A stretch of 64,000 nt of DNA, taken from an uncultured Methanosarcinales archaeon. GTDB taxonomy: Archaea; Nanobdellota; Nanobdellia; Woesearchaeales; GCA-2686295. Location: assembly GCA_964402995.1 (NCBI GenBank), contig CAYOEA010000002.1, forward strand, positions 36,558 to 100,557, in the 5' to 3' direction. Positions within the stretch are counted from its first letter, which is position 1. Every line of letters starts with the position of its first letter. Below are positions 1-64,000 of the stretch, piece by piece. Under the pieces are notes generated by a model that did no database searches, had not been told where the DNA came from, and was given only the letters and a program-made list of their open reading frames with translations. The translations under genes were made by a program, and so were the position numbers.

Positions 1-249
1 CAAAGAACAACAGATAGTTTTTTTTATGGCCCATATCAAGTTAATTCATATCAAACAGTTCTAAAAAATGCAATTATAACAATAATAGCTATAATTATGG
101 GCTTAATCATATTAAATGAAATTCTAGCAAATAGAATGATGATTAATGAATATACAATAATCCCAGCCATCATAGTAATAACCTTTGTTATATGGAGATG
201 GTATAATGTTTTCAAAGCAATAGAAATTGAGAAAAAATTAAACGATTAA
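1..249 (+). CDS. 3' end of an upstream gene (partial), hydrophobic C-terminal segment
   Basis: The frame containing pos 97 is open from base 1 to TAA at 247-249 (…IIAIIMGLIILNEILANRMMINEYTIIPAIIVITFVIWRWYNVFKAIEIEKKLND*). It is not in the ORF track because the start lies outside the window. Confidence 0.35.
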   Translation, partial: QRTTDSFFYGPYQVNSYQTVLKNAIITIIAIIMGLIILNEILANRMMINEYTIIPAIIVITFVIWRWYNVFKAIEIEKKLND

Positions 250-290
250 AATTAGAAAAGTATTAATACATAAAATTAAGGACTAAGAAT

Positions 291-497
291 ATGGCGAAAA
301 AAGTAATATCACTAGCAGCAATGGAAAAGATAATGAAAAAGACAGGGGCTAAAAGAGTATCGGAAGATGCAAAAGAAGCTTTACGAGACATATTAGAGAA
401 CTATGCAGAAGAATTATCTGAACGAGCATTAAAGTTAGCATTTCATACTGGAAGAAAAACAATTAAATCAGAAGATATAAAATTAGCTTCGAAATAA
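291..497 (+). CDS. archaeal histone (HMf-like histone fold)
   Basis: 68 aa. KRVSEDAKEALRDILENYAEELSERALKLAFHTGRKTIKSEDIKLA matches the archaeal HMfA/B pattern (RVSDDA…LAKHAGRKTIKAEDIELA). Confidence 0.85.
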   Translation: MAKKVISLAAMEKIMKKTGAKRVSEDAKEALRDILENYAEELSERALKLAFHTGRKTIKSEDIKLASK

Positions 498-529
498 TTT
501 CTAAACAATTTTTGAAATTAACTAGTCTT

Positions 530-1477
530 TTAAAGTTTAATTCGCATCAAATCATAAGAACATTCTGCATTTGTAAAGAAATCTTTAATACTTGATTCTA
601 GAACTGATATATCTTTATAACGCTGAGAAAAGTGTGTTATGATTAAACGTTTGACTTCTGCATTTGTCGCAATTAAACCCGCATCAGCAGTTGTTAAATG
701 CTTATATTTTGCAGCATTCTCACTCATATCAGGAAGATAAACAGATTCAGAAATTAAAAGATCAGAGTTCTTTGCTAAATCTATTGCATTCTTATTTGGA
801 ATAGTATCAAACACAAAAGTTATTTTTCTACCTTTTTTTATAAAAGAAACATCGTCAGGCTCAATTAATTTACCATTGATAGTTACGGAGTTTCCATTTT
901 GAATTTCTCTCATAATAGGACCTTGAGTTAAACCTACTTCTTTTGCTTTTGCAAGTTTTATTTTTCTTTTATCCTTTTCTACAAATGAATAAGCCACACA
1001 AGAAGTTGTATGTTGCATGTTTGCTGCTTGAATATAATAATCATCAGTTTCTTTGATTGTTGTGAGTTCTTCTGGATCAAGTTCAGTAATTCTTAAATCT
1101 AAGTTCTCTTGCTCAAAAATTACAGAATCTAAAAGATGTTGAATGCTTTTTTTAGTTCCTATTGGACCATAAATTTCAATTTTTGGAGGAACATCTTTAT
1201 TTGATATTGTTTGTAAAAGACCAATTATACCGCCAACATGATCGCCATGCCAGTGAGTTATCAAAATAGTTGTAACTTTATTTCTATTAATGCCTGCAAG
1301 ATTCATTTGTCTTTGAGTTCCTTCGCCACAATCTATCAAAATGCCTTCTGACTGATATGACATGTAAATTGCTTGGACATTACGGTCCTTTGTCGGCACC
1401 ATACATGCCGTACCTAAAAAAGTTAGTTCCATTTTGTTTGATAAGAAGAGTTTGTTTATATTTGTTATTAAAAACAA
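530..1477 (-). CDS. rnz: ribonuclease Z (tRNA 3' endonuclease, metallo-beta-lactamase fold)
   Basis: HxHxDH motif ITHWHGDHVGG. MELTFLGT…P N-terminus is typical of RNase Z. The true start is probably the internal Met at ~1432 (MELTFLGTA). Confidence 0.8.
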   Translation of the reverse strand: MFLITNINKLFLSNKMELTFLGTACMVPTKDRNVQAIYMSYQSEGILIDCGEGTQRQMNLAGINRNKVTTILITHWHGDHVGGIIGLLQTISNKDVPPKIEIYGPIGTKKSIQHLLDSVIFEQENLDLRITELDPEELTTIKETDDYYIQAANMQHTTSCVAYSFVEKDKRKIKLAKAKEVGLTQGPIMREIQNGNSVTINGKLIEPDDVSFIKKGRKITFVFDTIPNKNAIDLAKNSDLLISESVYLPDMSENAAKYKHLTTADAGLIATNAEVKRLIITHFSQRYKDISVLESSIKDFFTNAECSYDLMRIKL

Positions 1478-1495
1478 AAACAGAACATATAAAAA

Positions 1496-1769
1496 CTTAC
1501 ATAAATAGAAAAATATATGAAAAAAGATATAAATGAACTTACATAAATAGAAACAGAAATAAATAAAGAGAACAAAAAATAAAACCTACATAAATAGAAT
1601 AAAATATGAAAAAAGAATAAATAATCCTACATAAATAGAAATTTAACCACAAACAATATAAACTCAAAAAAACAAACAATATAAACCAATAAACAGATCA
1701 AGAAAACTAATTCTTACATACATAGACAAACACAATAATATTTATAAAGGAATTCTTACATGAATAGAG
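1496..1769 (+). repeat. array of six ~15-bp direct repeats (CTTACATAAATAGAA consensus) with ~42-bp phasing in the divergent promoter region
   Basis: Copies at 1496, 1538, 1585, 1626, 1713 and 1755. Four are exact or near-exact (c[ct]tacataaatagaa), two are degenerate (cttacatacatagac, cttacatgaatagag). Spacings are 42, 47, 41, 87 (=2x43) and 42 bp. Confidence 0.6.
1741..1748 (+). promoter_or_regulatory. putative TATA box for the 1776 gene (leaderless or short-leader transcript)
   Basis: tttataaa lies ~28 bp upstream of ATG 1776, which is typical archaeal TATA-to-start spacing for leaderless mRNAs. Confidence 0.3.
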
Positions 1770-1775
1770 TATACT

Positions 1776-2330
1776 TTGAGAGCACGACGAGACGACAAAA
1801 AAGAGAAATATAGAGATTACAATAGAATAAGTGCTCAAAGACTCGAAAAAGATCAAGATAAACTCAAATTACAACTTCTAATTGAAACATTAACTTCAAA
1901 GTACAATATAGATCCTAAAGAACTACTTTTGGAAGTAGAAAAAGATAGTCTAATTCCAACCAGCATATTCTCAGAAAAATTAAGCACATTAGAAACAGTC
2001 GTCAAATATCTAAAAGAAAATAACGGATTAAAAAATAAAAAAATCGCAGAGCTTGTCGGAAGAGATTCAAAATCAGTATGGCAAGCATATAATTCTTCAA
2101 AGAAAAAACAAGCAGAAAAAATCATTGTGAGCGATATAAAGCACACATTCCCAATTTCTATTCTTAAAAACAAGCAGCTCAGCGTTCTAGAAAACGTCGT
2201 CGCGTATCTCAAAGAACAAGGACTGCAAAACAAAGAGATTTCTGAGTTAATTAAACGTGACCAGAGAACTATTTGGACTGTGCTAAACAGAGCTAAAAAT
2301 AAACGAGGAGGAAATGAAAACATTAGGTAA
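1776..2330 (+). CDS. small protein with two internally repeated HTH-like modules (putative DNA-binding regulator)
   Basis: Two ~55-aa repeats: …LETVVKYLKENNGLKNKKIAELVGRDSKSVWQAYN and …LENVVAYLKEQGLQNKEISELIKRDQRTIWTVLNR. These resemble sigma-70 region 4 / LuxR-type HTHs. Its stop overlaps the start of the giant gene (co-transcription likely). Confidence 0.5.
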   Translation: MRARRDDKKEKYRDYNRISAQRLEKDQDKLKLQLLIETLTSKYNIDPKELLLEVEKDSLIPTSIFSEKLSTLETVVKYLKENNGLKNKKIAELVGRDSKSVWQAYNSSKKKQAEKIIVSDIKHTFPISILKNKQLSVLENVVAYLKEQGLQNKEISELIKRDQRTIWTVLNRAKNKRGGNENIR

Positions 2331-5300
2331 TAAAATCGGACGCCTGGAAAAAGAATTCACACTCCTACATAGTTCTAAGAAGAATCTGTTAGCACAGAAA
2401 AGAAGAAAGGAAATCACCAAGAAAGATCATGATTTCCATAAAAAAATAAACAATAGTGAAAGTCACAAAAAAGCATACCATAAAGAAATTAGTGAGCAGA
2501 TAAACACTGCAAAAATAGAAAGAGAAAGAAGAAGAGAAAGCAATAAAGAAAGAGAAAGAAAACCTGCAATTATTTTGATGATTGGATTAATAGTAATCTT
2601 AAGCACATTAGTAATTGCAAACTTTGAAGGAATAACGGGGTTTGCAACATTTACCAGAGAACAAACATTAGTCATAGAAATGAATGAAAGTTATGGACCT
2701 GGACAATATGAGATTGAATTAGATCTAGAAAATGCAACCAGCCTGAGAGTTAGTGGAATAGGCACAGGAGAGGGAAGAATAAAAGTCTTGCTTGAAATGA
2801 ACGGAACAAATCTAACAGTATTAGATAGATATGTGAATGAAGAAGGAAGAAATAATTTAATTACAGGAATGGTTGTTGGAGATGAATTTACACTACTAGA
2901 AGATATGCTAGAAAATAATGCGAACGAAGAAGTAATAGAAGAAGAAAATATCACTGAAATAGTTGATAATATAGAAACTAATAATGAAACAATAGAAATT
3001 GTGGAAGAAAATAATACAAGCACAAATGCAACAACTAATGAAACAATTAATGAAAACATAAGTGCAAGTATAAATGAAAACATAACAAATAATACCAGCT
3101 CAAATATTACAGATATAAACATAACAATCCCTATTGAGCTAAATACTAGTGAAGAACTAAACATCACATTAAATGAAAGTATAAACTTGAGTTTAAACGA
3201 TACAATAGAAATAGATAATGAACTAAATATTACATTAAATGAAAGTAACAATGAGTCTACAAACATAAGTACAAATGTGACGAGTAACACCACAAGCAAG
3301 GTTACAACCAATGTAACGACTAATACTAGTATGAATTTGACAGTTAATGCTACGACTAATATTACAAGTAATATTACAAGCAATTTAACAAGCAATATAA
3401 GTGCAAACATAAGTGAAAATATAACTAGTAATGCAAGCTCAAATATTACAGACATAAACATAACAATCCCTATTGAGCTAAATACTAGTGAAGAACTAAA
3501 CATTACATTAAATGAAAGTATAATTGAAGAACTAAAAACGATATTTGAAGATGAATGTTTAGAAACATGTGTTGCAACAATATCCAATGCTAAACTAATA
3601 ATCATAGTTGAAGACATGGACTTTACATTAACTCAGATTGTTTATACTAAAAAAATAGATAACAAACCCCCAGTACAAACTAAAAACTTAGAAAACATAA
3701 GCTTCTACAAAGAATATGAAATAAATGCAAGCGAATATTTTGCAGACCCTGACGGAGATGAACTAATCTATGATGTAAAAAGATTAGATGATATAAGAAC
3801 AGTAATTATTGGAAATAGAATAATCTTTAGAACAAATACTACTGGAACATACGAAACTTATGTCTACGCAACAGATGGAGGAAGTTTAGTTAAGAGTAAT
3901 ACATTTACAATTAGAACTGGACTAGAAGAAAATGTGAGTTTAGTGACAGAAAAATCAATAAAAGAAAATGTAACTCAACTACAAGCAGAAATTGGTAAAC
4001 CAGTTAAATGGATTAAAACAGTACAATTAGATAATATTACAGACACAATAATTAACTTACCTGAAAGTTCAAGAAATATAATTGTAAAAGACAACAACAA
4101 CAAACAAGTAAAAGAAGAAAAAATTAGTGTTGTAGAAAATAAAACAAGAAGAACATTAATAGAATATGAAGTAGATAAAGAAATTGAATTAATCAAAAAG
4201 AAAATAGAAAAAGCAGATAAGAAAGATAATTCAAAAGAATCAGGAAAACTAAAATCAAGTCTCATCAAACTAAAAGTAAAAAAACAAGAAATAGTTAGTG
4301 GACAAAAACTAACAGATAAAGGAGAAGAAACTACAGGATCAAAAATACTAAATAGCATCAGAACAACTGTTGCAAACTCAGACTTAACTGGAAGAATAAT
4401 ACAAGAAATACCAGATGCAAAACTAGATCCAAGCATAAAACCAATTGAAGAAGCAACTATTATTCCAGAAGATAAAATAATCGTGATTGAAGATGAACTT
4501 CTTGAAGAAAACATTGTTGAAATTGTAGAAGAAATTATCGAAACAAATGAAACAATAGTAATTGAAGAAAATGTTAAAGAAATAGTAAATGAAACTGTAG
4601 AAAAAATTACTGATATAATTGAAGTAATAGAAGAAGAAAATATTACAACGATTAATTCAACAATTGATGTTGAACTAAATAGCACTTCAGAAATAAAAAT
4701 TATTGAAGAAGAAAATAATACATTTCTAACAAATATTACAGAAACAAATAACACAACAAGAAACGCAACAATCCAAATAGAAAATAATACGAAAGAAATT
4801 ATTGAAGAAATAATTAATGAAACTAATAAAACAAATGAAACTATAATAGTTGAAGAAATTATTGAAGAAGAAACGCTAATAGAAACGCCTGATATAACAC
4901 AAGAAATAATTATTAGTGAAGAAGTGATAAATGAAACTGAAGACATAATAATTGGAGAAGAAAATAATTATAATTCACCAACAAATATTGAAGAAGGAAT
5001 AGGAATTATAATTGAAGAAACAGCTGAAGAATATATCATAGAGTATGAAACGGAAGCTCCAGAAATTATAGAAGAAGAAATTAATGAATATAAGAAGAGA
5101 GTTACAATTAGTTCCACATTACACTACACAGAAATCTTATCCTACACAAACATAACACCATCACCAAAAGAAAGCATAGGATTACACTGGTTAGTAAACG
5201 GAAGCAGAATAGAAATGAAGAACATCACTTATGTGGATGCAAATGAAGATGGTCTGGTTGAAAAAATAGCATGGATCACACCACACTTATCAAACCAAAC

Positions 5301-8214
5301 ATTCGAAATTACAATCACAGTTCTGAATGTACAAAGTTACCCTCTAGTTGGAGCATATTGGACTGTTAGGTTAAATACTAGCGGACAAGCAGACTTAGAA
5401 ATTACACCATTTAACTACACCACATTCTGGCCAGAACCAAACGACTTTGGAAACTTAGAACATGACTTAGAATTTGTTAACTTTAGTTGTGGAAATACAA
5501 TGTTAAATGATCAACTATGGTTTACAACAAATGTGAGTTGTGCTGAATTAAATAATATTAGTTGTTATTATGAAAATGAGAGTAATAGAACAATTGCAAA
5601 GTATGATGAATTAATGCAAACAAATCTTTCAACTTGGATGGAATCAATAATTTTATTCAACTACACTTGTGATGAAAATGTTAGTTTATGGACTGATAGA
5701 GTAAAAACACCAGGAGCACACTATATTAACTTCACATTCGGGCCAAGCAGTGCACATGCACAAAACTGGGCTGTAAAGAGCGCCACATCTATAACCACTA
5801 ACGTCACAGTCAATATTAGAAGACCAGGCGGAACAAATGTGATTACAGGAGGTTTCATGACTCTAAGCGGCACAAGCGGGGATACAGAAGAATGGCACAA
5901 CACAACATGGACTTATGATTACTCCAAAGACTGCCAAGAAGAAGGAGACTATGAATTATATGTAGAAGTACTAAGTGAAGGAAATTCAGAAACTCAAAAA
6001 GACATAAGTGGACTTTCAGAAGCAATAACTATGTGGGTCGATCAATGTACAATTGCAGGACTTGGATATGCAGATTGTAGAGTTCATGTATCAAGTAAAA
6101 ACACGAATGCAGACAAAGACTTTGGTACAAGACTAGATTTAATGAATAGTAATTGTAATATCACAAGTGTAACGCACGAAGGATCAGAGTACCATACAAC
6201 AGAAGGACTAAATAGTTGTACTGGTGGAGAATGTGGAACTTGGATAGAAATATACCATGACGTTGGAACAAGCGACAATACAGACGATACTTACTTCGAT
6301 ATAAGATGTGATGATGGAGCTGATGATAACACTCCAATGATGATGGATTTAGCAGAAACATGCGGACCTTCAAGTTGTGGAGAAGCAACAGTAGGACTTG
6401 GAGGATATGATGATTGTTCAAATCCAACATGTACAGATGGGTACACTTACATTGGAGATGATAGTGTAGAATCACTTGGAGGATTCACACTCATAACTTA
6501 TGAAATAGGAATCTTAGATACATGGGATTGGAATACTGTAACAACATACAATATAGATTGGGACTCAAGTCAAGAAGATTGTGACTGTTACAAAGGAGTA
6601 GGATATTGGAATATTGGTGGAGATGTAGTAACTTGTTGTGAAGATGATGGAAGTGAAAATAAAACAACAAGAAATGTAGATGAAAGTACAATAGATAATG
6701 GATATACAGATAATACAAGCGATGATGGATGTTGTGATACAAATGATAAATGTGTAGATACAAGTATTTGTTATATATCAGGCGATGTTAGCACAGACAT
6801 AGATAGTGATGGAGATGAAGATTATTGTAATGCTGGAACATGGTTTGATTGTAATACAGACTCAGAATGTGCAATAGGAATATTCTGTAATGCAACTAAT
6901 GATTGTGAAGTATCATACATAAACTTAAGTTATGAATTACCAACACCAACAACAAATACAATTCAAATTAACAATCAACAAATAATTAATGTAAGTGTTA
7001 GTTCATATGGAAGCACAGTAGACTCATGTACGCTAGAATGGAATGGTATAAATGAATCAATGGGGAAAATCGGAAGCGGAACAGAAGTAAGTTGCAATAT
7101 TACAAAAACAACTATTGATGGAACAACTTATAATTACAAAGTCTTTGCAAATAATTCAGTTGGAATAATAAATAATACTGCTCTAAGAAGTTTCACAGAG
7201 AATAGTTTACCAACAATAACTTACCATAACATAACACCTGTTGCACCAGATACAACTGATGACTTAAATTGTTCATTTACACTTATAGATTCAGAAAATA
7301 ATAGTTTAATTGCATATTATCAATGGTATAATGGTACAAATCAAACATTATCAGGATCAGTTCCAGTAACAAGTGGAATCATAGGCTCAACAATCCTAAG
7401 CGCAGAAAATACAAACAAAGATGAAAACTGGACTTGTGAAATAACACCTTATGACAACTATGAAAATGGAACTGCAAGTAATATATCTAGAATCATAAAT
7501 AATAGTGTCGCATCGGTAACATTGTTAACGCCTACTGATGGACAAACATTAATAGAATATACTAATAGAACACCAAGACTTACTTGGACTGCAAGCGATC
7601 CAGACGGAGATAATATGAGTTACACTATATGGATATCTGAACAATCAGACTTTAGTACAATTAATCAAACAACAAGCGGAATTTCAGATATAAAATATAC
7701 TATGAATGATCTTAAAGTGGACACAATATATTATTGGATAGTTGAAGCATTTGATGGAGTTTCAAGAGTAAATGCCACTTCCGAGTTCAACTTCACAATA
7801 CAAAGTTACGAATCAATAACATTTGTAGTTGATACAGTAAACTTCCCTGAATTAGAAATTGGAGAAACAAACGATACAGACACAGATGCAATCACACCAT
7901 TTAAGATTAGAAATACAGGAAACGTTTTTGTGAACTTAAGCATAAATGCAAGTGAACTATGGGATGGTGCGAGTGCAGCCATACCAAGTGTATACTATAG
8001 ATTTAAGGCCGATGAAGTAAGTGGTGAAGAAGGAGCATTTACAACCGGAAGCAGCACTATGAGTTGGACTAACATGGTTTCAACAGCCACATCGTTCATT
8101 AAAGACTTGAACTTTGACTATGATACAGATGAAGCAGAAATTGATCTTTATCTGACAGTACCTCCACATGAAATTGCAGGTCAGAAAAATTCAACAATAA
8201 GTATAAGCACATAG
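2314..8214 (+). CDS. giant (1966 aa) membrane-anchored surface protein with a sequon-dense stalk, Ig/PKD-like domains and Cys/Asp-rich modules
   Basis: The N-terminus is basic, followed by a TM/signal-anchor PAIILMIGLIVILSTLVIANF. A long run of N-x-S/T sequons follows (NITSNITSNLTSNISANISENITSNASSNITDINIT…). Later segments include DPDGDELIYDV and TWTASDPDGDNMSYTIWI (PKD/FN3-like). Aa ~1230-1530 is a Cys- and Asp-rich block (CEDDGSENK…CCDTNDKC…). Confidence 0.8.
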   Translation: MKTLGNKIGRLEKEFTLLHSSKKNLLAQKRRKEITKKDHDFHKKINNSESHKKAYHKEISEQINTAKIERERRRESNKERERKPAIILMIGLIVILSTLVIANFEGITGFATFTREQTLVIEMNESYGPGQYEIELDLENATSLRVSGIGTGEGRIKVLLEMNGTNLTVLDRYVNEEGRNNLITGMVVGDEFTLLEDMLENNANEEVIEEENITEIVDNIETNNETIEIVEENNTSTNATTNETINENISASINENITNNTSSNITDINITIPIELNTSEELNITLNESINLSLNDTIEIDNELNITLNESNNESTNISTNVTSNTTSKVTTNVTTNTSMNLTVNATTNITSNITSNLTSNISANISENITSNASSNITDINITIPIELNTSEELNITLNESIIEELKTIFEDECLETCVATISNAKLIIIVEDMDFTLTQIVYTKKIDNKPPVQTKNLENISFYKEYEINASEYFADPDGDELIYDVKRLDDIRTVIIGNRIIFRTNTTGTYETYVYATDGGSLVKSNTFTIRTGLEENVSLVTEKSIKENVTQLQAEIGKPVKWIKTVQLDNITDTIINLPESSRNIIVKDNNNKQVKEEKISVVENKTRRTLIEYEVDKEIELIKKKIEKADKKDNSKESGKLKSSLIKLKVKKQEIVSGQKLTDKGEETTGSKILNSIRTTVANSDLTGRIIQEIPDAKLDPSIKPIEEATIIPEDKIIVIEDELLEENIVEIVEEIIETNETIVIEENVKEIVNETVEKITDIIEVIEEENITTINSTIDVELNSTSEIKIIEEENNTFLTNITETNNTTRNATIQIENNTKEIIEEIINETNKTNETIIVEEIIEEETLIETPDITQEIIISEEVINETEDIIIGEENNYNSPTNIEEGIGIIIEETAEEYIIEYETEAPEIIEEEINEYKKRVTISSTLHYTEILSYTNITPSPKESIGLHWLVNGSRIEMKNITYVDANEDGLVEKIAWITPHLSNQTFEITITVLNVQSYPLVGAYWTVRLNTSGQADLEITPFNYTTFWPEPNDFGNLEHDLEFVNFSCGNTMLNDQLWFTTNVSCAELNNISCYYENESNRTIAKYDELMQTNLSTWMESIILFNYTCDENVSLWTDRVKTPGAHYINFTFGPSSAHAQNWAVKSATSITTNVTVNIRRPGGTNVITGGFMTLSGTSGDTEEWHNTTWTYDYSKDCQEEGDYELYVEVLSEGNSETQKDISGLSEAITMWVDQCTIAGLGYADCRVHVSSKNTNADKDFGTRLDLMNSNCNITSVTHEGSEYHTTEGLNSCTGGECGTWIEIYHDVGTSDNTDDTYFDIRCDDGADDNTPMMMDLAETCGPSSCGEATVGLGGYDDCSNPTCTDGYTYIGDDSVESLGGFTLITYEIGILDTWDWNTVTTYNIDWDSSQEDCDCYKGVGYWNIGGDVVTCCEDDGSENKTTRNVDESTIDNGYTDNTSDDGCCDTNDKCVDTSICYISGDVSTDIDSDGDEDYCNAGTWFDCNTDSECAIGIFCNATNDCEVSYINLSYELPTPTTNTIQINNQQIINVSVSSYGSTVDSCTLEWNGINESMGKIGSGTEVSCNITKTTIDGTTYNYKVFANNSVGIINNTALRSFTENSLPTITYHNITPVAPDTTDDLNCSFTLIDSENNSLIAYYQWYNGTNQTLSGSVPVTSGIIGSTILSAENTNKDENWTCEITPYDNYENGTASNISRIINNSVASVTLLTPTDGQTLIEYTNRTPRLTWTASDPDGDNMSYTIWISEQSDFSTINQTTSGISDIKYTMNDLKVDTIYYWIVEAFDGVSRVNATSEFNFTIQSYESITFVVDTVNFPELEIGETNDTDTDAITPFKIRNTGNVFVNLSINASELWDGASAAIPSVYYRFKADEVSGEEGAFTTGSSTMSWTNMVSTATSFIKDLNFDYDTDEAEIDLYLTVPPHEIAGQKNSTISIST

Positions 8215-8235
8215 ATTTAAAGTCAATAATTAATC

Positions 8236-8243
8236 TTTTTTTT
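8236..8243 (+). terminator. T-rich tract (T8) downstream of the giant gene, putative archaeal terminator
   Basis: cttttttttc lies immediately 3' of the stop at 8214. Confidence 0.3.
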
Positions 8244-8292
8244 CATTAAATTAAATATATTTAAAAAAGAATTCAAATTAATAAAAATTAAA

Positions 8293-8955
8293 ATGGTAAC
8301 TAAAAAAGCAGATAAAAAAATTACTGAAATTAAAATAAAAGTTAAAAAGAGCTCTGCTGCTGTAAACAAAGTTATTGTTAAAAGAATTATTAAGATAGAA
8401 AAAGTAAAAACTAATGGTACAAAAGAAGATAAACTTCCAAGAACAGTATTCGCACAAGAAAGAGTTTTAATGGAAGATTGTGATGAAGCTAGAGAACTAT
8501 ACAATAAAGGCGTTTATGGAAAAGTACTAAGTGATAAACAACTTCAATTATCATTACAAGAGGCATTATATTTACTTGATAAAAATAAAATTGTGATTAG
8601 TGATGGAAGGAAGAAAAGTTTAACATTTGAAGAATTCTTAAAAAAAGCAACTAAAAAAGAACCAAATTTCTGGATAAGATTCTGTGTCTACAAAGATATG
8701 AGAAGTAGAGGCTACATAGTCAAAACAGCACTTAAATTTGGAGCTGACTTTAGAATCTATGATAGAGGAATTAAACCTGGTGAAGACCATGCAAGATGGA
8801 TAGTATATCCTGTACATGAAGGAAGCACACTAACATGGTATGATTTCGCTGCTAAAAATAGAGTTGCGCACTCAACAAAAAAAAGATTAATGATGGGTGT
8901 TGTAGACGACGAAGGAGATGTAACTTACTGGGAAATCAAGTGGATGAGACCATAA
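8293..8955 (+). CDS. endA: tRNA-splicing endonuclease (EndA) with a lysine-rich N-terminal extension
   Basis: The C-terminal catalytic domain pattern RGYIVKTALKFGADFRIY…GEDHARWIVYPV…KKRLMMGVVDDEGDVTYWEIKW matches the EndA Tyr/His/Lys region. The N-terminal ~50 aa are K-rich. Confidence 0.7.
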   Translation: MVTKKADKKITEIKIKVKKSSAAVNKVIVKRIIKIEKVKTNGTKEDKLPRTVFAQERVLMEDCDEARELYNKGVYGKVLSDKQLQLSLQEALYLLDKNKIVISDGRKKSLTFEEFLKKATKKEPNFWIRFCVYKDMRSRGYIVKTALKFGADFRIYDRGIKPGEDHARWIVYPVHEGSTLTWYDFAAKNRVAHSTKKRLMMGVVDDEGDVTYWEIKWMRP

Positions 8956-9031
8956 GTTACAGATAAAATTCTATCTTTTAAAAAAATGAAAAAATCGTAT
9001 TTAGTCTTAAATCTCTCAAAAGATTTAAAAA

Positions 9032-10060
9032 TTGAGTTCTATTAAGAAAAGCATGCCGACAAAAGAAGAAGTTCTAAAGGTGTTAAGAGAACAAGGACCA
9101 ATCATCCCAAACCAAATAAAAAGGTTAGTTGGAGGAGATACTGTTCTTATAGGTGCAATGCTCTCAGAATTCATTCATAATGGCATAGCAAAATACAGTC
9201 ATCTAAAAGTTGGCAGTTCCCCAGTTTATTATACTAAAGGTCAAGAATCAAAGCTTCTAAACTTCAAGAAATATCTAAACCAAAAAGATCAAAGAACAGT
9301 GGACTTACTTCGCGAACATAAAATTCTAAAAGATTCAGACCAAGAAATGTTAATTAGAGTAAGTTCTAGAGAAATAAAAGATTTTGCAAAACAAATAGAA
9401 GTCACAATTAAAGGTGAAAAAGTTCTTTATTGGAAATGGTATTTAACATCAAAAGAAGAAGCAGAAACATTAATTCGAAAAGAATTGAACAAATGGGATA
9501 AACCAGTAAAAGAAGAAACAAACAGTAGTAAAGCTACTGAAGCACCAAAACCTAAAGTTTTGAGTGAACCAACAGTAGTTAAAACTGAACAAAAAGAAAC
9601 ACGAAATATAGAACAAGAAAAGCCAAAAGAAGTACGAGTTAAATCAGAACCAATACAAGTAAAAAAAGAACAAACAACAAGTATCCAAACAGAAAGAAAA
9701 CCAGCTTTTGAACAAGAACAAACAAGAATGTCACAAGAAGCAGTTAGTAGTGATGATTTTTCAAAACAACTCCATGATTTTTTTAATAAAAAAGAAGTGA
9801 AAGTACTTGAAGAAAATATTATTAGAAAGAATTCAGAAATTGAACTTAAACTACTTATTCCTAGTGCAGTCGGAAATATAGAGTACTTTTGTAAAGCAAA
9901 AAATAAAAAGAAATGTAACGATGGAGATTTAAGTAGTGCATATCTAAAAGGTCAAATGACAAAACTTCCAGTAATGTTCATTACTACAGGTGATGTTACT
10001 AAGAAAGCCAAAGATATGTTAATGCATGAGTTTAAAGGATTAGTGTTAAAACAAATATAA
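9032..10060 (+). CDS. hypothetical protein: tandem winged-helix N-terminus, K/E-rich linker, C-terminal Mrr-like (PD-(D/E)xK?) domain
   Basis: Two wH-like segments (…VLREQGPIIPNQIKRLVGGDTVLIGAMLSEF…VYYTK, then …QRTVDLLREHKILKDSDQEMLIRVSSREIKDFA…). The C-terminus …EIELKLLIP…YFCKAK…LPVMFITTGDVTKKAKDML resembles the end of the Mrr catalytic domain (…ifiTtg.ft..A…). Confidence 0.4.
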   Translation: MSSIKKSMPTKEEVLKVLREQGPIIPNQIKRLVGGDTVLIGAMLSEFIHNGIAKYSHLKVGSSPVYYTKGQESKLLNFKKYLNQKDQRTVDLLREHKILKDSDQEMLIRVSSREIKDFAKQIEVTIKGEKVLYWKWYLTSKEEAETLIRKELNKWDKPVKEETNSSKATEAPKPKVLSEPTVVKTEQKETRNIEQEKPKEVRVKSEPIQVKKEQTTSIQTERKPAFEQEQTRMSQEAVSSDDFSKQLHDFFNKKEVKVLEENIIRKNSEIELKLLIPSAVGNIEYFCKAKNKKKCNDGDLSSAYLKGQMTKLPVMFITTGDVTKKAKDMLMHEFKGLVLKQI

Positions 10061-10078
10061 AAAAATCAGGTTTTAAAA

Positions 10079-11113
10079 ATGGGAACAGCAATAACTGAAA
10101 TTCTAATAAAAAAAGAAATTAGTATAAAAGATTTACAAGGACAAATTCTAGCAGTTGATACATTTAACATGCTATACCAATTTATTTCTAGCATAAGACA
10201 ATCAGATGGAACACCATTGACAGATTCTAAAGGCAGAATAACAAGTCACTTAATTGGATTATTTAACAGAGTAACAAAATTAATGACAGAAGGAATAAAA
10301 TTCATCTTTGTATTTGATGGCGAAGTTCCAGACCTGAAGAAAGCAGAAAGAGAAAGAAGAAAATTAGCAAAACTTGAAGCTCAAGCGAAATATGACGCAG
10401 CAAAACAAGAAGAAAATATTGAAGAAATGAAAAAATATGCTTCAAGAACTTCAAAACTAACATCAAACATGGTAGATGAAGCAAAAGAATTGATTAGAGC
10501 ACTTGGAATGCCAATAGTAGATGCACCAAGTGAAGGCGAAGCACAAGCAGCATATATAGTTTCAAAAGGAGAAGCATACGCAATAGTTAGCCAAGATGCA
10601 GACTCGCTTGTTTTTGGAGCACCAATAGTTATTAAAAATTTAACAATTGGCGGAAAGAAAAAAATGCCAGGAAGTTATGTGTATAAAAATATAAGTCCTG
10701 AAACATTAAGTTTAGCTGAGAACTTGAATAATTTGAAAATAACCAATGATCAATTAATAGTGCTTGCAATGCTTGTAGGAACTGATTATAATATTGGCGG
10801 AATAAAAGGAATAGGACCAAAGAAAGCTTTAAAACTACTAGAAACATATAAAGAAGATTATGAGAAAATATTTGAGGAAGCAAAGTGGAATGATAACTTT
10901 GACTTTGAATGGAAATTAGTATATGACACCATAAAAAATGTGAAAATTACTGACGATTATGATTTAACATTTGAAAAGATTGATACAGAAAAAATAATTG
11001 AAATATTAGTAGAAAAACATGACTTTTCAAAAGAAAGAGTTGATGGAACAATTGCAAAATTAATGAAAGGAATGCAACCAAAAACTCAGAAAGGACTTGG
11101 AGATTTCTTTTAA
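10079..11113 (+). CDS. fen: flap endonuclease 1 (FEN-1)
   Basis: N-domain …ILAVDTFNMLYQF… and I-domain …FVFDGEVPDLK…GMPIVDAPSEGEAQAAY…SQDADSLVFG… are classic XPG/FEN1 motifs. An HhH follows: GTDYN…GIGPKKAL. Confidence 0.9.
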   Translation: MGTAITEILIKKEISIKDLQGQILAVDTFNMLYQFISSIRQSDGTPLTDSKGRITSHLIGLFNRVTKLMTEGIKFIFVFDGEVPDLKKAERERRKLAKLEAQAKYDAAKQEENIEEMKKYASRTSKLTSNMVDEAKELIRALGMPIVDAPSEGEAQAAYIVSKGEAYAIVSQDADSLVFGAPIVIKNLTIGGKKKMPGSYVYKNISPETLSLAENLNNLKITNDQLIVLAMLVGTDYNIGGIKGIGPKKALKLLETYKEDYEKIFEEAKWNDNFDFEWKLVYDTIKNVKITDDYDLTFEKIDTEKIIEILVEKHDFSKERVDGTIAKLMKGMQPKTQKGLGDFF

Positions 11114-11235
11114 ATTTAGAAATAAAAAAAGAGGATTAAGATTAATTGGAATAGTATGTTTAGATATTAAGAATACGCTGCTTCTAAAAATATGATGATA
11201 TTAGGCAGAGTATTTATTTTATTATAAATTAGAAA

Positions 11236-12105
11236 ATGAATTGGTTAATGTTTGCAATAGGAGCGGCAATATTCACTGCAGCTGCAGCACTAACTCAAAA
11301 AAAAGTTTTGAATAAAGAACATGCACTTGAATTCTCAACAGTACTTGCAATACTTAATTTTGCAATTGTGTTTGTTTTCTTACCACAAACAAATTTTGAT
11401 ATTGGATGGGATAAATACTTACTAATCTATGGAGTATCATGGTTTGCAGCAATAGCATATTTAATGGTTGCAAAAGCAGCAAGACATAGCGAAATATCAG
11501 CAGTATCACCAATAATGAATTTTGGACCTGCAATAACTGCAAGCATGGCATTCTTAGTTCTTGGAGAAAAGATTTCAGCTTTACAAGTTGCAGGAATAGG
11601 ATTACTCATTTTAGGAATGTATGTTTTAGAAATAAAAAAAGACTTGAAAAACTTCTTAGATCCATTCAAAGAATTTGTAAAATCAAAATATAATCACTTC
11701 ATAATATTCGCATTAATTCTATATGGTTTTACAAGCATAGCAGACAGATATATAATGACGCATGGAGTTGGAGTTGAAACATACCAATTCATAGTGCATG
11801 GTTTTGTACTTATGAATTATTTGCTAATCATAACAATTTTTTATGATGGAATAAAAGGCGTAATTAATGGATTTAAGAGCGCAGGTAAATGGATTCTATT
11901 GGTATCAATATTTACTGTAGCATATAGATATATGCAAGCAAAAGCTGTTTCTATGATGTATGTAGGGCTTGTTTCTGCAATTAAGAGACTATCAAATGTG
12001 GTAATCACTTTAGTTGGTGGAAAAATATATCATGAAAAGAACGTTCTGATAAAAGTCTTAGGGTGTATCATTATGATTTGGGGCGCAGTCTTTATAATAA
12101 TCTAA
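11236..12105 (+). CDS. EamA/DMT-family-like polytopic membrane transporter
   Basis: 289 aa, ~10 predicted TM helices in a two-half arrangement typical of the drug/metabolite transporter fold. No soluble domains. Confidence 0.5.
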   Translation: MNWLMFAIGAAIFTAAAALTQKKVLNKEHALEFSTVLAILNFAIVFVFLPQTNFDIGWDKYLLIYGVSWFAAIAYLMVAKAARHSEISAVSPIMNFGPAITASMAFLVLGEKISALQVAGIGLLILGMYVLEIKKDLKNFLDPFKEFVKSKYNHFIIFALILYGFTSIADRYIMTHGVGVETYQFIVHGFVLMNYLLIITIFYDGIKGVINGFKSAGKWILLVSIFTVAYRYMQAKAVSMMYVGLVSAIKRLSNVVITLVGGKIYHEKNVLIKVLGCIIMIWGAVFIII

Positions 12106-12168
12106 TTATAATCAAATAAAGTCTTTAATTTATATAAATTTAAAAAAGGAAATTACCTTCTAAAGAAA

Positions 12169-13923
12169 ATGCTTGGTGCAAAAACAGAAATCAGAAATGC
12201 TGAAGAATTAAAATCCCATCTAATTAATAATGGATTAATGGATTTTAATAGAAGAAATAAAGTAGAAGATGGAATGATAATATTCCCCATTACCAAGTCA
12301 TTTGAAAAAGAAAGAGTGATTATTTTTGAAGTTGATTTACCTACAAAAAATAAAAAAACTAGCTGGATAGATGAACTAAATAAAATATTAAGCGCTGAAG
12401 AATTAAAAGAAGTTAAGACTGCGCAAGACGTATTAGGTAATATAGCAGTAATTGAAATTCCTGAAAACTTAATTTTAAAAGAAAAAGAGATTGCAGAAGC
12501 ACTATTAAAAACAAATAAACATGTTAAAACAGTACTAAAAAAAGCAGGCGAACATGATGGAATATTTAGAACACAAAAAATGCAGTGGCTTGCAGGCGAG
12601 AATACAAAAGAATCAATCTATTTAGAAAATAACGCCAAAATAAAAATAAATGTAGAAGAAGTATATTTCAGTCCAAGACTTAGCACTGAAAGAAAAAGAA
12701 TAGCAGGGCAAGTAAAACCAGGCGAAGAAGTTCTTGTAATGTTTAGTGGAGCTGCACCATACCCTTGCGTATTATCAAAAAATACAGATGCAAAAAGAAT
12801 AATTGGAATAGAACTAAATCCTGTTGGACACAAATATGGAATTGAAAATTTAAAATTAAATAAAATTCATAATGTAAGTTTAATTAATGGAGATGTAAAT
12901 TCTGTTTTACCAAAAATGTATTCTGAAATTATAGGATTAAAATCAGCAATATTAGATGAAGAAATGAATGTTCGACTAGCACAAAATCCTAAAGTGTTTG
13001 AATTTCATTTATTTGAAGATGACCTTCCTAAAAATAAAAATAAACTTGAAGAATGGATTATAAAATTAAAAGAAAAAGGAATAGAAGTTATTATACACGC
13101 ACCATTTAGAAAACCAAATGGTGAAAGTTTCAAATTTAATAAAAAAAACATTGAACATGAATTAAAAATAACTTCAATCATAGGAGAACTATGTAAACAA
13201 TATGATGCTAAAGCAATAATACACCCAACAAATACTGATTCAAAAGAAAACGATGATGAAAATATATTAATACAAAATCTAAAAAAATTAAGAAACTATT
13301 ATGATTATTTTTATTTTGAAAATGAAAATAAAGGAATGTTTGCAGAAACAAAACAAATAATTAGGATAGCAAAAAATGCAGGAATAAAAAATATTTGTAT
13401 AGATCTTGCACATGCATACATCTACAACGATAGTAATGATAAAATTGAAGAACTAATAAAAGAAGTCCAAAAACAATTTAATACATATTTCCACATAGTA
13501 GATAATAATAAAAAAACACATAGTTGTAAAGTTGGAGCAGGTTTTGTTGATTTTGAAAGAATCATGCCTTATGTCACAAAAGGAATAGCTGAAGTTAGAA
13601 GCGAAGATGAAAAAAAAGCAACAGAGATGATCGAAAGTTATAATAAATTAATCGATATAATTCCACAATTTGATAGAATATGTATGCCACTACCAAAATC
13701 AGCTGAAGACTTTCTAGAAGCAGCATTTAGCGTATCAAAAAATGGAACTATAATTCATTTTTATGATTTTTTACATGAAACAGAATTTGATTTATGTGAA
13801 GAAAAAGTAAAGAATGCATGTGAGAAATCAGGAATAAAATATGAAATTATAAGTTTCAATAAATGCGGCCAATACAGCCCTGGTAAATTTAGAGTTTGCT
13901 TAGATTTCAAAATCATAAAATAA
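12169..13923 (+). CDS. Trm5/Taw2(TYW2)-type tRNA methyltransferase fused to a C-terminal xylose-isomerase-like / AP-endonuclease-2-type TIM-barrel domain
   Basis: N-terminal half: …YFSPRLSTERKRIA…VLVMFSGAAPYPCVL…IIGIELNP (Met-10+/Trm5 signature with SAM motif I). C-terminal ~320 aa: …IEVIIHAPFRKPNG…AKAIIHPTNT…ICIDLAHAYIY… resembles sugar-phosphate isomerase / endonuclease IV TIM barrels. Confidence 0.55.
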   Translation: MLGAKTEIRNAEELKSHLINNGLMDFNRRNKVEDGMIIFPITKSFEKERVIIFEVDLPTKNKKTSWIDELNKILSAEELKEVKTAQDVLGNIAVIEIPENLILKEKEIAEALLKTNKHVKTVLKKAGEHDGIFRTQKMQWLAGENTKESIYLENNAKIKINVEEVYFSPRLSTERKRIAGQVKPGEEVLVMFSGAAPYPCVLSKNTDAKRIIGIELNPVGHKYGIENLKLNKIHNVSLINGDVNSVLPKMYSEIIGLKSAILDEEMNVRLAQNPKVFEFHLFEDDLPKNKNKLEEWIIKLKEKGIEVIIHAPFRKPNGESFKFNKKNIEHELKITSIIGELCKQYDAKAIIHPTNTDSKENDDENILIQNLKKLRNYYDYFYFENENKGMFAETKQIIRIAKNAGIKNICIDLAHAYIYNDSNDKIEELIKEVQKQFNTYFHIVDNNKKTHSCKVGAGFVDFERIMPYVTKGIAEVRSEDEKKATEMIESYNKLIDIIPQFDRICMPLPKSAEDFLEAAFSVSKNGTIIHFYDFLHETEFDLCEEKVKNACEKSGIKYEIISFNKCGQYSPGKFRVCLDFKIIK

Positions 13924-13990
13924 TAACAATAATAAAAAATGATTCTTAAAAATATATGGAAGTTAAATTAAAATAGACAATAGAATAAAA

Positions 13991-14070
13991 GACGCGCTCC
14001 CTAGTTACTTCCGTTCTTCATCAGGACGAAGTCCCTCAGCGGGTGTTCACTCGGTCATCACGCGCAGACA
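13991..14070 (-). ncRNA. candidate C/D-box-like sRNA (C, D', C' boxes present; D box non-canonical)
   Basis: A GC-rich 80-nt island sits in an AT-rich convergent intergenic region. Minus strand reads ugucugcgcg-UGAUGA-(15 nt)-CUGA-(12 nt)-UGAUGA-(13 nt)-CUAG-ggagcgcguc. The C box is GUGAUGA, D' is CUGA and C' is UGAUGA. The D-box position holds CUAG rather than CUGA. The GC-rich flanks can pair as a terminal stem. Confidence 0.4.
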
Positions 14071-14189
14071 AAATGAAAGGAAGACAGTTTATATACTTAT
14101 TCTTTCTTAACTTTAATGAAACCTATAATTTGATGAGAAAAGAATAAGAACTAGTTTATATAATAAAAAATTATTAGAATTTTTAATAA

Positions 14190-15320
14190 CTATCCATAGA
14201 TAAGATAATTGAGCATATCAGTATCTTCATTCTTAATTTTTTTAACTGCTGCAATTAAATCTTCAGATTCAACTTTAGTTTTACCTTTACGAATAGCAAA
14301 ATAACCTGCTTCAGTACAAACAGCTTTAATTTCAGCACCAGAGAAATTTTTCATAGATTTAACAAGTTTATCAACATCTAATTTTTTATCAATAGTCATA
14401 TTTTTCGTATGAATTTTGAAGATTTCTTTCAAACCTTCTTCGCCAGGATTATCAACTTCAATTAAACGGTCTAATCTACCTGGTCTTACAATTGCAGGAT
14501 CAAGAATATCCAGTCTGTTAGTACAACCAATAATTTTAACATTATCAAGAGGTTTAAAACCATCTAACTCAGCAAGTAACTGCATGAATGTTCTTTGAAC
14601 TTCTCTTTCACCAGAAGTACCGACATCAATTCTTTTAGCAGCTAACGAATCTAATTCGTCAATAAAAATAATTGAAGGAGCACGTTCTCGTGCAATTTGA
14701 AATATTTCTTTAACAAGTTTCGCACCTTCACCAATGAACTTTTGAACAAGTTCAGAACCTACGATTTCAATAAACGTAGATTTAGTTGATGAAGCAACAG
14801 CTTTTGCAAGAAGAGTCTTTCCAGTTCCTGGAGGACCATGAAGTAAAATACCTTTTGGAGGATGAATACCTACCTTTTTGAATAATTCAGGTTTGTTTAA
14901 TGGAAGCTCAATAACTTCTTTAATTTCTTCAATTTGTTTATCTAAACCACCAATTTCAGCCCAAGGAACGTTTGGATCATCCATTATAACAAACTGTTCA
15001 ACATTAAATTTTTTAGACATTTCAACTTTATCTATAACAGTTAAATTCTTTTGTTCAAGAAGAACTGAATCACCGGAAGAAACACCCTTTAAATCATTTG
15101 AAATATCTACATAAAAACTATTTCCATTTGGTAATTTAACAACTGCTTGTTGATCATGAAGACTAATTAATTCACCAATAAGAAGAGCAGGAGATTTAAA
15201 CCTATCAACTTCATTTTTTAATTGAGAAACTGTTTCTCGAAGTAATCTATTCTCCTCTTCCATATCATTTGAATCCATGGTATATGAGAACATAGCTTTA
15301 TCTTTATTCATAATAAACAA
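14190..15320 (-). CDS. pan: proteasome-activating nucleotidase (PAN, AAA+ ATPase)
   Basis: N-terminal coiled coil. Walker A GPPGTGKTLLAKAVA, Walker B IIFIDELD. Second region of homology present. Confidence 0.85.
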   Translation of the reverse strand: MFIMNKDKAMFSYTMDSNDMEEENRLLRETVSQLKNEVDRFKSPALLIGELISLHDQQAVVKLPNGNSFYVDISNDLKGVSSGDSVLLEQKNLTVIDKVEMSKKFNVEQFVIMDDPNVPWAEIGGLDKQIEEIKEVIELPLNKPELFKKVGIHPPKGILLHGPPGTGKTLLAKAVASSTKSTFIEIVGSELVQKFIGEGAKLVKEIFQIARERAPSIIFIDELDSLAAKRIDVGTSGEREVQRTFMQLLAELDGFKPLDNVKIIGCTNRLDILDPAIVRPGRLDRLIEVDNPGEEGLKEIFKIHTKNMTIDKKLDVDKLVKSMKNFSGAEIKAVCTEAGYFAIRKGKTKVESEDLIAAVKKIKNEDTDMLNYLIYG

Positions 15321-15337
15321 AAAATGATGAGGGTTTT

Positions 15338-16384
15338 TTAAAGTTTTGGTATTATGATTAATTTTTTAGGAAATGAAGTTAAAATTTTATGCCCTGTTTT
15401 AGTAACTAAAACATCATCTTCAAATCTAATGCCAAAAGAAGAATAAATTCCAGGCTCAATAGTAATTACCATGCCTGCCTTTAAAATTTCTTTTGATTTT
15501 AAAGATACTCTTGGAGATTCATGAACATCAAGACCAAGACCATGACCTAAACTATGAATGAAAAATTTGTCAATGATGCCTAATTCCTTTCTAACAAAAG
15601 TTTCTAAGTCTGTGACCTTAACATTTGACTTAACTAAAGCAATTGCTTTCTTTTGAATTGAAAGTAAAAAACGATAAGTTTTTCTTTCTTGATCAGACGG
15701 TTTTCCAATATAAAACGTTCTTGTAATATCAGCACAATAACCTTTATATTTTAAACCCATATCAATAACTAAAAAACCATCCTTGATTTTAGAATTCGAT
15801 GCGTAGTGTGGCTTTGAAGCGTTAATACCGGATGCAACAATAGGTTCAAAAGAAATTTCACAATCTAAATCAATAGCTCGTTTCTTAATGTATTTTCTAA
15901 TATCATCTTCATATTTAAAGTTAAGACTCTTGAAGTTTTTTATTATTTCTTTTAGAACTTTTTCAGATAGTTTGCATGCATGAATAATATTTTTTATTTC
16001 ATCAGAGGATTTTGTTAATCGGAGTTTTGAGAGAATATCTGAGACATCAACAGTTGAAGTTATTTTATCAAGTTTGATTTTAAAAGATGCTGGAACAAAA
16101 GGAAAATTTAAACCAATAGTTTTGAATTTTGTCAAAGATTCTTTTAATAATTTTAAAGGTGTTTTTGAACTAACTATAGTACAAGGAAGAGAAATATCTT
16201 CTAGAAGACTTGTGAAAATTATGGGTTTTCCAACATTTGGAATTAGGATGTAAGATTCACCAATAGCTTCTTTTAGAAAATAAAATGCATTCACATCATC
16301 AGATCTAAAAACACAAGCATCAATTTTATTTTTACTCAAATAAGTTTGAAATTTATCTAAAGACATTTTATTTAGGACCTCCAA
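15338..16384 (-). CDS. M24-family Xaa-Pro aminopeptidase / prolidase-like
   Basis: Metal-ligand region …GYCADITRTF… and HSLGHGLGLDVHE with …ITIEPGIY… is typical of the M24 pita-bread fold. Confidence 0.75.
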   Translation of the reverse strand: MEVLNKMSLDKFQTYLSKNKIDACVFRSDDVNAFYFLKEAIGESYILIPNVGKPIIFTSLLEDISLPCTIVSSKTPLKLLKESLTKFKTIGLNFPFVPASFKIKLDKITSTVDVSDILSKLRLTKSSDEIKNIIHACKLSEKVLKEIIKNFKSLNFKYEDDIRKYIKKRAIDLDCEISFEPIVASGINASKPHYASNSKIKDGFLVIDMGLKYKGYCADITRTFYIGKPSDQERKTYRFLLSIQKKAIALVKSNVKVTDLETFVRKELGIIDKFFIHSLGHGLGLDVHESPRVSLKSKEILKAGMVITIEPGIYSSFGIRFEDDVLVTKTGHKILTSFPKKLIIIPKL

Positions 16385-17021
16385 AAATCAATGAACCAAC
16401 ACGAACCATATTGGCTCCTGATTCAATTGCAACAAGGAAATCATTACTCATACCCATCGATAGATACTTCATTTCAATATTTGGAATGTTTAATTCTTTT
16501 ATTAAATCAAAGACTTTTTTCATCCGATCAAAATAAGGTTTTGCTTTGACACTTGATACATTAAGAACAATAGTCATTAAACCTAAAACTTTAATATTTG
16601 AAAGAGTGGAAAGCTCTTCTAATAAAGGAACTATTTCGTTTTTTGAAATTCCATGTTTGTTTGGATCATTTGAAATGTTTACCTGAACTAAAACAGCCAT
16701 CACTTTATTTTTAGACTTACACACAGAATCAATTTTCTTAGCTAAAGCCAACGAATCTAATGATTGAATCATATCAAAAGTTTCAACCGCATCGCGCACT
16801 TTATTTCTTTGTAAATGACCAATAAGATGAAGTTTAACTTCGCCTTTAATTTCGAGTTTCTTTTCTTTAGCAACAGCAACCCTGCTTTCTGCAATATCAG
16901 TAACACCTAAAAATACTGCTTGATTAATTTCACGAATAGATGCATATTTAGTTACAGCGACTAATTTTGCCTTATGTAAAACTAAAGATTTAACTTTATC
17001 AAGACCATTTAAAAGACTCAT
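16368..17021 (-). CDS. YggS-family pyridoxal-phosphate homeostasis protein (alanine racemase N-terminal-like fold)
   Basis: …LVAVTKYASI… (PLP Lys) …HLIGHLQRNKV… is the YggS/PROSC pattern. ~217 aa. Confidence 0.75.
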   Translation of the reverse strand: MSLLNGLDKVKSLVLHKAKLVAVTKYASIREINQAVFLGVTDIAESRVAVAKEKKLEIKGEVKLHLIGHLQRNKVRDAVETFDMIQSLDSLALAKKIDSVCKSKNKVMAVLVQVNISNDPNKHGISKNEIVPLLEELSTLSNIKVLGLMTIVLNVSSVKAKPYFDRMKKVFDLIKELNIPNIEMKYLSMGMSNDFLVAIESGANMVRVGSLIFGGPK

Positions 17022-17171
17022 AATAGCTTATTATGAAAAGAAGTATAAAAAGTTAACTTAGAATTAGCAAATAAACAAGTAAAATGAAGATAAAAAATGA
17101 GAAAAAATTAATTATGTTTTACTTAAAAATGGTTAGTTAGATTTTTAAAGATGAAGTAAATTCAAGATAAA

Positions 17172-17648
17172 ATGGATAATTTGAAAGTAAATAGTTTAGT
17201 GAAGTTACAAACTTTATGTCTTCTCAATAAAGGACCAAAACATGGTTATGATATAATAAAAGAACTTACAAACTCCATGAATAGAAAAATAAGTGCAAGT
17301 CATGTTTACCCATTCCTAAAAGAATTAGAAGAAAACCAATTTATTAATTGTCAAAAAATAGAAGAAAGAGATAAAAAAAGATATTATTTAACAGATAAAG
17401 GCGATGAATTTATACAAATAGTTCTGAGCAAAATGACTCATGTTATGGATGCATTTTTAAGTAATAAAATAACTAGTTGTCATGGATGTGAATCAAAAAT
17501 TTATGATGGTGAACATGTTGAAATTATAAATGAAATGAAAAAAACATTTTGTTGCAAACACTGCTCTGATGCATATAAACAAAATATTATTCTAAGACAA
17601 AGTGCGTGGCAAACCGAAGATCAAGTTCGAACTGCTTCAAGATTCTAA
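17172..17648 (+). CDS. PadR-like wHTH regulator with C-terminal Cys4 zinc ribbon
   Basis: …LNKGPKHGYDIIKELTNSMNRKISASHVYPFLKELEE… is a PadR-type wHTH. The C-terminus carries CHGC…CCKHC. Confidence 0.5.
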   Translation: MDNLKVNSLVKLQTLCLLNKGPKHGYDIIKELTNSMNRKISASHVYPFLKELEENQFINCQKIEERDKKRYYLTDKGDEFIQIVLSKMTHVMDAFLSNKITSCHGCESKIYDGEHVEIINEMKKTFCCKHCSDAYKQNIILRQSAWQTEDQVRTASRF

Positions 17649-17772
17649 ATTATCAATTCTAAGATAAATCAACTTAATTCTTTAATTTAAATTTTTAGTT
17701 TTATTAAAAAATTATCTTAATTAAAGCATTTAAGAAAAAAACTATATAAATGCGAGACCTTTTGCTAATACA

Positions 17773-18360
17773 ATGATTAGACGTATTGAGAAAAAGAAAG
17801 AAAAAATGAAGAAAATTTGGATGGGAGCAATCACCATATTCTTAATGGTTATAAGTATGCTTGGAGTCATGATGTACAATGACGATGAAGGTTCTGATTT
17901 AGAATATAATGGAACTAAATTTAGCTATCAAAACAATGTTTTTTCAGCAAAGCTTGGCGGAAAAACACAAATCTTTGGAAATTTACCTCAAGAAATTGAA
18001 AATCTAACTGTTAGCGCAGGACTTAAAGAACAATTATCAAAACAAACAATATACTTAACATTTGATCCAAATTCAAGAGATCAAGATTTATCATACATGG
18101 ATTTAATTAGAAAAGACTTTTCAGATAATCTAAACTCAATTGTTATCAATGGAATTACAGCTAACTCAAGCATATATCAATTACCTATCATTGATTGTTA
18201 TTATGCAAGTAATTTAACTAGTGTTTTCAAATTCGAAGTAAGTAATGAAACTAGAATCGATATAGAGGGAGATTGTGTTATTCTAAAAGGAGAAAATATT
18301 GAACTGATTAAACTTAGAGATTACGTCTTATATACTTATTACGATGTAATTGTAAAATAA
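17773..18360 (+). CDS. hypothetical N-terminally anchored secreted protein (paralog A)
   Basis: Single N-terminal TM (ITIFLMVISMLGVMM). C-terminal …NETRIDIEGDCVILKGENIELIKL… aligns with …ETSRIRSEGRCIILEYAQNESIKV… of the next gene. Confidence 0.5.
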   Translation: MIRRIEKKKEKMKKIWMGAITIFLMVISMLGVMMYNDDEGSDLEYNGTKFSYQNNVFSAKLGGKTQIFGNLPQEIENLTVSAGLKEQLSKQTIYLTFDPNSRDQDLSYMDLIRKDFSDNLNSIVINGITANSSIYQLPIIDCYYASNLTSVFKFEVSNETRIDIEGDCVILKGENIELIKLRDYVLYTYYDVIVK

Positions 18361-18396
18361 GCTTAGCAAAAAAGAAAGAGAAGAAAAAAAAAGAAA

Positions 18397-19029
18397 ATGG
18401 CTGGAAAACTAGAAAAACAAGAAAAAGAAATGGAAAATAAAACAAGCAAACAATTAATTCAGTTTATCGTGTTTGTTTTAGTAATAGCAGCCATTGCTTA
18501 TGCGGTCTATAAGTTTACAGCACCTGCAGACACTCATCAATATGATAAGTATAATGGCTATGACTTTATGTATGATGAAGAACAAAAACTGTGGTTTTCA
18601 ACATTACAAATAGAAGAACAACCATTCATCATCCCATTTTACTTTCATCCAAAAGACTTAGAATACATACCGGTTCAGAAAGATATTGAAGATACATTAT
18701 ATCAAAAGAAACCAAAGAACGTAATCATAACTTTACCTTTTAATGATACATCAAGCATAGTAATTGCAGCAATAGAACTATCAAAAATTACAGGTGAAAG
18801 ATTTAAGATTCTAGAGATTCCAACAAGTAGCGCTTTTAATGAATATCTACAAGGGTTTCCACTTGCAACATGCGATAATTCATCAGATGATACACTTGTT
18901 ATTAACTTTGAAAAAAGTGAAACTAGCAGAATTAGAAGTGAAGGAAGATGTATTATACTTGAATACGCACAAAATGAAAGCATAAAAGTTGCAGATAATT
19001 TAGCATATCACATTCTAAAAATAATGTAA
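18397..19029 (+). CDS. hypothetical N-terminally anchored secreted protein (paralog B)
   Basis: N-terminal TM (LIQFIVFVLVIAAIAYAVY). Shares C-terminal motifs with 17773..18360. Confidence 0.5.
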   Translation: MAGKLEKQEKEMENKTSKQLIQFIVFVLVIAAIAYAVYKFTAPADTHQYDKYNGYDFMYDEEQKLWFSTLQIEEQPFIIPFYFHPKDLEYIPVQKDIEDTLYQKKPKNVIITLPFNDTSSIVIAAIELSKITGERFKILEIPTSSAFNEYLQGFPLATCDNSSDDTLVINFEKSETSRIRSEGRCIILEYAQNESIKVADNLAYHILKIM

Positions 19030-19078
19030 AACTTTGTGAGGGAAAAATATTATTTGATAATAATAATTTGAAATAAAA

Positions 19079-19672
19079 ATGCCACACTACTATTCAGAAA
19101 AACAAACATCAGAACTTAATCTAACTAAAGTTACACTTAGAATATGTGGGGAAGAATTAGTTATGTTTTCAGGCTCGGGCGTATTTTCTAAAAAAAGACT
19201 TGATAAAGGAACAGAACTTTTACTTAAAGAAATGATTATTTCTAATGGACAAAAAGTACTAGACTTAGGTTGTGGAATGGGAGTTGTTGGAATATATGCA
19301 AAAAAGAAACATCCTGACATAGAACTTATGCTTGCAGATGTAAGTGAGCGAGCAATAAAGCTAACAAAAGAAAGTTTAAAATTACATGACATGAAAGCCA
19401 GAATGAAACGATCAGATGGTTTTGCAAAAATAAAAGAAACAGATTTTGATACAATACTTCTAAACCCTCCGCAAGTAGCAGGTAAAGAAACTTGTTTTAG
19501 ACTACTAAAAGAGTCAAGTGAACATTTGATTAAAGGTGGAAGTTTACAGATTGTAGCGAGACATAACAAAGGTGGGAAAACTTATTCTGAGAAAATGAAA
19601 AACATATTTGGAAATATGAAAGAAATCGCAATAGGATCAGGATATAGAATTTATATGAGCATAAAAGAGTAA
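19079..19672 (+). CDS. class I SAM-dependent methyltransferase, MTS 'small domain' type (RsmC/RsmD-like, NPPQ motif)
   Basis: Motif I VLDLGCGMGVVG. Motif IV ILLNPPQ. Confidence 0.65.
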   Translation: MPHYYSEKQTSELNLTKVTLRICGEELVMFSGSGVFSKKRLDKGTELLLKEMIISNGQKVLDLGCGMGVVGIYAKKKHPDIELMLADVSERAIKLTKESLKLHDMKARMKRSDGFAKIKETDFDTILLNPPQVAGKETCFRLLKESSEHLIKGGSLQIVARHNKGGKTYSEKMKNIFGNMKEIAIGSGYRIYMSIKE

Positions 19673-19712
19673 ATAATAATAAATAAATACCTGAATAAAT
19701 ACCAGCATAATT

Positions 19713-20204
19713 CTATTCAAAATTAAAGTTAAACAATTTTAATTCTTCAACTTTATTGTTTTTTAAGAAAACCATTCTAATACCTAAACCTAATTTTAAA
19801 GATGAAGATAAAAGAGCCATATGCTCATCACCAGTGCCTGAAGAAAGATTAATTGCCACTTCTGAGCCTAATTTTTTATCATGAAGAGCTGCAACAATTT
19901 GATCAGAAATAATATCAGGAGATTGGTCTAAATTAAGTTGAATAAGTTCTACATTGTCTGCCTTTTGAAACTTCTCAACACCAAAAGCATTTGTAATAAG
20001 AATTACTTTATCCCATTGTTCGCCTGAAATAATACCATAGAGCTTAGCCCAGGAACCTTTTCCAGAAGATAACATTGCAAGTAGAGTTGTCATAGATAAG
20101 TATTTGAAAATTGGTTTTATAAATGTTTTGAGATAAAACTGGAAAAAAATGCTTATACATAACGATAAAATTGCTACTACGCCAAAAAAGTGACTTTTGA
20201 GCAA
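19713..20204 (-). CDS. hypothetical protein
   Basis: 163-aa ORF with a hydrophobic N-terminal stretch. I recognise no motif. Confidence 0.35.
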   Translation of the reverse strand: MLKSHFFGVVAILSLCISIFFQFYLKTFIKPIFKYLSMTTLLAMLSSGKGSWAKLYGIISGEQWDKVILITNAFGVEKFQKADNVELIQLNLDQSPDIISDQIVAALHDKKLGSEVAINLSSGTGDEHMALLSSSLKLGLGIRMVFLKNNKVEELKLFNFNFE

Positions 20205-20278
20205 AATTAGAAATTTTTATAAAGGCAAAGTTTATATATATGCTATGAGTAATAAAATCAACATTCAAGGGTGGTTAA

Positions 20279-20542
20279 ATGGCCGAAGATGAAAAAAAGT
20301 TTTCAAAACAATTAATAGGAAAAACAGTAGTCTCAAAGACAGGAAAGAAATTTGGAGAAGTAGGAGATATTATCTTTGAAACAAGCTCTGGAGAATTAAT
20401 CCATATGATTCTTGCAAATCCAACATCATACACGGAAAAGCTAGAATTGGAAAAGTCAAAAGAAGGAGACATACTAATACCATTCAGTGCTGTTATCGCA
20501 ATAGGCGATTTCTTAGTAGTAGCTGAAGAGGATATAATTTAA
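20279..20542 (+). CDS. PRC-barrel domain protein
   Basis: …LIGKTVVSKTGKKFGEVGDIIFETSSGELIHMIL…ILIPFSAVIAIGDFLVV… is the PRC-barrel pattern. Confidence 0.55.
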   Translation: MAEDEKKFSKQLIGKTVVSKTGKKFGEVGDIIFETSSGELIHMILANPTSYTEKLELEKSKEGDILIPFSAVIAIGDFLVVAEEDII

Positions 20543-20647
20543 ATCCCAATAATTTCATTTTTTTAAATTAATTAAAATAAATATAAAAGAGTAGAATTGT
20601 TAATGGTATTCAACAACTTTATAAAGAATTCTTCATTTTAATTTTAT

Positions 20648-21607
20648 ATGAATACAGCAATTTGGACTGAAAAATACAGACCTCAAACATTCTTAGAAGT
20701 TAAAGGACAAGATGATATAGTTAAACGAATAAAGGCATTTGTAGAACAAAGAAATATGCCACATCTAATGCTCGCAGGACCTGCAGGAACTGGAAAGACA
20801 ACTTTATCCCTTGTAACTGCAAAAGAACTGTTCAAAGATAGCTGGAGAGAAAACCTTCTAGAATTAAATGCATCTGATGAAAGAGGAATAGATGTAATCA
20901 GAGTGAAAGTTAAAGATTTTGCAAGAACTAAAGCACTAGGAGATGTACCATTCAAAATTATTTATTTAGATGAGTGCGATGCTTTAACTAGAGAAGCACA
21001 GCAAGCACTTCGTCGAACTATGGAAAATTATACGCAAACTTGTAGATTTATTCTTTCATGTAACTATTCATCAAAAATTATTGATCCAATTCAATCAAGA
21101 TGTACAGTATTTAGATTTAAACCATTACCAAAAGAAGCAATCTTAGGATTAATTGACTCAATTGCATCCAATGAAGGATTAACAATTGGTGCTGAAGCAA
21201 AAGAAGTACTATATGAAATAAGTGGTGGAGATTGTAGAAAGCTTGAGAATGTATTACAATCATCAGCTGCACTAAGTAAAGATATAACTACCGCTCTTCT
21301 GTACGAAATGGCAAGCATTGCAAGGCCTAAAGAGATTGCTAACATGCTTAGTCTATGTGTGGGAAAAGACTTCTTAAAAGCAAAATCTGAGCTTATTAAA
21401 ACTATGTTAGAATATGGCTTATCAGGATTAGATGTAATTAAACAAATTCAAGCAGAAGTTTGGAAAATTGAAAATCTAGAAGATAAGAAAAAACTGGAAA
21501 TGATAAAAGAATGTGGAGAAGCTGAATTTAGAATGATTGAAGGAAGCAGCGAATTCATACAACTTGAAGCATTACTGGCAAAATTTGTTCTAATAGCAAG
21601 TGAATAA
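20648..21607 (+). CDS. rfcS: replication factor C small subunit
   Basis: WTEKYRP…box II. Walker A GPAGTGKTT, Walker B/DEAD-like IIYLDECDAL, SRC motif (SRCTVFRF). Confidence 0.9.
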   Translation: MNTAIWTEKYRPQTFLEVKGQDDIVKRIKAFVEQRNMPHLMLAGPAGTGKTTLSLVTAKELFKDSWRENLLELNASDERGIDVIRVKVKDFARTKALGDVPFKIIYLDECDALTREAQQALRRTMENYTQTCRFILSCNYSSKIIDPIQSRCTVFRFKPLPKEAILGLIDSIASNEGLTIGAEAKEVLYEISGGDCRKLENVLQSSAALSKDITTALLYEMASIARPKEIANMLSLCVGKDFLKAKSELIKTMLEYGLSGLDVIKQIQAEVWKIENLEDKKKLEMIKECGEAEFRMIEGSSEFIQLEALLAKFVLIASE

Positions 21608-21637
21608 GATATAATTAAATAGGTTATTGTTCTTTTT

Positions 21638-22162
21638 ATGTTTATGTTAGTTTTAATTTATGGAAATTTAGGAAGTGGAAAATCAACCCTTGCTAAAAAA
21701 TTTTGTAAGGAAGAAAACTTTATTCTAATTCGATTTGATGAAATGATGTTTAAGTATAAAGATAGAGTTTATTCTAAAGATGATGATTTTTTACTTGGAA
21801 AAGAAGATATACTCTTGGTTTATGAAGATATGCATAAACTTGCTTTAAAAGAATTGAAGAAAGGTAAAAGTGTGGTTTTAGAATCTTTGTATATGAAAGC
21901 ACAAAGAGAAAAAGCTAGAAAAATTGCAAAAAATATTAGTGTGGATTTTAAAGTTGTAGAAGTGTATTGTGATGAAACAAAAATTAAAAAAAGATTGACA
22001 CTAAGAAAAAAAGAAGATCCACAAACACCAGGATTTAAACTTTATTTAGAATATAAAAAATTATTAGATGTAGAAGATGATTGTATAAAAATTGATACTA
22101 GTTCTAAAAATGTAGCTGATTGTTATAAACAATTAGTTCAAGAAATAAAAAGAAAAGAATAA
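21638..22162 (+). CDS. P-loop NTPase / small kinase-like protein
   Basis: Walker A GNLGSGKST at the N-terminus. 174 aa. Confidence 0.45.
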   Translation: MFMLVLIYGNLGSGKSTLAKKFCKEENFILIRFDEMMFKYKDRVYSKDDDFLLGKEDILLVYEDMHKLALKELKKGKSVVLESLYMKAQREKARKIAKNISVDFKVVEVYCDETKIKKRLTLRKKEDPQTPGFKLYLEYKKLLDVEDDCIKIDTSSKNVADCYKQLVQEIKRKE

Positions 22163-22188
22163 AAAAAATAAAGAAAAAATAAATTAAT

Positions 22189-23148
22189 TTAGTTAATGTG
22201 TTTTACTAAGACATTAGTTGAAACTGATTCTTCATAACCATAGTCAATAGTAACATCAACAACTTTAACTTTATCAATTAATTCAAGAACAGGTTGAGTA
22301 CATCTAACTTGTCTTTCACCAGCAGTTAATCGGATTTCTCCTCCATAACCGGTAGTTCCAACAGTAACTCCACCATTCATACCAGTACATGTTAAACCAG
22401 CCATACCAGCATCAACAGTAAGATATAACTTATTTTCATAAATAGGAGCATCATCACAACTAACACTTGCTCTTGAAAGTTTACCATTACCAATGTTCTT
22501 AACAGTTAAAGTAAAAGTTACTTTATCAGCGCCAGCAGTATACTCATCAAAACCTACAACTTGAATAGGTCCGCCTGAGTTCTGAACATTTTTAGCTCCA
22601 GAAACAACACACACATCAAGATTTTGTGAATCTAAAAGATCTTCTTTAATACATAAAGGTGCTGTAGCTTTAGTTTGATAATTGTAACAAACATCAACCA
22701 TGAAAGGGAATGCATTGTTTCCTGAAAGAGAATTTTGGAAATTCAATTCACCAGTAGTTGGAATTGTAACATAAACAGGTGGTGAAGTAATAGCTGCACC
22801 AGAATCTGGATTGATTTCATTTCTTAAGATATCCTCTAAAGGATGAACTTGAGCAATAACAGCAGAAGTTACACCAAAATCAGCAGGATCAAATCCTTTA
22901 AGTGATAAAGTGATATCTTCTTTTGCAATTTCATATTCTCCTTCATTCTCTAACTTAATAGTTACTAAGAATGGATTTTCTCCGCCATCAGTTACTTCCG
23001 CAGGAGGTTCACCCTCAGCAAAAGCAATAATCAGGCCTGTAGTTCCGCCTAAAAAAGTTCTTTCATTTGAAGCAACTGTTCCGCCACTATTAGTACAGGA
23101 CGCAAGTGCCAATAAAAGGACTAAAACGATAATTAATTCTTTTTTCAT
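22189..23148 (-). CDS. secreted lipobox-containing surface protein, paralog family member 1
   Basis: Signal peptide with lipobox-like LALASC. Family motifs VCYNYQTKATAPLCIKED…C and GGPIQVVGFDEY…TLTVKNIGNGKLS. Confidence 0.65.
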   Translation of the reverse strand: MKKELIIVLVLLLALASCTNSGGTVASNERTFLGGTTGLIIAFAEGEPPAEVTDGGENPFLVTIKLENEGEYEIAKEDITLSLKGFDPADFGVTSAVIAQVHPLEDILRNEINPDSGAAITSPPVYVTIPTTGELNFQNSLSGNNAFPFMVDVCYNYQTKATAPLCIKEDLLDSQNLDVCVVSGAKNVQNSGGPIQVVGFDEYTAGADKVTFTLTVKNIGNGKLSRASVSCDDAPIYENKLYLTVDAGMAGLTCTGMNGGVTVGTTGYGGEIRLTAGERQVRCTQPVLELIDKVKVVDVTIDYGYEESVSTNVLVKHIN

Positions 23149-23209
23149 TTTGTTTTTTAAACCTCCGATATATAAAATAAATACGTGTGAATGTAAATGT
23201 TAAAAATTA

Positions 23210-24523
23210 TTAGCCAGCTCTTTTTATCCTAACATCTCTTCTTTGACTTTCTGAGTACCCATACCAAAGTTCAATGATTAAAGGAGCTTTGTAAGCTGAT
23301 TTTGCAGTGGCATATTCCATATCATAAGTGCAAGTAAATTGACCTCTACCATTAATCATTCTAATAACATAATTATCAGGCGAACATCTTAATTTGAAAG
23401 GACTACCTGACATACGAATATCACCAATGAAAACTATATCTAAATCTTGAGCACCAAGACGACCAGGATAATAAGGACTACATAACTCTAAATGTAATGG
23501 ATTGATAACTTTACCATCACCAACATTAGCTACATCAATATTGAAAATAACACTTCTAGGTGTGCTTTCTTGACTAACGCCAGTAATTGCAACTGGACCA
23601 CCTTGTGAACGAGACATTTGAACCGAACCTGGAACACAAGCTTTTGCTGTTTCAGAGTATGGATCAGGATCTATGCAAACAATAGGGGCTGCGTAAGTTG
23701 AATAAGCGTAACAAGTTGTGAAAAGGAAAGTTACATCTGTAGAATCAAGTCCTGCAGGCCAAGTTTTAATTTCACTAGGGAAAGATATAACAGTTGATTC
23801 TCCGCCTGGATAATTATAATTATCAGGAGCTAACAAGAAAGACTTACCATTAAATCTATCAAATGAAACCTGATCTAAAATCATTAACAAACCTCTACCA
23901 TGATGAATAAAATTAAGACTGAAACCAGACAAATCCATGTTAAAAGCACCAGTTGACCAATCATAAGCAATATCTAATTCAGGAAGACCTTCACATTCGC
24001 TAGTTGTAAGAATATTACAGAAAGCATCAATTAAATTATCAAGACCAAAACCATCAGTACCAAGATAACCTCCGCCATCGTCGCCAAAAGTACAACCAAT
24101 CAGACCAGATATTGATTCAAAATTAGTGAAAGAAAAACTACTAAAATCAAGTTGACAATGATCAAAAAAACCACCAAGTGTTCTTGGAATATTCATCCCA
24201 TCTACATTAATAAGTGAAGGATCATAACCAGAAACATATAAACCTCCTCGAGTCCAGGAAGCACCAACATTTCTTAATACAACAGATATATCAAAACCAT
24301 TATATTCAGGACCTTGCGCATTACCATAATAATATAATCTTGAAGGAGGAGCACCAGGTTCTACAATCATACGAATACCCTCTGAACCTTGATAATAATT
24401 TTCAGTTTTAGGGTTAGAATTTGGATTTTGTCCACCTATACCACTACAAGAAGAAAGGAGTAAAGATAATATTAAAAGACTAATTATAAATAGTTTCCTC
24501 GACATATACAGTATATCTTGCAC
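23210..24523 (-). CDS. secreted lipobox-containing surface protein, paralog family member 2
   Basis: The ORF opens MQDILYMSRKLFIISLLILSLLLSSC (lipobox-like LLSSC). The real start is probably at the seventh codon (MSRKLF…). Family motifs CYAYSTYAAPIVCIDPD…C and QGGPVAITGVSQE…NIDVANVGDGKVIN. Confidence 0.65.
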   Translation of the reverse strand: MQDILYMSRKLFIISLLILSLLLSSCSGIGGQNPNSNPKTENYYQGSEGIRMIVEPGAPPSRLYYYGNAQGPEYNGFDISVVLRNVGASWTRGGLYVSGYDPSLINVDGMNIPRTLGGFFDHCQLDFSSFSFTNFESISGLIGCTFGDDGGGYLGTDGFGLDNLIDAFCNILTTSECEGLPELDIAYDWSTGAFNMDLSGFSLNFIHHGRGLLMILDQVSFDRFNGKSFLLAPDNYNYPGGESTVISFPSEIKTWPAGLDSTDVTFLFTTCYAYSTYAAPIVCIDPDPYSETAKACVPGSVQMSRSQGGPVAITGVSQESTPRSVIFNIDVANVGDGKVINPLHLELCSPYYPGRLGAQDLDIVFIGDIRMSGSPFKLRCSPDNYVIRMINGRGQFTCTYDMEYATAKSAYKAPLIIELWYGYSESQRRDVRIKRAG

Positions 24524-24636
24524 TATGAATATATAAGTTTTTCTAAGATTTAGTAGTAAAAATGTTAAAAAAAGGCAAAATGCCTAAGTTTTGACAAACA
24601 TAAACTAAACTTGTTGAATAAAAATAATTTAAGAAA

Positions 24637-26598
24637 TTATACATTCTCATAACAATTGTTTGATGTTGAATTAAAAGCACAAGAACGAAATTTACAAGAA
24701 TCATTTGAACAAGAATCTTCATCAGACCCGTAAGAAGAACAAGTAGTTCCACAAACAGTACAAATATCTGAAGAATAGCTCCAATAATGATCCGAAGGAG
24801 GATTAAAGTTACATGGATTATCATCACACTCTTCAAAAGAATAATAATCAATTCCCATACTACAATCCAAACATTTACTATGATCTAAAGACCAAAACCT
24901 TGAACCTGTAAACTCACAAGGATTATCATCACATTCAGACCTACTATAATCGTAAGTAATAACTGGTGGAGAAAGTATTTTTTTAACTTCTGAACAATCA
25001 AAACATTGAGTTTGATCTTTGGACCAATAAGTTTTTGCTTCTACTACCTCACAAGGATCAGTTTCACAAATACCTTCAATAACATAATCTTTTGCCTCAT
25101 CAGTACCAGAACAAGAGTAACATGCACCTTTACCTAAACCAGGATCAAACCAAATACATTCACTTGGAAATCCGCAAGAATCTTTTTCACAAGAATCTTC
25201 ATTATCATAAACCATGCATTTATTTGTATTTTTTTCAGGACAAGCATTACATCTATCTTTACCAGATGTAGTCCAATGACAATCAGAAGTTTTTACACTA
25301 CAAACATTCGCACTACAATCTATTTCTCCATCATAAGAACCGCAATAAGATACTTTGTCACATTTTGAACAACAAACAAAGCTATCAGCACAATAATTAG
25401 TTTCTGTAATGCAATCACTAAAAGAAATTGTTCCAATAGAAGTATCTCCATTAATTAAAGTAGTATTATCAATACAAGACCAATCAGATTCTTTAAAAGC
25501 ATCACCACATTCAAGATAACCTTTTGAGCAAGCTTCACATTTAGACACACAACCATTCCCAACAGGGTATTCATAAGGCTTACAATTTTGAATTTTTGAG
25601 ATATTTCCAAAATAATGACCATCCCAAGTTCTAATAATTTCAACATCTTGAGATAAAATGTTTATATAATTAAAATCGATTTGAACATCTAAATTTGTTA
25701 GGTAATTTAAATTTTGATTGTAACCTTGATTATATTCACAAAGAAGATGTATTTCATTATCCTTAAATCTAAAAGCATAAGGATCATTAGCAGATCTACA
25801 AGTTAATTCTTCCCCACCTAAAGTAGCCTTTATATTAACTGTATCCCAAAGTGCTCTATTTGTTGACTGTGCATAACCACAATCTTGATCAGGAGATACA
25901 ACAGATCCTTTACCAACATTTGATACAGTCATAAAGAAAACAGGTTTAAGATATTGTCCAAAATTTATTAATTCATAATGTAACTCGGTAATTGCAACTG
26001 GTGAGCCTTGACCTGAAGAATAAGTTTTATCTTGAACCTCGCAAGCTTTAGTTCTAATATCGTCAATAGTATAAGTATCAATACAAACTTCATCAGATAG
26101 AACTGTTCTATAAGGATAACAAATAGCAACATAAAGCTCAGTCCCAGGACTTTCTTTTTGTCCCTTAATTGTCTTTGCAGTAAGTCGTGGTAAATAATGG
26201 TAAATTGAGTCACCTTTAGGAAAAATAGGTGATTTTCCTTCAAGAGTTATTTTCTGCCAATCAGCAGCAAGACTGTTTAATGTTTGAATTGATTTTGTTC
26301 CATTAAAATAAAATTCATCAAACTCCCAAGTAATCAAAGCAGGTTTTGATGTATTAATTGAGAATGCACCTTTGTTTGAAATTAAAAGACCAACAGGAAA
26401 CTCAGAATCTTCACGAACTTGATCAGGAGGTGAATTTCTTAAAAATTCAAAAACTAAACCATCTTTTCCTGAATTAAAATTTATATCTTTAACATTTGGA
26501 TCATAATTATTACTGCCAGAGCCATTTTGACCAGCACCACATGCAGTAAGCATAAACATAGAGATAAATAGTATTAATAATAGTGATAGTTTTTTCAT
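24637..26598 (-). CDS. secreted lipobox-containing surface protein, paralog family member 3, with C-terminal tandem Cys-rich modules
   Basis: Signal peptide FMLTAC. Family motifs ICYPYRTVLSDEVCIDTY…C and GQGSPVAITELHYE…MTVSNVGKGSVVS. The C-terminal ~270 aa holds at least 5 repeats of a ~28-aa Cys module (CDDNPCEF…W…C.DCS). Confidence 0.65.
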   Translation of the reverse strand: MKKLSLLLILFISMFMLTACGAGQNGSGSNNYDPNVKDINFNSGKDGLVFEFLRNSPPDQVREDSEFPVGLLISNKGAFSINTSKPALITWEFDEFYFNGTKSIQTLNSLAADWQKITLEGKSPIFPKGDSIYHYLPRLTAKTIKGQKESPGTELYVAICYPYRTVLSDEVCIDTYTIDDIRTKACEVQDKTYSSGQGSPVAITELHYELINFGQYLKPVFFMTVSNVGKGSVVSPDQDCGYAQSTNRALWDTVNIKATLGGEELTCRSANDPYAFRFKDNEIHLLCEYNQGYNQNLNYLTNLDVQIDFNYINILSQDVEIIRTWDGHYFGNISKIQNCKPYEYPVGNGCVSKCEACSKGYLECGDAFKESDWSCIDNTTLINGDTSIGTISFSDCITETNYCADSFVCCSKCDKVSYCGSYDGEIDCSANVCSVKTSDCHWTTSGKDRCNACPEKNTNKCMVYDNEDSCEKDSCGFPSECIWFDPGLGKGACYSCSGTDEAKDYVIEGICETDPCEVVEAKTYWSKDQTQCFDCSEVKKILSPPVITYDYSRSECDDNPCEFTGSRFWSLDHSKCLDCSMGIDYYSFEECDDNPCNFNPPSDHYWSYSSDICTVCGTTCSSYGSDEDSCSNDSCKFRSCAFNSTSNNCYENV

Positions 26599-28532
26599 TA
26601 TCGAACCCTCATTTGAGTGCCTTTCTTTAAAGTATAAGCATAATCAACATTAACAGCAACTGTTACAGTACGTTTATCCATAGTACTTCCAGATAAAAAA
26701 CTATTCAGACCATTCTTTGCAACTAAATCACAAGAAACCGCATCTATTTTATAATCTAACAATCCGCCTGCGCCAAGAAAAGCAACTCCAAATGAATAAG
26801 TGTTTTCAATTGGATCGTGATAAATTGGATCATAAGTACAATTAATTAGTTCAGTATCTGAAGGAACAGTAACAGTTAATGAACGAATATAATTTAATTT
26901 TCCTTGAGGCCAAACATTCTCTAATTGAACGGTAAATAAATGAATAAAATTATTCTCATCATCTAAATCAGTAGGCATGTCTAAACCAATAGGTAGATTT
27001 TTCTTAGATAAACGAATAGCTATCGGACCATCAGAAGAACTTGCTTCTGCAACACGAGTTTTCAAATCTAAAAAATTGTAAATATCTTTTCCTTTCTTAC
27101 CAATAACCACGTTATCAGTGTATACATAGGCAACTGTTGATGTTTGAGTAAAGAAAAATGAAATCTCAAAAAACATATTATGATACCCTGGTTTTATAGT
27201 ACCATTTCCAAATCTACATCTTAACTCATCAGATCCTTCATAAATAATAGTTGACTTTGCAGGACTAACCATGCCAAAAATTTTAAGTTTATCTTTTTCA
27301 ATATAACAAGAATGATAAGTTTGAACCGCTCCTTCAAAACTCTTTGCACTAATATCAGCCAAAACATCTATTTTTTTATTAGCATATAATGTCTCAGATA
27401 AAATACGAACATTAGTTAAATAAATACCTGGTTGTTCACCTTCATTATTTTCAGTTGTAGAACCATATGGATCATAAGCAATAGTATCATTAATTTTATT
27501 TTTAAAATTTTTAAATCCTGAATTAATTGAATCAGCTACTTGCTTTGCATTGCCCCAAACAAAATCTTTAGCGACATACAAACCACTCATAGTATCTGAG
27601 CCTTCAACATTAATATTAGGTGAAACATCACTTGCAAAAGCATCAGATGTTAATAATTGAATACATAAAAGTAATATAAATAATTTGAGAATTCCAGTGC
27701 CCCATTTATGAATCTTAGAATCAGGTTCAGAAGTATAAACTAAATACCAAGGCCAAACTGGAAAGAATATTAAGAGGCTAATTAAAGTTGTATTTCCTTT
27801 AGCAAAATAAGTCACTAATGGAGGAACAGCCAAAGCTGCTAACGATACAAAAATTATTGTCCAGGTTGTAGAAGATAAACCTGATTTGTAAATAAAAGTT
27901 ACTGCAACAAAAGTCAAACCTAAATATAAAAGAATAATAGGAATAATTGAAGATGGATTTCGACCAAAATTAAATATAAAAGCATCTGCTGCATGTAAAA
28001 GTAAAGTTAAGAGTAAAAAAAAACCAATATTAGAAGTTGTACCAGATGATTCTCCAGATGACTTGACTGAATTAGCAGCACCTTTTGCCAAACCTTTAGC
28101 TTTTGAACCTAAAAATTTAGTAAGAGCAAAAGCTCCACCACCAACAATAGCCCCTACTTTTAGGGCTTTACCTAAACCTTTCTTTACTTTATCAGATTTA
28201 GATGAACCAGATGAACTAGGGGAATCAGATGAACCAGAACCGCTGCTTGTTTTAATATTACTTAAATCAATACCTGAAATGATTGATTCATAAGAAGATT
28301 TATCTGCACCTGCAGCTTCAAGTTCTGAAAGGATATTTTTTATTTCGGTTTTATCTTTATTTGCATTCTCTGCATACAATTTCGCCATGCTAGAATCTTC
28401 TTTTCTTTGGGAAGAAATATACTTTTCTTCATTATATTGTAAACTACTAACTGCTGGATATAAATCATTAATTAACTTAGAATGGTCTGCATTACTAGAA
28501 GTGTTCTCACCACCTTCTTGATCTTCGGACAT
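26598..28532 (-). CDS. polytopic membrane protein with cytoplasmic S/G-rich N-terminus and extracellular C-terminal domain related to the paralog family
   Basis: ~170-aa low-complexity N-terminus, ≥4 TM helices (aa ~170-290). The C-terminal domain contains DGPIAIRLSKKNL…FTVQLENVWPQGKL, comparable to the GGPxxI…N.G.GK motif. Confidence 0.55.
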   Translation of the reverse strand: MSEDQEGGENTSSNADHSKLINDLYPAVSSLQYNEEKYISSQRKEDSSMAKLYAENANKDKTEIKNILSELEAAGADKSSYESIISGIDLSNIKTSSGSGSSDSPSSSGSSKSDKVKKGLGKALKVGAIVGGGAFALTKFLGSKAKGLAKGAANSVKSSGESSGTTSNIGFFLLLTLLLHAADAFIFNFGRNPSSIIPIILLYLGLTFVAVTFIYKSGLSSTTWTIIFVSLAALAVPPLVTYFAKGNTTLISLLIFFPVWPWYLVYTSEPDSKIHKWGTGILKLFILLLCIQLLTSDAFASDVSPNINVEGSDTMSGLYVAKDFVWGNAKQVADSINSGFKNFKNKINDTIAYDPYGSTTENNEGEQPGIYLTNVRILSETLYANKKIDVLADISAKSFEGAVQTYHSCYIEKDKLKIFGMVSPAKSTIIYEGSDELRCRFGNGTIKPGYHNMFFEISFFFTQTSTVAYVYTDNVVIGKKGKDIYNFLDLKTRVAEASSSDGPIAIRLSKKNLPIGLDMPTDLDDENNFIHLFTVQLENVWPQGKLNYIRSLTVTVPSDTELINCTYDPIYHDPIENTYSFGVAFLGAGGLLDYKIDAVSCDLVAKNGLNSFLSGSTMDKRTVTVAVNVDYAYTLKKGTQMRVR

Positions 28533-28539
28533 GATAAAA

Positions 28540-29733
28540 TTAATCCTCCTCTACTACAACTCGCAGTTCAGCTATATCAACAGAACTAGTAGGAATTAAT
28601 TCAATAGAATTTGTTCCTGGTTTAATATAATCATCCAATACTTTTTCATATGATAGTTCATCAGTGCTAATATGTTTTCTAACACCATTAATGATATATT
28701 CTAATTTCTTTTCATCATCATTAACAAATCTAACTTCCATAGTTATATTATAGTCTTCATCAAGTTCATTAGTATAATTTCCATCAAAGAAAATATCTTC
28801 ATCAACTTCAAAATAATAAACAGGATAAATCATTTCTTCAAGTCTTGTTGTGACAGAAACTCTATCAATAAGATATGAACCTTCTGAAACAATAAATTCT
28901 AATTCATTTTTATCTACCATAGCTTCGTCTTTATCAAGAGCAATAACCTGATAAACACCACAATCACCAAGACCAGAATAAGCTTCTTCACCATTAAAAT
29001 AAATCTTTAAAGTTCCTGCATCTGCAAGGCTACAATCAGGATCAAATCTGAATTTAATTTCTTCAATATTCCTATATTCTGTTTCTGAAAGATAAAAGAA
29101 TTGTCTGCTTCTACTATTTGTTAAATCTAAAACTTGACCAATAATACTAAGATCAGTTAATTCATAACGATTCGTTCTCCAGAACGCAAAACCAGGACTT
29201 GAAACTCTAAAAGTTAAAAGATTTTCATCATCTAAATAATCTTGCGGCAACATGATAGGGTTTGGTGTGCCCTTAGCGATTTTGCCATTAAATATTTCAT
29301 AACCATTAAGGAAGACTTCAAGATTTCCTAAAGATTCTTTTACATTAAAAGATAAAGCCATATCAGTTGTTAATCTCTTTTTAATTTCAAAAGAAAGATT
29401 AAACTCTTTTGTGCCTGAAAGACCTTTTTGAACATAAATAGATTTAATTGTTTTAATATTAGTGCCAACATTTTCCGCATTTATCCTAAATGAAGGTAAA
29501 TCATGTTCTCGATAATCAAATTTTAAGTAATCTAAACGACCAACACGTTCTTTAAGCAATAATGGATCATAGTCAATATCATCATCATCTGAACCAGAAG
29601 TATAATTTTCTTCACCTAAAAGTAGGGCTCTTTCCTCAGGAGGAAGTAATAAAATATATAGAACCATGATGACTCCAATAAGAATCAATAGAACAGCCGC
29701 ACTACCCGCTGCTTTTCCTTTTTTGTTATACAT
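28540..29733 (-). CDS. type-II (N-in, single TM) membrane-anchored extracellular protein, first gene of the surface operon
   Basis: N-terminal TM AAVLLILIGVIMVLYILLL followed by a ~350-aa extracellular beta-rich region. Only an 8-bp gap separates it from the downstream gene. Confidence 0.5.
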   Translation of the reverse strand: MYNKKGKAAGSAAVLLILIGVIMVLYILLLPPEERALLLGEENYTSGSDDDDIDYDPLLLKERVGRLDYLKFDYREHDLPSFRINAENVGTNIKTIKSIYVQKGLSGTKEFNLSFEIKKRLTTDMALSFNVKESLGNLEVFLNGYEIFNGKIAKGTPNPIMLPQDYLDDENLLTFRVSSPGFAFWRTNRYELTDLSIIGQVLDLTNSRSRQFFYLSETEYRNIEEIKFRFDPDCSLADAGTLKIYFNGEEAYSGLGDCGVYQVIALDKDEAMVDKNELEFIVSEGSYLIDRVSVTTRLEEMIYPVYYFEVDEDIFFDGNYTNELDEDYNITMEVRFVNDDEKKLEYIINGVRKHISTDELSYEKVLDDYIKPGTNSIELIPTSSVDIAELRVVVEED

Positions 29734-29858
29734 GAGTTTAAATACTATAATTACAATATATAAATTTATTGGTTTTGTACGACGCTAAAAAAACATATAA
29801 ACTAAGAACAATAACAAAGTAATATAAAACAAAAATACTTGATAATAACTAATAAAAA

Positions 29859-30905
29859 ATGAAAATAATCAAAAGAGACCCAAAACAAGAGGAGATGCGC
29901 TTAAAAGTTGAGAACTCCGACGATATATGGGTCTTAAGTCAGATAATTGAACCTGAAGATTTGATTAGTGGTAGCACTGAAAGAAAAATTAAAATTGGTG
30001 ATGCAGGAACTGATAGAAATGTCAAAATAGTCAAAAAATGGGTTACACTTACAATAAAAACAGAAAAAACAGAAATTGACGAAAATTATCTTCGAGTTTT
30101 AGGAGTTATAACAGATGGACCTGATGATATTGCAAGAGGCGAACATCATAGCTTCAAATTAGAACCTGAAACTGTTTTTAAAATTAAAAAAACAAAATGG
30201 CTGAATTATCAAATAGAAAAAATAAATGAAGCAACAAAATCAAATAATAAGAAAATCTTAATAATTGTGTTTGATCGTGAAGAAGCATATTTTGCTAAAC
30301 TAAAAGGACAAGGATATCAAATAATGACAGAACTTAAAGGAGATGTTGCAAAAAAAGAATCACAACATGTATCTAAAGAAAATTTCTATAAAGAAATTAT
30401 TAAGACACTTGATGAATATGAAAAAAAAGATCCATTTGATCATATAATTCTAGCAAGTCCTGGATTTTGGAAAGAAGAATTACAAAAAGTCTTACCTGAA
30501 GAATACAAAAAGAAAAGTGTGTTTGCAACCGTATCAGGTGCAAATGAAAGAGCGATAATTGAAACAATAAAACGACCCGAACTTAAAAAAGTATTAGAAG
30601 CAAGCAGGGCAGGAAATGAAATTAAAATTATTGATAAAATTCTACAAGCAATCTCAAAAGAAATAGCCTGTTATGGAATAAAAGAAACAAAAGAACAAAT
30701 TAGGAATGGTGCTGTTGAAGAAATAGCAGTTAGTTATAATTTACTTCAAAAAAGTAGAGATGATGGTAGCTTTAAAGAAATTGAAAATATTATGAAGCAA
30801 TGCGAAGCTAATTCAGGAAAAGTACATGTTATCAGCACAGAAGATGCAAAAAAAGTTTTAGACTCAATTGCAGGAATTGCAGGAATATTAAGATGGAAGA
30901 ACTAA
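29859..30905 (+). CDS. pelA: Pelota/Dom34 mRNA surveillance factor
   Basis: The N-terminus MKIIKRDPKQEEMRLKVENSDDIWVLSQII is typical of Pelota. ~348 aa with an eRF1-like three-domain length. Confidence 0.75.
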   Translation: MKIIKRDPKQEEMRLKVENSDDIWVLSQIIEPEDLISGSTERKIKIGDAGTDRNVKIVKKWVTLTIKTEKTEIDENYLRVLGVITDGPDDIARGEHHSFKLEPETVFKIKKTKWLNYQIEKINEATKSNNKKILIIVFDREEAYFAKLKGQGYQIMTELKGDVAKKESQHVSKENFYKEIIKTLDEYEKKDPFDHIILASPGFWKEELQKVLPEEYKKKSVFATVSGANERAIIETIKRPELKKVLEASRAGNEIKIIDKILQAISKEIACYGIKETKEQIRNGAVEEIAVSYNLLQKSRDDGSFKEIENIMKQCEANSGKVHVISTEDAKKVLDSIAGIAGILRWKN

Positions 30906-31723
30906 TAAAAGACATTGCAGCTAAAAAAGAATTAGCAAGCTTAAGCAAAGAAACAATAAAAGAATTCTTAGAAACATATTTTAAACAAGAACCTAAAATT
31001 CAAAAGAAACTTGAAGATAAAAAATATAATAAGAAAAGTGAAGAATATAAAATTGCACTAAAAGAAGTTAGAAGAAAACTACGAGAAATATATGGTGTAT
31101 TTGTCAAAGATAAAAAAAGAAGAGATAAATTATTACTAAACATAAATAAAGAAAATCAAAAAGAAACAATTCAAGAAATTCTAAAATTACATACTTCAAC
31201 TGAAGAAAGATTAAGACATTATGATGAAGTATATGAACAAATATTTGCTATAACTGGAAAAGTTGATAGGATAATAGATTTAGCATGTGGATTAAACCCT
31301 GTAAGTTATTTTAAATTAGGAATTAAACCTAGTTACTTTGCATCAGATATGTCAAAAGAAGATATGAATTTCTTAGAAGCATTCTTTAGAAAAACTAGCG
31401 TGAATGGAACTGCTGAAAAAATAGATCTTGTTAGTGAAGTTGAAAAAGTAAATGATTTGAAAGGAGATGTTTGCTTTTTGTTTAAAGCATTAGATTCATT
31501 AGAAACAAGAAAAAGAAACATTTCAAGACAAATAATAGAAAGTGTGAATTGTAAGTGGATAGTTGTGAGTTTTCCTAAAACAAGCCTTGGCGGTGGAAAA
31601 ACCATCTCAAAAAACAAAAGAAACTGGTTCTTAAATTACCTAAAATACACTGATTTTGGAGTTACAGAGTTTGAAACTGAGAATGAATTCTTTCTAGTTA
31701 TAGAGAAGAAAACAAAAAAATAG
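30893..31723 (+). CDS. SAM-dependent methyltransferase, ArmA/FmrO-like (putative rRNA methyltransferase)
   Basis: Helical N-terminal region, then motif I IIDLACGLNP (compare DxGCGxNP of 16S m7G1405 methyltransferases). Confidence 0.4.
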   Translation: MEELIKDIAAKKELASLSKETIKEFLETYFKQEPKIQKKLEDKKYNKKSEEYKIALKEVRRKLREIYGVFVKDKKRRDKLLLNINKENQKETIQEILKLHTSTEERLRHYDEVYEQIFAITGKVDRIIDLACGLNPVSYFKLGIKPSYFASDMSKEDMNFLEAFFRKTSVNGTAEKIDLVSEVEKVNDLKGDVCFLFKALDSLETRKRNISRQIIESVNCKWIVVSFPKTSLGGGKTISKNKRNWFLNYLKYTDFGVTEFETENEFFLVIEKKTKK

Positions 31724-31835
31724 CTGTTTTTGTTATTGACTAATTGTAAAAAATAGTAACATATATAAAGTAGTTATACGTTTTCAATATTAAAAAGGGG
31801 TAAAGGTAATCGAACAATGGGTGTAAGATTACTTT

Positions 31836-32657
31836 TTGGAGGTAAAATCAATGATAGTTAAAGAAGAATTCTTAAGCAAATTGAGAAGGTATTTCTCACT
31901 AAACCTGTATGAAGTAAAAGTTTGGACTGCATTATTATCAAGAGGAGTGAGTACAGCAGGAGAATTAAGCGATATTGCAAATGTTCCTAGAAGTAGAAGT
32001 TATGACGTTCTAGAAAGCCTAGAGAAAAAAGGTTTTGTTATAATGAAATTAGGAAAACCAATTAAATACTTAGCTGTTCCACCAAAAGAAGTTGTTGAAA
32101 GAGTGAAAAAGAATGTTAAAACAAAAGCAGATGAACAAGTTGCAAAACTTGAAAATCTAAAAACAACTGAAGTAATAAAGGAACTAAACTCATTACACAC
32201 ACAAGGAGTCGAATTAGTAGAACCAGCAGATTTATCAGGTTCACTTCGAGGAAGACACAACTTATATAATCATTTAGAGCTAACAATTAAGAACGCTGAA
32301 AAAACAGTAACTATGATGACAACTTCAAAAGGGCTAATGAGAAAAGTCGAAGGACTAATGCCAGTCTTTGAAGAAATTAAGAAACGAGGCGTTGAAATTA
32401 GAATTGCAGCACCATTAACAGAAGAATCAATGGATGCAGCAAAAGCACTAAAAGGTATTGCAGAAGTTAGACACACTGACAAAAATGCAAGATTCACAGT
32501 TGTAGACGGTCAAGAAGTAGTATTTATGGTAATGGACGATTCAGAAGTACATCCAACATATGATATTGGAATCTGGATAAACACACCATTCTTCGCAAAA
32601 GCACTAGAAGACCTATTCGACATCGCTTGGAAAGCACTAAAGCCAATTAAGGTTTAA
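31836..32657 (+). CDS. TrmB-family transcriptional regulator (paralog 1)
   Basis: N-terminal wHTH …VKVWTALLSRGVSTAGELSDIANVPRSRSYDVLESLEKKGFVIMKLGKPIKYLAV…, then a coiled-coil linker and a C-terminal domain. This is TrmB architecture. Confidence 0.7.
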   Translation: MEVKSMIVKEEFLSKLRRYFSLNLYEVKVWTALLSRGVSTAGELSDIANVPRSRSYDVLESLEKKGFVIMKLGKPIKYLAVPPKEVVERVKKNVKTKADEQVAKLENLKTTEVIKELNSLHTQGVELVEPADLSGSLRGRHNLYNHLELTIKNAEKTVTMMTTSKGLMRKVEGLMPVFEEIKKRGVEIRIAAPLTEESMDAAKALKGIAEVRHTDKNARFTVVDGQEVVFMVMDDSEVHPTYDIGIWINTPFFAKALEDLFDIAWKALKPIKV

Positions 32658-32743
32658 ATATTTATTTTATTTTTCTTTTTTTATTATTTATTTCTAAAAT
32701 TCTAATAAACTTTATATATACATCAATAGTTAAATAGCTTGAA

Positions 32744-34279
32744 ATGAATGTAGATAATATAATACCAAAGCTGCACAAGCTAGAAAGGAAAACTCTGCCT
32801 GAAATAAAGAACGGTGCAACAGTTGAGGAGTTAACTGAAAAAACCGGCTTAGCACACGTAGAAGTTATGAGAGCTGTACAATGGCTAAATAACAAAAAAT
32901 GTGTTGAAATTAAAGAAGAATCAAAAGAGTTAATATTTCTAGATGAAAATGGAGAGATGTACAAAGAGAAAAGACTCCCAGAAAGACGTTTTATAGAAGC
33001 TACTGCAAAGAAAAGTAAAGTAAGTGAAATAGAAAAATTAGCTGAATTAGAAAAAGGCGAAATAAATATTTGCATAGGATCACTAAAAAAAAAAGCAGCC
33101 ATCGATATTAAGAAAGATGGTGAAATGATGATTACTTTAACAGAAGCAGGTAAAAAATTATTAGGTAAAGAATTCTTTGAAGAGAAGTTTTTGAAAAAAG
33201 AATTTCCTCTTGAATTAAAAGATTTAGAACCTGAAGATAAATTTGCATTTGACAGTTTAATATCAAGAAAACAAATCTTACGAAAAGAACTAAAGAAAAT
33301 CAAAACAATAAGTTTAACTCCAATTGGAAAAGAAGTTGCAAAAAAAGCAAATAATGGAAAAGAATATTCTGAAAGACTAACACCTAAGATGCTCAAAGAT
33401 GGAAGTTGGAAAGGAAAAGAATTTCGAGCTTATGATGTAACAATAAACGTTCCAAAGAAAGAAAGAGGAAAAAGACATTTTGTAAGTCAAGCTATAGACT
33501 ATGCGCGAAGCATCTGGCTAGAAATGGGCTTTAAAGAAATGGAAGGACCAATGATGCAAACATCATTTTGGAACTTCGACGCACTATTCACTGCACAAGA
33601 TCACCCTGTACGGGAAATGCAAGATACATTTTACATTAAAACTCCAGCAAAAGGAAAACTACCAGCAAAAGAAATGGTTGACAAGGTTAAGAAAACACAT
33701 GAGAATGGTTGGACAACAAAAAGTAAAGGCTGGCAATATGACTGGGACGAAGAAGATTCAAAAAAGAACGTTCTAAGAACACATACAACTTGTTTATCAG
33801 CAAGAACATTATCAAATCTAAAAAAAGAAAACCTGCCTGCAAAATTTTTCGCACTAGGAAAATGTTTTAGAAATGAAACATTAGATTGGTCACACTTATT
33901 TGAATTCAATCAAACAGAAGGAATAGTAATAGATAAAAATGCAAACTTCAGACATTTATTAGGATATTTGAAAAGCTTCTTTAAGAAAATGGGCTATGCA
34001 GATGCAAGATTTAGACCTGCATACTTCCCATACACTGAATTTAGTGTAGAAATAGATGTATTGCATCCAGTACATGGAACATGGTTCGAACTTGGTGGTG
34101 CAGGAATCTTTAGACCTGAAGTTGTAAAACCATTAATGGGGATAGATGTACCAGTACTTGCATGGGGACCTGGATTTGATAGAATAATCTTAGAGTTCTT
34201 CAAAATAAATGATATTAGAGACTTATACAAAAATGACCTTAAACAATTAAGGGAAATGAAAGATTGGGTGAGGAAATAA
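32744..34279 (+). CDS. pheS: phenylalanine--tRNA ligase alpha subunit
   Basis: Class II aaRS motifs …FNFDALFTAQDHPVREMQDTFY…, …KFFALGKCFRNE…, …GAGIFRPEV… (motifs 1-3). Confidence 0.9.
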   Translation: MNVDNIIPKLHKLERKTLPEIKNGATVEELTEKTGLAHVEVMRAVQWLNNKKCVEIKEESKELIFLDENGEMYKEKRLPERRFIEATAKKSKVSEIEKLAELEKGEINICIGSLKKKAAIDIKKDGEMMITLTEAGKKLLGKEFFEEKFLKKEFPLELKDLEPEDKFAFDSLISRKQILRKELKKIKTISLTPIGKEVAKKANNGKEYSERLTPKMLKDGSWKGKEFRAYDVTINVPKKERGKRHFVSQAIDYARSIWLEMGFKEMEGPMMQTSFWNFDALFTAQDHPVREMQDTFYIKTPAKGKLPAKEMVDKVKKTHENGWTTKSKGWQYDWDEEDSKKNVLRTHTTCLSARTLSNLKKENLPAKFFALGKCFRNETLDWSHLFEFNQTEGIVIDKNANFRHLLGYLKSFFKKMGYADARFRPAYFPYTEFSVEIDVLHPVHGTWFELGGAGIFRPEVVKPLMGIDVPVLAWGPGFDRIILEFFKINDIRDLYKNDLKQLREMKDWVRK

Positions 34280-34280
34280 G

Positions 34281-35927
34281 ATGCCGACAGTCACACTAAG
34301 TAAAAAAGCTGTAGAAGAGTTAATGGGAACAAGATTACCTCTCGAAGAATTAAAAGATAGAATTAGCATGCTTGGAACAGATCTTGATGGAATAAAAGGA
34401 GATGAAATTCAAGTAGAAATATTTCCAAACAGACCAGATATGTTATCAGAACAAGGATTCGCAAGAGCACTAGCAAGTTTTATAGGAAAGAAAACAGGAC
34501 TTGCAGAATTCAAAGTAAACAAATCAAAATATGAAGTTAAAGTTGAAAAAGCAGTAAGCAAAGTTAGACCTCACACAGTATGTGCAGTAATTAAAAACTT
34601 AAAATTTGATGATGAAAAAATTCGAGAGATAATTCAAATTCAAGAAAAACTACATATTGGAATGGGAAGAAACAGAAAAAAACTTGCAATAGGAATGTAT
34701 CCAATGGAAGCAATAAAATTTCCAATAACATATACTGCAAAAAAACCAAACGATATCAAATTCTTACCATTAGAAGCAAAAAGAGAAATGACTGGAATGC
34801 AGATTCTAAGCGGACATCCAACAGGAAGAGACTATGGACATTTATTAGAAGGATATAACTTATTTCCAATATTTATTGATGATGTAGGAGAAATCATGTC
34901 AATGCCACCAATTATAAATTCTGAAAAAACAGGAAAAATAGGTCTGTCAACAACAGATGTATTTATTGAATGTAGTGGATTTGATCTTAGAGTATTAAAA
35001 CAATGTTTGAATATTCTAGTAACTGTGATGAGCGATATGGGTGGAGACATATATGAAGTAGCAGTAAAATACGAATCAAAAACAGAAATAACTCCTAATC
35101 TAAAACCTGTTGAATGGAATCTTGATTTAGACTATGTAAACAAAATAATTGGAATGAACTTTAGTAAAAAAGAAATTAAAGAACTATTAGAAAGAATGGG
35201 ACATGAATACAAGAACAATAAAGTATTAGTTCCAGCATACAGAACAGACATCTTACACGAAATTGATTTAGCAGAAGACATAGCAATAGCTTATGGATAT
35301 GACAATTTTAAACCAGAAATTCCAAATGTATCAACAATAGGACAAGAAAGTCAAATTGAAATACTAAAAAAGAAAGTTGCGAATATTTTAATTGGAAGTG
35401 GACTGATTGAAACAATCTCGTACCATCTAATAAGTAAAGAGAGTCATAATAACAAAATGAATTATGATTGCAAAGTTGTAGAACTATCTAATAGCTCAAC
35501 AAGTGAATATAATACTATGAGAAGATGGATTGTACCAAGCATCATGCAAATATTATCAAGAAATACAAACAAAGAATATCCTCAAAACATATTTGAAATG
35601 GGTGTTGTATTCAAACCATCAAAAGCTCAAGAAACAGGCGTAGATGAACATGTCAATTTAGGAGTGGGACTTTGCGGACCAGAAATGGACTTTACAGCAA
35701 TAAAACAAATCTTTGATACTATAATGGATGCTTTAGATTTAGAATATGAAACTGAAGAAATAGAACATAGTAGTTTTATTAAAGGAAGAACAGCTGCAAT
35801 AAAAGTAAAAGGAAAAGAAATAGCGATCATGGGTGAAATACACCCTCAAACAACAACTAACTTTGGAATAGAAATGCCAATAGCAGCATTAGAAATGGAT
35901 TTAATAATCATAAAAGAGGTATTATAA
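34281..35927 (+). CDS. pheT: phenylalanine--tRNA ligase beta subunit
   Basis: Immediately downstream of pheS. B3/B4 and B5 domain patterns are present (…RPDMLSEQGFARAL…). 548 aa, typical archaeal PheT. Confidence 0.85.
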   Translation: MPTVTLSKKAVEELMGTRLPLEELKDRISMLGTDLDGIKGDEIQVEIFPNRPDMLSEQGFARALASFIGKKTGLAEFKVNKSKYEVKVEKAVSKVRPHTVCAVIKNLKFDDEKIREIIQIQEKLHIGMGRNRKKLAIGMYPMEAIKFPITYTAKKPNDIKFLPLEAKREMTGMQILSGHPTGRDYGHLLEGYNLFPIFIDDVGEIMSMPPIINSEKTGKIGLSTTDVFIECSGFDLRVLKQCLNILVTVMSDMGGDIYEVAVKYESKTEITPNLKPVEWNLDLDYVNKIIGMNFSKKEIKELLERMGHEYKNNKVLVPAYRTDILHEIDLAEDIAIAYGYDNFKPEIPNVSTIGQESQIEILKKKVANILIGSGLIETISYHLISKESHNNKMNYDCKVVELSNSSTSEYNTMRRWIVPSIMQILSRNTNKEYPQNIFEMGVVFKPSKAQETGVDEHVNLGVGLCGPEMDFTAIKQIFDTIMDALDLEYETEEIEHSSFIKGRTAAIKVKGKEIAIMGEIHPQTTTNFGIEMPIAALEMDLIIIKEVL

Positions 35928-36553
35928 TGAACAGAAAAAAACAAATCGTAGTATTAGGATCAAGTAAAGCAATTTGTACAAAAAAAGCCTATGATATAGC
36001 AGAAAAAGTAGGAGAAGAAATTGCAAAAAATAATTGTGTAACTATAACTGGCGGTGGACTTGGAGTCATGGAAGCAGCATTAAAAGGTGCAAAAAAACAT
36101 GGCGGACAAACAGTAGCTATAATACCTTGGGAAAATATAAACAAAGCAAATGAATATGCAGACATTGTTATTGCAACAGGAATTGGTTGGAGTAGAGATG
36201 CAATTAATCTTAATTCATGCGATGGAGCAATAGTTGTTCATGGAGGGGCAGGAACACTAAACGAAGTAACTTATGGATACATTGCAAAAAAACCAATGGT
36301 TGCAATAGAAACAAGTGGTGGAATTGCAAAACAAATTGCTGGAAAACATTTAGATATAAGAAAAAGCGAAAAAGTAATTAGTGCAAAAACAGCTATAGAA
36401 GCAGTAAAAAAAGTTCTAGCAAAAATAGCAAAGAATGAAGCTGAAGGTTATCATATAACTTCTTTTGATAAAGAATTATTAATGATGGAAGATAAAGAAG
36501 ACTGGGATATAATAATTAAAAAAAAGAAAAAAGAATTGAAAAAACAAGAATAA
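35927..36553 (+). CDS. LOG / TIGR00725-family Rossmann-fold protein
   Basis: …VVLGSSK…ITGGGLGVMEAALKGA…GGAGTLNEV… is the LOG-family PGGxGTxxE motif. Confidence 0.6.
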   Translation: MNRKKQIVVLGSSKAICTKKAYDIAEKVGEEIAKNNCVTITGGGLGVMEAALKGAKKHGGQTVAIIPWENINKANEYADIVIATGIGWSRDAINLNSCDGAIVVHGGAGTLNEVTYGYIAKKPMVAIETSGGIAKQIAGKHLDIRKSEKVISAKTAIEAVKKVLAKIAKNEAEGYHITSFDKELLMMEDKEDWDIIIKKKKKELKKQE

Positions 36554-36566
36554 ATAATTATTCCAA

Positions 36567-36998
36567 TTAATCTTTTTTAACAACAGGTTCTGAGACTTCT
36601 TCTTTTTTCTCAGCAACAGGTTTTTCCGCTTTAACAGATGCAGCCTTAACTTTAGGTTTTGGTTCTGCTTCCTTTTTAGGAGCTGAAGCTTTTCCTTTTA
36701 CAGGTGCTTCTTTTTTACTCTTTTGTTTAACCGGTTTTTCAGATTTTTTGGTTTTAGGCGTTGTTTCAATAATTTCAATTTTTAACTTTTTGAATTCTGA
36801 AACAACTTCTTCATGAGAAGCGCCTTTCTTTATCTTGATTACTTCCTTAGTAGGCTCTAAGTGTTTAACATTACACTTTCTTCGTCTAGTCTGACCGTCA
36901 ATTAAAACTGTAAAACTATCTACAACTTCAACGATTACAGCTTTTAGACCTGAGTCTCTACCAGCTATTTTTACACATATCCTTCCTATTTCAAACAT
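36567..36998 (-). CDS. rpl14e: 50S ribosomal protein L14e with K/P/A-rich C-terminal extension
   Basis: MFEIGRICVKIAGRDSGLKAVIVEVVD… is the L14e KOW-type N-terminus. ~60 aa of KKEAPVKGKASAPKKEAEPKPK tail. Confidence 0.8.
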   Translation of the reverse strand: MFEIGRICVKIAGRDSGLKAVIVEVVDSFTVLIDGQTRRRKCNVKHLEPTKEVIKIKKGASHEEVVSEFKKLKIEIIETTPKTKKSEKPVKQKSKKEAPVKGKASAPKKEAEPKPKVKAASVKAEKPVAEKKEEVSEPVVKKD

Positions 36999-37045
36999 TT
37001 TTAAACCTCTTGATCCTAAGAAACAGTGTCTGTCACCAGTAACAC

Positions 37046-37321
37046 TTAAGATCTTCTAGTTTCTTGAATGATTCGCTTCCTTGCACATGCACTGCATAAA
37101 TATCCGCCATAAGGCCTTTCAGGTCTTTTTTTGGTTTTAGCTGTGTTATGAGCTTCAGAAGATCTCAGTCTAGGTATGCCTTTTAATTCATTACCGCATT
37201 CTGCACATTTGTGCACACTAGGTTTTCTAGCTATTCTGTGCACAACTCTTTTTGCACCTGGAGTAGTTTTGAAAACTTTTCTACGTGAATTTGATTTATC
37301 TTTTCCTTGTGGCATATTCAA
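37046..37321 (-). CDS. rpl34e: 50S ribosomal protein L34e
   Basis: …CAECGNELKGIPRLR…RPYGGYLCSACARK is the L34e C4 zinc ribbon. Confidence 0.8.
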   Translation of the reverse strand: MNMPQGKDKSNSRRKVFKTTPGAKRVVHRIARKPSVHKCAECGNELKGIPRLRSSEAHNTAKTKKRPERPYGGYLCSACARKRIIQETRRS

Positions 37322-37404
37322 AAACCTCTAGTTTTTGTATTTTTTTATGTACAAAACTAATCATTGCACATTTTTAAAAGGAACCCGAATCCATTTATAA
37401 AGTT

Positions 37405-38178
37405 TTAGCTAAGCTTCATAAGCTTTCTAATGCTTAAACTAAAGATTAATGAGAATATAATATAAGTCCAAATCCAATTTAAATTGAAATTAAGACCTAT
37501 TTCTTTAAGTGGTCTAACCTTTTCATTATTGATTATAATATTCTTTAAAAGAGAGTCTTTAACAGGACTCTCAGGTTTTGCATAAGTACTATTTGAAATT
37601 GTAAGTGGAGCTGAAAATTTTCTATTATCAAATATAACTGATAAATCATATTCCCCTGCAGGACCATTTAATTTCCACGTAACTAAACCATCATCTGGAA
37701 TATCTTGAGTAAGATTAGATAAAATACCTGATTCTGGGAAGGTTTCATTTGATAACACATCAATTTCTAATGTGGCTTGACCAAAAGTTCCTTCTTTAAA
37801 TTCTGCACTAACAGAAAAATCTGTATCAGGCATAATAGGTAAGAATGCCATGTGTGCATTTAACCAACCGAAAATAATGATTATAGGTAAAAAAGTATAA
37901 AGAGTAGGTTTGAATGAATGTTTCATATATTGCATATTCTTATCCATAATTTTCTTTTGGATAGGCATAGCCTTAGAAGGATTAGAACTTAGTTTTTTAG
38001 CTTCTTTTTGCAAAGATTTCATCTCAGCCTTAAGAGACTTCATAAGTTTTTGATCAGTTGTGTATTTGTAAACAATAGTTATAACTAAAGTTAAAACAAA
38101 AGCTAAAATAAGAATAGCCCAAAAATGACCTAATTCTAAAAGTGGAGAAAAAATTGGATCTAGTATGCTTTCAAACAT
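37405..38178 (-). CDS. DUF106/EMC3-like (Oxa1-superfamily) membrane protein with C-terminal extension
   Basis: TM1, then a coiled coil KLMKSLKAEMKSLQKEAKK, then two more TMs. It sits immediately downstream of secY, where archaeal DUF106 usually is. There is an extra ~100-aa C-terminal beta-rich segment. Confidence 0.5.
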   Translation of the reverse strand: MFESILDPIFSPLLELGHFWAILILAFVLTLVITIVYKYTTDQKLMKSLKAEMKSLQKEAKKLSSNPSKAMPIQKKIMDKNMQYMKHSFKPTLYTFLPIIIIFGWLNAHMAFLPIMPDTDFSVSAEFKEGTFGQATLEIDVLSNETFPESGILSNLTQDIPDDGLVTWKLNGPAGEYDLSVIFDNRKFSAPLTISNSTYAKPESPVKDSLLKNIIINNEKVRPLKEIGLNFNLNWIWTYIIFSLIFSLSIRKLMKLS

Positions 38179-38179
38179 T

Positions 38180-39547
38180 CTATTTACCCATGAACTTTCT
38201 CATCATAGGGTTCATGTCCATCATGTGCTGTTGTGCAATTTCTTCATATAGTTTATACACAATCATCACAGTAAGTAAAATACCTGTTCCACTACCATAA
38301 GCACCTGTTAAATCAGCAATCGCAGCTAATAAACCAACAGCCATACCGCCCATGATTGTTAAAGGACCTATATATCTTTGTAGAAGTCTTTCTAAAACTC
38401 GCTGATCTTTTCTAAAACCAGGAATCTGAAGACCTGAAGCCATAATCTGTTTTGCTTGAGATCTTGCATCAAGACCTGCTGTTTGAACCCAAAAATAAGA
38501 GAACAAGACTGATCCTGCCATAAATATCAATAAATAAATGAGTGATTGTCCAACCATGCTAAGAGTGAATGATCCAGTAACAATATTTTGAATCATATTA
38601 GGAGCATAAAGTACTGATGCTAACCCTGAAACAGGACTGTTATTTACAAAAGTACCTAATATTGGATGACCCCAATTATCAAGTAAACGAGCAAATAATT
38701 GAACGTTAGCAAGTAAAGCTGCCACTAAAATAACAGGAATATTACTTGTATAAAAGAAATTTAACGGCCAACGCATACCATGACCTCTAACTCTACCAAA
38801 ACTAAGAGGAATCTCAACTTTCATAGATTGAGTATATACCACAACCATAAAAACTAATACAGTTGCAATGATTGATGCAAGCATAATAGTTGCTGTTTGC
38901 GGATCTCCTTGACTTAATGATTGAAATAAAGCAGGAAGAGCTCCTGTAGCAATTGATGGATTGCTTGGACTTGGAAGTGGATTTAAAATTCTGATGAAAA
39001 TAGTTTGAGAAACTCCTGCAGCAATAAATAAACTTATTCCTGAACCAAAGCCCCATTTACTAATAACTTCATCCATAAACATGATTAATATTCCGCCAAG
39101 GAATAACTGGAAGATTAAAACTCCCGTACCAATTCCTTCTAAAGGCGCAAGACCACCCATTTGAACATAGATAAAACCTTCTAAAAGAATAAAACCTACA
39201 GATAATAATTTTTGAATACCTTGAAACCGCTTTTTACCTTCAGTTGATGTTAAATCAAAATTAATGATTCCTGAACCGTTTAAAAGCTGTAATACGATAG
39301 ATGCAGTAACTATAGGCCCTATACCTAAGCTAATAATACTTCCAAAGCTCGCACCAAGGATAATTGATAAGAATTCGAATTGTTGTAAAGCGTTAACTCC
39401 TAAACCATATAATGGGATAAGACCTAAAACAAAGAATAATAATAAAACGATTAAAGTCCATTTCAATTTCTCTTTAAAAGAAAGCTTTTTCTGCGTAGGT
39501 GATGCAACCTCGGGCAGATTATTTAATATAGTATCGAAAAAAGACAT
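38180..39547 (-). CDS. secY: preprotein translocase SecY
   Basis: 10-TM protein with SecY signatures (…GLGVNALQ…, …GIGPIVTASIVLQLL…). Position matches: downstream of uL15. Confidence 0.9.
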   Translation of the reverse strand: MSFFDTILNNLPEVASPTQKKLSFKEKLKWTLIVLLLFFVLGLIPLYGLGVNALQQFEFLSIILGASFGSIISLGIGPIVTASIVLQLLNGSGIINFDLTSTEGKKRFQGIQKLLSVGFILLEGFIYVQMGGLAPLEGIGTGVLIFQLFLGGILIMFMDEVISKWGFGSGISLFIAAGVSQTIFIRILNPLPSPSNPSIATGALPALFQSLSQGDPQTATIMLASIIATVLVFMVVVYTQSMKVEIPLSFGRVRGHGMRWPLNFFYTSNIPVILVAALLANVQLFARLLDNWGHPILGTFVNNSPVSGLASVLYAPNMIQNIVTGSFTLSMVGQSLIYLLIFMAGSVLFSYFWVQTAGLDARSQAKQIMASGLQIPGFRKDQRVLERLLQRYIGPLTIMGGMAVGLLAAIADLTGAYGSGTGILLTVMIVYKLYEEIAQQHMMDMNPMMRKFMGK

Positions 39548-39599
39548 TTTAATTTGGTTAAAGTATTAAAAAAAAGACATAAGTCTTTAATTAATCTTT

Positions 39600-40085
39600 C
39601 TATTTCTTACTTTTTACTTCAGGCTTGCTTTTAGTTTCTTTAGTTTTTGGTACTTCTTTAACTTCTTCTTTAGTTTCTTTTTTAGATTTACTAAGAAGAC
39701 CTGAAACTTTTCCACCAGCTTCTGTAATTTTAGCAATTGCAGATTCTGAAGCATGATTCACTGTAATTTCAAATTTCTGAGTGGTTTTTCCTATACCAAG
39801 TAATTTATCAAAACCTGCTTTTCTTAAATCAATTTTAACATCATTAAATTTTGCTAAATCACAAATATTAATTGTTTTAAGTGGTTTTTTTAATGAAGTA
39901 AATCCTTTACTTTTATAGTATGATTTATCAGTCCAGTAACTAGGTTTGTTAGCATCTCCTCTTTTACCGGATCCAGCTTTACCTCGACCGCCTCTGCTAC
40001 CAGCGCCTCGATGTTTCTTTTTAGCTCCCCAACCGTGAGTGTGAGTTCCTCTGTTTCGTGATTGTTTAGGTCTTTGTCTATCCAT
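39600..40085 (-). CDS. rpl15: 50S ribosomal protein uL15
   Basis: …RNRGTHTHGWGAKKKHRGAGSRGGRGKAGSGKRG… is the uL15 glycine-rich N-terminus. Carries a K-rich C-terminal tail. Confidence 0.85.
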   Translation of the reverse strand: MDRQRPKQSRNRGTHTHGWGAKKKHRGAGSRGGRGKAGSGKRGDANKPSYWTDKSYYKSKGFTSLKKPLKTINICDLAKFNDVKIDLRKAGFDKLLGIGKTTQKFEITVNHASESAIAKITEAGGKVSGLLSKSKKETKEEVKEVPKTKETKSKPEVKSKK

Positions 40086-40086
40086 T

Positions 40087-40548
40087 TTACAACATCTTCC
40101 TTACAAGATCATTCATTTTTTCTCCTCTGTAACCAAGAACACCGCCAACAGTAAATGGCTTTTTTGTTCCTTTTCGCTCAAAACCGCCTTTAGGAGGAGC
40201 AAGTTCAAAAAATGGTTTTAAATTACCATTTACATCTTTTTTTCCTCTAACAGATTCAAGTTCTTTTACAGTTTCATCAGATACTTCTCCGAATGTCACA
40301 TAATCTTTAATTTTTCTAAACATACCTTTAGTAGTAGGATTATTGTCTAAAACTACACAAGTATGTTTTTTTCTAAGTCTTAACATAAATAATGTTTCTT
40401 TAATATCATGTCTGATTCCAATAAGACCCCTAATTAAAATAACAGCTACTTTTGATGATTTTGCAGCTTTAGCCGGAGCAGTTTTTGTTTCTTTAACTAC
40501 AGGTTTGCTTTCGGTTTTAGTTTCTGGGGTTTTAGTTTCTTCGTTCAT
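40087..40548 (-). CDS. rpl30: 50S ribosomal protein uL30 (with N-terminal extension)
   Basis: …VAVILIRGLIGIRHDIKETLFMLRLRKKHTCVV… is the uL30 core. Confidence 0.8.
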   Translation of the reverse strand: MNEETKTPETKTESKPVVKETKTAPAKAAKSSKVAVILIRGLIGIRHDIKETLFMLRLRKKHTCVVLDNNPTTKGMFRKIKDYVTFGEVSDETVKELESVRGKKDVNGNLKPFFELAPPKGGFERKGTKKPFTVGGVLGYRGEKMNDLVRKML

Positions 40549-41393
40549 TTTTTATTTTCCTTGGATTTTGAATTGTTATTATTATATGTTTTTTTAACAG
40601 GTTTTCTTGTATCTTTTCTAGCTGTTTTAATAGCTCTTTTATCTTTTGGTAAACCTGAATCTTCAACAGCTGCATTTTCAAAATCTTCTTTTAATTTAGC
40701 ATTTTTATCTGTGCCACTAATCATGTAAAGTTCTGAAATATGTTTTGTTTGAAATTTAACTTTAACAAGTTGTTTTAATGCTTTTTCTAAAGCGCTAACT
40801 AAGTTAATTTTATTTTTAGTTTGACCAAAAGTTTTTGACCAAATATCTGTAATTCCTGCTAATTCAAGAATTTTTGCGCATTCTTTTTCAATAACTAAAC
40901 CAGTTCCTTTTGGAGCAGGCATAAGTTTTATGATAACGGATCCGCATTTTCCTTCAACCGCAAATGGAATTGTGTGAGGTTCGCTTGATCTTGATTCCCA
41001 AGAACCTGAACCACGAGTAATCATGAATACGTTAAGCTTTGCTTTTCTCATTGCTTTTTCTCTAGCAAGAACAGTTTCTTTAGCTTTACCACGACCAATA
41101 CCTACATGACCATTTTTATCACCAATAACTGCAAGAGTAGTAAATCTTGGTTTATTACCTTCTTTGGTTTTCTTTTGAGTTTGTCTGAAAACTCTTCTTT
41201 GTCCACCACCAAATTTACCTTTAGCTTGACCTATTAGTAATAATTCAGTTTCGTAATCTAATAAAGTATCAGTAATTTCTTGTTCAAGAATTACTTTTCC
41301 TGAATTTAAAATTTCATCAATGTTAGTGATTTCTTTAGTTTGGACTTTAACTCCAAGTTCGGTTTTTGGTATCCAAGTTTTTTCTTCTTCCAT
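40545..41393 (-). CDS. rps5: 30S ribosomal protein uS5 (with K-rich C-terminal tail)
   Basis: …GQRRVFRQTQKKTKEGNKPRFTTLAVIGDKNGHVGIGRGKAKE… and …APKGTGLV… are the uS5 dsRBD and S5 C-terminal domains. Confidence 0.9.
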   Translation of the reverse strand: MEEEKTWIPKTELGVKVQTKEITNIDEILNSGKVILEQEITDTLLDYETELLLIGQAKGKFGGGQRRVFRQTQKKTKEGNKPRFTTLAVIGDKNGHVGIGRGKAKETVLAREKAMRKAKLNVFMITRGSGSWESRSSEPHTIPFAVEGKCGSVIIKLMPAPKGTGLVIEKECAKILELAGITDIWSKTFGQTKNKINLVSALEKALKQLVKVKFQTKHISELYMISGTDKNAKLKEDFENAAVEDSGLPKDKRAIKTARKDTRKPVKKTYNNNNSKSKENKK

Positions 41394-41401
41394 TTTTTCG
41401 A

Positions 41402-41887
41402 TTAAATTTTAGTTTTTATAGTTTCAAAGTCTTTTGAGACTTTTTCTGAAATATGTGAACCTGATAATCTGTCTTCAGGAGGGAAAACCACTTCTGAGAC
41501 GGGAACAGATAAACCACTGTCAACAACACCTTTTAAGACTGCATAAAGTCTTGATCCTGGAATTGATGTTTGAAGGCCTAAGTCTAAGATTGCTTTTGTA
41601 ATCTTTTTTTCTGAAGCTTTCTTTCCTAATAATAAACCAGTCAAATAAGCTGCAGGTAAACTTTTAGCTGAATGTTTCCATCCAAGTTTAGCAAGTTCTT
41701 TAGAACTGACTCCTAGGATGACTTTATCACTAGAAGGTTCGTAACTAACAATTTGTGCTGTTATGTATTTGTTGGATTTTCTAATAACTAATCTTTCAGT
41801 TCGACTTTTTAATAAAGCTAACCGCTTCTTATAATTAGTTTTACCTTCTCTTTTCCTTCTGAATGCTAATCTTGTTTTTCGGCTCAT
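41402..41887 (-). CDS. rpl18: 50S ribosomal protein uL18
   Basis: …TNYKKRLALLKSRTERLVIRKSNKYITAQIV… is the uL18 pattern. Confidence 0.85.
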   Translation of the reverse strand: MSRKTRLAFRRKREGKTNYKKRLALLKSRTERLVIRKSNKYITAQIVSYEPSSDKVILGVSSKELAKLGWKHSAKSLPAAYLTGLLLGKKASEKKITKAILDLGLQTSIPGSRLYAVLKGVVDSGLSVPVSEVVFPPEDRLSGSHISEKVSKDFETIKTKI

Positions 41888-42333
41888 TTTACAATTAATT
41901 TATTATCTTCTAGGTATGTTTTCAGGTGTCTTTTACTTCTGAAAAAGTTACCTTTTGCTTTTGAATAAAGCATAGTGTAAGTTTCTTTTGTGATGACGCT
42001 TTTATCTTTTAAAAGCTTAATGAATGTTCTTTGAAGTCTGATTTTGTTTATCCAAACTTGTTTTGAATTAACTCTAGCATTTTTAGTTCCTTTTCTAGTT
42101 GAGGCTCCTTTTTGAAGTCCCTTTCGTCTTTGAACTTTTCTTGCTCTTACACGTACTTTTGAAGTACCTTTAATTTGCCTGCCTTTAATTGCCTTATCAC
42201 CAACTAAACCTCTGATGTCGGTTTTCGTGATTGCTTCTTTAATATCTTCAAGTCTTTCAGGATCGAAAGATACTCTTTTCTTTGATATCTTAAGGACGCT
42301 TGCTGCAAGTTTTTTTTGAGTTTTAAGTTTCAT
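41884..42333 (-). CDS. rpl19e: 50S ribosomal protein L19e
   Basis: MKLKTQKKLAASVLKISKKRVSFDP… is the L19e N-terminus. Confidence 0.85.
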   Translation of the reverse strand: MKLKTQKKLAASVLKISKKRVSFDPERLEDIKEAITKTDIRGLVGDKAIKGRQIKGTSKVRVRARKVQRRKGLQKGASTRKGTKNARVNSKQVWINKIRLQRTFIKLLKDKSVITKETYTMLYSKAKGNFFRSKRHLKTYLEDNKLIVK

Positions 42334-42341
42334 TTTGTATC

Positions 42342-42971
42342 TTATTGTTTTTTAGTTAAAATTTTATCAAGCTTTTTTTTGTCTACATCTTCTGTTTCTT
42401 CAGTTTTTGCAGCTTCTTTTTCTTTAGCTTCTTTTTCCTTTGCTTCTTTTTCTTTTTTATCAGCTGCTGCTTTCTTTTCTTTATCTTTAACTTCTTTTTC
42501 TTTAGCAACTAATTCTTTCTTATCTTTTCTTTCTTTGAAAGAATCGTTAAGTGATTTTAATTTTTCATCTAATTTTAAATTTAATACTATGATGTTAAGT
42601 TTTTTTGCTTCTTCTAAAAGTAAAACTAGTTTTTTAGCGCCAACATTTGCCATGATAGCTCCTTGAGTTTTATTATCTAAAGCATTTAAATCTGTTATAT
42701 TATTAATCATGATAGGTAAAAGACCTTTGATAAGTCCTTTCTCATCTTTTGCACTTTGATAACCGGATTTAACAACAGGGGCATAGCCTCTTTTATTTAA
42801 TCGTCTTTTATTTTGAATACCTTTAGGTCTTCTCCATTTATCTTCTAACTTCTTCTTTTTATGTGAATCAGTTTGTACAAATTTTATTTTATTTTTTGAT
42901 GAGTTCATTTTATATCTTTTTACCGTCTTTTTCAGTAATGTAAATACCGTCTTGAAATATTCTTCTATCAA
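42342..42971 (-). CDS. rpl32e: 50S ribosomal protein L32e with K/E-rich C-terminal extension
   Basis: …WRRPKGIQNKRRLNKRGYAPVVKSGY… is the L32e core. The true start is probably the internal Met at ~42908 (MNSSKNKIKF), which removes the overlap with uL6. The C-terminal ~70 aa is KEKEAKEKE low complexity. Confidence 0.8.
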   Translation of the reverse strand: MIEEYFKTVFTLLKKTVKRYKMNSSKNKIKFVQTDSHKKKKLEDKWRRPKGIQNKRRLNKRGYAPVVKSGYQSAKDEKGLIKGLLPIMINNITDLNALDNKTQGAIMANVGAKKLVLLLEEAKKLNIIVLNLKLDEKLKSLNDSFKERKDKKELVAKEKEVKDKEKKAAADKKEKEAKEKEAKEKEAAKTEETEDVDKKKLDKILTKKQ

Positions 42972-43488
42972 AACCTGGTCTTTTTGTTAATTGTTCAATT
43001 GAAGCTGCGCCTTGACCTGCTAATTCTTTATCAATACTATCAACAACAATTAGAGTACCGTCGATTTTAACATTAACGCCTTCTTTGAAAGTAAGAGTTC
43101 TAGGAACTTTTTCTCCAATGAAGTTTTTAATTTCAATAACTTTTCCTTTTAATACTACAGTCATTGGAAAATGACCTGAACAAATTTTAAGTTTGTAAAC
43201 GTGACCTTCTGTTACACCTTTGAAAGTGTTTGCAATATGAGCTTTAAAAGTATTAGTTAACTTTTTTGACTTCTTAGTTAATTTCTTTGAAGTTAATTTA
43301 ATTGTTGATCCTTCTTTTGAAATAGTGATGATAGGACTAAACAAATTCTTTTTAACTTCGCCTTTTTGACCTTTAACTGAAATCATTCCTTTTTCTGATG
43401 AAAAATCAATTCCTTCAGGCAAATCCAAAGTTTCCACATATTGTTCTTGTGCCATCTTAATAACAGTAAGCGTAGAGCTTTCCTCCAA
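42910..43488 (-). CDS. rpl6: 50S ribosomal protein uL6
   Basis: Two-domain uL6 pattern (…VKGQKGEV…, …GVNVKIDGTLIVV…). The true start is probably the internal Met at ~43455. Confidence 0.85.
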   Translation of the reverse strand: MEESSTLTVIKMAQEQYVETLDLPEGIDFSSEKGMISVKGQKGEVKKNLFSPIITISKEGSTIKLTSKKLTKKSKKLTNTFKAHIANTFKGVTEGHVYKLKICSGHFPMTVVLKGKVIEIKNFIGEKVPRTLTFKEGVNVKIDGTLIVVDSIDKELAGQGAASIEQLTKRPGFDRRIFQDGIYITEKDGKKI

Positions 43489-43849
43489 GCTTCTTTTCTT
43501 TAGCTTCCTTGTGAGTCATTAGTCCTTGGTTTGTTGAAATAACAATGAACCCAAAGTCTTTTGCTGGAAGATATCTTTTTTCAAATTTTTCATAATCTGG
43601 AAGTTTGATTTGATAATAAGGTCTTATTACATTTGTTTTGTTGATTTTCCCACAAAGTGAAATTTTTAATTCATTTCCGCTGCTTGTAGGTACTTCTTCA
43701 AAATCAGCAATATAACCTTCGTTTTTCATAATAGTTAAAATTTCACGAATTAGTTTTGAATTGTTATTAGTAACAACTACTTTTTTACCTAATTGTTCAT
43801 AGTTTTGAATGAACGATAATACATTTGCTAGTGGATTGTTTAAACTCAT
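43457..43849 (-). CDS. rps8: 30S ribosomal protein uS8
   Basis: …NPLANVLSFIQNYEQLGKK… and …GLMTHKEAKEKKLGGKLYAYCY match uS8. Confidence 0.9.
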   Translation of the reverse strand: MSLNNPLANVLSFIQNYEQLGKKVVVTNNNSKLIREILTIMKNEGYIADFEEVPTSSGNELKISLCGKINKTNVIRPYYQIKLPDYEKFEKRYLPAKDFGFIVISTNQGLMTHKEAKEKKLGGKLYAYCY

Positions 43850-43859
43850 TTTTGCACCT

Positions 43860-44087
43860 TTAACTAAATTTCTTGAATCCTAGCTCTAAAGCCACGTCTC
43901 TGAAACACTGTCTACATAAATTAAGACCATATTTTGATATGTGAGCACCAGTTCGCCCGCATCGTCTACATTTCTTAGTTAATTTTCCAAATTTTCTATC
44001 TTTAGGAAGATTATGTTTTTTGAACTTAATTCCTTTAGATTTATGTTCAATTTGTTTTAATACTTTGTTTGCATCTGATGTGGTCAT
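43860..44087 (-). CDS. rps14: 30S ribosomal protein uS14 (zinc-binding type)
   Basis: …[24 protein letters not shown]… is the Zn-ribbon uS14. Confidence 0.9.
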
Positions 44088-44599
44088 TGTTGTTCACCTA
44101 TTGAAATCTTAAATTCTTTTTGAAGAAACTCTGTTGCATCTTCTTGTGAAATTCTATGATTTTTTGCGATTTTAGTTTTCAAAAGTTTTCTTTTTTTAAT
44201 TCTAAAACCAGGTCTTCCTAAAGTAACACTAGTTTGAAGTCCAATAATACCAATATCTGGATCATATTTTGCTTCTGGAATGTCAATATATTCGTGAATA
44301 CCAAATGAAATGTTTCCTGAGTTATCAACACAGCTAGTTGAAAGTTTATTTTCTTTAGCTTTCAAAAGTCTAACTAAAAGTTTTTTAGCAGCATCTCTTC
44401 TGAGTGTGATTTTACAACCAATAGGAAGATTAGGTCTTAAACCCCAGCCAGCAATTCTCTTTTGAGTAATTGTTCTTACAGGTGTAATTCCAGTAATACT
44501 CTTAAGAAGTTTTTCAGCTTTCCTAAGTTTATTCTGATCTTTACCTGCACCTATGTTTAAGGTTACTTTCTCTATCCGAATTTCTTTCATTGAATTCAT
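44084..44599 (-). CDS. rpl5: 50S ribosomal protein uL5
   Basis: …[11 protein letters not shown]… and …[15 protein letters not shown]… match uL5. Confidence 0.9.
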
Positions 44600-45285
44600 T
44601 TTACATTAATAATTGGTTTATCTTTTCCAATAACAAAAGCATAATTTTTCTTAGTTTCGAATTCTTCGTTTTCAACTTTAAATTTCAAAGTTAAACCATC
44701 AATTTCTACAACTTCTGCGATTTTCCCTACGTGTGATCCTTTAAACAAGATTACAGTAGCGCCTTTCTCAAAAGTTAAAACTTCTTTTATTTCTTGTTTT
44801 GGAATTGAAAATACCAAAGTATCTCCTGTTTTGTAAGCGTTTTTCTTAACGATTATAGTTCTACCATCAAGTGTTAATAATTGAATTTTATCTTTACCGA
44901 TGATTTTTTTGTTAACTAACTTTGAAAGTTTAAATTCTGACTCTTTTTCTGAAAGAGGATGAATAAATAACTTATTTTGTTTATTAACGAGGATTGTGTA
45001 ATGTTCTTTTTCTAACGGAATTGATAAAACATCAAAAATGCCAACTGGGTATCTGTAATCCTTTCTTCTTTTTCCATTAACTAAAATTTCTTGATCATGA
45101 AGTACTTTTTTAGCTTCTTTGTTAGTATTTGCCTTTCCAAGTAAATCTCTTAATACTACATTTATAGGAATTGACAAATCTTGTGAATGTGCACCTGGGT
45201 TTGGTCTTGTAGTAAAAACTACATTTTTTCTTTTAATTGGCCAGGTTCTTGGCGCGTTTTGTGCTTTTAAGTGATTCTTTGGCAT
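44596..45285 (-). CDS. rps4e: 30S ribosomal protein S4e
   Basis: MPKNHLKAQNAPRTWPIKRKNVVFTTRPNPGAHS… is the S4e N-terminus. Confidence 0.9.
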   Translation of the reverse strand: MPKNHLKAQNAPRTWPIKRKNVVFTTRPNPGAHSQDLSIPINVVLRDLLGKANTNKEAKKVLHDQEILVNGKRRKDYRYPVGIFDVLSIPLEKEHYTILVNKQNKLFIHPLSEKESEFKLSKLVNKKIIGKDKIQLLTLDGRTIIVKKNAYKTGDTLVFSIPKQEIKEVLTFEKGATVILFKGSHVGKIAEVVEIDGLTLKFKVENEEFETKKNYAFVIGKDKPIINVK

Positions 45286-45752
45286 TATTGTTCACCTTTT
45301 TTATCGTTTGAATTGTCAGTTTTTTCTTTTTCGTTCAAAACTTTAGTTTTTGGCACATCAGAATCGTTTGCTTCTGGACCTTTTAGTTTTTGAACTCTTT
45401 TTTTATCATCAAGATTTAATGATGTGATCATCAAGTTTGAAGGAGTAAATGCGATTTTAGCTTTTGAACCGTCTTTTTTAGTTAATTCAACTTTTTCAAG
45501 ATAAACTTTACATCTTTTTGTGTCGACTGATTCAACTTTTTGTTCGTCACCCTTTCGACTTCCAACCATAATTTTAACTTTATCGCCAGTTCTAACTCTA
45601 ACTGAACGAGTGTTGTGTTTTTTTCTAAGTTCGGCTGATAAATGAACTGAAAGAAAGTTGCCCTTTATATGAAGTGGAGCATTAAATACATACTTTCTTT
45701 GTTTACGAGCTTGAACGCTGCTATTCCATGTCTTTGAAAATTTGCTTTTCAT
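45285..45752 (-). CDS. rpl24: 50S ribosomal protein uL24 (with acidic/K-rich C-terminal tail)
   Basis: KOW motif …VRVRTGDKVKIMVGSRKGDEQKVESVD…. Confidence 0.85.
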   Translation of the reverse strand: MKSKFSKTWNSSVQARKQRKYVFNAPLHIKGNFLSVHLSAELRKKHNTRSVRVRTGDKVKIMVGSRKGDEQKVESVDTKRCKVYLEKVELTKKDGSKAKIAFTPSNLMITSLNLDDKKRVQKLKGPEANDSDVPKTKVLNEKEKTDNSNDKKGEQ

Positions 45753-45753
45753 T

Positions 45754-46155
45754 TTATACTATGATGCTTGCAATCTTTGATATACCAGGCCATCGCTCGC
45801 AAGCTTCTTTTGCAATTGGTCCTTTGAAAATTGTACCTTTTGGATTTCCTTTGACATCCTTAAGTACAACTGCTGCATTATCTTCATATTTAATTCGAGT
45901 ACCATCAGGTCTTCTATACTCTTTTCTTTGTCTAACAATAACTGCGAATACAACTTGTTTTCTCATATCTGGTTTACCTTTTTTAACAGCTGCTTGAACA
46001 AGCATGCCAACTCCTGCGTTAGGAATTCTTCCTTTAACAGATTTTGACCATTTAACACTGATAATTTTTAGTAATTTAGCACCGGAGTTATCACATGTAT
46101 CTACAAATGAGCCTACGTTTAATCCGTTAGTTATACTAGCTTTTATTGGTTTCAT
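45754..46155 (-). CDS. rpl14: 50S ribosomal protein uL14
   Basis: …DTCDNSGAKLLKIISVK…GVGMLVQAAVKKG… matches uL14. Confidence 0.9.
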   Translation of the reverse strand: MKPIKASITNGLNVGSFVDTCDNSGAKLLKIISVKWSKSVKGRIPNAGVGMLVQAAVKKGKPDMRKQVVFAVIVRQRKEYRRPDGTRIKYEDNAAVVLKDVKGNPKGTIFKGPIAKEACERWPGISKIASIIV

Positions 46156-46433
46156 TTTTCTTCTTCTTTTCTTTTGATTATTTCTGTAACAATGAAATTT
46201 TTAGTTTTTGAAAGAGGTCTTGTTTCCATAACTCTAACAAAGTCGCCTTCTTTAGCGTTAATTTCATCAGGATTATGAGCTTTGATTTTTGTTTGTCTTT
46301 TCTCGTATCTTTCGTACTTAGGAACAAATCTTTTTCGACCCCATAAGATTGAGACTGTTTTTCTCATTTTATCAGAGACCACAGTACCTTCGAATGTTCT
46401 GCCTCTTGTACTTATGTTTTTGTTATCTTTCAT
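46152..46433 (-). CDS. rps17: 30S ribosomal protein uS17
   Basis: …GRTFEGTVVSDKMRKTVSILWGRKRFVPKYERY…HNPDEINAKEGDFVRVMETRPLSKTK… matches uS17. Confidence 0.9.
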   Translation of the reverse strand: MKDNKNISTRGRTFEGTVVSDKMRKTVSILWGRKRFVPKYERYEKRQTKIKAHNPDEINAKEGDFVRVMETRPLSKTKNFIVTEIIKRKEEEK

Positions 46434-46434
46434 T

Positions 46435-46677
46435 TTATACCTTCATTTTTATCCGATCAATCGGACGTTTCATGATTTTGTTGCCTTGAATTTCGACATC
46501 ATTAATTTTAAATGTTGAAATGTTTTTGAGGATAATTTTGATTTCATCCTTGATTTTGATTTTGAATGTGCTCTTGGTTTCATCAACGATTAAACCTTTG
46601 AATCCCTCAAGCGATTTGTTTTTGCTTTCGATGATTTCTAATGTTTCTCCGATGAACTCTTCCTTGAGTATCTTCAT
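46435..46677 (-). CDS. rnp1: RNase P protein component 1 (Rpp29/Rnp1-like)
   Basis: Sm-like …GLIVDETKSTFKIKIKDEIKIILK… It sits between uS17 and SUI1/uL29 as in other archaea. Confidence 0.65.
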   Translation of the reverse strand: MKILKEEFIGETLEIIESKNKSLEGFKGLIVDETKSTFKIKIKDEIKIILKNISTFKINDVEIQGNKIMKRPIDRIKMKV

Positions 46678-46991
46678 CTGCCTTTTCTGACCTCGATTGT
46701 GTCGGAAACAAATCCCAACAAAGTCAATTCGTTTTTAATAGCTTTCAAATGATCACCTTGAAGTTCGATATTTCCGCCTTTTGCTGTTCCGCCACAAGCG
46801 AACTTATTTTTTAGCTTTTTTGCCAAATCTTTCATATCAATTTCGTGTTCATTAATGCCTTCGATAAGAGTATACTTCTTACCAAACTTTTTTTTTATTG
46901 TTTTAACCAGGATTTTCTGACTTTCCTTAGCAAGGTCTTCAAATGAAACTAAGTCCTTTGGTAAGCCTGTTACTGGATCTATATCACTCAT
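46674..46991 (-). CDS. sui1: translation initiation factor SUI1 (aIF1)
   Basis: …KKYTLIEGINEH…FACGGTAKGGNIELQGDH… is the SUI1 motif. Confidence 0.85.
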   Translation of the reverse strand: MSDIDPVTGLPKDLVSFEDLAKESQKILVKTIKKKFGKKYTLIEGINEHEIDMKDLAKKLKNKFACGGTAKGGNIELQGDHLKAIKNELTLLGFVSDTIEVRKGR

Positions 46992-47172
46992 TTTGTTTTT
47001 GAAGTGTTTTTATCTTTGCGATAGTTTTTTTAAACTGTTTAACTTGACTTGGATTTTTAATATTAGTACCAGTTGCTATTTGTGAGTTTAACTTAATTAA
47101 TTCAAGTTTTGCATCTTGAAGTTTTTTTTCAAGTTGATCTGCAGTCAATCCAGCTAATTCTTTGTACTTCAT
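46984..47172 (-). CDS. rpl29: 50S ribosomal protein uL29
   Basis: 62 aa, …LAGLTADQLEKKLQDAKLELIKLNSQ… matches uL29. Confidence 0.85.
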   Translation of the reverse strand: MKYKELAGLTADQLEKKLQDAKLELIKLNSQIATGTNIKNPSQVKQFKKTIAKIKTLQKQNE

Positions 47173-48041
47173 TTTTTCTCTTTATTTTCGTCTTCTTTTG
47201 AAGCTTCTTGAGTTTTCAGGGGTTTTTCCTTTGACTCAACTTTGTCTTCTTTAACATCTTCTACAGTTTTAACTTGTTTTTTAGTTTCCTTAACTATTTC
47301 TGATTTTGATTCTGATTTTTTTTCAGTTTTAGTTGTTGTTTTAGTTGAAGTTTCTTTAGTTACTTCTGTTTTAGCTTTAGTTTTAATTTCTTCAGTGATA
47401 ACTTCTGCTTCTGAACCTTTAACTTCTTCAATAACTTCTGTTACTTGTGGTAAAAGTGTAATTTTATCAGGAAGTTTGATTGTTCCAGGCATAATACTTA
47501 CCTTAATACCAACAATTCCAGTTTTTAATTTTGCAACAGCGTATGCTTTTAATACACCTGAGACTGCAATATCCCCGCATTTTTTCAAATAACCTTGATA
47601 AAATCTCCATGTTTTTGCTCTGCTGCTAGGAATTTTTCCTGAAATAAGTATTTCAACACCATAAGCTCCAGCTGCAATAACTGTTGACATTGATTTATGA
47701 CCTACACCTTTGAATCTTTGGGAACCAAATCTTTCAAGTGAGCCAGCAATCATTTCAGCAATAATATTTGCATCAAGACCGATGTCTTTTACTTCTTCAA
47801 TTTCAATTTGTGGATTTTCAAGTTTAAACTCTTTTTTAAGAGCTGTAGTAATTTTTGCAATGTTTGATCCTGATCTACCAACAACAAGACCTGGTCTTGA
47901 AGTAGCAATGTGAATTTTCTCGCCAAGAGGAGTTTTTTGAACTTTAACGTCACTTAGACCTACACGTCCAACAATTTGTTTAATGAACTCTTTAATTTGA
48001 AATTCTTTTACATTATTTGCAACAAATTTACGTTCAATCAT
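47169..48041 (-). CDS. rps3: 30S ribosomal protein uS3 with ~80-aa T/K/E-rich C-terminal extension
   Basis: KH domain …VGRVGLSDVKVQKTPLGEKIHIATSRPGLVVGRSGSNI… and the uS3 C-terminal domain. The tail is KTEVTKETSTKTTTKTEKKSESK…. Confidence 0.9.
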   Translation of the reverse strand: MIERKFVANNVKEFQIKEFIKQIVGRVGLSDVKVQKTPLGEKIHIATSRPGLVVGRSGSNIAKITTALKKEFKLENPQIEIEEVKDIGLDANIIAEMIAGSLERFGSQRFKGVGHKSMSTVIAAGAYGVEILISGKIPSSRAKTWRFYQGYLKKCGDIAVSGVLKAYAVAKLKTGIVGIKVSIMPGTIKLPDKITLLPQVTEVIEEVKGSEAEVITEEIKTKAKTEVTKETSTKTTTKTEKKSESKSEIVKETKKQVKTVEDVKEDKVESKEKPLKTQEASKEDENKEKK

Positions 48042-48679
48042 TTTGTATCTACCTTAGGTTGAGCTGTTTCGGTTGTTTCTTTAACTTCAGCTTTGCTTTC
48101 AGTTTTAGTTTCAACTTTAACTTCTTCTTTAACAACAGGTTTTGTTTCTGTTTCTGTCTCAACTGCCTTTTTAGGCTCTTGTTTTTTTGGAGTGGATTCA
48201 TTCAAAGGTTTTGCCTTTGGTGTAACAGTAGCTTTGCTACTTTTTGTTTTGATAATCTCTTGAACTACTAATTCAACATGAGTTCTTTTCATAGCTCTTC
48301 TTCTTTGACGTCCCATGTGCCAAGGTGTTGAAGCCCTTTGAGCAGATATGTGAACAATCTTTAAGCTTGATCCTAAACCTTTGTCTGTAGCATTTGATTC
48401 TGCTGATTCAATTAATTTAAGTAAGTAAGTTGATGTTTTCACTGGAAACTTACCAGGACCTATTCCTGTTTTGTGCCCTGCACCATCTGTGAATCTAGTG
48501 TATGCAACAGCTCTTGTTTCTTCTTTAACTTCTGAAAGGAATCTTTTAGCAAAAGTAACTGATCTATTTCTTAGTTTTGCACAAACTTCAATTGCTTGTT
48601 TAGTTGAAAATGGTCCTTCAACTATAACTGCTCGAGCTGCGTTTTCTAAACTTCCTTGATATGAATATTTATAAGCCAT
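48038..48679 (-). CDS. rpl22: 50S ribosomal protein uL22 with K/E/T-rich C-terminal extension
   Basis: …RAVIVEGPFSTKQAIEVCAKLRNRSV…HISAQRASTPWHMGRQRRRAMKRTHVELVV… matches uL22. ~60-aa tail. Confidence 0.9.
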   Translation of the reverse strand: MAYKYSYQGSLENAARAVIVEGPFSTKQAIEVCAKLRNRSVTFAKRFLSEVKEETRAVAYTRFTDGAGHKTGIGPGKFPVKTSTYLLKLIESAESNATDKGLGSSLKIVHISAQRASTPWHMGRQRRRAMKRTHVELVVQEIIKTKSSKATVTPKAKPLNESTPKKQEPKKAVETETETKPVVKEEVKVETKTESKAEVKETTETAQPKVDTK

Positions 48680-48681
48680 TT

Positions 48682-49059
48682 TTATCTAACTGACATAGCC
48701 GAACTTGATCTTGTTGCACCAACTCCAGGTGCGCTATGTTTTGAATGTTTTCTTGTAAGTGAAAATTCACCTAATCGGTGTCCGATCATGTCTTCTTGCA
48801 TTAAAATTGGGATAAATTCTTTACCATTATGAATTAAGATTGTTTTTCCAATCATAGTGGGTAAAACAATTATAGTTCTAAGGTGTGTTTTAACTCTGTC
48901 TTTTTCTTGAATTTTATTCATGAATTTTTTCTCTTCATCAGTAAATCCACGTTTAATTTTTCTTCTTGCATCTACAGGGAATAATCCAGCTAACTCATTA
49001 AGTGAAAGTAGTTTAAGTTCCTCAACTGTTTTTCCTCGATAAAAAAATTCTTTTGCCAT
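48682..49059 (-). CDS. rps19: 30S ribosomal protein uS19
   Basis: …GKEFIPILMQEDMIGHRLGEFSLTRKHSKHS… matches uS19. Confidence 0.9.
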   Translation of the reverse strand: MAKEFFYRGKTVEELKLLSLNELAGLFPVDARRKIKRGFTDEEKKFMNKIQEKDRVKTHLRTIIVLPTMIGKTILIHNGKEFIPILMQEDMIGHRLGEFSLTRKHSKHSAPGVGATRSSSAMSVR

Positions 49060-49068
49060 TCAATTCAC

Positions 49069-49770
49069 CTATCTATTTCTTCCTGTATGTCGTGGTCTAA
49101 TCATACCAACCTTTCTTCCAGGTGGCGCATTTCTTGGAGCGATAGTTGGTCTTCCTTTTCTTGAAGATCTTGCTCCTCCTAATGGATGATCGACTGCATT
49201 CATTGAAGCTGCTGAAACAATTGGCCAGTATTTGCCTTTTGCTTTCATTGCTTTAAATTTGATACCTGCTTTCATGAAAGGTTTGTCAACTCTTCCTGAA
49301 CCAGCAATTACACCGACTGTTGCGAAACAATCAGGGTTTACTTCCTTTTGTTTTCCTGAAGGAAGTTTAATTATGACTCTTGATTTTGTTTTTGATAATA
49401 ATCTTGCAGTTGTACCTGAAGATCTAACAAGTTTTCCACCATCTCCTGGTTTAAGTTCAATATTAAATATTGGAGCTCCTGGGGGAATTTTTGATAAAGG
49501 TAAAATGTTTCCTGCTTTAATAGTAACTTCAGGACCTTTTTCTAATACATCACCAACTTTAATTCCTTCTGCTGCAACAAGTAAGTTTTCTTTCTTATCT
49601 GTATATTTAATTACTGCTAAAGGTGCTGTGTGACCTGTTGAGTTAATAATATCTATAACTGTGCCTTTATTTGATTTTAAGTTTGAAACTTCGCCCGCAT
49701 ATCTAAAACTAGATACTTTGTAAGTTGGACTTCCTTTTCCACGTTTTTGTTGAGTTAAGCTTTTTCCCAT
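49069..49770 (-). CDS. rpl2: 50S ribosomal protein uL2
   Basis: …GRNAPPGRKVGMIRPRHTGRNR C-terminus and …HPLGGARSSRKGRPT… match uL2. Confidence 0.9.
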   Translation of the reverse strand: MGKSLTQQKRGKGSPTYKVSSFRYAGEVSNLKSNKGTVIDIINSTGHTAPLAVIKYTDKKENLLVAAEGIKVGDVLEKGPEVTIKAGNILPLSKIPPGAPIFNIELKPGDGGKLVRSSGTTARLLSKTKSRVIIKLPSGKQKEVNPDCFATVGVIAGSGRVDKPFMKAGIKFKAMKAKGKYWPIVSAASMNAVDHPLGGARSSRKGRPTIAPRNAPPGRKVGMIRPRHTGRNR

Positions 49771-49777
49771 TTTATAA

Positions 49778-50026
49778 TCACATTAATCCTAATTTTGTTG
49801 CTAAATCAATAGCAGGTGTTTCATCTGAAAATTTAACATAAGCTTTTTTCTTACCTTGAGGTAAAATTGTTGTGTTAATTTTGATAACTTTAACTTTGAA
49901 AAGAGTTTCAAGTTCTTCTTTAATTTCAGGTTTTTTTGCTTTTCTATCAACAATGAATACTAGCTTGTTCTCAGATTCCATTAATCTGATAGATTTTTCT
50001 GTTGATAAAGGATATTTTACTTTCAT
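49778..50026 (-). CDS. rpl23: 50S ribosomal protein uL23
   Basis: 82 aa, …LSTEKSIRLMESENKLVFIVDRKAKKPEIK… matches uL23. Confidence 0.85.
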   Translation of the reverse strand: MKVKYPLSTEKSIRLMESENKLVFIVDRKAKKPEIKEELETLFKVKVIKINTTILPQGKKKAYVKFSDETPAIDLATKLGLM

Positions 50027-50841
50027 TTTTTCTTCTCGCTAGTTTTAGTAATTTTTTCTTCTTGTACTTTGTAATCGGAAGTGAAAATTTTTGATTCTTC
50101 AAAAAATTTAATTGCTGATTCAGTGAATAAAGTCATTCTACCTGGAACTCCACCTGGAGCAAGTAAATCAACATTTAACTCTGATACACTAGTTATATCA
50201 ACGCCAGGAAGATTTCCTGCAGCTCGAACTAGTTCTTTACTTGGTTTATCAGTAACAATTAAAACACCAATAGTGTCTTTTTTCTTAGATCTTAAAAGTT
50301 CATCAGCAAAACCAATTGCTTCAAGGTTTTGAACTAATTCTTTAGTTTGTTTTAATGAAGAGATTTTATCTTCAATGATAAAAGGAAAATTATCAGGTGT
50401 TTGGTGATTTCTGAATTTAACTAGATCTAAGTTCATAGTTGCTGAGATTGAAGATAAAATTGCTTTTCTTCTTTCTTTTCTGTTAATTCCTTCATCCCAA
50501 ATTTTATCAGCTTTAGGAGGATGTGCTCTTCTTCCGCCAACAGTTCCTGGTGCAAATGCTCCAACCCACATCATTCTAGTTCCTCTTCTAGAAAGAATCT
50601 TTCTAGGAACTCTTGAAATACCTGCGCCGTATGAACCTCTGTATTTTTTTCTTCTTCTTGATAATTCGGAAGAAGATCTTTTTCCAGCTCTTGGATCTGC
50701 GCCGTAAGGTTGAATTTTACTTTTTTGAATAGATAAGAATGCTCTTTTTATTAAGTCCTTTCTTAAAGGTTCGACAAACTGTCTAGGTAAAGTGATAGTT
50801 CCTGTTTCAGTTTTGCTTAAGTTTAATATTTTGAGTTTCAT
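50023..50841 (-). CDS. rpl4: 50S ribosomal protein uL4
   Basis: …GRMTLFTESAIKFFEE… is the uL4 fold pattern. Position between uL3 and uL23 fits. Confidence 0.85.
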   Translation of the reverse strand: MKLKILNLSKTETGTITLPRQFVEPLRKDLIKRAFLSIQKSKIQPYGADPRAGKRSSSELSRRRKKYRGSYGAGISRVPRKILSRRGTRMMWVGAFAPGTVGGRRAHPPKADKIWDEGINRKERRKAILSSISATMNLDLVKFRNHQTPDNFPFIIEDKISSLKQTKELVQNLEAIGFADELLRSKKKDTIGVLIVTDKPSKELVRAAGNLPGVDITSVSELNVDLLAPGGVPGRMTLFTESAIKFFEESKIFTSDYKVQEEKITKTSEKKK

Positions 50842-51782
50842 TGTATAGCCAGTTTATGTTTTGTTGATTTTGCTCTTTTAGGTTTAGTCATGATTAATAG
50901 TCTTTTTTTAGGACCTGCAACTGAACCGTGTATAAGAATAAATGTTGATTTAATATTTCCATATTTATGAAAGTCTACACCATATTTTTCAACTTCGTTT
51001 GAAATTTCTAAAACTTGTTTGTTATATTCAACTCTTTGATGGTAACCTGTTTGACCTGCGTGAGGTACTTTCCAAGAAATATGTTGTTGTCTAACCCATG
51101 GACCTAATGAACCAGGGTTTCTAATACTTTTTTCTGATTTGTGACTTCTTCTACCAATTCCAAATCTTTTCATAGGACCTTGGAAACCTTTTCCTTTAGT
51201 TATACCATGAACATCAACAAAGTTGTTAGGACCAAAAACAGAATCAAAAGCAAACTCCTTATCAGCATTTTCTTTTAAGTAAGTTACTTTTTCAGTATTA
51301 GTACCGCCTAAAGCGATTTCAAAAATTTCAGGTTTCTTTTTTCCAAATCCTGCTTTTTTAGGTTGAGTATAAACAGTTACAGTAATATTATCATATAAGT
51401 CTGGATTAATTGAATCTAAATCTGCTTTATTTTCTTTTCCAGTTGTAGTTTTTCTTAGAAGTTCTTTTTCAGTTTTAAAAAAAATTTCCTTTATAAGGAC
51501 AGTTGCTGCGTTTTCTTTTTGATAAAAACGAGCAGAAGCGAATCTCATTGGTGGGCATTCAAGAATTGTTACTGGAACACTCATTAATTCACCTTTAAGA
51601 TGAGAATTTTTATTTTCATTAACAGCCATTATATGAGTCATACCGACTTTATAACCTGCGAATGCTGAAGGTTTAACATCTTTTGAAACAAACCAAGATC
51701 TAACTCTTGCGTACATTCTTGTAGCACGTTTTCGTCTCCAAAACTGTAAACTTCCTTTTCTTGGGCGTCTTATTGTTGGCAT
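50838..51782 (-). CDS. rpl3: 50S ribosomal protein uL3
   Basis: MPTIRRPRKGSLQFWRRKRA…FAGYKVGMTH… matches archaeal uL3. It is the first gene of the cluster. Confidence 0.9.
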   Translation of the reverse strand: MPTIRRPRKGSLQFWRRKRATRMYARVRSWFVSKDVKPSAFAGYKVGMTHIMAVNENKNSHLKGELMSVPVTILECPPMRFASARFYQKENAATVLIKEIFFKTEKELLRKTTTGKENKADLDSINPDLYDNITVTVYTQPKKAGFGKKKPEIFEIALGGTNTEKVTYLKENADKEFAFDSVFGPNNFVDVHGITKGKGFQGPMKRFGIGRRSHKSEKSIRNPGSLGPWVRQQHISWKVPHAGQTGYHQRVEYNKQVLEISNEVEKYGVDFHKYGNIKSTFILIHGSVAGPKKRLLIMTKPKRAKSTKHKLAIQ

Positions 51783-51973
51783 TTATGTTTCCTCATTTAA
51801 TTTGCCTTGAAAAATGTTGTTCTCAGAAATCGTGTAATACGAGTACTGAAAAAGGTTCTTCCCCAGGCATTGACTATAAATCCAAATTATTATTAACTTG
51901 AACTTTCATTACGAAATTCTAGTTCGTTTATAAAGATTGTGATTGTAAAATGACGAAATAAGTGAAATCATAC

Positions 51974-53584
51974 CTATTTGTCTTGACTTATATTCTTTTT
52001 TGTGTCAGACGCCACTTTAATTTGCTTTTTTGAATCTTTTTTCGCTTTAGCGTTTTTAGATTTTACAACTTTTTTATTCTTTGCAGCATCTTTAGATTTA
52101 AATATAGTATACATTAAAGGATTTTTCACTCTACGACAAAATTCATCAGGTGTACAAACCCTCATATCTTTGTAATAAGCCTTATTATCGCAATTAGGTG
52201 GTGGAGGTACTTTTTTATTTTTATTTAGTTCTTTATACCTTAATTGACCATTTATGTAGACTTGGCGTAATTCCTCAACATTTAGTTTATTCCATTCATC
52301 AAGACGTGTTCTGATTTCAGCCATATTCCAACCTACATTAAGTAAAAAGTTAGATAATACAAATATAGCTCTTTTTTTACCATCTTCAATACCTTTTAGT
52401 ATATTCTTTATACATGGAGGAAATAATTCTTCAGAAATAGCCTCGGAAATCTCATCATACTCTTTTTGCTCTCTTTCTTTTTTGAAATTGTGCTCTTCTT
52501 CTACTTCAACATTAAAATCATACGCTTGAAGAACTAAAGTGTCTGTTTGATTTTTAGGAGCATCTTTATCTAAGAATTTTGATAAAATTTTGACATTATC
52601 TGGCTTTGCACTCTCTTTATTAAAAGTTAGAATATCACTTAAAGGAATAGGAACAGATACTAATTGCGATTTTTCATGAAATGAAAAAGGCATTCTGAAT
52701 AAATGCCGAGATGAAATAAGAAGAGTATCTAATTCAATTATAGCAAATGGGTTAAATTGAGAAATATAATCTTTTTTAGGATTTACCTTACTAGGGCTAC
52801 AATTACAAAGAGACTTTAATATTTTTTTCTCTATTATTTTAGAACATTTAGGACAAACAAGATAATTTTTTTCTTCAGTTGATTTAATAGAATAGCCACA
52901 CACACAATCAAAACTTGCAATATGAACTTTATCTGCTTTAATTCTAACTTTACAATTCTTACAAGATGTTTGAACTAATTCCTCTTTTTTATCAGGAAAT
53001 AGTTCATGTAATTTAGATAATGATATTTCATAACCATCAAATGAAATAATATCTCCTTTTACTTCAATGAATTTTCTGATATAATCTAAAAGATACTTTG
53101 CAATACGCATGGGAGCTTCAGGAAATAATTTTTTTGTATCTTTACCACCTATTTTGTCAGGGAATGCTTCAAAAGGAACTGCTATGTGAAAACCTTTGTT
53201 TCCAGAGAACTTTGCAGAAATAGATACTATATTGTGTGCTTGTAAAGCTTTAACAACTAAATGAGCTGTTAATTTAGAAAAATCCCAATTAGGACAATCA
53301 ATGTCTAAAACTAAATCCCAACCTTTTCTTAGTTCATCAAGATCAATTGGTTTAAGATTTGTGCCTAATTGAAGAGGGTTATACCATCTTTCTTCAGAAC
53401 AATGAAAAGAAGTTGTGCCTCTTTTTGCATGAGCAAGAATATCGCTGTTATAATTCAAAGTATCAGGACGTTTACCAAAACGATCATTATAACGAACTGC
53501 AACCTCTCTATCTTCAGCTACACGAAGTATTTCATTCTGAATATCTTCTCGCTTATAGAATTTTAAAGTTGTACTTATGAACAT
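51974..53584 (-). CDS. priS: archaeo-eukaryotic primase catalytic subunit (PriS-like) with Zn-knuckle and a C-terminal 4-Cys extension (possible PriS-PriL(CTD) fusion)
   Basis: AEP motifs DLVLDIDCP (DxD) and SGNKGFHIAVPF (SGxRGxH). Zinc module CKNCKV…CVCGYS…CPKCS. The C-terminal ~150 aa holds four Cys (PPCIKN…PNCDNK…RVCTPDEFC), compatible with an Fe-S PriL-CTD/PriCT-like domain. Confidence 0.65.
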   Translation of the reverse strand: MFISTTLKFYKREDIQNEILRVAEDREVAVRYNDRFGKRPDTLNYNSDILAHAKRGTTSFHCSEERWYNPLQLGTNLKPIDLDELRKGWDLVLDIDCPNWDFSKLTAHLVVKALQAHNIVSISAKFSGNKGFHIAVPFEAFPDKIGGKDTKKLFPEAPMRIAKYLLDYIRKFIEVKGDIISFDGYEISLSKLHELFPDKKEELVQTSCKNCKVRIKADKVHIASFDCVCGYSIKSTEEKNYLVCPKCSKIIEKKILKSLCNCSPSKVNPKKDYISQFNPFAIIELDTLLISSRHLFRMPFSFHEKSQLVSVPIPLSDILTFNKESAKPDNVKILSKFLDKDAPKNQTDTLVLQAYDFNVEVEEEHNFKKEREQKEYDEISEAISEELFPPCIKNILKGIEDGKKRAIFVLSNFLLNVGWNMAEIRTRLDEWNKLNVEELRQVYINGQLRYKELNKNKKVPPPPNCDNKAYYKDMRVCTPDEFCRRVKNPLMYTIFKSKDAAKNKKVVKSKNAKAKKDSKKQIKVASDTKKNISQDK

Positions 53585-53689
53585 AGTTATATAGAATGGG
53601 TTGCTTATTTAAATGTTTAATTTATATCTAAAGTGGATATTAGAACATAAGCGAAAGAGTTAATAAGATTGTTCTTTTAAAATAATAAA

Positions 53690-53926
53690 ATGAATATACT
53701 ATATGTATTAATAAAAGTTTCTCACGGAAAATTAAAAGTTGTTAGTTCAAAACTTAGAAGTTATGAAGAAATAATTGAAGTTCATGAAATATACGGCAGA
53801 TATGATATTATTGCTAAAGTTGTTTTAGAAAATGAAGGTGAAATGAGAAAATTTATGCAAAATAAACTTCTAATAACAGAAGGAATGATTGGAACAGAAA
53901 CACTTGTTGTTCTAAAAGAAGAATAA
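53690..53926 (+). CDS. stand-alone Lrp/AsnC-type RAM (ligand-binding) domain protein
   Basis: 78 aa. …VLIKVSHGKLKVVSSKLRSYEEIIEVHEIYGRYDIIAKV… matches the AsnC C-terminal domain. No HTH. Confidence 0.55.
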   Translation: MNILYVLIKVSHGKLKVVSSKLRSYEEIIEVHEIYGRYDIIAKVVLENEGEMRKFMQNKLLITEGMIGTETLVVLKEE

Positions 53927-53927
53927 A

Positions 53928-56141
53928 TTAAATATATTTTGAGTCTATAACTTCTCTTATCTTTTTAGATTTTTTATTACCAACTAAATCAACAGTTGTT
54001 AGATCTAATTCAGAAGCGGATAAAATTTTAGAAGGCGAACCAAATTTTTCCAAAAGAGGTTTTGCTAAAGTTGTTCCAATACCTGGTAAAGAACTAATAA
54101 AATATTCTTGTTGTTCTTTAAGAGATAAAGGTTTAGAAGAATGCATTTGAAATTCTTTTTTATCAAGATTTAATTCCCTTTTTGCAAGAAGTTTAATGTA
54201 CTCTGCAGAATCAATAGGATTTTTAGTGAAAATTATAGGTATCTTAAAAGCAGTTGTCAAAGTTGAAATCATACCTCTAATCGCATTTTGATTGATGTTT
54301 CTTTGCGAATAAATATCTTCATCACCTTCAATCATAATTATTGGTTTTAAGAATTGAGTTAAATCTTTTGCTTGGTGTAATATTCTACCATCAATAATTG
54401 AATCAACAAAATCTTTTTTAGTTTTGAATTCAATAACCACATCATCGGAAATTCTATAATCTCCAACAGATAAAGATTTTAAATCTAAAATAACATTATC
54501 ATCAGAAAGACGTTTCATAACACGAGACCCTTTTTCTCTATAATCAACAACAACTTTAAGTTCTGGTTCATTATTTTTAGCATAAGAATCTAAATTTGAA
54601 TTCTTTTCTTTATTAGCATTAACAACTAAATTAGAAAATTTATTTTTTAATTTAATTAAATTAGCGTGCATTTTCTTTTCTTTATGAAAAGCAGACCATC
54701 TATAAGCCTCATCACGTGTTTTTCTAGTCATTAAAATGAAAACTTTTCCCTTTTCCAACCTACCTGTTCTTCCTCTTCTTTGAATGGTTCTAATAGCAGA
54801 GGGTACAGGCTCATAAAAAATAACTAAATCGACTTGAGGAATATCAAGACCTTCTTCACCAACTGAAGTGCTTATTAAACAATTAAAATCACCATTCGAA
54901 AATTCATCAATAATTTGTTTTTGTTCTTTTTGAGAAAGTCCTTTACCGTCAGATTTTCCTTGACCTATAAACATTTTTGAAGAAATATTTTGTTTTTCAA
55001 GTAAAGATTGAATAGTAGACGAACCACTTCTATATTGGGTGAAAATAATTATTTTGACATTTGGATTCTTAGTTTTTTCGTTTACAACAATATCTTCTAA
55101 AGCTTTAATTTTAGGATGAATTATACCTTTAGAAATCATGGTTTCAACTTTCATTTTAGCTAAAGTGAATTCAGTATCAGAAACAAGATTTTTTACAGCT
55201 TTAACTGTTGTAGTTTTTGCTTGATCTTCAAGCTTTTCTAAATATTTTTGAAGAGGTTCTAAGCCTTGAGATTCCAATAATTCAAGACCATGTTGGATTT
55301 TCATAATCTCAGCAAGAAGACTTATAGATTTTAATATTTCAAAAGATTTTTCACCTGAAGAAATGAGACCTCTGAGTTCTGCTTGGATTGTAAGAAGAGC
55401 AGTTTTAGTAAGACTAGAATAATCGCCTGAAAAATAACCTAAATCCTTTACTTCACGAACCTTTCGTTTTATAGCAGTCTCAAGATGAACTTTTACTTCT
55501 CCAAAATTTTCAGGAAAATCAACTTCAAACCATTTAACTTCGACATCTTGAACATGAGGTTTAATATCAGGATCAGTTTCAGTTCTAATTTCTATGTTTT
55601 GAACGAATAAATTCGTACAAACTTCTTCAACTTTAGACATCTCAGAACCAGGAGATGCTGTCAAAGCTAAGATTCTAGAATGATCAGCTTTCTTCTCATA
55701 TTGTTTTGCAACAAATACATACGCATAGTCTTTTACTGCTCTATGTGCTTCATCAACAACCAATAAACTTACTTTATTTAAAGATAATCTATTAGAAAGA
55801 ATATCATTTTCCAATCCTTGGGGAGTTGAAATGATAATTTTTGCTTTTTCAAATAATTCAACACGTTTTTCAGGTTTTACAAAACCAGTAAATAATACTA
55901 TTTCTTCTTCTTTCAGATTAAAATGTTTTTTGAAGGTTTTAAGATGCTGTTCTACAAGAGGTCTTGTAGGAGCTAAAATAAGAATTTTTGAATTAGAATA
56001 AAGAGATAATCTGTGTGCTGCGAGGAGAAGTGCAATTACAGTTTTTCCAAGACCTGTTGGTAAAACAACCAAAGTATTATCTTTAGAAGCAGATTTAAAG
56101 ATTGATTCTTGATATGATCTTGGTTTAAAGTCTTTTATCAT
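53928..56141 (-). CDS. hef: Hef helicase-nuclease (FANCM/XPF-like: SF2 helicase + ERCC4 nuclease + HhH2)
   Basis: Walker A VLPTGLGKT, DEAH VVDEAH. ERCC4 motif VVVDYREKGSRV. C-terminal HhH LPGIGTTLAKPLLEKFGS. Confidence 0.85.
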   Translation of the reverse strand: MIKDFKPRSYQESIFKSASKDNTLVVLPTGLGKTVIALLLAAHRLSLYSNSKILILAPTRPLVEQHLKTFKKHFNLKEEEIVLFTGFVKPEKRVELFEKAKIIISTPQGLENDILSNRLSLNKVSLLVVDEAHRAVKDYAYVFVAKQYEKKADHSRILALTASPGSEMSKVEEVCTNLFVQNIEIRTETDPDIKPHVQDVEVKWFEVDFPENFGEVKVHLETAIKRKVREVKDLGYFSGDYSSLTKTALLTIQAELRGLISSGEKSFEILKSISLLAEIMKIQHGLELLESQGLEPLQKYLEKLEDQAKTTTVKAVKNLVSDTEFTLAKMKVETMISKGIIHPKIKALEDIVVNEKTKNPNVKIIIFTQYRSGSSTIQSLLEKQNISSKMFIGQGKSDGKGLSQKEQKQIIDEFSNGDFNCLISTSVGEEGLDIPQVDLVIFYEPVPSAIRTIQRRGRTGRLEKGKVFILMTRKTRDEAYRWSAFHKEKKMHANLIKLKNKFSNLVVNANKEKNSNLDSYAKNNEPELKVVVDYREKGSRVMKRLSDDNVILDLKSLSVGDYRISDDVVIEFKTKKDFVDSIIDGRILHQAKDLTQFLKPIIMIEGDEDIYSQRNINQNAIRGMISTLTTAFKIPIIFTKNPIDSAEYIKLLAKRELNLDKKEFQMHSSKPLSLKEQQEYFISSLPGIGTTLAKPLLEKFGSPSKILSASELDLTTVDLVGNKKSKKIREVIDSKYI

Positions 56142-56293
56142 AAATTTTCCTCATAAAACTTTATTACTTTCACGAAGAAGAGAAATTGCTCCTAACTTTA
56201 AAAGTATTATCCAAGAATGTCCAGTGTAAATAAAATTTAATAAAAAAAGATTGCACAACGAACTTAATCGTTGGCAAGATTAAACTATAAGAA

Positions 56294-56545
56294 TTATTTT
56301 CTACCTCTAGCCATGATAGCACGTGAGATATCGCCATCTTTATCAACAAAGTAAAGATAACCTGATTCTTTTTTAGCAGCTACTTTTGCTACTTTTTCAG
56401 CTTTTTGTTTTCCTTTTTTTCCGCCACCACGCGACATTACAGCTCGTGATACATCACCATCTTTATCAACGAAATATAGGTAACCTGATTCTTTTTTAAC
56501 ACCAGCTTTTGCAACTTTTTCAGCCATTTTTAACATACCCCTCAT
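56294..56545 (-). CDS. small basic protein with internal tandem duplication
   Basis: Two ~37-aa repeats, both containing VAKxxxKKESGYLYFVDKDGD(V/I)SRA(V/I)M(S/A)RG. Confidence 0.4.
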   Translation of the reverse strand: MRGMLKMAEKVAKAGVKKESGYLYFVDKDGDVSRAVMSRGGGKKGKQKAEKVAKVAAKKESGYLYFVDKDGDISRAIMARGRK

Positions 56546-56643
56546 AGCGAAGAATAAGCTCCTCGTCTATAAAAAAACTAATTATTTACTTATATTTTGA
56601 TTAGAGTTTATTTAAATTTTTCGAAATTTTTCGACGTGAAACC

Positions 56644-56952
56644 TTAATTCTGGGCATAAAAATGCTTGTTAAGCCATTTTTTGAGAAATTTTCCAAAGAA
56701 TAATCCAACTAAAAAAAGCACTAAAATCCATAAATTAAAGCCTACAACTATCATATATCCTATTACAAAAGCTAAAGATAAAAATGTGTATGGAAAATCT
56801 AAACCTGTAAATCTATATGCAGTAGATGTTATTACACCAAATAAAAAAATAACTATTAATTTTAAAATAAAACTTTTAACAATTAAAGAAAATACTATAC
56901 CTAAAACTAAGAATAATAAAAGAAATAATTCAAAACCGATCGGTAAAACCAT
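56644..56952 (-). CDS. small hydrophobic membrane protein (3 TM)
   Basis: 102 aa, almost entirely hydrophobic. The antisense ORF 56666..56974 is rejected. Confidence 0.3.
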   Translation of the reverse strand: MVLPIGFELFLLLFLVLGIVFSLIVKSFILKLIVIFLFGVITSTAYRFTGLDFPYTFLSLAFVIGYMIVVGFNLWILVLFLVGLFFGKFLKKWLNKHFYAQN

Positions 56953-57008
56953 GTTATTTTTGTTTAATTTGTAAATATATTTAAATTATTACTGAATTCT
57001 AAATTAGG

Positions 57009-57278
57009 ATGATAATATTTAAAATGTTGGGTTTTTTAGATTTTTTAAGCCTAATTGCAATGGTTTTATTAGTAAATGGAGCAATTCCGTGGCGAGTTGG
57101 GATGATTTTTGCAGCATACTTATTGATAAAAGGTTTTGCATTCAAAGGAGATTTCGCAAGTGTTGTAGATATGACTATTGGAGTTTACATTATATTAATA
57201 CCTGTTTTTTCAGTAAAATTTTTCACAATCATATTTGCAATTTATCTTGGACAAAAAGCATTTGTTAGCCTTTTCTAA
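57009..57278 (+). CDS. small hydrophobic membrane protein
   Basis: 89 aa with 3 predicted TM helices, divergent from 56644 gene. Confidence 0.3.
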   Translation: MIIFKMLGFLDFLSLIAMVLLVNGAIPWRVGMIFAAYLLIKGFAFKGDFASVVDMTIGVYIILIPVFSVKFFTIIFAIYLGQKAFVSLF

Positions 57279-58072
57279 AAATTTCCATCAATTATTCTTG
57301 AGAAAAAGAAAAAGATGATCGCTCCTAAAACAGCTGCCAATAATAAAAGCCAAAAACTGTTTAAAATTGTTATTAAGAAATAAATTAATCCTATATAACA
57401 TATTAATGAAGCAAAAATAAAAACATATAATTGTCTTGAAAAGAAAAATATTGTAAATCCTGGAGTTGAACCATCACCTAATTTCATACCTGAAATTGTT
57501 GGAATTGGAAGCATAGAAAAAAATGCGAACAATAAATTTAATTTTACAAATAATAATAAAAGGTATGAAGGAAATTGTAAATAAATTAATCCTACAAGCA
57601 TTGCAACACCAATATTTCCTACAACACCCCAAATAGATAAAGTTGAAATTTCTCTCATATTAGTACCATATCTAAAATGACCTAAACGTAATTTCTTATC
57701 ATGTTTATAATATACTGAATTTGGAAATAAGAAAGGAATAAAACCAAATGAAATAAAGGATAATAATAAACCAATTAACACACCAGGAAGCCACCAATGA
57801 AATTTCATAGTATAACCTCTATCTATCGCAGCCATTTTTTGAAGAGTAAATTGAATTAGCATTGCAGAAATAATTATTATTGTAGAAAAAAACCAATTGG
57901 TAAAACCTAATATCGCATTAAATGTATCTCCACCCCACATTCTAAAAGATAAAATGAAACCAAAAATAATTGCTGTTAAAAAAAGTTGCCTTTGTTCACT
58001 AACACTATATTTGAAGTAAACTTTAGAATGTGCAATTAGGTTGTTAAACATAATGTGAAGATTACAAAACAC
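57275..58072 (-). CDS. polytopic membrane protein (unassigned)
   Basis: 265 aa, ≥7 hydrophobic helices. No HExxH or other catalytic motif noticed. Confidence 0.4.
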   Translation of the reverse strand: MFCNLHIMFNNLIAHSKVYFKYSVSEQRQLFLTAIIFGFILSFRMWGGDTFNAILGFTNWFFSTIIIISAMLIQFTLQKMAAIDRGYTMKFHWWLPGVLIGLLLSFISFGFIPFLFPNSVYYKHDKKLRLGHFRYGTNMREISTLSIWGVVGNIGVAMLVGLIYLQFPSYLLLLFVKLNLLFAFFSMLPIPTISGMKLGDGSTPGFTIFFFSRQLYVFIFASLICYIGLIYFLITILNSFWLLLLAAVLGAIIFFFFSRIIDGNF

Positions 58073-58087
58073 AATTTAAATAATTTA

Positions 58088-58798
58088 TTATTTTAAAGAA
58101 AGATTAGATTGTTCTAATTTCTTGAAATATTTTTTCATACCAGCCTCATGACCAGCACCAATTATAACCATTATTTTTTTATCAGGATTTTTATTTATTA
58201 AATGAAATAATTTTTTAGCCATAAATTTATCTCTATCATCAATTAAAGCAGAATAAAGACCAGGATATGAATCTTTAACTTGAGTTATTAAAGTTGAAAT
58301 TAAATCTTGAGAAGGTATTTTGTTTAAATCAAACTTGATTTTAGGTCCTTTTTTAAATACTAAACCCATAAATAAATCTTTGAATAATCTTAATTTTTCT
58401 TTAAACGAAAATTTTCTAGAAAAATTTCTAAGAGTAATTTGAATATCTTGATCTATTAAAGCAAGTAATTTATCATTTGTTTTAGCAAGTTTAATTCCTT
58501 GAATCATATCAGATCCAGGCTCCATACCAACAATTGAACCTAATTTCTTTTGAATAAATCTACCAATTATAAGAAAAAAGAAACCAGTAACACCAATTTT
58601 TGGAATTAAAGATAAAGACATGGATGATTTTTGTTTAGAATTTTGTTTGTTTTGATTAGAAAATATGCTGTGAAAACGTTTAACATCGAGTTCAACTGCT
58701 ATTATATCAGGATTAAATTCTTTAAATGTAGTATTAATTTTAGAAACTGATAACTTAGAAATGTGAGATGTTCCTATTATCTTTAAATTTGGGTTCAT
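58088..58798 (-). CDS. TraB/GumN-family protein
   Basis: …IIGTSHISKLSVSKINTTFKEFNPDIIAVELD… and …VIIGAGHEAGM… match TraB/PrgY-family motifs. Confidence 0.6.
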   Translation of the reverse strand: MNPNLKIIGTSHISKLSVSKINTTFKEFNPDIIAVELDVKRFHSIFSNQNKQNSKQKSSMSLSLIPKIGVTGFFFLIIGRFIQKKLGSIVGMEPGSDMIQGIKLAKTNDKLLALIDQDIQITLRNFSRKFSFKEKLRLFKDLFMGLVFKKGPKIKFDLNKIPSQDLISTLITQVKDSYPGLYSALIDDRDKFMAKKLFHLINKNPDKKIMVIIGAGHEAGMKKYFKKLEQSNLSLK

Positions 58799-58828
58799 AA
58801 TAAAAGTAAAATGAATTTATTTAAAAAA

Positions 58829-59662
58829 TTAGTTTTTAAGATTTAGATTCTTAGTAGCTAAACCAAAAAGACTTGAAAGTGTTTCACTAAAGAACTCTGT
58901 ATTTGCCCAAATACCAACATCATAATTCGGATGAACAGTATTATCGTCCATTAACATAAACATTACTTGTTTATCATCAATAATACAAAATCTTCCTTTA
59001 CCTGTATAATCAATCACTTTAGCAAATTTTTCCATGTTTTTAAGTAAATCTTTAGTTTTAGAAGTTAAAGCAGTTGCAATTTTTATTGAAACTCCTCTTT
59101 TATTTGCTTTTTCAAATGATTTTGAAAGTAAAGATAATTTTCTTAAGGCACCTTCTTCAGATGTAACAAGTAAAACTGATTTTTCTGCACTTTTAATCAT
59201 CATATCTAAATGTGAATAAAGTCTATCTCTGCCTTTTAATGATGCAGTAATTTCAGCAGGATCAACAAGTGATACTCCTTCTGTATGAAGTGTATTTAAT
59301 TCAGTTAATAAATCTGATTCTTTAAGTTTATTAAGACTAGATAATTGAGATGTAGTATCATCTTGGATTTTTTTCTTAACTCTTTCCAAGACTTCTTCTG
59401 GAGGAACTGCTAAGTATTTTATAGGTTTTCCAATTTTCATTATGATAAAACCTTTTTTTTCAAGGCTTTCTAGAACGTCATAACTTCTACTTCTTGGAAC
59501 ATTTGCAATATCACTTAATTCACCTGCAGTACTTACACCTCGTGAAAGTAAAGCGGTCCAAATTTTAGCTTCATAAGTATTCAAACCAAAATCTTTGATT
59601 TTTTTTAAAAATTCATTTTGAACGAGCATCTTTAGTTTATCTCCTTTAACCGAAGTTATCAT
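58829..59662 (-). CDS. TrmB-family transcriptional regulator (paralog 2)
   Basis: wHTH …AKIWTALLSRGVSTAGELSDIANVPRSRSYDVLESLEKKGFIIMKIGKPIKYLAV… is nearly identical to paralog 1. The coding DNA of this segment is also closely similar between the two genes. Confidence 0.7.
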   Translation of the reverse strand: MITSVKGDKLKMLVQNEFLKKIKDFGLNTYEAKIWTALLSRGVSTAGELSDIANVPRSRSYDVLESLEKKGFIIMKIGKPIKYLAVPPEEVLERVKKKIQDDTTSQLSSLNKLKESDLLTELNTLHTEGVSLVDPAEITASLKGRDRLYSHLDMMIKSAEKSVLLVTSEEGALRKLSLLSKSFEKANKRGVSIKIATALTSKTKDLLKNMEKFAKVIDYTGKGRFCIIDDKQVMFMLMDDNTVHPNYDVGIWANTEFFSETLSSLFGLATKNLNLKN

Positions 59663-59790
59663 TTTGGTAAGATGCTTGTTTTTATAAACCTTATGTTTTT
59701 TTTGTTATTGTTCAGTAGTTAATTTTAATATAATTTATTATTTTTAAAAGAAAAAATCATCTTAAAAATAATTATTTGTCGTCGATAGAT

Positions 59791-59820
59791 AGGGTGTGAC
59801 CCCTTGATTTCCACTGGAAG
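59791..59820 (-). promoter_or_regulatory. origin recognition box (ORB1, full-length)
   Basis: Minus strand reads cTTCCAGTGGAAAtcaaGGGGtcacaccct. That is the mini-ORB core TTCCAGTGGAAA plus a downstream G-string, matching the archaeal ORB consensus. Confidence 0.65.
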
Positions 59821-59940
59821 ATTATTTTAAGAGAAAATGGGTGTTTGTATTTTTATGTTTAATATAATTTTTAGTATAAAGTTTATGTTTTTAGTATAAA
59901 GTTGATCATAAAATTTTGTTAATAAAATAAATCATATATC

Positions 59941-59970
59941 CCTCTCACCCCTTGATTTCCTTAACTGAGT
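59941..59970 (-). promoter_or_regulatory. degenerate origin recognition box (ORB2)
   Basis: Minus strand reads ctcagttaaGGAAATCAAGGGGTgagaggg. It shares GGAAATCAAGGGGT with ORB1, in the same orientation, 150 bp away. Confidence 0.45.
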
Positions 59971-60629
59971 AGAATTAATTATTTGAACTTTGTATATTTT
60001 TAAGTTTAGTTTTTTTATTTTAATTATTGTTCTATATTATTTTTTGTTCTTATCATTTGTTATTTATTAAAATTTAGAAAATATCTTTTCTCCTCTTAAT
60101 TATTTTTTAATTTTGATTCTTTTCACTTTTTTCTCCTTTAACCTCATTTAACTTCATTTAATTTTATTTAACTTAAATTATACATTTCATTCAAGTTTTC
60201 TTCTTGTTCATGATTATTTTGTTTAATATTTTTATTTTCTTCTTATTTTATTTTTATTTATGTTTCTTCACCATTTTCTTCTTTCTAAAACAATTCTTTT
60301 CCTTTTTTCTTTCTCTTCTTATTTCTCTTTTTCACATTTTTATTTTATTAATATTTATTTTCTTCTTCTTTCTTATTATTTTATTTATCTTTATTTATCA
60401 TTATTTATTCTCTTCTTCTTTTTTCTTTATTATTATTATATAATATATATATATATATTATTTCTATATAGAAAATATATATATAATATATATAATGAAA
60501 AAAAGTTGAATAAAAATATATGTTGGAAAATATAGTTTGAAAACACATAATTAATTTGTCGAGAATAAAATGAAGAAAAAAGGAATAAAAAAATAAAAAT
60601 AAACAAACAACTTGAATTTTATTGAACAT

Positions 60630-60656
60630 ATCTCCAAGAGAAATGAGGGTGTGTGT
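60630..60656 (+). promoter_or_regulatory. possible inverted degenerate ORB on the cdc6-proximal side of the DUE
   Basis: Plus strand tCTCCAaGaGAAATgAgGGtGTG matches ORB1 at ~13/19 positions in the opposite orientation. Confidence 0.3.
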
Positions 60657-60726
60657 GTAGTATATGATTAATAATATATTTAGTGGTGACATAAGATTTA
60701 TAAACCTATGTTTCATTTGGAGATAA

Positions 60727-61959
60727 ATGTCAAAAAATAAATTAGGAAAATTCTTTGAAACATACCTTGAGAAAGATTCATTATTCTTAGATAAAGGCGC
60801 ATTACAAGCTTCATACATGCCAGGAGAAATTCAACATAGAGATGATCAAATTGAACAAATTGCAGGAATTTTAGCTCCAGTATTGAAATTAGATGTACCT
60901 TCAAATTTATTTATTTATGGGAAGACAGGAACTGGTAAAACTTTAACAGTAAAATATATTTCAGATCAAATGTTAAGTTTAGCAAAAGAAAAAAAATTAC
61001 CTGTAGAAATATTATATTTAAATTGTAAATTAAAAAAAATTGCAGATACAGAATACAGGTTAATTGCAGAACTTGCAAGACATTTTGGAAAGGCAATACC
61101 TGCAACAGGACTTCCAACAGATGAAGTATACAACATATTCTATAAAGCAGTAGATGAAAAAAAAAGAAATATTATTATTGTTTTAGATGAAATAGATGAA
61201 TTAATTCGAAAAACAGGAAATGATTTAATATATAATTTAACAAGAATAAATACTTCACTTGTAAATTCAAAAGTTTCTCTAATTGGAATAAGTAATGTGT
61301 TGACATTTGTGAATGTATTAGATCCAAGAGTGAAATCTTCTTTAAGTGAAGAAGAAATAGTATTTCCACCATATAATGCAATACAAATTCAAAATATATT
61401 ACGTTCAAGAGTTGAAAATGCGTTTGTAGAAAATGTAGTTGAATCAGGAGTTGTTGAAAAATGTGCTGCTTATGCTGCAAGAGATCATGGTGATGCACGA
61501 AGAGCGCTTGAACTAATGAGAGTTGCAGGAGAACTTGCTGAAAGAAAGAATCAAAAAACTGTGATGATAGAAAATATTGATGATGCAGAAGATAAAATCG
61601 AAAAAGACAGAGTATTAGAAATAATCAAAAGTCAACCTAAACAATTTCAAATAACATTATATGCTATTATGAAACATAAACCTAAAAATTCTAAAGATAA
61701 AATTTTCACAGGAGATATTTATGATAAGTATAAAGATATATGTTCAAGAGTTGGACTTAGACCTTTAACTCAAAGAAGAGTATCTGATATAATTGCAGAA
61801 TTTGATATGCTTGGAATAATAAATTGTAGAGTATTATCAAAAGGAAGATATGGTAGAACAAGAGAAATAACACCATCAATACCTGAAAGTATGGAAATAA
61901 AAGCTTTAGAAATACTTGAAGAAGATTTGGAAATTAAAGGAAAAAATGAGTTATTCTGA
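60727..61959 (+). CDS. cdc6: Orc1/Cdc6 origin-binding initiator
   Basis: Walker A GKTGTGKT, Walker B IIVLDEIDEL, sensor regions and a C-terminal winged helix (…RVGLRPLTQRRVSDIIAEFDMLGII…). Confidence 0.9.
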   Translation: MSKNKLGKFFETYLEKDSLFLDKGALQASYMPGEIQHRDDQIEQIAGILAPVLKLDVPSNLFIYGKTGTGKTLTVKYISDQMLSLAKEKKLPVEILYLNCKLKKIADTEYRLIAELARHFGKAIPATGLPTDEVYNIFYKAVDEKKRNIIIVLDEIDELIRKTGNDLIYNLTRINTSLVNSKVSLIGISNVLTFVNVLDPRVKSSLSEEEIVFPPYNAIQIQNILRSRVENAFVENVVESGVVEKCAAYAARDHGDARRALELMRVAGELAERKNQKTVMIENIDDAEDKIEKDRVLEIIKSQPKQFQITLYAIMKHKPKNSKDKIFTGDIYDKYKDICSRVGLRPLTQRRVSDIIAEFDMLGIINCRVLSKGRYGRTREITPSIPESMEIKALEILEEDLEIKGKNELF

Positions 61960-63529
61960 AAAAATAGCTGCATTACTTGAGCAAGGAATTTTACCTGATG
62001 AAAAATTGCTTAAGGAAGCAGAAGAAGAAATGAATAAAACCACTTCTAATGAAGTGCAAACTTCAAACAATAAGGTAGATTTATCTACAACCCAAAATGA
62101 ATCTGAATCTAAAGAAACTGAAGCAAACAATAGTAAAAGTGTTGATACGACAGAATCAAATGATTCTGAAGCTCAGAAAGAAAATTTTTCTGAAGCGCCA
62201 GAACCTGAAGGTCATGTTTCAGGAAAAGTTAAAATAGTGTATAACTATGATAAAAAGCCAAAAAAAAGAACATATGCTGACTTTGTAAAATATTTTAATA
62301 ATAGATTTAAATCGTTAGAAAAACTGATTAAATTAAGACCTGAATTACAAGGTTTAATGTCAATAAATAAATTAAAATTTAAATCAGATAATGAACAAGT
62401 TTCAATAATTGGAATGATTAAATCAAAAGCTGAAACTAAGAATGGACACATAATATTAACTGTTGAAGATTTAACAGGAGAAGTAAATGTTTTGATAAGT
62501 AAAAATAATGATGAATTATTACCTATTGGAAAAGATTTAGTGTTAGATGAAGTGGTTGGATTTGCTGGTTCTGCAGGAAATAATATAATTTTTGCAAGAG
62601 ATTTAGTTTTTCCAGATGTTCCTTTAAGTAAAGAATTAAAAAAAGCTCCTGAAGAAGTTTATGCAGTGTTTATTAGTGATTTACATTTTGGTTCTAAAGA
62701 ATTTTTACAAGGTGATTTTGAAAAATTTATTTCTTGGATGCAAGGATCATTAGGCTCTGAAGAACAAAAAAACATTATTAAAAAAACCAAATATTTATTT
62801 TTAGCAGGAGATTTAGTTGAAGGAGTTGGAGTTTATCCAGGTCAAGAAAATGATTTAATTTTAACTGATATAAAAGATCAATATAAAGAATTAGTTAAAT
62901 ATCTTAAAAAAATTCCTAATCATATAAAAATAATTATCAGTCCTGGAAATCATGATGCAGGAAGAATTGCAGAACCACAAGCAGCATTATGTAATGATTT
63001 TACTGAGTCTTTATCTGAATTAGATAATGCGATTTTAGTAAGTAATCCAGCAACATTAAATATTGAAAGTTCTAAAATTTTTTCAGGTTTAGATGTGTTA
63101 GTATATCATGGTTATTCTTTAATTTATTATGCAGATAATGTTCCAACTTTAAGAAATGCGGGCGGTCAAAAAAGAGTTGATTTAATTATGAAATTTCTTT
63201 TACAAAAAAGACATTTAGCACCAACTCATGAAGCTATAATGTATGTTCCAGATGATGAAGAAGATCCTTTAGTAATAAATAAAATTCCTGATATTTTTGT
63301 AACAGGACATATACATAGAGCAATGGCTTCTCAATACAGAAATATTTCATTGTTAAACACTTCTTGTTGGGGTGACATAACTGAAGATCAAGAGAAACGT
63401 GGATTAGAACCTCAACCTGCAAGAGCTTTAGCTTTAAATTTACAAACAAGAAAAGTAAAAATAGTTAATTTTTATTCAAGAAACATTGAACGAAAAGATG
63501 ATTTAGAAGAGGAAAAATTAGATGGTTAG
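61916..63529 (+). CDS. polD1: DNA polymerase II (PolD) small subunit DP1
   Basis: OB-fold region, then calcineurin-like phosphoesterase motifs (…FISDLHFGS…, …LAGDLVEG…, …PGNHDAG…, …GHIH…). The start may be the Met at 61946 (MSYSEK…). Confidence 0.85.
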   Translation: MKKIWKLKEKMSYSEKIAALLEQGILPDEKLLKEAEEEMNKTTSNEVQTSNNKVDLSTTQNESESKETEANNSKSVDTTESNDSEAQKENFSEAPEPEGHVSGKVKIVYNYDKKPKKRTYADFVKYFNNRFKSLEKLIKLRPELQGLMSINKLKFKSDNEQVSIIGMIKSKAETKNGHIILTVEDLTGEVNVLISKNNDELLPIGKDLVLDEVVGFAGSAGNNIIFARDLVFPDVPLSKELKKAPEEVYAVFISDLHFGSKEFLQGDFEKFISWMQGSLGSEEQKNIIKKTKYLFLAGDLVEGVGVYPGQENDLILTDIKDQYKELVKYLKKIPNHIKIIISPGNHDAGRIAEPQAALCNDFTESLSELDNAILVSNPATLNIESSKIFSGLDVLVYHGYSLIYYADNVPTLRNAGGQKRVDLIMKFLLQKRHLAPTHEAIMYVPDDEEDPLVINKIPDIFVTGHIHRAMASQYRNISLLNTSCWGDITEDQEKRGLEPQPARALALNLQTRKVKIVNFYSRNIERKDDLEEEKLDG

Positions 63530-64000
63530 TTGTTCAAAAGACATGCAAAAATATTTTGACAGTCTAAAAAATGGTTGTATGAAAGAGTTTAAAGTAGCTA
63601 CTGAAGCCAGGAAAAAAAATTATGATCCACAACCTTTTGTAGAAACAACTCTTGCTGCAACAATGGCTGAAAGAGTTATTGGTCTTATTAGTGTTGTAGC
63701 TCCTCAAATAAAAAATACTGGCGCAGAAGCTAGAATTGAAGAACTAGAAAATAAATATGGGGTTTTAGATATACGAGTTGCAATGTATATAGCTGAAGAT
63801 GTAGCAAAACAAAAATTCTGTAAATTCAAAGATGAAAAAGAAGCAATAGAAGTTGGAATAAGAACAGGATTTACATATGTAACATTAGGTGTTGTAAGTA
63901 GTCCATTAGAAGGATTCACACATCTTGATTTTAAAGATAGAAATGATGGTCAAGGAAAATATATGTGTATTTATTATTCTGGTCCAATAAGAAATGCTGG
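63522..64000 (+). CDS. polD2: DNA polymerase II (PolD) large subunit DP2, N-terminal fragment (runs off window)
   Basis: The ATG at 63522 overlaps the DP1 stop. Translation MVSCSKDMQKYFDSLKNGCMKEFKVATEARKKNYDPQPFVETTLAATMAERVIGL…GIRTGFTYVTLGVVSSPLEGFTHL… matches the DP2 N-terminus. It is not in the ORF track because there is no stop inside the window. Confidence 0.75.
   Translation, partial: MVSCSKDMQKYFDSLKNGCMKEFKVATEARKKNYDPQPFVETTLAATMAERVIGLISVVAPQIKNTGAEARIEELENKYGVLDIRVAMYIAEDVAKQKFCKFKDEKEAIEVGIRTGFTYVTLGVVSSPLEGFTHLDFKDRNDGQGKYMCIYYSGPIRNA

What the first reader, a model, noticed from the sequence alone, without database searches (positions are those of the whole stretch)
1496..8214. 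Phased 6-copy repeat array upstream of a duplicated-HTH protein that is co-transcribed with a 1966-aa surface protein
Six copies of a ~15-bp motif (consensus CTTACATAAATAGAA) occur at 1496, 1538, 1585, 1626, 1713 and 1755. Spacings are 41-47 bp, or one double spacing, which is about four helical turns, so all copies face the same side of the DNA. The array fills the divergent region between rnz and the 1776 gene and ends 7 bp before its ATG.

The 1776..2330 product is an internal duplication of an HTH-like module (…KNKKIAELVGRDSKSVWQAYN / …QNKEISELIKRDQRTIWTVLNR). Its stop overlaps the start of the giant surface-protein gene. A two-headed HTH protein next to a regularly phased site array fits an autoregulatory or cooperative binding arrangement controlling the giant surface gene. 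The motif contains TTTAT on the reverse strand, so some copies could instead be reiterated promoter elements.
Basis: partly seen in the sequence, partly recalled or inferred. Interest (0 to 1): 0.65.

Follow-up and report, generated by a model that had tools for sequence, protein, structure and literature searches.

The report
Operator array of a twin-HTH regulator
The six repeats are very probably the binding sites of the small two-headed DNA-binding protein encoded right next to them, which controls its own gene and the giant surface-protein gene behind it; the same uncharacterised gene pair and site array recurs across tiny symbiotic (DPANN) archaea.

Summary
The six-copy motif is real. There are 6 copies with at most 2 mismatches in 274 bp, against 0.89 expected in 64 kb, and none elsewhere in the window. 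It is a 17-bp site, AACTTACATAAATAGAA. Copies 5 and 6 flank a TATA box, and copy 6 fills the space between the TATA box and the TTG start of a 184-aa protein made of two sigma-region-4-like HTH modules.

Eighty-five related loci from Woesearchaeota and Nanoarchaeia show the same design. There are 2 to 9 sites, with spacings peaking at 21, 31-32, 41-42, 52-53 and 62-64 bp, and a TATA box between the last two sites. A membrane-anchored surface-protein gene overlaps or abuts the HTH gene.

Each half-site changes with the recognition helix of one module. HTH2 reads the gene-distal half and HTH1 the proximal half. One helix change arose twice, each time with the matching base change. This is strong in-silico evidence that one monomer reads one site.

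In some relatives the HTH modules are fused to the cytoplasmic C-terminus of the giant protein, with cognate sites at that gene's promoter.

Whether the protein activates or represses is unknown. I found no description of the family.

The parts
1494..1510 (+). Site 1 (17-mer AACTTACATAAATAGAA), distal, perfect consensus
1536..1552 (+). Site 2 (AACTTACATAAATAGAA), 42 bp from site 1
1583..1599 (+). Site 3 (AACCTACATAAATAGAA), 47 bp from site 2
1624..1640 (+). Site 4 (ATCCTACATAAATAGAA), 41 bp from site 3
1711..1727 (+). Site 5 (TTCTTACATACATAGAC), just upstream of the TATA box
1741..1748 (+). TATA box TTTATAAA. Its 5' end is 35 nt before the TTG start. Other genes in the window have this distance at 25-35 nt, so transcripts are leaderless or nearly so
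1753..1769 (+). Site 6 (TTCTTACATGAATAGAG), the proximal operator. It starts 4 nt after the TATA box and ends 6 nt before the start codon, so it covers roughly -19 to -3 relative to the inferred transcription start
1776..2330 (+). Gene for the 184-aa twin-HTH protein, with a TTG start. It has a long N-terminal helix (residues 9-43) followed by two sigma-region-4-like modules
2061..2090 (+). Codons of the HTH1 recognition helix RDSKSVWQAY (residues 96-105). Inferred to read the gene-proximal half-site ATAGAA
2256..2285 (+). Codons of the HTH2 recognition helix RDQRTIWTVL (residues 161-170). Inferred to read the gene-distal half-site (A/T)(A/T)CTTA
2305..2311 (+). Shine-Dalgarno-like GAGGAGG just before the ATG of the giant gene, inside the end of the HTH gene. 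Suggests translational coupling
   Evidence: read directly from the sequence
2314..8214 (+). Gene for the 1966-aa surface protein. It has a basic cytoplasmic tail (1-84), a TM helix (85-104), an ITGF motif (107-110), and an ectodomain with 111 N-x-S/T sequons, 34 Cys and an fn3/Ig-like domain near 1747-1824
2566..2625 (+). Codons of the single N-terminal transmembrane helix AIILMIGLIVILSTLVIANF
530..1432 (-). rnz (RNase Z), the divergent neighbour. It is not a conserved partner of the cassette in other genomes
1649..1686 (+). A second, unexplained repeat in the gap between sites 4 and 5. ACAAACAATATAAAC occurs twice, 23 bp apart, and a related inverted copy lies at 1451-1469

Best explanation
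The six repeats are operators for the 184-aa protein encoded immediately downstream.

How the site is read (inferred from co-variation): the protein is a single chain with two sigma-region-4-like HTH modules. One monomer reads one asymmetric 17-bp site. HTH2 (RDQRTIWTVL) reads the gene-distal half, xxCTTA. HTH1 (RDSKSVWQAY) reads the gene-proximal half, ATAGAA. The two half-site centres are about 11 bp apart, or one helical turn.

How the sites sit on the promoter: sites 5 and 6 bracket the TATA box. Site 6 fills the stretch between the TATA box and the transcription start of a nearly leaderless mRNA. That mRNA carries the regulator gene and, through a 17-nt overlap and a Shine-Dalgarno-like sequence, the 1966-aa membrane-anchored surface glycoprotein gene. 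The protein therefore autoregulates a two-gene operon.

Direction of control (inferred by analogy): in archaea, factors bound between TATA and the start site usually block RNA-polymerase recruitment. The most likely effect of the proximal site is therefore autorepression. The four upstream sites, arranged as in-phase pairs four turns apart, would add cooperative loading or a switch-like threshold; the long N-terminal helix is a candidate contact surface. Activation from the upstream sites at low occupancy cannot be excluded.

What is shown: the sites, their geometry, their conservation, the protein-DNA co-variation and the gene linkage. What is inferred: actual binding, the sign of regulation and cooperativity.
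For: 1. The motif is specific. Six copies with 2 or fewer mismatches occur against 0.89 expected, and none elsewhere in 64 kb. Motif identity is 88% against 41% for the spacers.

2. The motif is a phylogenetic footprint.
- An unbiased 7-mer count in 85 upstream regions of homologues gives CTTACAT 73 times against 3.3 expected.
- 63 of 84 regions have at least 2 mutually supporting sites.
- Sites matching a locus's own consensus occur at 13.6 per kb in its own 305-bp upstream region, against 0.08 per kb in the rest of the loci.

3. Spacings of adjacent sites peak at 21, 31-32, 41-42, 52-53, 62-64 and 84-85 bp. Rayleigh R is 0.64 at a period of 10.5 bp, n = 198.

4. The promoter geometry is conserved. 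In 25 of the 34 loci with a proximal site and a nearby TATA box, the TATA box ends 3-7 nt before that site. The site ends 0-13 nt before the start codon in 27 of the 39 loci that have a proximal site. TATA-to-start distances of other genes in the window indicate leaderless transcripts.

5. Protein and site co-vary.
- When the HTH2 helix is RDxRTIW, the 4th base of the distal half-site is T in 14 of 19 loci. When it is RDxRNIW, that base is A in 14 of 14 (p = 1.5e-5).
- When the HTH1 helix is RDxRTIW, the 4th base of the proximal half-site is T in 18 of 22 loci. When it is RDxRNIW, that base is A or G in 8 of 8 (p = 8e-5).
- Proteins with both helices of the T type have palindromic TACTTA-N5-TAAGTA sites.
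- HTH1 with K99 goes with A at site position 16 in 14 of 15 loci. R99 goes with T in 27 of 35 (p = 4e-6).
- The modules are positionally orthologous, so the T-to-N helix change arose independently in module 1 and in module 2, each time with the matching half-site change.

6. Paralogues on the same contig carry different site variants.

7. The fold fits. The AF2 model has pLDDT 91. Single modules superpose on SigR and SigF region 4 at 0.8-1.1 A. The profile hits SigH region 4 (3mzy) at E = 5.5e-4. Pfam HTH_23 scores above its cut-off.

8. The downstream membrane-protein gene overlaps or abuts the HTH gene in nearly all loci.

9. Fused relatives keep cognate sites at the promoter of the fused gene.
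Against: - No binding, expression or transcription-start data exist; everything is comparative.
- The co-variation statistics are not corrected for phylogeny. They rest on perhaps five or six independent class transitions.
- The window's sites are not all on one helical face, because of the 47-bp and 87-bp steps.
- The direction of regulation is untested. Proximal sites are not systematically weaker than distal ones (p = 0.13), so the simple model of high-affinity activating sites plus a low-affinity repressing site has no support.
- Fifteen to twenty percent of homologous loci show no clear array. Some of these reflect uncertain start-codon calls or fusion into longer ORFs.
- A TTG start on a near-leaderless mRNA is unusual.
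Confidence: 0.8

Rival explanations
1. Surface-coupled signalling module. The twin-HTH protein is held or modulated by the cytoplasmic tail of its cognate giant membrane protein. This would work like an ECF sigma/anti-sigma pair, or like a membrane-tethered factor such as ToxR. Events at the cell surface, such as host contact or shedding or cleavage of the ectodomain, would then set how much free regulator reaches the operator array. This extends the best explanation rather than excluding it.
For: - Rosetta-stone fusions exist. In L033, L034, L038 and L075 one giant ORF runs as follows: cytoplasmic N-terminal WxxYYD domain, TM, huge ectodomain, second TM, a poly-Lys/Arg stretch, then one or two twin-HTH modules at the C-terminus. 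Seven full-length giants among the 16 proteins of 600 aa or more in the best 150 family representatives show the same order.
- Cognate sites sit at the promoter of three of these fused ORFs (L033, L034, L075).
- In split systems the partner is almost always an N-in single-pass membrane protein, and many have the same conserved roughly 100-aa cytoplasmic WxxYYD domain.
- Genomes carry several cassettes with distinct site specificities.
Against: - The window's own giant protein has an 84-aa basic tail that the WxxYYD profile does not detect.
- A whole class of partners has cytoplasmic tails of only 8-12 aa, too short for a docking domain.
- No known anti-sigma or protease-site domain was found.
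- No interaction could be tested. Fusion shows functional linkage, not sequestration.
Confidence: 0.3
2. The repeats are reiterated core-promoter units, each a TATA-like stretch plus initiator, produced by tandem duplication. They would give multiple transcription starts and would not be protein-specific operators.
For: - TRF finds a 42-bp unit present 3.5 times.
- Sites 1-4 are each preceded by an A/T-rich TATA-like stretch.
- In L004 both sites are preceded by TTTATAAAA.
Against: - The spacers are no more similar than random sequence, while the motif is 88% conserved.
- The motif is absent from the other promoters in the window.
- It co-varies with the regulator's recognition helices and differs between paralogues in one genome.
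- A distinct TATA box lies at a fixed 3-7 nt from the proximal site only.
Confidence: 0.07
3. The array serves something other than transcription of the cassette. Candidates are a replication origin or iteron set, a centromere-like partition site, a degenerate CRISPR-like array, or control of the divergent rnz gene.
For: - Regularly spaced direct repeats in an AT-rich (19% GC) intergenic region resemble iterons or parC-type sites.
- Site 1 lies close to the putative rnz promoter.
Against: - Across the family the array is always attached to the HTH gene, with a TATA box between the last two sites, whatever the upstream neighbour is.
- No GC-skew turning point occurs at 1.5 kb.
- The repeats are 17 bp with spacers of 24-70 bp, and I saw no cas gene among the eight ORFs scanned against Pfam near the array.
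- No Rfam family hit was found.
Confidence: 0.03

Closest known systems
ECF sigma / anti-sigma pairs, especially the multiple SigI-RsgI pairs of Clostridium thermocellum (comparison from my own knowledge)
   Same: - The DNA-reading module has a sigma-region-4 fold.
- The regulator gene is co-transcribed with, and directly followed by, a single-pass N-in membrane protein with a large variable ectodomain.
- The regulator's own promoter carries its sites.
- There are several paralogous pairs per genome, each with its own site specificity.
   Different: - The host is an archaeon with TBP/TFB-dependent transcription.
- There is no sigma-2 domain; there are two sigma-4-like modules instead.
- The site is a 17-bp bipartite box between the TATA box and the start site, plus a phased upstream array, not -35/-10 elements.
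- No anti-sigma domain is recognisable.
- Interaction with the partner is not shown.
MarA/SoxS/Rob (AraC-family monomers with two HTH motifs; from my own knowledge)
   Same: A single chain with two HTH units reads one asymmetric box of about 17-20 bp, one unit per half-site in adjacent major grooves. The orientation of the box relative to the promoter is fixed.
   Different: - The fold is unrelated (AraC-type versus sigma-4-like).
- The bacterial proteins contact sigma-70 RNA polymerase.
- They have no multi-site phased arrays at their own promoters and no linkage to surface-protein genes.
Ss-LrpB of Sulfolobus solfataricus, an archaeal autoregulator with three regularly spaced boxes in its own control region (from my own knowledge)
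   Same: An archaeal regulator with several helically phased copies of its site in front of its own gene, which implies cooperative occupancy and concentration-dependent autoregulation.
   Different: - Lrp/AsnC is a dimeric fold that reads palindromes; here a monomer with two modules reads asymmetric sites.
- One site here lies downstream of the TATA box.
- Copy number here reaches 9.
ToxR/TcpP/CadC membrane-bound one-component regulators (from my own knowledge)
   Same: This comparison applies to the fused relatives (L033, L034, L038, L075, P0078 and others). They carry a DNA-binding domain, membrane span(s) and an extracytoplasmic domain in one polypeptide, and their sites lie at their own promoter.
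   Different: - The DNA-binding domain is C-terminal and sigma-4-like, not an N-terminal OmpR-type winged helix.
- There are two membrane spans and an ectodomain of thousands of residues.
- The window's system is split into two genes.
Multi-HTH DNA binders found by fold search: the Tc3 transposase bipartite domain (1u78) and the archaeal CRISPR-repeat-binding protein (2lvs)
   Same: Tandem HTH units in one chain bind a bipartite or repeated DNA target. In the case of 2lvs, an archaeal protein binds regularly spaced direct repeats.
   Different: The matches are weak (E 0.07-0.2, TM about 0.2-0.36). There is no transposase or CRISPR context here, and the overall arrangement of N-terminal helix plus two modules has no whole-chain match in the PDB.

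Membership tests
Sigma-70 region 4 / LuxR-type HTH fold | Compact helical HTH module detectable by profile or structure | tested here: met
   - The profile of alignment A1 hits SigH region 4 (3mzy) at E = 5.5e-4.
- Foldseek aligns single modules to SigR region 4 (5fgm, 0.8 A over 45 residues) and SigF region 4 (8jzt, 1.1 A).
- Pfam HTH_23 scores 25.9 bits against a cut-off of 24.6. Sigma70_r4_2 scores 23.5 against 25.7, just below its cut-off.
Bacterial-type sigma factor (ECF) | A sigma-2 domain that binds the -10 element and RNA-polymerase core | tested here: not met
   No sigma-2 hit was found in Pfam or NCBIfam. The AF2 model shows one long N-terminal helix plus two sigma-4-like modules only. 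The organism is an archaeon, with a histone, tRNA-splicing endonuclease and FEN1 nearby.
ECF sigma / anti-sigma system | Partner protein with a recognisable cytoplasmic anti-sigma domain | tested here: not met
   Neither the window's tail (residues 1-84) nor the WxxYYD tails of relatives hit any Pfam family above noise.
ECF sigma / anti-sigma system | Regulator gene co-transcribed with a single-pass membrane partner, and autoregulated | tested here: met
   The genes overlap by 17 nt in the window. The partner overlaps or abuts the HTH gene in nearly all of 85 loci and has an N-terminal TM helix in most. Sites lie at the regulator's own promoter. Autoregulation itself is inferred.
Autoregulated archaeal transcription factor with operator array | Specific sites in its own promoter that track the regulator's DNA-reading residues | tested here: met
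   Searches cover enrichment, specificity for the regulator's own promoter, half-site/helix co-variation and two independent T-to-N events.
Autoregulated archaeal transcription factor with operator array | Demonstrated DNA binding and an effect on transcription | not testable with these tools
   This needs EMSA or footprinting and in vitro transcription. The organism is uncultivated.
Membrane-tethered transcription factor (ToxR-like) | DNA-binding domain and membrane span in one polypeptide | tested here: not met
   The window protein is a soluble 184-aa chain with no TM helix. The feature is met only in relatives: L033, L034, L038, L075 and P0072-P0191.
CRISPR array | Repeats of 23-47 nt, unique spacers of similar length, and cas genes nearby | tested here: not met
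   The repeat is 15-17 nt and the spacers are 24-70 nt of AT-rich sequence. I saw no cas gene among the eight ORFs between 291 and 12105 that were scanned against Pfam. Rfam gave no hit.
Replication origin / iterons | Linkage to an initiator gene (orc1/cdc6 or rep) and a strand-skew switch | tested here: inconclusive
   No skew turning point occurs at 1.5 kb. The flanking genes are rnz and the HTH gene. The whole window was not scanned for orc1/cdc6. Across the family the array travels with the HTH promoter, not with any initiator.

The most novel reading that the evidence does not exclude
The cassette is an archaeal transmembrane feedback or signalling device that is widespread in DPANN. A twin sigma-4-like regulator would be physically coupled to the cytoplasmic end of its own giant surface protein. 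In some lineages the two are fused; elsewhere they are split but co-translated. Events at the cell surface, such as host attachment, or shedding or cleavage of the ectodomain, would release or activate the regulator. The regulator would then act cooperatively on a helically phased operator array to switch its own operon. Several cassettes per genome carry orthogonal recognition codes. That would allow independent or mutually exclusive expression of alternative host-interaction proteins, an archaeal counterpart of SigI/RsgI or of phase-variable adhesin control.
Probability: 0.3. Interest if true: 0.85.

Novelty: new variant of a known kind. Interest (0 to 1): 0.7.

Why it matters
DPANN archaea are tiny, mostly uncultivated symbionts. 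Their giant surface proteins are thought to mediate host contact, but how those genes are controlled is essentially unknown.

This locus exposes a lineage-wide regulator family that I could not find described. It has 2,271 clusters at 50% identity, no dedicated Pfam family, and is annotated as 'hypothetical protein'. The family is dedicated to such surface-protein genes.

Three features make it unusually tractable:
- The DNA recognition code can be read from sequence alone: one residue change goes with one base change.
- The operator arrays are helically phased.
- Natural fusions tie the regulator to the membrane protein.

Together these give directly testable predictions: helix swaps, site swaps, and binding between regulator and tail. 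They also give a way to predict which surface protein each regulator controls in metagenomic genomes. If the membrane coupling is real, it would be a new archaeal route from cell surface to promoter.

Tried and rejected
- Iterative PWM refinement kept growing (171 to 392 sites) and drifted towards generic AT-rich sequence. I used it only for a rough density estimate.
- A de novo search for the best 17-mer family in each locus was too noisy in 20-30% GC DNA. I replaced it with half-site-anchored extraction that requires a second similar site.
- The search for related loci with the 65-sequence alignment failed for lack of a conserved stretch. It worked with a 12-sequence alignment.
- I tested whether the proximal site is a weaker match than distal sites, which would suggest an affinity hierarchy. 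The result was not significant (p = 0.13).
- I tested whether the window's giant-protein tail belongs to the conserved WxxYYD cytoplasmic domain. It was not detected.
- Pfam scans of both tail types gave noise only.
- AF2 of the shared ectodomain block (residues 895-1175) with a 9-sequence alignment gave pLDDT 54. Only a beta-rich stretch of about 90 residues was confident, so I did not run a fold search on it.
- An Rfam scan of 1300-2500 gave no hit.
- Four literature searches found no description of this family or arrangement.
- I rejected a chance AT-rich word, a CRISPR array, an origin or iterons, and reverse-strand TATA repeats, for the reasons given under the rival explanations.

Full report
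**Context.** The window is about 30% GC. It carries an archaeal histone (291-497), RNase Z (minus strand), tRNA-splicing endonuclease (8293-8955) and FEN1 (10079-11113). Homologues of the protein of interest come from Candidatus Woesearchaeota, Pacearchaeota and Nanoarchaeia metagenome genomes. The organism is therefore a DPANN archaeon. Promoters should be of the TATA/BRE type, and the bacterial promoter scan was not relevant.

**The observation.** The 15-mer CTTACATAAATAGAA occurs six times on the + strand at 1496, 1538, 1585, 1626, 1713 and 1755, with 0, 0, 1, 1, 2 and 2 mismatches.
- At 2 or fewer mismatches there is nothing else in 64 kb. The expectation from shuffles is 0.89, and 0 of 100 shuffles reach six.
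- Tandem Repeats Finder sees a 42-bp unit present 3.5 times.
- The motif copies are 88% identical pairwise. The spacers are 41% identical, exactly the background for this 19%-GC region. The motif is therefore maintained by selection rather than left over from recent duplication.
- Spacings are 42, 47, 41, 87 and 42 bp. The pairs (1,2), (3,4) and (5,6) are each four helical turns apart, but the pairs are out of register with one another.
- rnz almost certainly starts at ATG 1432 (MELTFLGT...; the RNase Z profile begins at residue 16-17 of the longer ORF).
- The downstream ORF starts with TTG at 1776. An in-frame TGA lies at 1761, and the protein has no Met. Homologues align from residue 2-4, which supports this start.

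**The protein.** The 184-aa product gives only weak Pfam hits to both halves: HTH_23 just above its cut-off, and Sigma70_r4_2 and HTH_24. The family profile matches region 4 of SigH (3mzy) at E = 5.5e-4.

AlphaFold2 with the 65-sequence alignment gives a confident model (pLDDT 91). It has a long helix (residues 9-43), a short helix, and then two equivalent three-helix modules, each preceded by a short strand. Foldseek finds no whole-chain match in the PDB (best E 0.03). Single modules superpose on SigR and SigF region 4 at 0.8-1.1 A. Weak matches include the bipartite Tc3 DNA-binding domain and an archaeal CRISPR-repeat-binding multi-HTH protein.

The family is large. It has 2,271 clusters at 50% identity with E of 1e-3 or better, and 1,495 at 1e-30 or better. 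Source names are 'hypothetical protein' or generic.

**Gene linkage.** In the window the stop of the HTH gene (2328-2330) overlaps the ATG (2314) of the 1966-aa ORF, and GAGGAGG lies at 2305-2311. In 85 related loci an ORF of about 200 to more than 3000 aa overlaps or abuts the HTH gene in nearly every case. The upstream neighbour varies (rnz here; other genes elsewhere), so the cassette is the unit.

The partners are almost all N-in single-pass membrane proteins. They have a cytoplasmic tail of 8-115 aa, one TM helix, a conserved juxtamembrane (I/L/V)TG(F/L/Y/M) motif, and a large ectodomain. The motif occurs in 42 of 81 partners, against 6 of 50 control stretches.

The window's protein has a basic 84-aa tail, a TM helix at 85-104 and ITGF at 107-110. 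It also has 111 N-glycosylation sequons, 34 Cys and an fn3/Ig-like hit near 1747-1824. It shares ectodomain blocks (about 400-625 and 800-1160) with many other partners.

**The motif is a family-wide cis element.**
- The three closest loci I read by eye (L001, L003, L004) have two or three copies of CTTAnnTAAATAGA in the same place.
- An unbiased 7-mer count over 85 upstream regions gives CTTACAT 73 times against 3.3 expected.
- Using half-site-anchored extraction that requires a second similar site, 63 of 84 regions have 2-9 sites.
- Sites matching a locus's own consensus are about 165 times denser in its own 305-bp upstream region than in the remaining 474 kb of the loci. Many of the 'outside' hits are simply array members a little further upstream.
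- The window contains one family member and one array.

**Geometry.** Spacings between adjacent sites across the family fall in sharp peaks at 21, 31-32, 41-42, 52-53, 62-64 and 84-85 bp. Rayleigh R is 0.64 at a period of 10.5 bp, n = 198. Helical phasing is therefore a family property, even though the window obeys it only within pairs.

In 39 loci the last site ends within 30 nt of the start codon. Of these, 34 have a TATA box within 40 nt upstream, and in 25 it ends 3-7 nt before the site. The TATA box lies between the last two sites in 23 loci.

In the window the TATA box is at 1741-1748, site 6 at 1753-1769 and the TTG at 1776. Other genes in the window have their TATA 5' end 25-35 nt before the start codon, so leaderless transcripts are the norm. 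The inferred transcription start is therefore about 1770-1772, and site 6 covers roughly -19 to -3.

**Co-variation of protein and site.** I aligned the recognition helices (window residues 96-105 and 161-170) for all loci and compared them with each locus's site consensus. The site is 17 bp long: a gene-distal half (TACxTA), five bases (usually CATAA), and a gene-proximal half (TAyGTA).

| Module | Helix type | Half-site read |
|---|---|---|
| HTH2 | RDxRTIW | Distal half TACTTA (14 of 19 loci) |
| HTH2 | RDxRNIW | Distal half TACATA (14 of 14; p = 1.5e-5) |
| HTH1 | RDxRTIW | Proximal half TAAGTA (18 of 22) |
| HTH1 | RDxRNIW | Proximal half AA(C/T)GTA (8 of 8; p = 8e-5) |
| HTH1 | RDSKSVWQAY (window group) | Proximal half ATAGA(A/C/T) |
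| HTH1 | RSxKTIW | Proximal half TAGGAT or TAAGAA |
| HTH1 | RNEIALAV | No G-containing half-site |

- Proteins with two T-type helices have palindromic TACTTA-N5-TAAGTA sites.
- K against R at HTH1 position 99 goes with A against T at site position 16 (14 of 15 against 27 of 35; p = 4e-6).
- Module 1 is more similar to module 1 of other classes than to any module 2, and the same holds for module 2. The T-to-N helix change therefore arose independently in the two modules, each time with the matching half-site change.
- The all-T palindromic class fixes the assignment: HTH2 reads the distal half and HTH1 the proximal half.
- Paralogous cassettes on one contig (L021, L040, L041, L042, L070) carry different site types that match their own helices.

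These counts are not phylogenetically corrected. The mirrored, repeated pattern is nevertheless hard to explain unless one monomer reads one site with one module per half.

**Fusions.** In L033, L034, L038 and L075 the twin-HTH module (one or two copies) is the cytoplasmic C-terminus of a giant ORF of about 1,800-2,600 codons. The order is:
1. an N-terminal cytoplasmic domain with a conserved W-x-x-Y-Y-D motif;
2. TM1;
3. the ectodomain;
4. a conserved membrane-proximal block and TM2;
5. a Lys/Arg run;
6. the HTH modules.

Sixteen of the best 150 family representatives are 600 aa or longer and carry the modules at the extreme C-terminus. Seven of them, all full-length, also start with the WxxYYD domain followed by a TM helix. 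The longest protein is 5,919 aa.

The same WxxYYD domain forms the cytoplasmic tail of many split partners (E 1e-23 to 1e-45). Cognate T/N-type sites, with a TATA box between the last two and the proximal site abutting the ATG, lie upstream of the fused ORFs. This confirms that the target is the promoter of the surface-protein gene. It also shows that regulator and surface protein are functionally tied.

It does not prove sequestration. The window's tail is not detectably a WxxYYD domain, and one class of partners has tails of only 8-12 aa.

**Mechanism.**
- Shown: the sites, their specificity, phasing and promoter position, the co-variation, the operon linkage and the fusions.
- Inferred: the protein binds each 17-mer as a monomer. 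Occupancy of site 6 between the TATA box and the start site hinders RNA-polymerase recruitment, which is the usual outcome for archaeal factors bound there (my knowledge of archaeal repressors). The upstream in-phase pairs load cooperatively, perhaps through the N-terminal helix.
- Activation from upstream sites is equally conceivable. A test for weaker proximal sites was not significant.
- I put binding and autoregulation at about 0.8, net repression at the proximal site at about 0.6 given binding, and coupling to the membrane partner at about 0.3.

**Comparison with known systems.** It works most like an autoregulated archaeal factor with phased operators (Ss-LrpB-like), read by a MarA-like two-HTH monomer. 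Its gene organisation recalls ECF sigma/anti-sigma pairs, SigI/RsgI in particular. Its fused relatives recall ToxR-type membrane-bound regulators.

It is not a member of any of these. There is no sigma-2 domain and no recognisable anti-sigma domain, the fold differs from AraC, Lrp and OmpR types, and transcription is archaeal. CRISPR, origin/iteron and ncRNA readings were checked and do not fit. Four literature searches found no description of the family.

**Verdict.** It generalises into an undescribed, DPANN-wide regulator and surface-protein cassette with a sequence-readable recognition code. I class it as a new variant of a known kind (an autoregulated transcription factor with an operator array), with interest 0.7.

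Noticed in passing
window 1649-1663 and 1672-1686 (+); related inverted copy 1451-1469: A second repeat, ACAAACAATATAAAC, occurs twice 23 bp apart in the 87-bp gap between sites 4 and 5. A related sequence in inverted orientation overlaps the likely TATA region of the divergent rnz promoter (minus strand AACAAATATAAACAAA, 21-30 nt before ATG 1432). These could be extra TATA-like promoter elements or sites for another factor.
   Followed up: partly
window 1776-2330: The regulator has a TTG start and not a single Met in 184 residues, on what looks like a nearly leaderless mRNA. My start calls for the family include many TTG and GTG codons as well. That is unusual for leaderless translation.
   Followed up: partly
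window 2632-2643 (giant protein residues 107-110) and partners in L001-L085: A conserved (I/L/V)TG(F/L/Y/M) motif lies a few residues after the N-terminal TM helix of the downstream surface proteins. It occurs in 42 of 81 partners against 6 of 50 control stretches. It may be a processing or anchoring signal. I know of no description.
   Followed up: partly
L033 1055-7666, L034 842-7474, L038 to 7762, L075 2348-7774; P0078 (5919 aa), P0088, P0094 and others: These giant two-span membrane proteins have a cytoplasmic N-terminal WxxYYD coiled-coil domain and one or two twin-HTH modules at the cytoplasmic C-terminus. A conserved 'GQEELYFC...YST..G.WTIRI' block precedes the second TM helix.
   Followed up: yes
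L041 about 10130/10151, 10878/10899, 11705/11726; also L021, L040, L042: Pairs of EIA-class sites (TACTTATATAATATATA), 21 bp apart, occur 1.4-3 kb upstream of the EIA-class regulator gene, in stretches without long ORFs. Some T/N-class promoters (L025, L041, L048) also carry EIA-type sites. This hints at small regulons and cross-regulation between cassettes. A T/N-class cassette is followed 5-7 kb downstream by an EIA-class cassette in five contigs.
   Followed up: partly
L003 8052-8876 (minus strand): A tyrosine recombinase (Phage_integrase) gene lies divergently, 124 bp upstream of the closest-class cassette in one genome. Toxin-antitoxin genes lie a few kb downstream. The cassette may sit in a variable or mobile region there.
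   Followed up: no
L001 1870-2100 and L002 1705-1935: A 76-aa ORF two genes upstream of the cassette matches only the second HTH module (residues 105-155 of P0024). Single-module relatives therefore exist.
   Followed up: no
P0002 and P0068-P0102 (about 310-370 aa): Many family members are tandem duplications of the whole twin-HTH unit, giving four HTH modules in one chain. They might read two adjacent phased sites at once.
   Followed up: no
window 1853-2323 (-), 2691-3617 (-), 3975-4946 (-): Long antisense ORFs (156, 308 and 323 aa) lie opposite the HTH and giant genes. They are most likely artefacts of the purine-rich, AT-rich coding strand (AT skew 0.34).
   Followed up: no

Follow-up and report, generated by a model that had tools for sequence, protein, structure and literature searches.

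A probable type II surface glycoprotein with two sequon-array spacers in a DPANN archaeon

The stretch of DNA analysed here, referred to as the window (64,000 nucleotides), contains a giant open reading frame (ORF) that probably codes for a type II (N-in, single-pass) cell-surface glycoprotein with sequon-array spacers, from a DPANN archaeon related to Woesearchaeota/Nanoarchaeota. The archaeal chromosomal genes of the window include those for EndA, FEN1, Hef, a fused primase, SecY, Orc1 and PolD. The features of the locus are the following (aa, position in the protein).

1776..2330, + strand: partner gene coding for 184 aa with two helix-turn-helix (HTH) units; its last 17 nt, stop included, also form the start of the surface-protein gene
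2305..2311, + strand: GAGGAGG, a Shine-Dalgarno-like motif read from the sequence, just 5' of the ATG at 2314; putative role
2314..8214, + strand: giant surface-protein ORF, 1,966 aa; the identical protein is present on two contigs
2314..2562, + strand: basic N-terminal tail, aa 1-83, predicted to be cytoplasmic (26 K+R against 13 D+E over aa 1-84)
2563..2625, + strand: single transmembrane helix or signal anchor, aa 84-104, at the Kyte-Doolittle maximum
2626..2874, + strand: domain 1, aa 105-187, conserved, with ITG motifs at both edges (GITGFAT at aa 107, LITGMVV at aa 183)
2875..3555, + strand: stalk 1, aa 188-414, 227 aa; 39 sequons, 39 of 48 Asn in sequons, dominant spacing 4 residues
3055..3184, + strand: direct repeat, copy 1, 130 nt
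3358..3424, + strand: imperfect 12-nt tandem repeats coding for (N-I-T-S)-type tetrapeptides
3394..3523, + strand: direct repeat, copy 2, identical to copy 1 at 120 of 130 positions (92%), 339 nt (113 codons) downstream and in frame
3556..4188, + strand: module A, aa 415-625, with a C-x-E-T-C motif and two beta domains, an Ig-like beta-sandwich (DPDGD loop) and a further one (EIGKPVKW)
4189..4401, + strand: K/E-rich helical linker with a third ITG motif at its end (DLTGRIIQEIP, aa 691)
4402..5037, + strand: stalk 2, aa 697-908, 212 aa, Glu/Ile-rich; 15 sequons, 15 of 23 Asn in sequons
5038..5784, + strand: module B, aa 909-1157, all-beta and family-defining, with an invariant sequon in PHLSNQTFE (N994)
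5932..6906, + strand: Cys/Asp-rich block, aa 1207-1531, holding 24 of the 34 Cys of the protein; restricted to the orthologue group
6931..8211, + strand: C-terminal Ig/FN3-like beta domains, aa 1540-1966, no C-terminal anchor

The protein has one hydrophobic helix only (Kyte-Doolittle 19-residue maximum of 2.77 at aa 84-102, remaining windows at or below 1.6), in agreement with an earlier note on this DNA that described a single N-terminal transmembrane segment. As this helix is preceded by a basic tail, the predicted orientation is N-in, C-out. Neither a C-terminal anchor nor a PGF-CTERM motif was found in the protein. Residues 1-190, which cover the conserved N-terminal tail, are 37-51% identical to the orthologues, and domain 1 is conserved in the orthologues as well as in P0018, P0026 and P0045.

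Beyond domain 1, the single stalk of ~400 aa proposed in the earlier note proved to be two stalks separated by Ig-like modules; the second corresponds to the EEIIEE/NETI low-complexity region that the note had rightly recognized, and is the sparser in sequons. Modules A and B are confident beta-sandwich domains in the AF2 model (pLDDT of 85-92 and ~80-90, respectively). The first is common to 36 of 55 homologues and the second to 54 of them. The Pfam search gave no match for module A, and the PKD domain suggested at DPDGDELIYDV lacks Pfam support, although the segment does lie in a confidently modelled beta-sandwich. The distal head has a mean pLDDT of 49, and only 20-30 in the Cys/Asp-rich block, itself a feature already pointed out. 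The FN3-like segment also pointed out corresponds to a sub-threshold match at aa 1747-1824 (nt 7552-7785; 22.9 bits for fn3, whose cut-off is 25; PDB neogenin FN3 E = 0.005). Foldseek against the PDB returned only tandem Ig-like arrays, among them the bacterial adhesins InvE, PrgB, ClfA and AgI/II.

The protein shows a marked excess of sequons. Its N-x(not P)-S/T sites number 111 (a density of 5.6 per 100 aa), against 39.2 +/- 5.3 (maximum 58) in residue shuffles of the whole protein (z = 13.4), and 111 of its 198 Asn (56%) are in sequons against about 20% expected (binomial p = 4e-28). Stalk 1 reaches 17 sequons per 100 aa. The earlier description of aa ~200-420 as almost entirely N-x-S/T holds for the existence of a dense tract and overstates its content: sequon triplets make up 50% of aa 188-414 and 69% of the densest 70 aa there. 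Stalk 2, with 7 sequons per 100 aa, is much poorer than the stalk 2 of most orthologues.

A GC content of about 30% and the low-complexity, repeat-built nature of the stalks would suit a composition artefact, in which AT-rich Asn/Ile/Thr/Ser codons produce sequons by chance, perhaps helped by the neutral expansion of a unit bearing N-x-T. However, shuffling of aa 201-405 gives 14.0 +/- 2.8 sequons where 39 are seen (z = 9.0). Among the remaining 57 ORFs of the window, the density is 0.55 sequons per 100 aa, ten times lower than in the surface protein, and 11% of the Asn are in sequons against 12% expected; because these ORFs of the same AT-rich window stay at the expected level, codon or composition bias does not explain the sequon density. 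The objection of codon bias raised with the earlier claim thus fails. Enrichment extends moreover to the non-repetitive parts, since 57 of 127 Asn outside the stalks are in sequons (p = 2e-10). Taken with the stalks of the orthologues described below, the shuffles and the other ORFs refute the artefact, to which we attach hardly any probability.

Six full-length orthologues (L003, L004, L005, L006, L007 and L009) carry both stalks at the same positions, with lengths of 167-232 aa for stalk 1 and 181-260 aa for stalk 2. Their repeat units are unrelated: NITS in the present protein, and ENITT, SPTLNISQEANIT, ESEILNISENTNVT or NITPEINVTE-like units in the orthologues. Nevertheless, 68-100% of their stalk Asn are in sequons (90% when pooled), reaching 68 of 68 in L009 and 59 of 60 in L004. 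Because the units differ entirely yet the stalk Asn stay in sequons, the comparison indicates selection for N-glycosylation. In four orthologues, the DNA of stalk 1 is more similar to that of stalk 2 of the same gene than to stalk 1 of another orthologue, which is the pattern expected of intragenic duplication or conversion. All 55 homologues are enriched, with medians of 4.1 sequons per 100 aa and of 51% of Asn in sequons where about 17% would be expected, and the folded modules contain sequons at fixed alignment columns (N994 in 16 of 16 aligned sequences, N1034 in 13 of 16).

The regular N-I-T-x periodicity, the Ile content of 15-28% and the near absence of Pro could also point to folded stalks, i.e. 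a beta-solenoid or fibre of alternating Ile and polar residues in which N-x-T would serve the fold, through Asn ladders and Thr caps, instead of signalling glycosylation. This is very unlikely. The period takes values of 4, 5, 6 and 8 residues, differing among orthologues and also inside stalks, which no single solenoid geometry could accommodate. At the +2 position of the stalks, Ser and Thr are interchangeable and almost no other residue occurs. Finally, stalk 2 has an AF2 pLDDT below 50 and the globular domains show the same N-x-S/T excess.

Statistics and comparison together strongly support a predicted dense N-glycosylation of the surface protein. Of what the earlier note had claimed in this respect, the sequon excess and its retention in the orthologues are established, and glycosylation itself we infer from them. 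Neither AglB nor any other glycosylation gene was found in the 64-kb window, where a scan of the ORFs of at least 150 aa gave no STT3 match. AglB is nearly universal in Archaea (PMC11407970) and a cultivated DPANN archaeon carries aglBDE (10.1101/2023.10.27.564410), so that its presence in this genome would be expected from the literature.

The layout of the family is a membrane anchor with the small domain 1, spacer 1, module A with its helical linker, spacer 2, module B and a variable distal head, formed here by the Asp-rich block with its 24 Cys followed by Ig/FN3-like domains. Both spacers are low-complexity arrays of short repeats with the N-x-S/T sequon as their sole conserved property. 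On exit from the Sec translocon, the unfolded spacers would be N-glycosylated at most sequons by the oligosaccharyltransferase AglB. This would produce stiff and hydrated 'bottle-brush' stalks that resist proteases, comparable to those of mucins or serine-rich-repeat proteins but N-linked. Such stalks would keep the folded modules and the head at a distance of tens of nanometres from the membrane, where they would serve to adhere to a host cell or particle.

At the DNA level, the two near-identical direct repeats of ~100 bp described earlier are confirmed at a length of 130 nt, their 5' ends lying about 30-40 nt from those first given. Their 3' parts match at 86 of 88 nt and the longest identical run is 50 nt. 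The shorter reiterations seen between the copies are likewise recovered, as a 12-nt tandem array (AATATTACAAGC, 3.4 copies, 86% matches, 3358-3398). The repeat is real and does not result from faulty assembly. The window is matched by two MEGAHIT k141 contigs, independent of each other and obtained from two ENA samples, L001 with 0 mismatches over 9,651 nt and L086 with 0 mismatches over 4,347 nt, spanning all of stalk 1. Overall, the assemblies, which derive from at least two samples, show no difference along stalk 1 (three assemblies) or stalk 2 (two assemblies).

The in-frame 130-nt copies have 50 consecutive identical nt and a spacing of 339 nt; recombination between them would remove or add exactly 113 aa. 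The repeats could define a contingency locus, driving frequent switching of stalk length within a population by slipped-strand or recombinational events as a device of immune or host evasion. For the orthologue L002/L003, SPAdes scaffolds are interrupted by 100-N gaps at perfect 42-nt tandem units, whose visible copy number is unequal in two samples (at least 3 against 2), although this difference can be due to repeat collapse by the assembler. Assemblies also tend to stop within or shortly 5' of stalk-coding DNA: Logan contig L085 ends at nt 3144, inside repeat copy 1 of stalk 1, and L086 at nt 4347, about 55 nt 5' of stalk 2. Such a locus is nonetheless improbable. The length polymorphism looked for across assemblies of the strain did not appear in any of the three, which are identical through stalk 1; no variant of the gene is on record, and nothing else falls in its 90% cluster. 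Matches within the tandem units are imperfect (70-89%), and there are 2-4 copies only. Because all repeats are imperfect and multiples of 3 nt, on/off switching is impossible and this is not a phase-variation locus. The span of 167-260 aa for stalk length across distant orthologues argues for a length constraint and not for free variation. Variation of stalk length is seen between lineages only, so that the view of the repeats as its substrate, put forward in the earlier note, stands on an evolutionary time scale, where the orthologue units differ, and not within the strain. For the glycosylated stalks favoured here, the repeat DNA would turn over by in-frame duplication, unequal recombination or conversion while selection maintains the content of sequons and a length of roughly 170-260 aa, and the 130-nt duplication of the present strain may represent one recent turnover event.

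The surface protein belongs to a large DPANN family that is absent from Pfam and NCBIfam and comprises 2,155 clusters (50% identity) at E <= 1e-30. GTDB species genomes contain 291 loci of the family; among the 80 of these listed, nearly all are labelled Woese-, Nano- or Aenigmatarchaeota. The gene pair is recurrent: in 44 of 83 related loci, the gene immediately 5' and in the same orientation is a homologue of the HTH partner, and the gap in 40 pairs ranges from -56 to +21 nt with mostly 4-23 nt of overlap. The homologues of the partner are unnamed and found in DPANN only. Its own Pfam matches are weak (HTH_23 8.5e-6, Sigma70_r4_2 4.5e-5, HTH_24 6e-5). The surface-protein gene is predicted to be co-transcribed with this small double-HTH gene and probably translationally coupled to it.

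The protein, which is heavily sequon-rich, Ig-like, membrane-anchored and widely conserved in DPANN, could alternatively be the lattice-forming S-layer protein of the cell and not a projecting adhesin, its sequons then reflecting normal S-layer glycosylation. For DPANN, candidate S-layer proteins with Ig-like folds and numerous glycosites have been described (10.1101/2023.10.27.564410). We consider this alternative unlikely. About 440 aa of low-complexity spacer and a helical linker are hard to fit in the subunit of a two-dimensional lattice. The heads of the family are moreover interchangeable (LamG, pectate-lyase-like beta-helix, cadherin-like, F5/8-C, PQQ propeller, PKD) and some genomes contain several copies, both of which are typical of stalked adhesins or enzymes. 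By analogy, the projecting protein may act as an adhesin.

Several known systems resemble this stalked protein. Mucin domains and bacterial serine-rich-repeat adhesins such as Fap1 and GspB have stalks O-glycosylated on Ser/Thr and often Pro-rich, whose repeats evolve by unequal recombination, with drifting sequence and steady density of glycosylation sites. They share with the present protein a low-complexity tandem-repeat stalk that projects a binding region and keeps its site density despite sequence drift. By contrast, the conserved element here is the N-linked sequon, and Pro accounts for at most 6% of stalk residues; the relationship is one of analogy and not homology. Haemophilus influenzae HMW1 is another prokaryotic adhesin with dozens of N-linked glycans at N-x-S/T. 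HMW1C glycosylates it in the cytoplasm, at positions spread along a folded beta-helix, and to our knowledge it has no sequon-array spacers; this adhesin comes from another domain of life and shares no homology with the present protein.

Archaeal S-layer glycoproteins (Halobacterium/Haloferax SLG, Sulfolobus SlaA/SlaB) are likewise secreted, Ig-like or beta-rich and glycosylated by AglB at N-x-S/T sites, and the haloarchaeal SLG has a membrane-proximal low-complexity glycosylated stalk (PMC5744192 and established knowledge). However, their sequons are dispersed over folded domains, the stalk of the haloarchaeal protein is rich in Thr and carries O-linked glycans, and anchoring is C-terminal (PGF-CTERM/archaeosortase or SlaB) instead of N-terminal; no sequence relationship to them is detectable. 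A close description is that of the surface proteins of a cultivated DPANN archaeon, for which 14-52 N-glycosites are predicted and which combine Ig-like folds with heads of lectin or pectin-lyase type (10.1101/2023.10.27.564410). Like the present protein, these are large, with an N- or C-terminal transmembrane helix and several Ig-like folds, and their density, compared by description, is about 4 sequons per 100 aa against 5.6 here. That paper describes no low-complexity sequon arrays, in contrast with the density of stalk 1, and no HTH partner. Overall, the present protein neatly illustrates a type of protein that is already known and is not a new system.

The giant surface protein lies in DNA of ~30% GC, and its layout was defined by BLAST of the whole protein against 55 homologues.

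Features of the surface-protein gene and its product (all on the + strand)
GAGGAGG, directly before the surface-protein ATG at 2314 (+), read from the sequence
2314..8214 (+), surface-protein ORF, product of 1,966 aa
aa 84-104, transmembrane (TM) helix
aa 107, 183 and 691 (nt ~2632, ~2860 and ~4384), I-T-G motifs, also present at orthologous loci L003-L009 and in protein records P0003-P0043
aa 188-414 (nt 2875-3555), stalk 1, 227 aa (167-232 aa in orthologues), 39 of 48 Asn in sequons (N-x-S/T sites)
aa 415-625, module A
aa 697-908 (nt 4402-5037), stalk 2, 212 aa (181-260 aa in orthologues), 15 of 23 Asn in sequons
aa 909-1157, module B
aa 1207-1531, Cys/Asp block

The N-terminal 84 residues are basic (26 K+R versus 13 D+E) and precede the sole hydrophobic helix, all other segments remaining below a Kyte-Doolittle mean of 1.6. 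The C-terminus (...KNSTISIST) contains no hydrophobic segment or anchor. The PGF-CTERM / archaeosortase signature (PGF motif, TM helix and basic tail) is absent from it, and NCBIfam gave no match. The basic tail, the one N-terminal helix and the lack of a C-terminal anchor together predict an N-in, single-pass topology with ~1,860 aa outside the cell. All but one of the 111 sequons are located C-terminal to the TM helix and are predicted to be extracytoplasmic.

The gene is surrounded by archaeal housekeeping genes (tRNase Z, tRNA-splicing endonuclease, FEN1, Trm5/TYW2), with Hef, a putative fused PriS-PriL primase, SecY, Orc1/Cdc6, the PolD small subunit, PheRS, aRF1 and PAN further away. No paralogue of module A or module B was found in the window, and Rfam and tRNA scans of it returned nothing. 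Two antisense ORFs within the stalk-coding DNA, 2691-3617 (-) of 308 aa and 3975-4946 (-) of 323 aa, were rejected as genes because this DNA is purine-rich and of low complexity, which makes them by-products. Three other regions of the window deserve mention:

59663-60726, intergenic, 18.7% GC, directly upstream of orc1/cdc6 (60727-61959), with a (TA)n palindrome at 60426-60504 and the exact 14-mer ACCCCTTGATTTCC at 59799 and 59947; probably a replication origin
51974-53584 (-), single ORF of 536 aa with matches to the DNA primase families of both the small and the large subunit, suggesting the PriS-PriL fusion
24637-29733 (-), a run of three large ORFs (653, 644 and 397 aa) that have TM-like segments and no Pfam match; these may encode additional, uncharacterised envelope proteins

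DPANN archaea are believed to live attached to other cells. The foremost candidates for making that contact are their surface proteins, almost none of which has, to our knowledge, been characterised. Among the 55 homologues retrieved with aa 930-1966 as query, those bearing a taxon label come from Woese-, Pace- or Nanoarchaeota or an unclassified archaeon; the exceptions are one 'Bacteroidota' and one partial 'Nitrosopumilaceae' record. Module B, of about 230 aa (IEYETEAP ... PHLSNQTFE ... VLNVQSYP), is the common core: 54 of the 55 align to aa 926-1153 at 30-56% identity, and its invariant columns are present in the window protein, which scores 524 bits against the surface-protein family profile. 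Module A (C-x-E-T-C, an Ig-like domain with a D-x-D-G-D loop, EIGKPVKW) lies N-terminal to it, separated by a variable linker, and is aligned by 36 of the 55 at aa ~400-620. The C-terminal part varies, with LamG, pectate-lyase-like, cadherin-like, F5/8-C, PQQ or PKD domains in other members; only a narrow orthologue group has the Cys/Asp block and the Ig/FN3-like domains at the C-terminus. Against GTDB species genomes, the family profile found 291 loci, more than one per genome in some cases, and among the 80 loci listed nearly all are labelled DPANN. Among 1.84 billion cluster representatives it matched 18,218, 8,156 and 2,155 clusters at E <= 1e-3, 1e-10 and 1e-30, respectively, the two looser tiers being inflated by the repeated Ig-like domain. 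The locus provides a conserved architecture with exact boundaries for this very large family, which has no annotation.

Known domains account for little of the protein. No match above threshold was obtained with Pfam and NCBIfam for the whole protein or for six separate segments; a PDB sequence search gave only a weak FN3 match, and the family profile found nothing in the PDB. The PKD domain that the earlier note had read in the DPDGDELIYDV segment (aa ~450-540) was not recovered, since neither PF00801 nor PF18911 matched at E <= 5, and the AF2 model suggests an Ig-like beta-sandwich there. The FN3 likeness is confined to aa 1747-1824, where fn3 (PF00041, 22.9 bits against a cut-off of 25) and Ig_Rha78A_N (23.9 against 27.4) fall below threshold and the PDB match is to neogenin FN3 (E = 0.005). 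AF2 predicts beta-sandwich domains with confidence for modules A and B (pLDDT 80-92); for the linker/stalk 2 it gives an unstructured or helical chain (pLDDT below 50). Compared with the PDB by Foldseek, the model of aa 396-1160 resembled only generic tandem Ig-like arrays (titin, invasin InvE, PrgB, ClfA, AgI/II). The model of aa 1154-1966, built from 7 sequences, was too poor for use (mean pLDDT 49, Cys block 20-30).

The abundance of sequons is not a product of base composition. The whole protein contains 111 N-x(not P)-S/T sites compared to 39.2 +/- 5.3 in residue shuffles (maximum 58), and aa 201-405 contain 39 compared to 14.0 +/- 2.8. Sequons hold 56% of all Asn when about 20% is expected (p = 4e-28), and the excess persists outside the stalks (57 of 127 Asn, p = 2e-10). 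The reversed pattern S/T-x-N occurs only 52 times in the same protein, and the 57 other ORFs of the window carry 0.55 sequons per 100 aa, with 11% of Asn in sequons against 12% expected. The objection raised with the original observation, that an AT-rich codon bias alone would generate such a density, is thus answered by the shuffles, the other ORFs and the reversed pattern. Half of stalk 1 is covered by sequon triplets (69% in its densest 70 aa), with an Asn-to-Asn spacing of predominantly 4 residues. The enrichment is family-wide (median 4.1 sequons per 100 aa, 51% of Asn in sequons). In the folded module, the sequon at N994 (PHLSNQTFE) is positionally conserved in 16 of 16 sequences. Elsewhere in the window, two adjacent ORFs, 17773-18360 (+) and 18397-19029 (+), encode small proteins with one N-terminal TM helix each, likewise enriched in sequons (9 of 23 Asn, p = 0.001), as would fit an organism whose N-glycosylation system is active.

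Comparison of orthologues indicates what is maintained in the stalks. Full-length orthologues were obtained from loci L003, L004, L005, L006, L007 and L009; L002 is the L003 gene from another sample, and L004 is near-identical to L008. All share the basic tail, the TM helix, domain 1, the C-x-E-T-C motif and modules A and B, contain 34-38 Cys each, and carry their two low-complexity stalks at matching places in the protein. The repeat units that fill these stalks are unrelated: NITS-type tetrapeptides in the window protein, ENITT in L006, SPTLNISQEANIT in L004, ESEILNISENTNVT in L003 and NITPEINVTE-like units in L005 and L009. In every case 65-100% of the stalk Asn fall within sequons (pooled 89%, window protein included), reaching 68/68 in L009, 59/60 in L004 and 66/69 in L005. 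Independent repeat units have converged on one three-residue signal, which on this comparative evidence shows the sequon itself to be under selection: the selected feature of the spacers would be N-glycosylation sites and not any particular sequence. Stalk length is roughly constant across orthologues, suggesting a constraint on their reach. Each stalk is preceded immediately by the motif [ILV]-T-G-x-[AVI]-[IVT], also located right after the TM helix; it occurs 106 times in 62 family proteins compared to 5.1 +/- 2.2 in shuffles and could serve for processing or sorting, or form a strand element.

The stalks appear to be renewed from within the gene. Within the genes of L003, L004, L006 and L009, the DNA of stalk 1 matches that of stalk 2 at 72-93% identity over 70-340 nt. 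Between orthologues, the shared stretch of stalk 1 mostly does not exceed 80 nt; intragenic duplication or conversion would be expected to leave such a pattern. In the window gene the two stalks have only 26 nt in common. Its main direct repeat lies within stalk 1, in frame, and pairs 3055-3184 with 3394-3523 at an offset of 339 nt; 120 of the 130 nt are identical, with only 2 differences in the 3' 88 nt and a longest identical run of 50 nt. Imperfect 12-nt tandems (2.3-4.1 copies, 70-89% matches) are found between and before the two copies, and the acidic region at nt ~4500-5100 contains degenerate repeats of 77 nt and shorter (61-86% identity).

The 130-nt repeat is real. An assembly artefact, contemplated when the repeat was noticed, is contradicted by two independent contigs of the same strain: L001 (ENA, sample ERZ27315925) shows 0 mismatches across 9,651 nt, and L086 (ENA, sample ERZ27315904) matches across 4,347 nt, including stalk 1 entirely. 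The Logan contig L085 terminates at nt 3144, inside the first repeat copy, as expected from a short-k assembler. The proposal that such repeats drive length change held in part. Change of this kind is documented between lineages, but none was found within the population, where three assemblies are identical and the 90% cluster of the window protein has one member; this comparison of consensus assemblies, probably from one site, is a weak test of length heterogeneity. A metagenome scan for close relatives returned the single locus L004 and no strain variant of the window gene. No perfect simple-sequence or tandem repeat prone to slippage was found at the gene. All its repeat units are imperfect and multiples of 3 nt, so the locus is not a phase-variable switch.

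Perfect 42-nt tandem units do occur in the stalks of L002 and L003, where they coincide with 100-N SPAdes gaps:

L002, 8174-8273 and 9693-9792, 100-N scaffold gaps inside stalk repeats
L003, 2576-2675, 100-N scaffold gap inside a stalk repeat

The visible copy number, at least 3 in L002 versus 2 in L003, was rejected as a polymorphism because SPAdes gaps or collapse at perfect 42-nt tandems explain it equally well. Since the gaps fall exactly inside stalk repeats, copy numbers from short-read assemblies of this family are unreliable.

No AglB, the archaeal oligosaccharyltransferase (STT3 family, WWDXG), was found among the ORFs of at least 150 aa in the 64-kb window; the enzyme is nearly universal in Archaea (PMC11407970). 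One cultivated DPANN archaeon possesses aglBDE together with sequon-rich, Ig-like surface proteins ending in lectin or pectin-lyase heads (10.1101/2023.10.27.564410), and Nanoarchaeota surface proteins show elevated variation (PMC6142677). On these grounds we infer that AglB most likely N-glycosylates both spacers during or after Sec translocation. The glycosylated spacers would then most likely form extended, protease-resistant stalks projecting the Ig-like modules and a Cys-rich, FN3-like head, the variable distal part, which in turn would most likely mediate adhesion. Occupancy of sequons 4 residues apart, if true, would extend the known capacity of the archaeal oligosaccharyltransferase and define an N-linked equivalent of mucin stalks. 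At two orthologous loci a PMT_2-type (GT-C) glycosyltransferase of 747/765 aa is encoded 1.3-4 kb upstream of the surface-protein gene:

L002, 1458-5533, PMT_2-type glycosyltransferase region, with additional radical-SAM/SPASM and GT9 genes
L004, 3711-6008, PMT_2-type glycosyltransferase region

The window contains no PMT_2-type homologue; the one match, to ORF 24637-26598, is weak and C-terminal.

The locus also reveals a conserved regulator-like partner gene:

1776-2330 (+), HTH gene, 184-aa product, 3' end overlapping the surface-protein ATG (2314) by 17 nt

The HTH protein weakly matches HTH_23, Sigma70_r4_2 and HTH_24 in two repeated units. It belongs to an unnamed, DPANN-restricted family, and the gene pair, which is conserved across DPANN, is apparently unannotated. 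A homologue is found directly upstream on the same strand at 44 of 83 related loci. The spacing between the two genes, taken over 40 pairs whose downstream ORF is long, runs from -56 to +21 nt, and in most of these pairs the genes overlap by 4-23 nt. Protein record P0193 resembled a strain variant of the HTH protein at 99% identity, but proved to be the protein of the window itself with the TTG start codon translated as Leu. An anti-sigma-like interaction between the HTH protein and the cytoplasmic tail of the surface protein is speculative and possible only for a subset of pairs: the tail exceeds 60 aa in 21 pairs, and in 14 of the 40 it falls below 30 aa, which weakens the comparison of this tail with an anti-sigma factor.

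DPANN genomes are already expected to encode giant surface proteins that are rich in sequons and contain repeats. No description of tandem-sequon linkers in archaea was found in the literature searched, where three features likewise appear undescribed: stalks of tandem sequons that persist while their repeats turn over completely, an I-T-G motif ahead of each stalk, and an HTH partner gene that overlaps the surface-protein gene. A bolder reading joins these elements. The spacers may be a distinct selected module class, a tandem-sequon N-linked 'mucin', whose repeat unit may be free to turn over with nearly every Asn kept glycosylatable. This module may be built into >2,000 clusters of DPANN surface proteins, with I-T-G-x-V-I before each stalk, and the surface-protein gene may be translationally coupled to a dedicated double-HTH protein of sigma-70-region-4-like fold. 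Taken jointly with contact sensing, these proposals form a reading that we consider rather unlikely to hold as a whole. In its boldest version, the surface and HTH proteins may constitute a contact-sensing pair relaying host attachment to transcription in the ectosymbiont, for which the proposed analogue is the bacterial anti-sigma/ECF-sigma operon.

Follow-up and report, generated by a model that had tools for sequence, protein, structure and literature searches.

Trm5 is among the best-studied tRNA modification enzymes, and in solved Trm5 structures the first domain (D1) binds the elbow of the tRNA. TIM-barrel enzymes of the endonuclease IV (Endo IV)/xylose isomerase-like superfamily differ in their metal sites: the sugar enzymes use a single E-D-H-E metal site and do without the two extra His residues of the Zn1-type site of Endo IV. 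UVDE is a multi-metal TIM-barrel nuclease too, and the three-metal ligand scheme of the DUF692 iron oxidases MbnB, TglH, and ChrH resembles that of Endo IV. [quoted passage not shown] Our literature search returned no published description of a Trm5 with a nested TIM barrel, and no solved structure in the PDB spans both a Trm5 and a barrel part. The earlier note on this DNA had likewise not recognized the combination from characterized Trm5 or Taw2 enzymes.

The 64-kb stretch of DNA analyzed here (the window) carries an uninterrupted open reading frame at positions 12169 to 13923 of the plus strand, on which all features described below lie. It is a complete gene (584 amino acids [aa] plus stop) for a tRNA methyltransferase of the Trm5 type in which a TIM barrel is nested. 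The earlier note had assigned the first ~270 aa to a Trm5/TYW2-type enzyme and the remaining ~320 aa to a TIM barrel. Both domain identities held, but the layout did not, as the Trm5 match is split: residues 2 to 250 align with Trm5b residues 19 to 258, and residues 499 to 582 align with Trm5b residues 260 to 344. The split places the barrel within the methyltransferase domain instead of appended to it, and a C-terminal fusion is thereby ruled out. The last 86 aa are Trm5 and complete the methyltransferase, including the catalytic loop DRICMPLPK. We set the boundaries of the barrel (aa 252 and 498) by comparison with relatives, 15 of which lack the insert. When the insert was deleted in silico, the remainder gave one ungapped alignment with PaTrm5b (1.7e-55), PaTrm5a (4e-52), and MjTrm5 (1.9e-29). 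The barrel is thus nested inside the Rossmann domain of Trm5, between the "GD" strand (beta3) and the catalytic "DRIxMPLPK" strand (beta4). In the full-length AF2 model (pLDDT, 93.7; pTM, 0.84), a helix at residues 243 to 253 leads into barrel strand beta1, and the last barrel helix (residues 485 to 495) is followed by the strand at residues 501 to 506.

The host enzyme has the three domains of an archaeal Trm5. D1 (aa 1 to 60; positions 12169 to 12348) aligns with D1 of PaTrm5b, PaTrm5a, and MjTrm5, and its Pfam Trm5_N match (aa 5 to 47; 20.6 bits) lies slightly under the gathering score of 22.7. D1 is missing from some of the fused proteins found elsewhere. D2 (aa 69 to 146; positions 12373 to 12606) matches TYW2_N_2 with 59.1 bits (gathering score, 27.7; E = 4.7e-16). 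The N-terminal part of the class I methyltransferase domain D3 (aa 150 to 251; positions 12616 to 12921) matches TRM5-TYW2_MTfase with 129.6 bits (gathering score, 28; E = 1.4e-37), with aa 150 to 252 covering profile positions 2 to 105 of 164. The last two matches bear out the Met-10+/Trm5/TYW2 signature that had been read from the protein by eye. The C-terminal part of D3 (aa 499 to 584; positions 13663 to 13920) aligns with PaTrm5b residues 260 to 344 and PaTrm5a residues 249 to 332 and contains the catalytic loop D502-R-I-C-M-P507-L-P509-K510 (positions 13672 to 13698). Counted with the N-terminal part of D3 are R134, Y166, E174/R175, the SAM motif VLVMFSGAAPYP, E215, and G-D242. By alignment, R134, Y166, E174/R175, E215, and D242 correspond to MjTrm5 R145, Y177, E185/R186, D223, and D251, with an acidic D-to-E change at E215, and P507-L-P509 corresponds to the MjTrm5 loop N265-L-P267.

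The catalytic and substrate-binding residues of Trm5 were invariant or at least 90% conserved, both in 50 homologs and in 103 fused proteins, with R134, Y166, R175, and E215 invariant, and R503, M506, P507, L508, and P509 were invariant in the 103 fused proteins. In a Foldseek search, the Trm5 part of the model superposed on the solved structures of Trm5b, Trm5a-tRNA, and MjTrm5-tRNA (TMt, 0.71 to 0.77). With three domains and the catalytic and SAM-binding residues intact, the host is predicted to be the resident archaeal tRNA G37-N1 methyltransferase and should still make m1G37. Its subtype is less clear-cut. The insert-deleted protein scored 245.9 bits against the NCBIfam model for Trm5b (NF047730; cutoff, 600) and 215.1 bits against that for Taw22/Trm5a (NF047728; cutoff, 550). 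Since the scores fall under all NCBIfam equivalog cutoffs, the protein was assigned to neither Trm5a nor Trm5b and is a divergent DPANN Trm5. Trm5b is its nearest kin, although its catalytic loop carries a Pro of the Trm5a kind: its M-P-L-P-K has Pro for the Asn of the Trm5b "NLPK," as in the Trm5a "PTPK," and Pro in place of N265 is also found in the active PaTrm5a.

The inserted domain (aa 252 to 498, 247 aa; positions 12922 to 13662) matches Pfam AP_endonuc_2 with 41.8 to 44.3 bits (gathering score, 31.1), as do 32 of 35 inserts and 21 of 25 standalone relatives. AF2 modeled it confidently as an eight-strand beta/alpha barrel (pLDDT, 95.7; pTM, 0.92), and Foldseek matched the model to UVDE, Endo IV, and ketose epimerases, with superfamily members at a probability of 1.00. 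The xylose isomerase-like/AP_endonuc_2 barrel proposed in the earlier note is therefore confirmed, and the alternative raised there, that the C-terminal half lacks similarity to TIM-barrel families, fails because AP_endonuc_2 scores above its gathering threshold. The family within the superfamily is a finer question. Foldseek ranked sugar epimerases about as high as nucleases. A profile of the inserts searched against PDB sequences matched only Endo IV/APN1/AsfvAP at E < 0.02, with 5ZHZ (Mycobacterium tuberculosis End) at 1.4e-07 and E. coli Nfo at E = 0.8. An NCBIfam scan of the barrel gave no match, either to the nfo models or to sugar enzyme models, and weak DUF692-type Pfam matches (E = 0.011) appeared in two standalone relatives. 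Judged by sequence, the barrel belongs to an uncharacterized subfamily of the Endo IV/xylose isomerase-like superfamily, and the only solved structures related to it are endonuclease IV enzymes. Of the label "sugar isomerase/AP endonuclease 2-like," the superfamily part stands, whereas sugar isomerase is only one option and the closest family by sequence is endonuclease IV. Homolog searches seeded with standalone proteins returned only six and two proteins, and in a neighbor-joining (NJ) tree of the barrel domains the internal branches were too short to decide the monophyly of the fused copies.

We located the putative active-site codons of the barrel between positions 12940 and 13593 and checked their positions: K258 (12940 to 12942), E278 (13000 to 13002), H310 (13096 to 13098), H352 (13222 to 13224), E384 (13318 to 13320), D412 (13402 to 13404), H415 (13411 to 13413), H442 (13492 to 13494), D445 (13501 to 13503), H451 (13519 to 13521), and E475 (13591 to 13593). 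Nine of these (K258, E278, H310, H352, E384, D412, H415, H442, and E475) were 100% conserved in 103 fused proteins and 97 to 100% conserved across 131 fused and 59 standalone domains. An H, E, or D stands at position 451 in 96 of the 103 (93%), and conservation of D445 is about 90%, giving the signature K...E...HxP...H...EN...DxxH...HxxD...[HED]...E. The earlier note had suggested a comparison of metal sites with endonuclease IV. In this mapping, H310, H352, E384, D412, H415, H442, and E475 correspond to Endo IV H69, H109, E145, D179, H182, H216, and E261, so that invariant residues of the barrel match seven of the nine Endo IV metal ligands; the barrel has an invariant Lys and Glu in addition. 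The check on the E. coli Nfo sequence used for the mapping was its agreement with the published ligand numbers only. The pair at the third Zn site (D229/H231) has no strictly conserved counterpart: position 451 is a possible match for H231, one residue out of register, and D445 is only a candidate for D229. Nine residues that stay invariant at 28 to 50% identity, also in the standalone proteins, mark a working active site. The same ligand scheme occurs in MbnB/TglH-type oxidases, however, so the pattern does not prove hydrolysis.

This arrangement of two enzymes in one protein occurs widely among DPANN archaea of the Woesearchaeota type. The architecture recurred in about 100 protein clusters (514 to 611 aa; 41 to 56% identity) from Woesearchaeota/Nanoarchaeota in independent samples, with a reading frame that was always continuous across the insert. 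A protein identical to that of the window is present on three public contigs (several sources). Such genes currently carry the names "TIM barrel protein," "hypothetical protein," or plain "tRNA (guanine37-N1)-methyltransferase." The gene order tRNase Z-EndA-x-FEN1-Trm5-PAN-M24-YggS is shared by the window, by an insert-bearing locus (L001), and by insert-less loci (L002 and L003); in the window, EndA (positions 8293 to 8955) and FEN1 (positions 10079 to 11113) lie upstream, just as the earlier note said. We found no TIM-barrel gene near Trm5 at the insert-less orthologous loci L002/L003 and L007. A search of genome contigs with the full protein led to one locus, a metagenome search with two of the proteins (P0133 and P0135) found nothing, and Rfam gave no match in the 64-kb window or in the intergenic island.

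Presence and absence of the insert are interspersed in the Trm5 tree. Mean Trm5 distances did not separate the insert-bearing (L) from the insert-less (S) proteins (L-L, 0.402; S-S, 0.392; L-S, 0.410), and three insert-less proteins had an insert-bearing nearest neighbor in 100% of bootstraps. Clean presence/absence pairs were 71 to 81% identical and sat at orthologous loci, with a FEN1 neighbor 90% identical. A Fitch count on the Trm5 NJ tree gave 11 changes (9 to 12 in bootstraps) and a mean of 13.2 with random labels. Because that count would also arise from poor resolution of the tree, we relied on nearest-neighbor bootstraps and pairwise alignments instead. Clean gain or loss of the insert has happened several times, and its repeated loss shows that a cell can dispense with the second activity or replace it. 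The DNA of the closest insert-bearing/insert-less pair contained no obvious remnant or microhomology to explain a deletion. Distances between inserts covaried with distances between the Trm5 parts (r = 0.64, reached by 0 of 500 permutations), and the insert diverged more than its host (0.62 versus 0.40).

How the two enzymes came to share a gene can be narrowed down from these data. A frameshift, a chimeric assembly, or a miscalled open reading frame joining separate genes, an option the earlier note had kept, has practically negligible probability: the frame is continuous, the identical protein occurs on three contigs, the full-length model is confident, and more than 100 independent homologs share the architecture, with the Trm5 halves flanking the insert in the correct order. 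A fusion of neighboring genes, as also proposed, does not fit a nested barrel, and the insert-less orthologous loci, where the halves might have stood as separate adjacent genes, have no TIM-barrel gene beside Trm5. We also consider it very improbable that the insert is a selfish element, be it intein-like, intron-like, or an in-frame nuclease gene spreading between Trm5 alleles. Its patchy distribution, precise boundaries at one site, nuclease-like fold, and GC content (4 to 5 points below the flanks) would suit such an element, as would the at least nine state changes in every NJ bootstrap (though random labels give a mean of 13.2) and, as clearer evidence than the Fitch count, the insert-less proteins with insert-bearing nearest neighbors. 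Yet the junctions (...PKMY/SEIIGLK... and ...LIDII/PQFDRI...) lack the Cys, Ser, or Thr at the N-terminal side and the His-Asn plus nucleophile at the C-terminal side that splicing would use, and there was no Hint/intein Pfam match, which rules out an intein. An intron with bulge-helix-bulge (BHB) geometry was rejected as well, with 0 BHB-like configurations against 0.5 expected and a junction duplex (-13.1 kcal/mol) no better than shuffles (-12.3 ± 3.0 kcal/mol). An insert that codiverges with its host and is more divergent than it is the opposite of what recent homing would leave; moreover, its catalytic residues are 100% conserved, no decayed copies were seen, and the frame is never broken.

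As to what the barrel does, two bacterial standalone relatives (P0165 and P0148) lie in a conserved operon of DegT, TIM barrel, and Aminotran_3 (class III aminotransferase) genes, together with an NAD-epimerase and a methyltransferase, and archaeal standalone genes lie downstream of a TrmB-family regulator in three of three contexts. A distant relative (P0243) appears, judged by eye, to be joined to a NeuB/SAF-like sugar synthase C terminus. The contexts of the standalone relatives suggest small-molecule or sugar chemistry. Possible, although on the unlikely side, is thus a sugar or sugar-phosphate isomerase, epimerase, or dehydratase without a link to tRNA, taken up into a permissive loop of Trm5 and retained for the usefulness of both activities, in a nested fusion without coupling. 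The operon and regulator contexts, the apparent joining in P0243, the dispensability of the domain for Trm5, and the Foldseek scores of L-ketose 3-epimerase, YcjR, and UlaE (TM, 0.68 to 0.73), equal to that of Endo IV, all agree with it. The invariant H310 and H352 (the Zn1-site His pair) and H415 (equivalent to H182) set the barrel apart from single-metal sugar enzymes, however, and the profile matches in the PDB were of Endo IV type only, with no NCBIfam sugar enzyme model matched. It is improbable that the barrel carries out a second step at the methylated nucleotide itself (G37/m1G37) or within the anticodon loop that Trm5 holds, whether new wyosine-like chemistry or cut-and-heal beside the 37/38 splice site. 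In its favor, proteins that become fused often act in one pathway, tRNA is bound by the host, EndA and tRNase Z belong to the conserved neighborhood of the gene, and the catalytic loop has a Trm5a-like Pro (PLPK versus PTPK; PMC5714064). However, insert-less Trm5 genes have the same neighborhood, and standalone relatives occur in bacteria, which lack Trm5 (PMC5424206). The coupled step on the same nucleotide offered in the earlier note therefore seems unlikely, given an insertion point and covarying positions opposite the SAM/G37 pocket and a domain that is dropped cleanly in close relatives. A noncatalytic barrel, serving structure, oligomerization, or additional tRNA binding, would accord with a dispensable domain that evolves faster than its host, and fused proteins without D1 could mean that the barrel takes over tRNA binding from it; such a module is nevertheless highly unlikely, as nine putative active-site residues are invariant at 28 to 50% identity, likewise in standalone proteins.

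The position of the barrel relative to the Trm5 pocket can be judged from fold topology and covarying positions. The positions that discriminate insert-bearing from insert-less Trm5 (210, 212, 234, 237, 250, and 251) all lie at the N-terminal ends of beta2 and beta3, and position 237 carries a hydrophobic residue in insert-bearing proteins and a charged one in insert-less proteins. Together with the insertion point, they occupy the N-terminal ends of beta2, beta3, and beta4, opposite the SAM/G37 pocket. The barrel would accordingly pack on the edge of the Rossmann sheet facing away from that pocket, and the two sites are in that case most likely independent.

With moderate confidence, we favor a bifunctional Trm5 whose nested barrel is probably a multi-metal phosphoesterase, with independent active sites and a barrel that is an accessory domain acquired early. 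One polypeptide would then form two enzymes, one folded inside the other. The N and C termini of the barrel are predicted to be adjacent, so that a loop could hold it and leave the host fold intact. We take the barrel to be an active metalloenzyme that binds two or three metal ions; its most likely activity is that of a phosphoesterase on a sugar-phosphate moiety, with Endo IV/CbiR-like chemistry. Its reaction and substrate are our guess; a nucleic acid (tRNA or RNA ends or damaged DNA) would be slightly favored over a small molecule. The domain was probably acquired early in a Woesearchaeales lineage and inherited mostly vertically, and it may have been removed cleanly, or regained by recombination, several times. 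More doubtful is a specific version in which Trm5 provides the docking platform for tRNA and the barrel a previously unknown RNA-directed activity: an Endo IV-like phosphoesterase with tRNA or RNA as its substrate, which might heal 2',3'-cyclic or 3'-phosphate ends or cut at a damaged or abasic ribose in tRNA.

As far as our literature search showed, this is the first Trm5 to be described with a whole second enzyme in its Rossmann fold. The insertion of one domain into another is natural and recurrent in this class I methyltransferase, with insert-bearing and insert-less relatives at orthologous loci, and these pairs provide a ready-made system for studying insertion tolerance, gain, and loss. 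The barrel also defines an uncharacterized Endo IV/xylose isomerase subfamily with a sharply conserved signature, whose function is now testable. Little is understood of the reduced genomes of DPANN archaea, in which the barrel may represent a new tRNA-linked activity. Were it to act on RNA, it would be a new kind of tRNA-processing enzyme, and if Trm5 is indeed its docking platform, the barrel would belong to a new RNA processing or repair family with equally uncharacterized standalone members. Should it prove to be an unrelated metabolic enzyme, a clear correction of annotation would still follow.

Compared with known systems, the window protein shares the D1-D2-D3 architecture of archaeal Trm5 (PaTrm5b, 5YAC; PaTrm5a-tRNA, 5WT1; MjTrm5-tRNA, 2ZZN) and keeps the catalytic residues, including the equivalent of P267. 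The solved Trm5 proteins have no insert, whereas D3 is here broken between beta3 and beta4 by a 247-aa enzyme domain. CbiR provides a precedent for non-DNA phosphoester substrates in the superfamily, although it forms a separate clade tied to cobamide genes, and we liken it to the barrel from its published description (PMC7733943). UVDE (2J6V, 3C0Q, and 4GLE) gave the best Foldseek E values (8e-10; TMq, 0.60 to 0.62) but has no sequence-level match to the barrel: Pfam UvdE was not matched, and UVDE was absent from the profile matches. The ketose and sugar-phosphate epimerases (TM0416, 5B7Y; YcjR, 6WN6; UlaE, 3CQJ) have the same fold (TMq, 0.68 to 0.73) and share the E-D-H-E metal site of the superfamily with the barrel, yet the likeness is one of fold, with no sequence or profile match. 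MbnB/TglH/ChrH have a related TIM barrel (7TCW; TMq, 0.65), but the likeness is much weaker, and the barrel has neither a partner protein nor a RiPP context. Endo IV (Nfo/End/APN1; 5ZHZ, 1QTW, 1XP3, and AsfvAP 6KHY) belongs to the same TIM-barrel superfamily as the insert, and the two have the motifs HxP[F/Y], HP, EN, CxDxxH, HxxD, and G.G..D in common. The HAPY motif of Endo IV parallels the HxP[F] of the barrel, with F313 in the place of Y72 (F in 56 of 103). Unlike Endo IV, the barrel is about 40 residues shorter, is embedded in another enzyme, and carries two additional invariant residues, a Lys on beta1 and a Glu on beta2; it is neither recognized by the curated NCBIfam nfo models nor closely similar by sequence.

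The uninterrupted open reading frame at 12169 to 13923 (plus strand) encodes 584 amino acids, exactly as the earlier note claimed, and Pfam confirmed both domain identities proposed there, a Trm5 type (TRM5-TYW2_MTfase, E = 1.4e-37; TYW2_N_2, 4.7e-16; Trm5_N below threshold) and a TIM barrel (AP_endonuc_2, "xylose isomerase-like TIM barrel," 41.8 bits versus a gathering score of 31.1). The proposed layout, with the barrel following Trm5, was wrong. In a phmmer search of PDB sequences, the Trm5 match was split around the barrel: residues 2 to 250 aligned with 19 to 258 of P. abyssi Trm5b and residues 499 to 582 with 260 to 344, and the Trm5a alignment was divided at the same place. Trm5 resumes in the last 86 residues, which contain its catalytic loop DRICMPLPK, and the barrel (residues 252 to 498; nucleotides 12922 to 13662) sits nested within the methyltransferase domain. 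When it was removed in silico, the remaining 337 residues gave a single ungapped alignment with the sequences of Trm5 structures (PaTrm5b, 1.7e-55; PaTrm5a, 4e-52; M. jannaschii Trm5, 1.9e-29). In this AT-rich window (GC, 24 to 34%), the insert has a GC of 0.247 versus 0.285 in the flanking Trm5 coding sequence; at L008, another insert-bearing locus, the values are 0.309 and 0.35 to 0.37, a drop of 4 to 5 points in both genes.

Searching 5.8 billion proteins yielded about 100 insert-bearing clusters (514 to 611 aa; 41 to 56% identity) of identical architecture, with source names of Woesearchaeota or Nanoarchaeota (DPANN) and annotations as "hypothetical protein," "TIM barrel protein," or "tRNA (guanine37-N1)-methyltransferase." Also among the matches were insert-less Trm5 proteins (332 to 350 aa) from these phyla, with about 55% identity over the Trm5 parts. 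In an alignment of all 120 proteins, every long one carries the insertion at residues 252 to 498, between "...GDV..V.P.(L/I)" and "FDRIxMPLPK." An assembly or frameshift artifact is excluded by the ~100 clusters with the same architecture, the Trm5 parts flanking the insert, and the confident structural models. Several insert-bearing proteins as called (514 to 560 aa; P0002, P0007, P0029, P0032, P0035, and others) lack the N-terminal D1 (Trm5_N) domain, for which start-codon calls may be responsible, and cover 87 to 90% of the query. A full-length insert-bearing Trm5 (45% identity over residues 1 to 583) also occurs on a 58.7-kb contig (DASPMU010000108.1) of a genome labeled "Alphaproteobacteria bacterium," probably a mis-binned DPANN contig.

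AlphaFold2 predicted the insert alone as an eight-strand beta/alpha barrel (pLDDT, 95.7; pTM, 0.92) and the whole protein with similar confidence (93.7 and 0.84). The full model shows methyltransferase helix 243-253 continuing into barrel strand 255-259 and the final barrel helix (485-495) returning to Rossmann strand 501-506. Its Trm5 part superimposes on solved Trm5b, Trm5a-tRNA, and MjTrm5-tRNA (TMt, 0.71 to 0.77), and a search with the full model found no solved structure spanning the Trm5 part and the barrel together. The insertion site is the beta3-beta4 connection of the methyltransferase fold. In class I methyltransferases, this connection ends on the sheet's bottom, N-terminal edge, and the C-terminal edge is the side that binds SAM and the target base. 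The two forms are intermingled, so the interface should show up as positions at which insert-bearing proteins differ consistently from insert-less ones. Such positions were 250/251 (the junction), 234 and 237 (beta3 start), and 210 and 212 (beta2 start), with position 237 hydrophobic in insert-bearing forms and charged in insert-less ones. Fold topology and these positions support packing of the barrel opposite the G37 pocket, and therefore two independent active sites; a coupled reaction on one nucleotide, as suggested earlier, is disfavored because both the insertion site and the discriminating positions face away from that pocket.

By sequence, the host is a divergent DPANN Trm5, nearest Trm5b, and the insert-deleted protein falls below all NCBIfam equivalog cutoffs. 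Equivalents of MjTrm5 R145, Y177, E185/R186, D223, D251, and P267 are conserved. MjTrm5 N265 is replaced by Pro in the loop M-P-L-P-K, like the Trm5a motif "PTPK," which is an active one (PMC5714064). The host enzyme is presumably active.

The window order is tRNase Z-like, a 1966-aa ORF, EndA, an unknown ORF, FEN1, an EamA transporter, the focal gene, PAN, M24 peptidase, and YggS. The order tRNase Z-like, EndA, unknown ~300- to 340-aa ORF, FEN1, Trm5, PAN, M24, YggS is shared by the window (530 to 17021) and GCA_900089805.1 (L002/L003), where Trm5 is insert-less (336 aa). Insert-bearing L001 (47% identity) has a looser version with extra genes interposed, and M24 and YggS are both absent from the portion read; at L007 (insert-less) and L008, FEN1 adjoins Trm5 and PAN is nearby. 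Gene order is retained regardless of insert presence, and the two forms are therefore orthologs occupying the same locus. The insert-less Trm5 of L002/L003 has no adjoining TIM-barrel gene, which leaves a fusion of neighboring genes, the other origin suggested, unsupported. The 1966-aa ORF (2314 to 8214, plus strand) has no Pfam domain above threshold and only a weak Ig-like match; it is possibly a giant surface protein, of a kind common in DPANN archaea. The 342-aa ORF (9032 to 10060, plus strand) has no Pfam match and corresponds, by position only, to an unannotated 300-aa gene between EndA and FEN1 in L002/L003. L007, the locus of the closest insert-less relative, has a UDG-family (uracil-DNA glycosylase) gene (11094 to 11687) directly downstream of Trm5 and FEN1 directly upstream. 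Base excision repair genes flank the site where relatives have an endonuclease IV-like domain, which may be coincidence.

Proteins that differ more in the Trm5 part also tend to differ more in the insert (Pearson correlation of distances, 0.64; reached by 0 of 500 permutations), and the insert is the more divergent of the two, with a mean p-distance of 0.62 versus 0.40. Both measures argue for an old acquisition that would have been inherited vertically for the most part. The two classes are not separated by mean Trm5 distance (0.402 among insert-bearing, 0.392 among insert-less, 0.410 between them), and several insert-less proteins had an insert-bearing nearest neighbor in 100% of bootstraps. 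Three independent pairs with 71 to 81% identity across Trm5 (P0026/P0116, P0011/P0112, and P0074/P0118) differ solely by the whole domain, cleanly present or absent, and the closest such pair lies in syntenic loci with 90% identical FEN1 neighbors; this shows repeated and recent removal of the domain, or its reintroduction by recombination. The barrel is dispensable for Trm5. Removal at the RNA level was rejected (no bulge-helix-bulge geometry; junction duplex not beyond chance), as was removal at the protein level (no intein hallmarks).

Between the Trm5 gene and PAN lies an 80-nt island (13991 to 14070, minus strand) with 50 to 57% GC versus ~25% in its surroundings. The guide small RNA noted there retains some support: the minus strand reads GUGAUGA (C box), 15 nt, CUGA (D'), 11 nt, CUGAUGA (C'), 14 nt, and UAGGGA-GCGCG, and the ends are complementary (GCGCG). 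The island has no canonical D box or Rfam match, and its fold energy is not better than that of shuffles. Across the entire 64-kb window, ARAGORN found no tRNA genes, and no Rfam family reached the gathering threshold.

The protein represents a real Trm5 variant that is widespread and apparently undescribed, with a nested endonuclease IV-superfamily barrel predicted to be catalytically intact. We lean modestly towards one bifunctional protein in which the barrel would act as a multi-metal phosphoesterase, with a nucleic acid slightly favored over a sugar or nucleotide metabolite as its substrate. The main evidence against a nucleic acid comes from standalone relatives. Among 1.84 billion representatives, a profile search gave 499 matches, including 59 full-length standalone proteins (~245 to 330 aa) that retain the barrel's invariant residues. 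Bacterial ones lie in a conserved DegT-TIM-class III aminotransferase operon (both contigs examined), and archaeal ones lie downstream of a TrmB-family regulator (3/3 contexts), with a NUDIX or CMAS-type methyltransferase gene in between in two. Such neighborhoods point more to small-molecule or sugar-phosphate chemistry and so favor the main rival, a sugar enzyme unrelated to tRNA, which we nevertheless consider rather unlikely. Judged by eye, P0243 (399 aa) joins a distant barrel relative to a NeuB-like, C-terminal SAF-containing sugar-synthase part, which again hints at sugar chemistry among the barrel's more distant relatives. As described for CbiR, the AP_endonuc_2-type superfamily includes small-molecule phosphodiesterases (PMC7733943).

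A structure search with the barrel confirms the superfamily without discriminating inside it (UVDE, ketose 3-epimerases, YcjR, UlaE, Endo IV, and AsfvAP; all TMq 0.6 to 0.73), and curated NCBIfam models did not match the barrel. The PDB sequences matched by a profile of 35 inserts were all of the endonuclease IV type: M. tuberculosis End scored best (1.4e-07), followed by APN1, the ASFV AP endonuclease, and Bacillus Endo IV. Among 103 fused proteins, K258, E278, H310, H352, E384, D412, H415, H442, and E475 are invariant (100%), P312, C410, Y440, and G472 are at least 96% conserved, and N385 and D445 are ~90% conserved. The barrel and endonuclease IV have in common the motifs HxP[F/Y], HP, EN, CxDxxH, and HxxD. 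E. coli Nfo H69, H109, E145, D179, H182, H216, and E261 correspond to barrel H310, H352, E384, D412, H415, H442, and E475 (with the Nfo sequence checked against published ligand positions only). The third-zinc-site pair of Endo IV, D229/H231, is not strictly retained; at position 451, 96 of the 103 proteins have H, E, or D, and this partial conservation, together with that of D445, makes a metal center with two or three metals likely.
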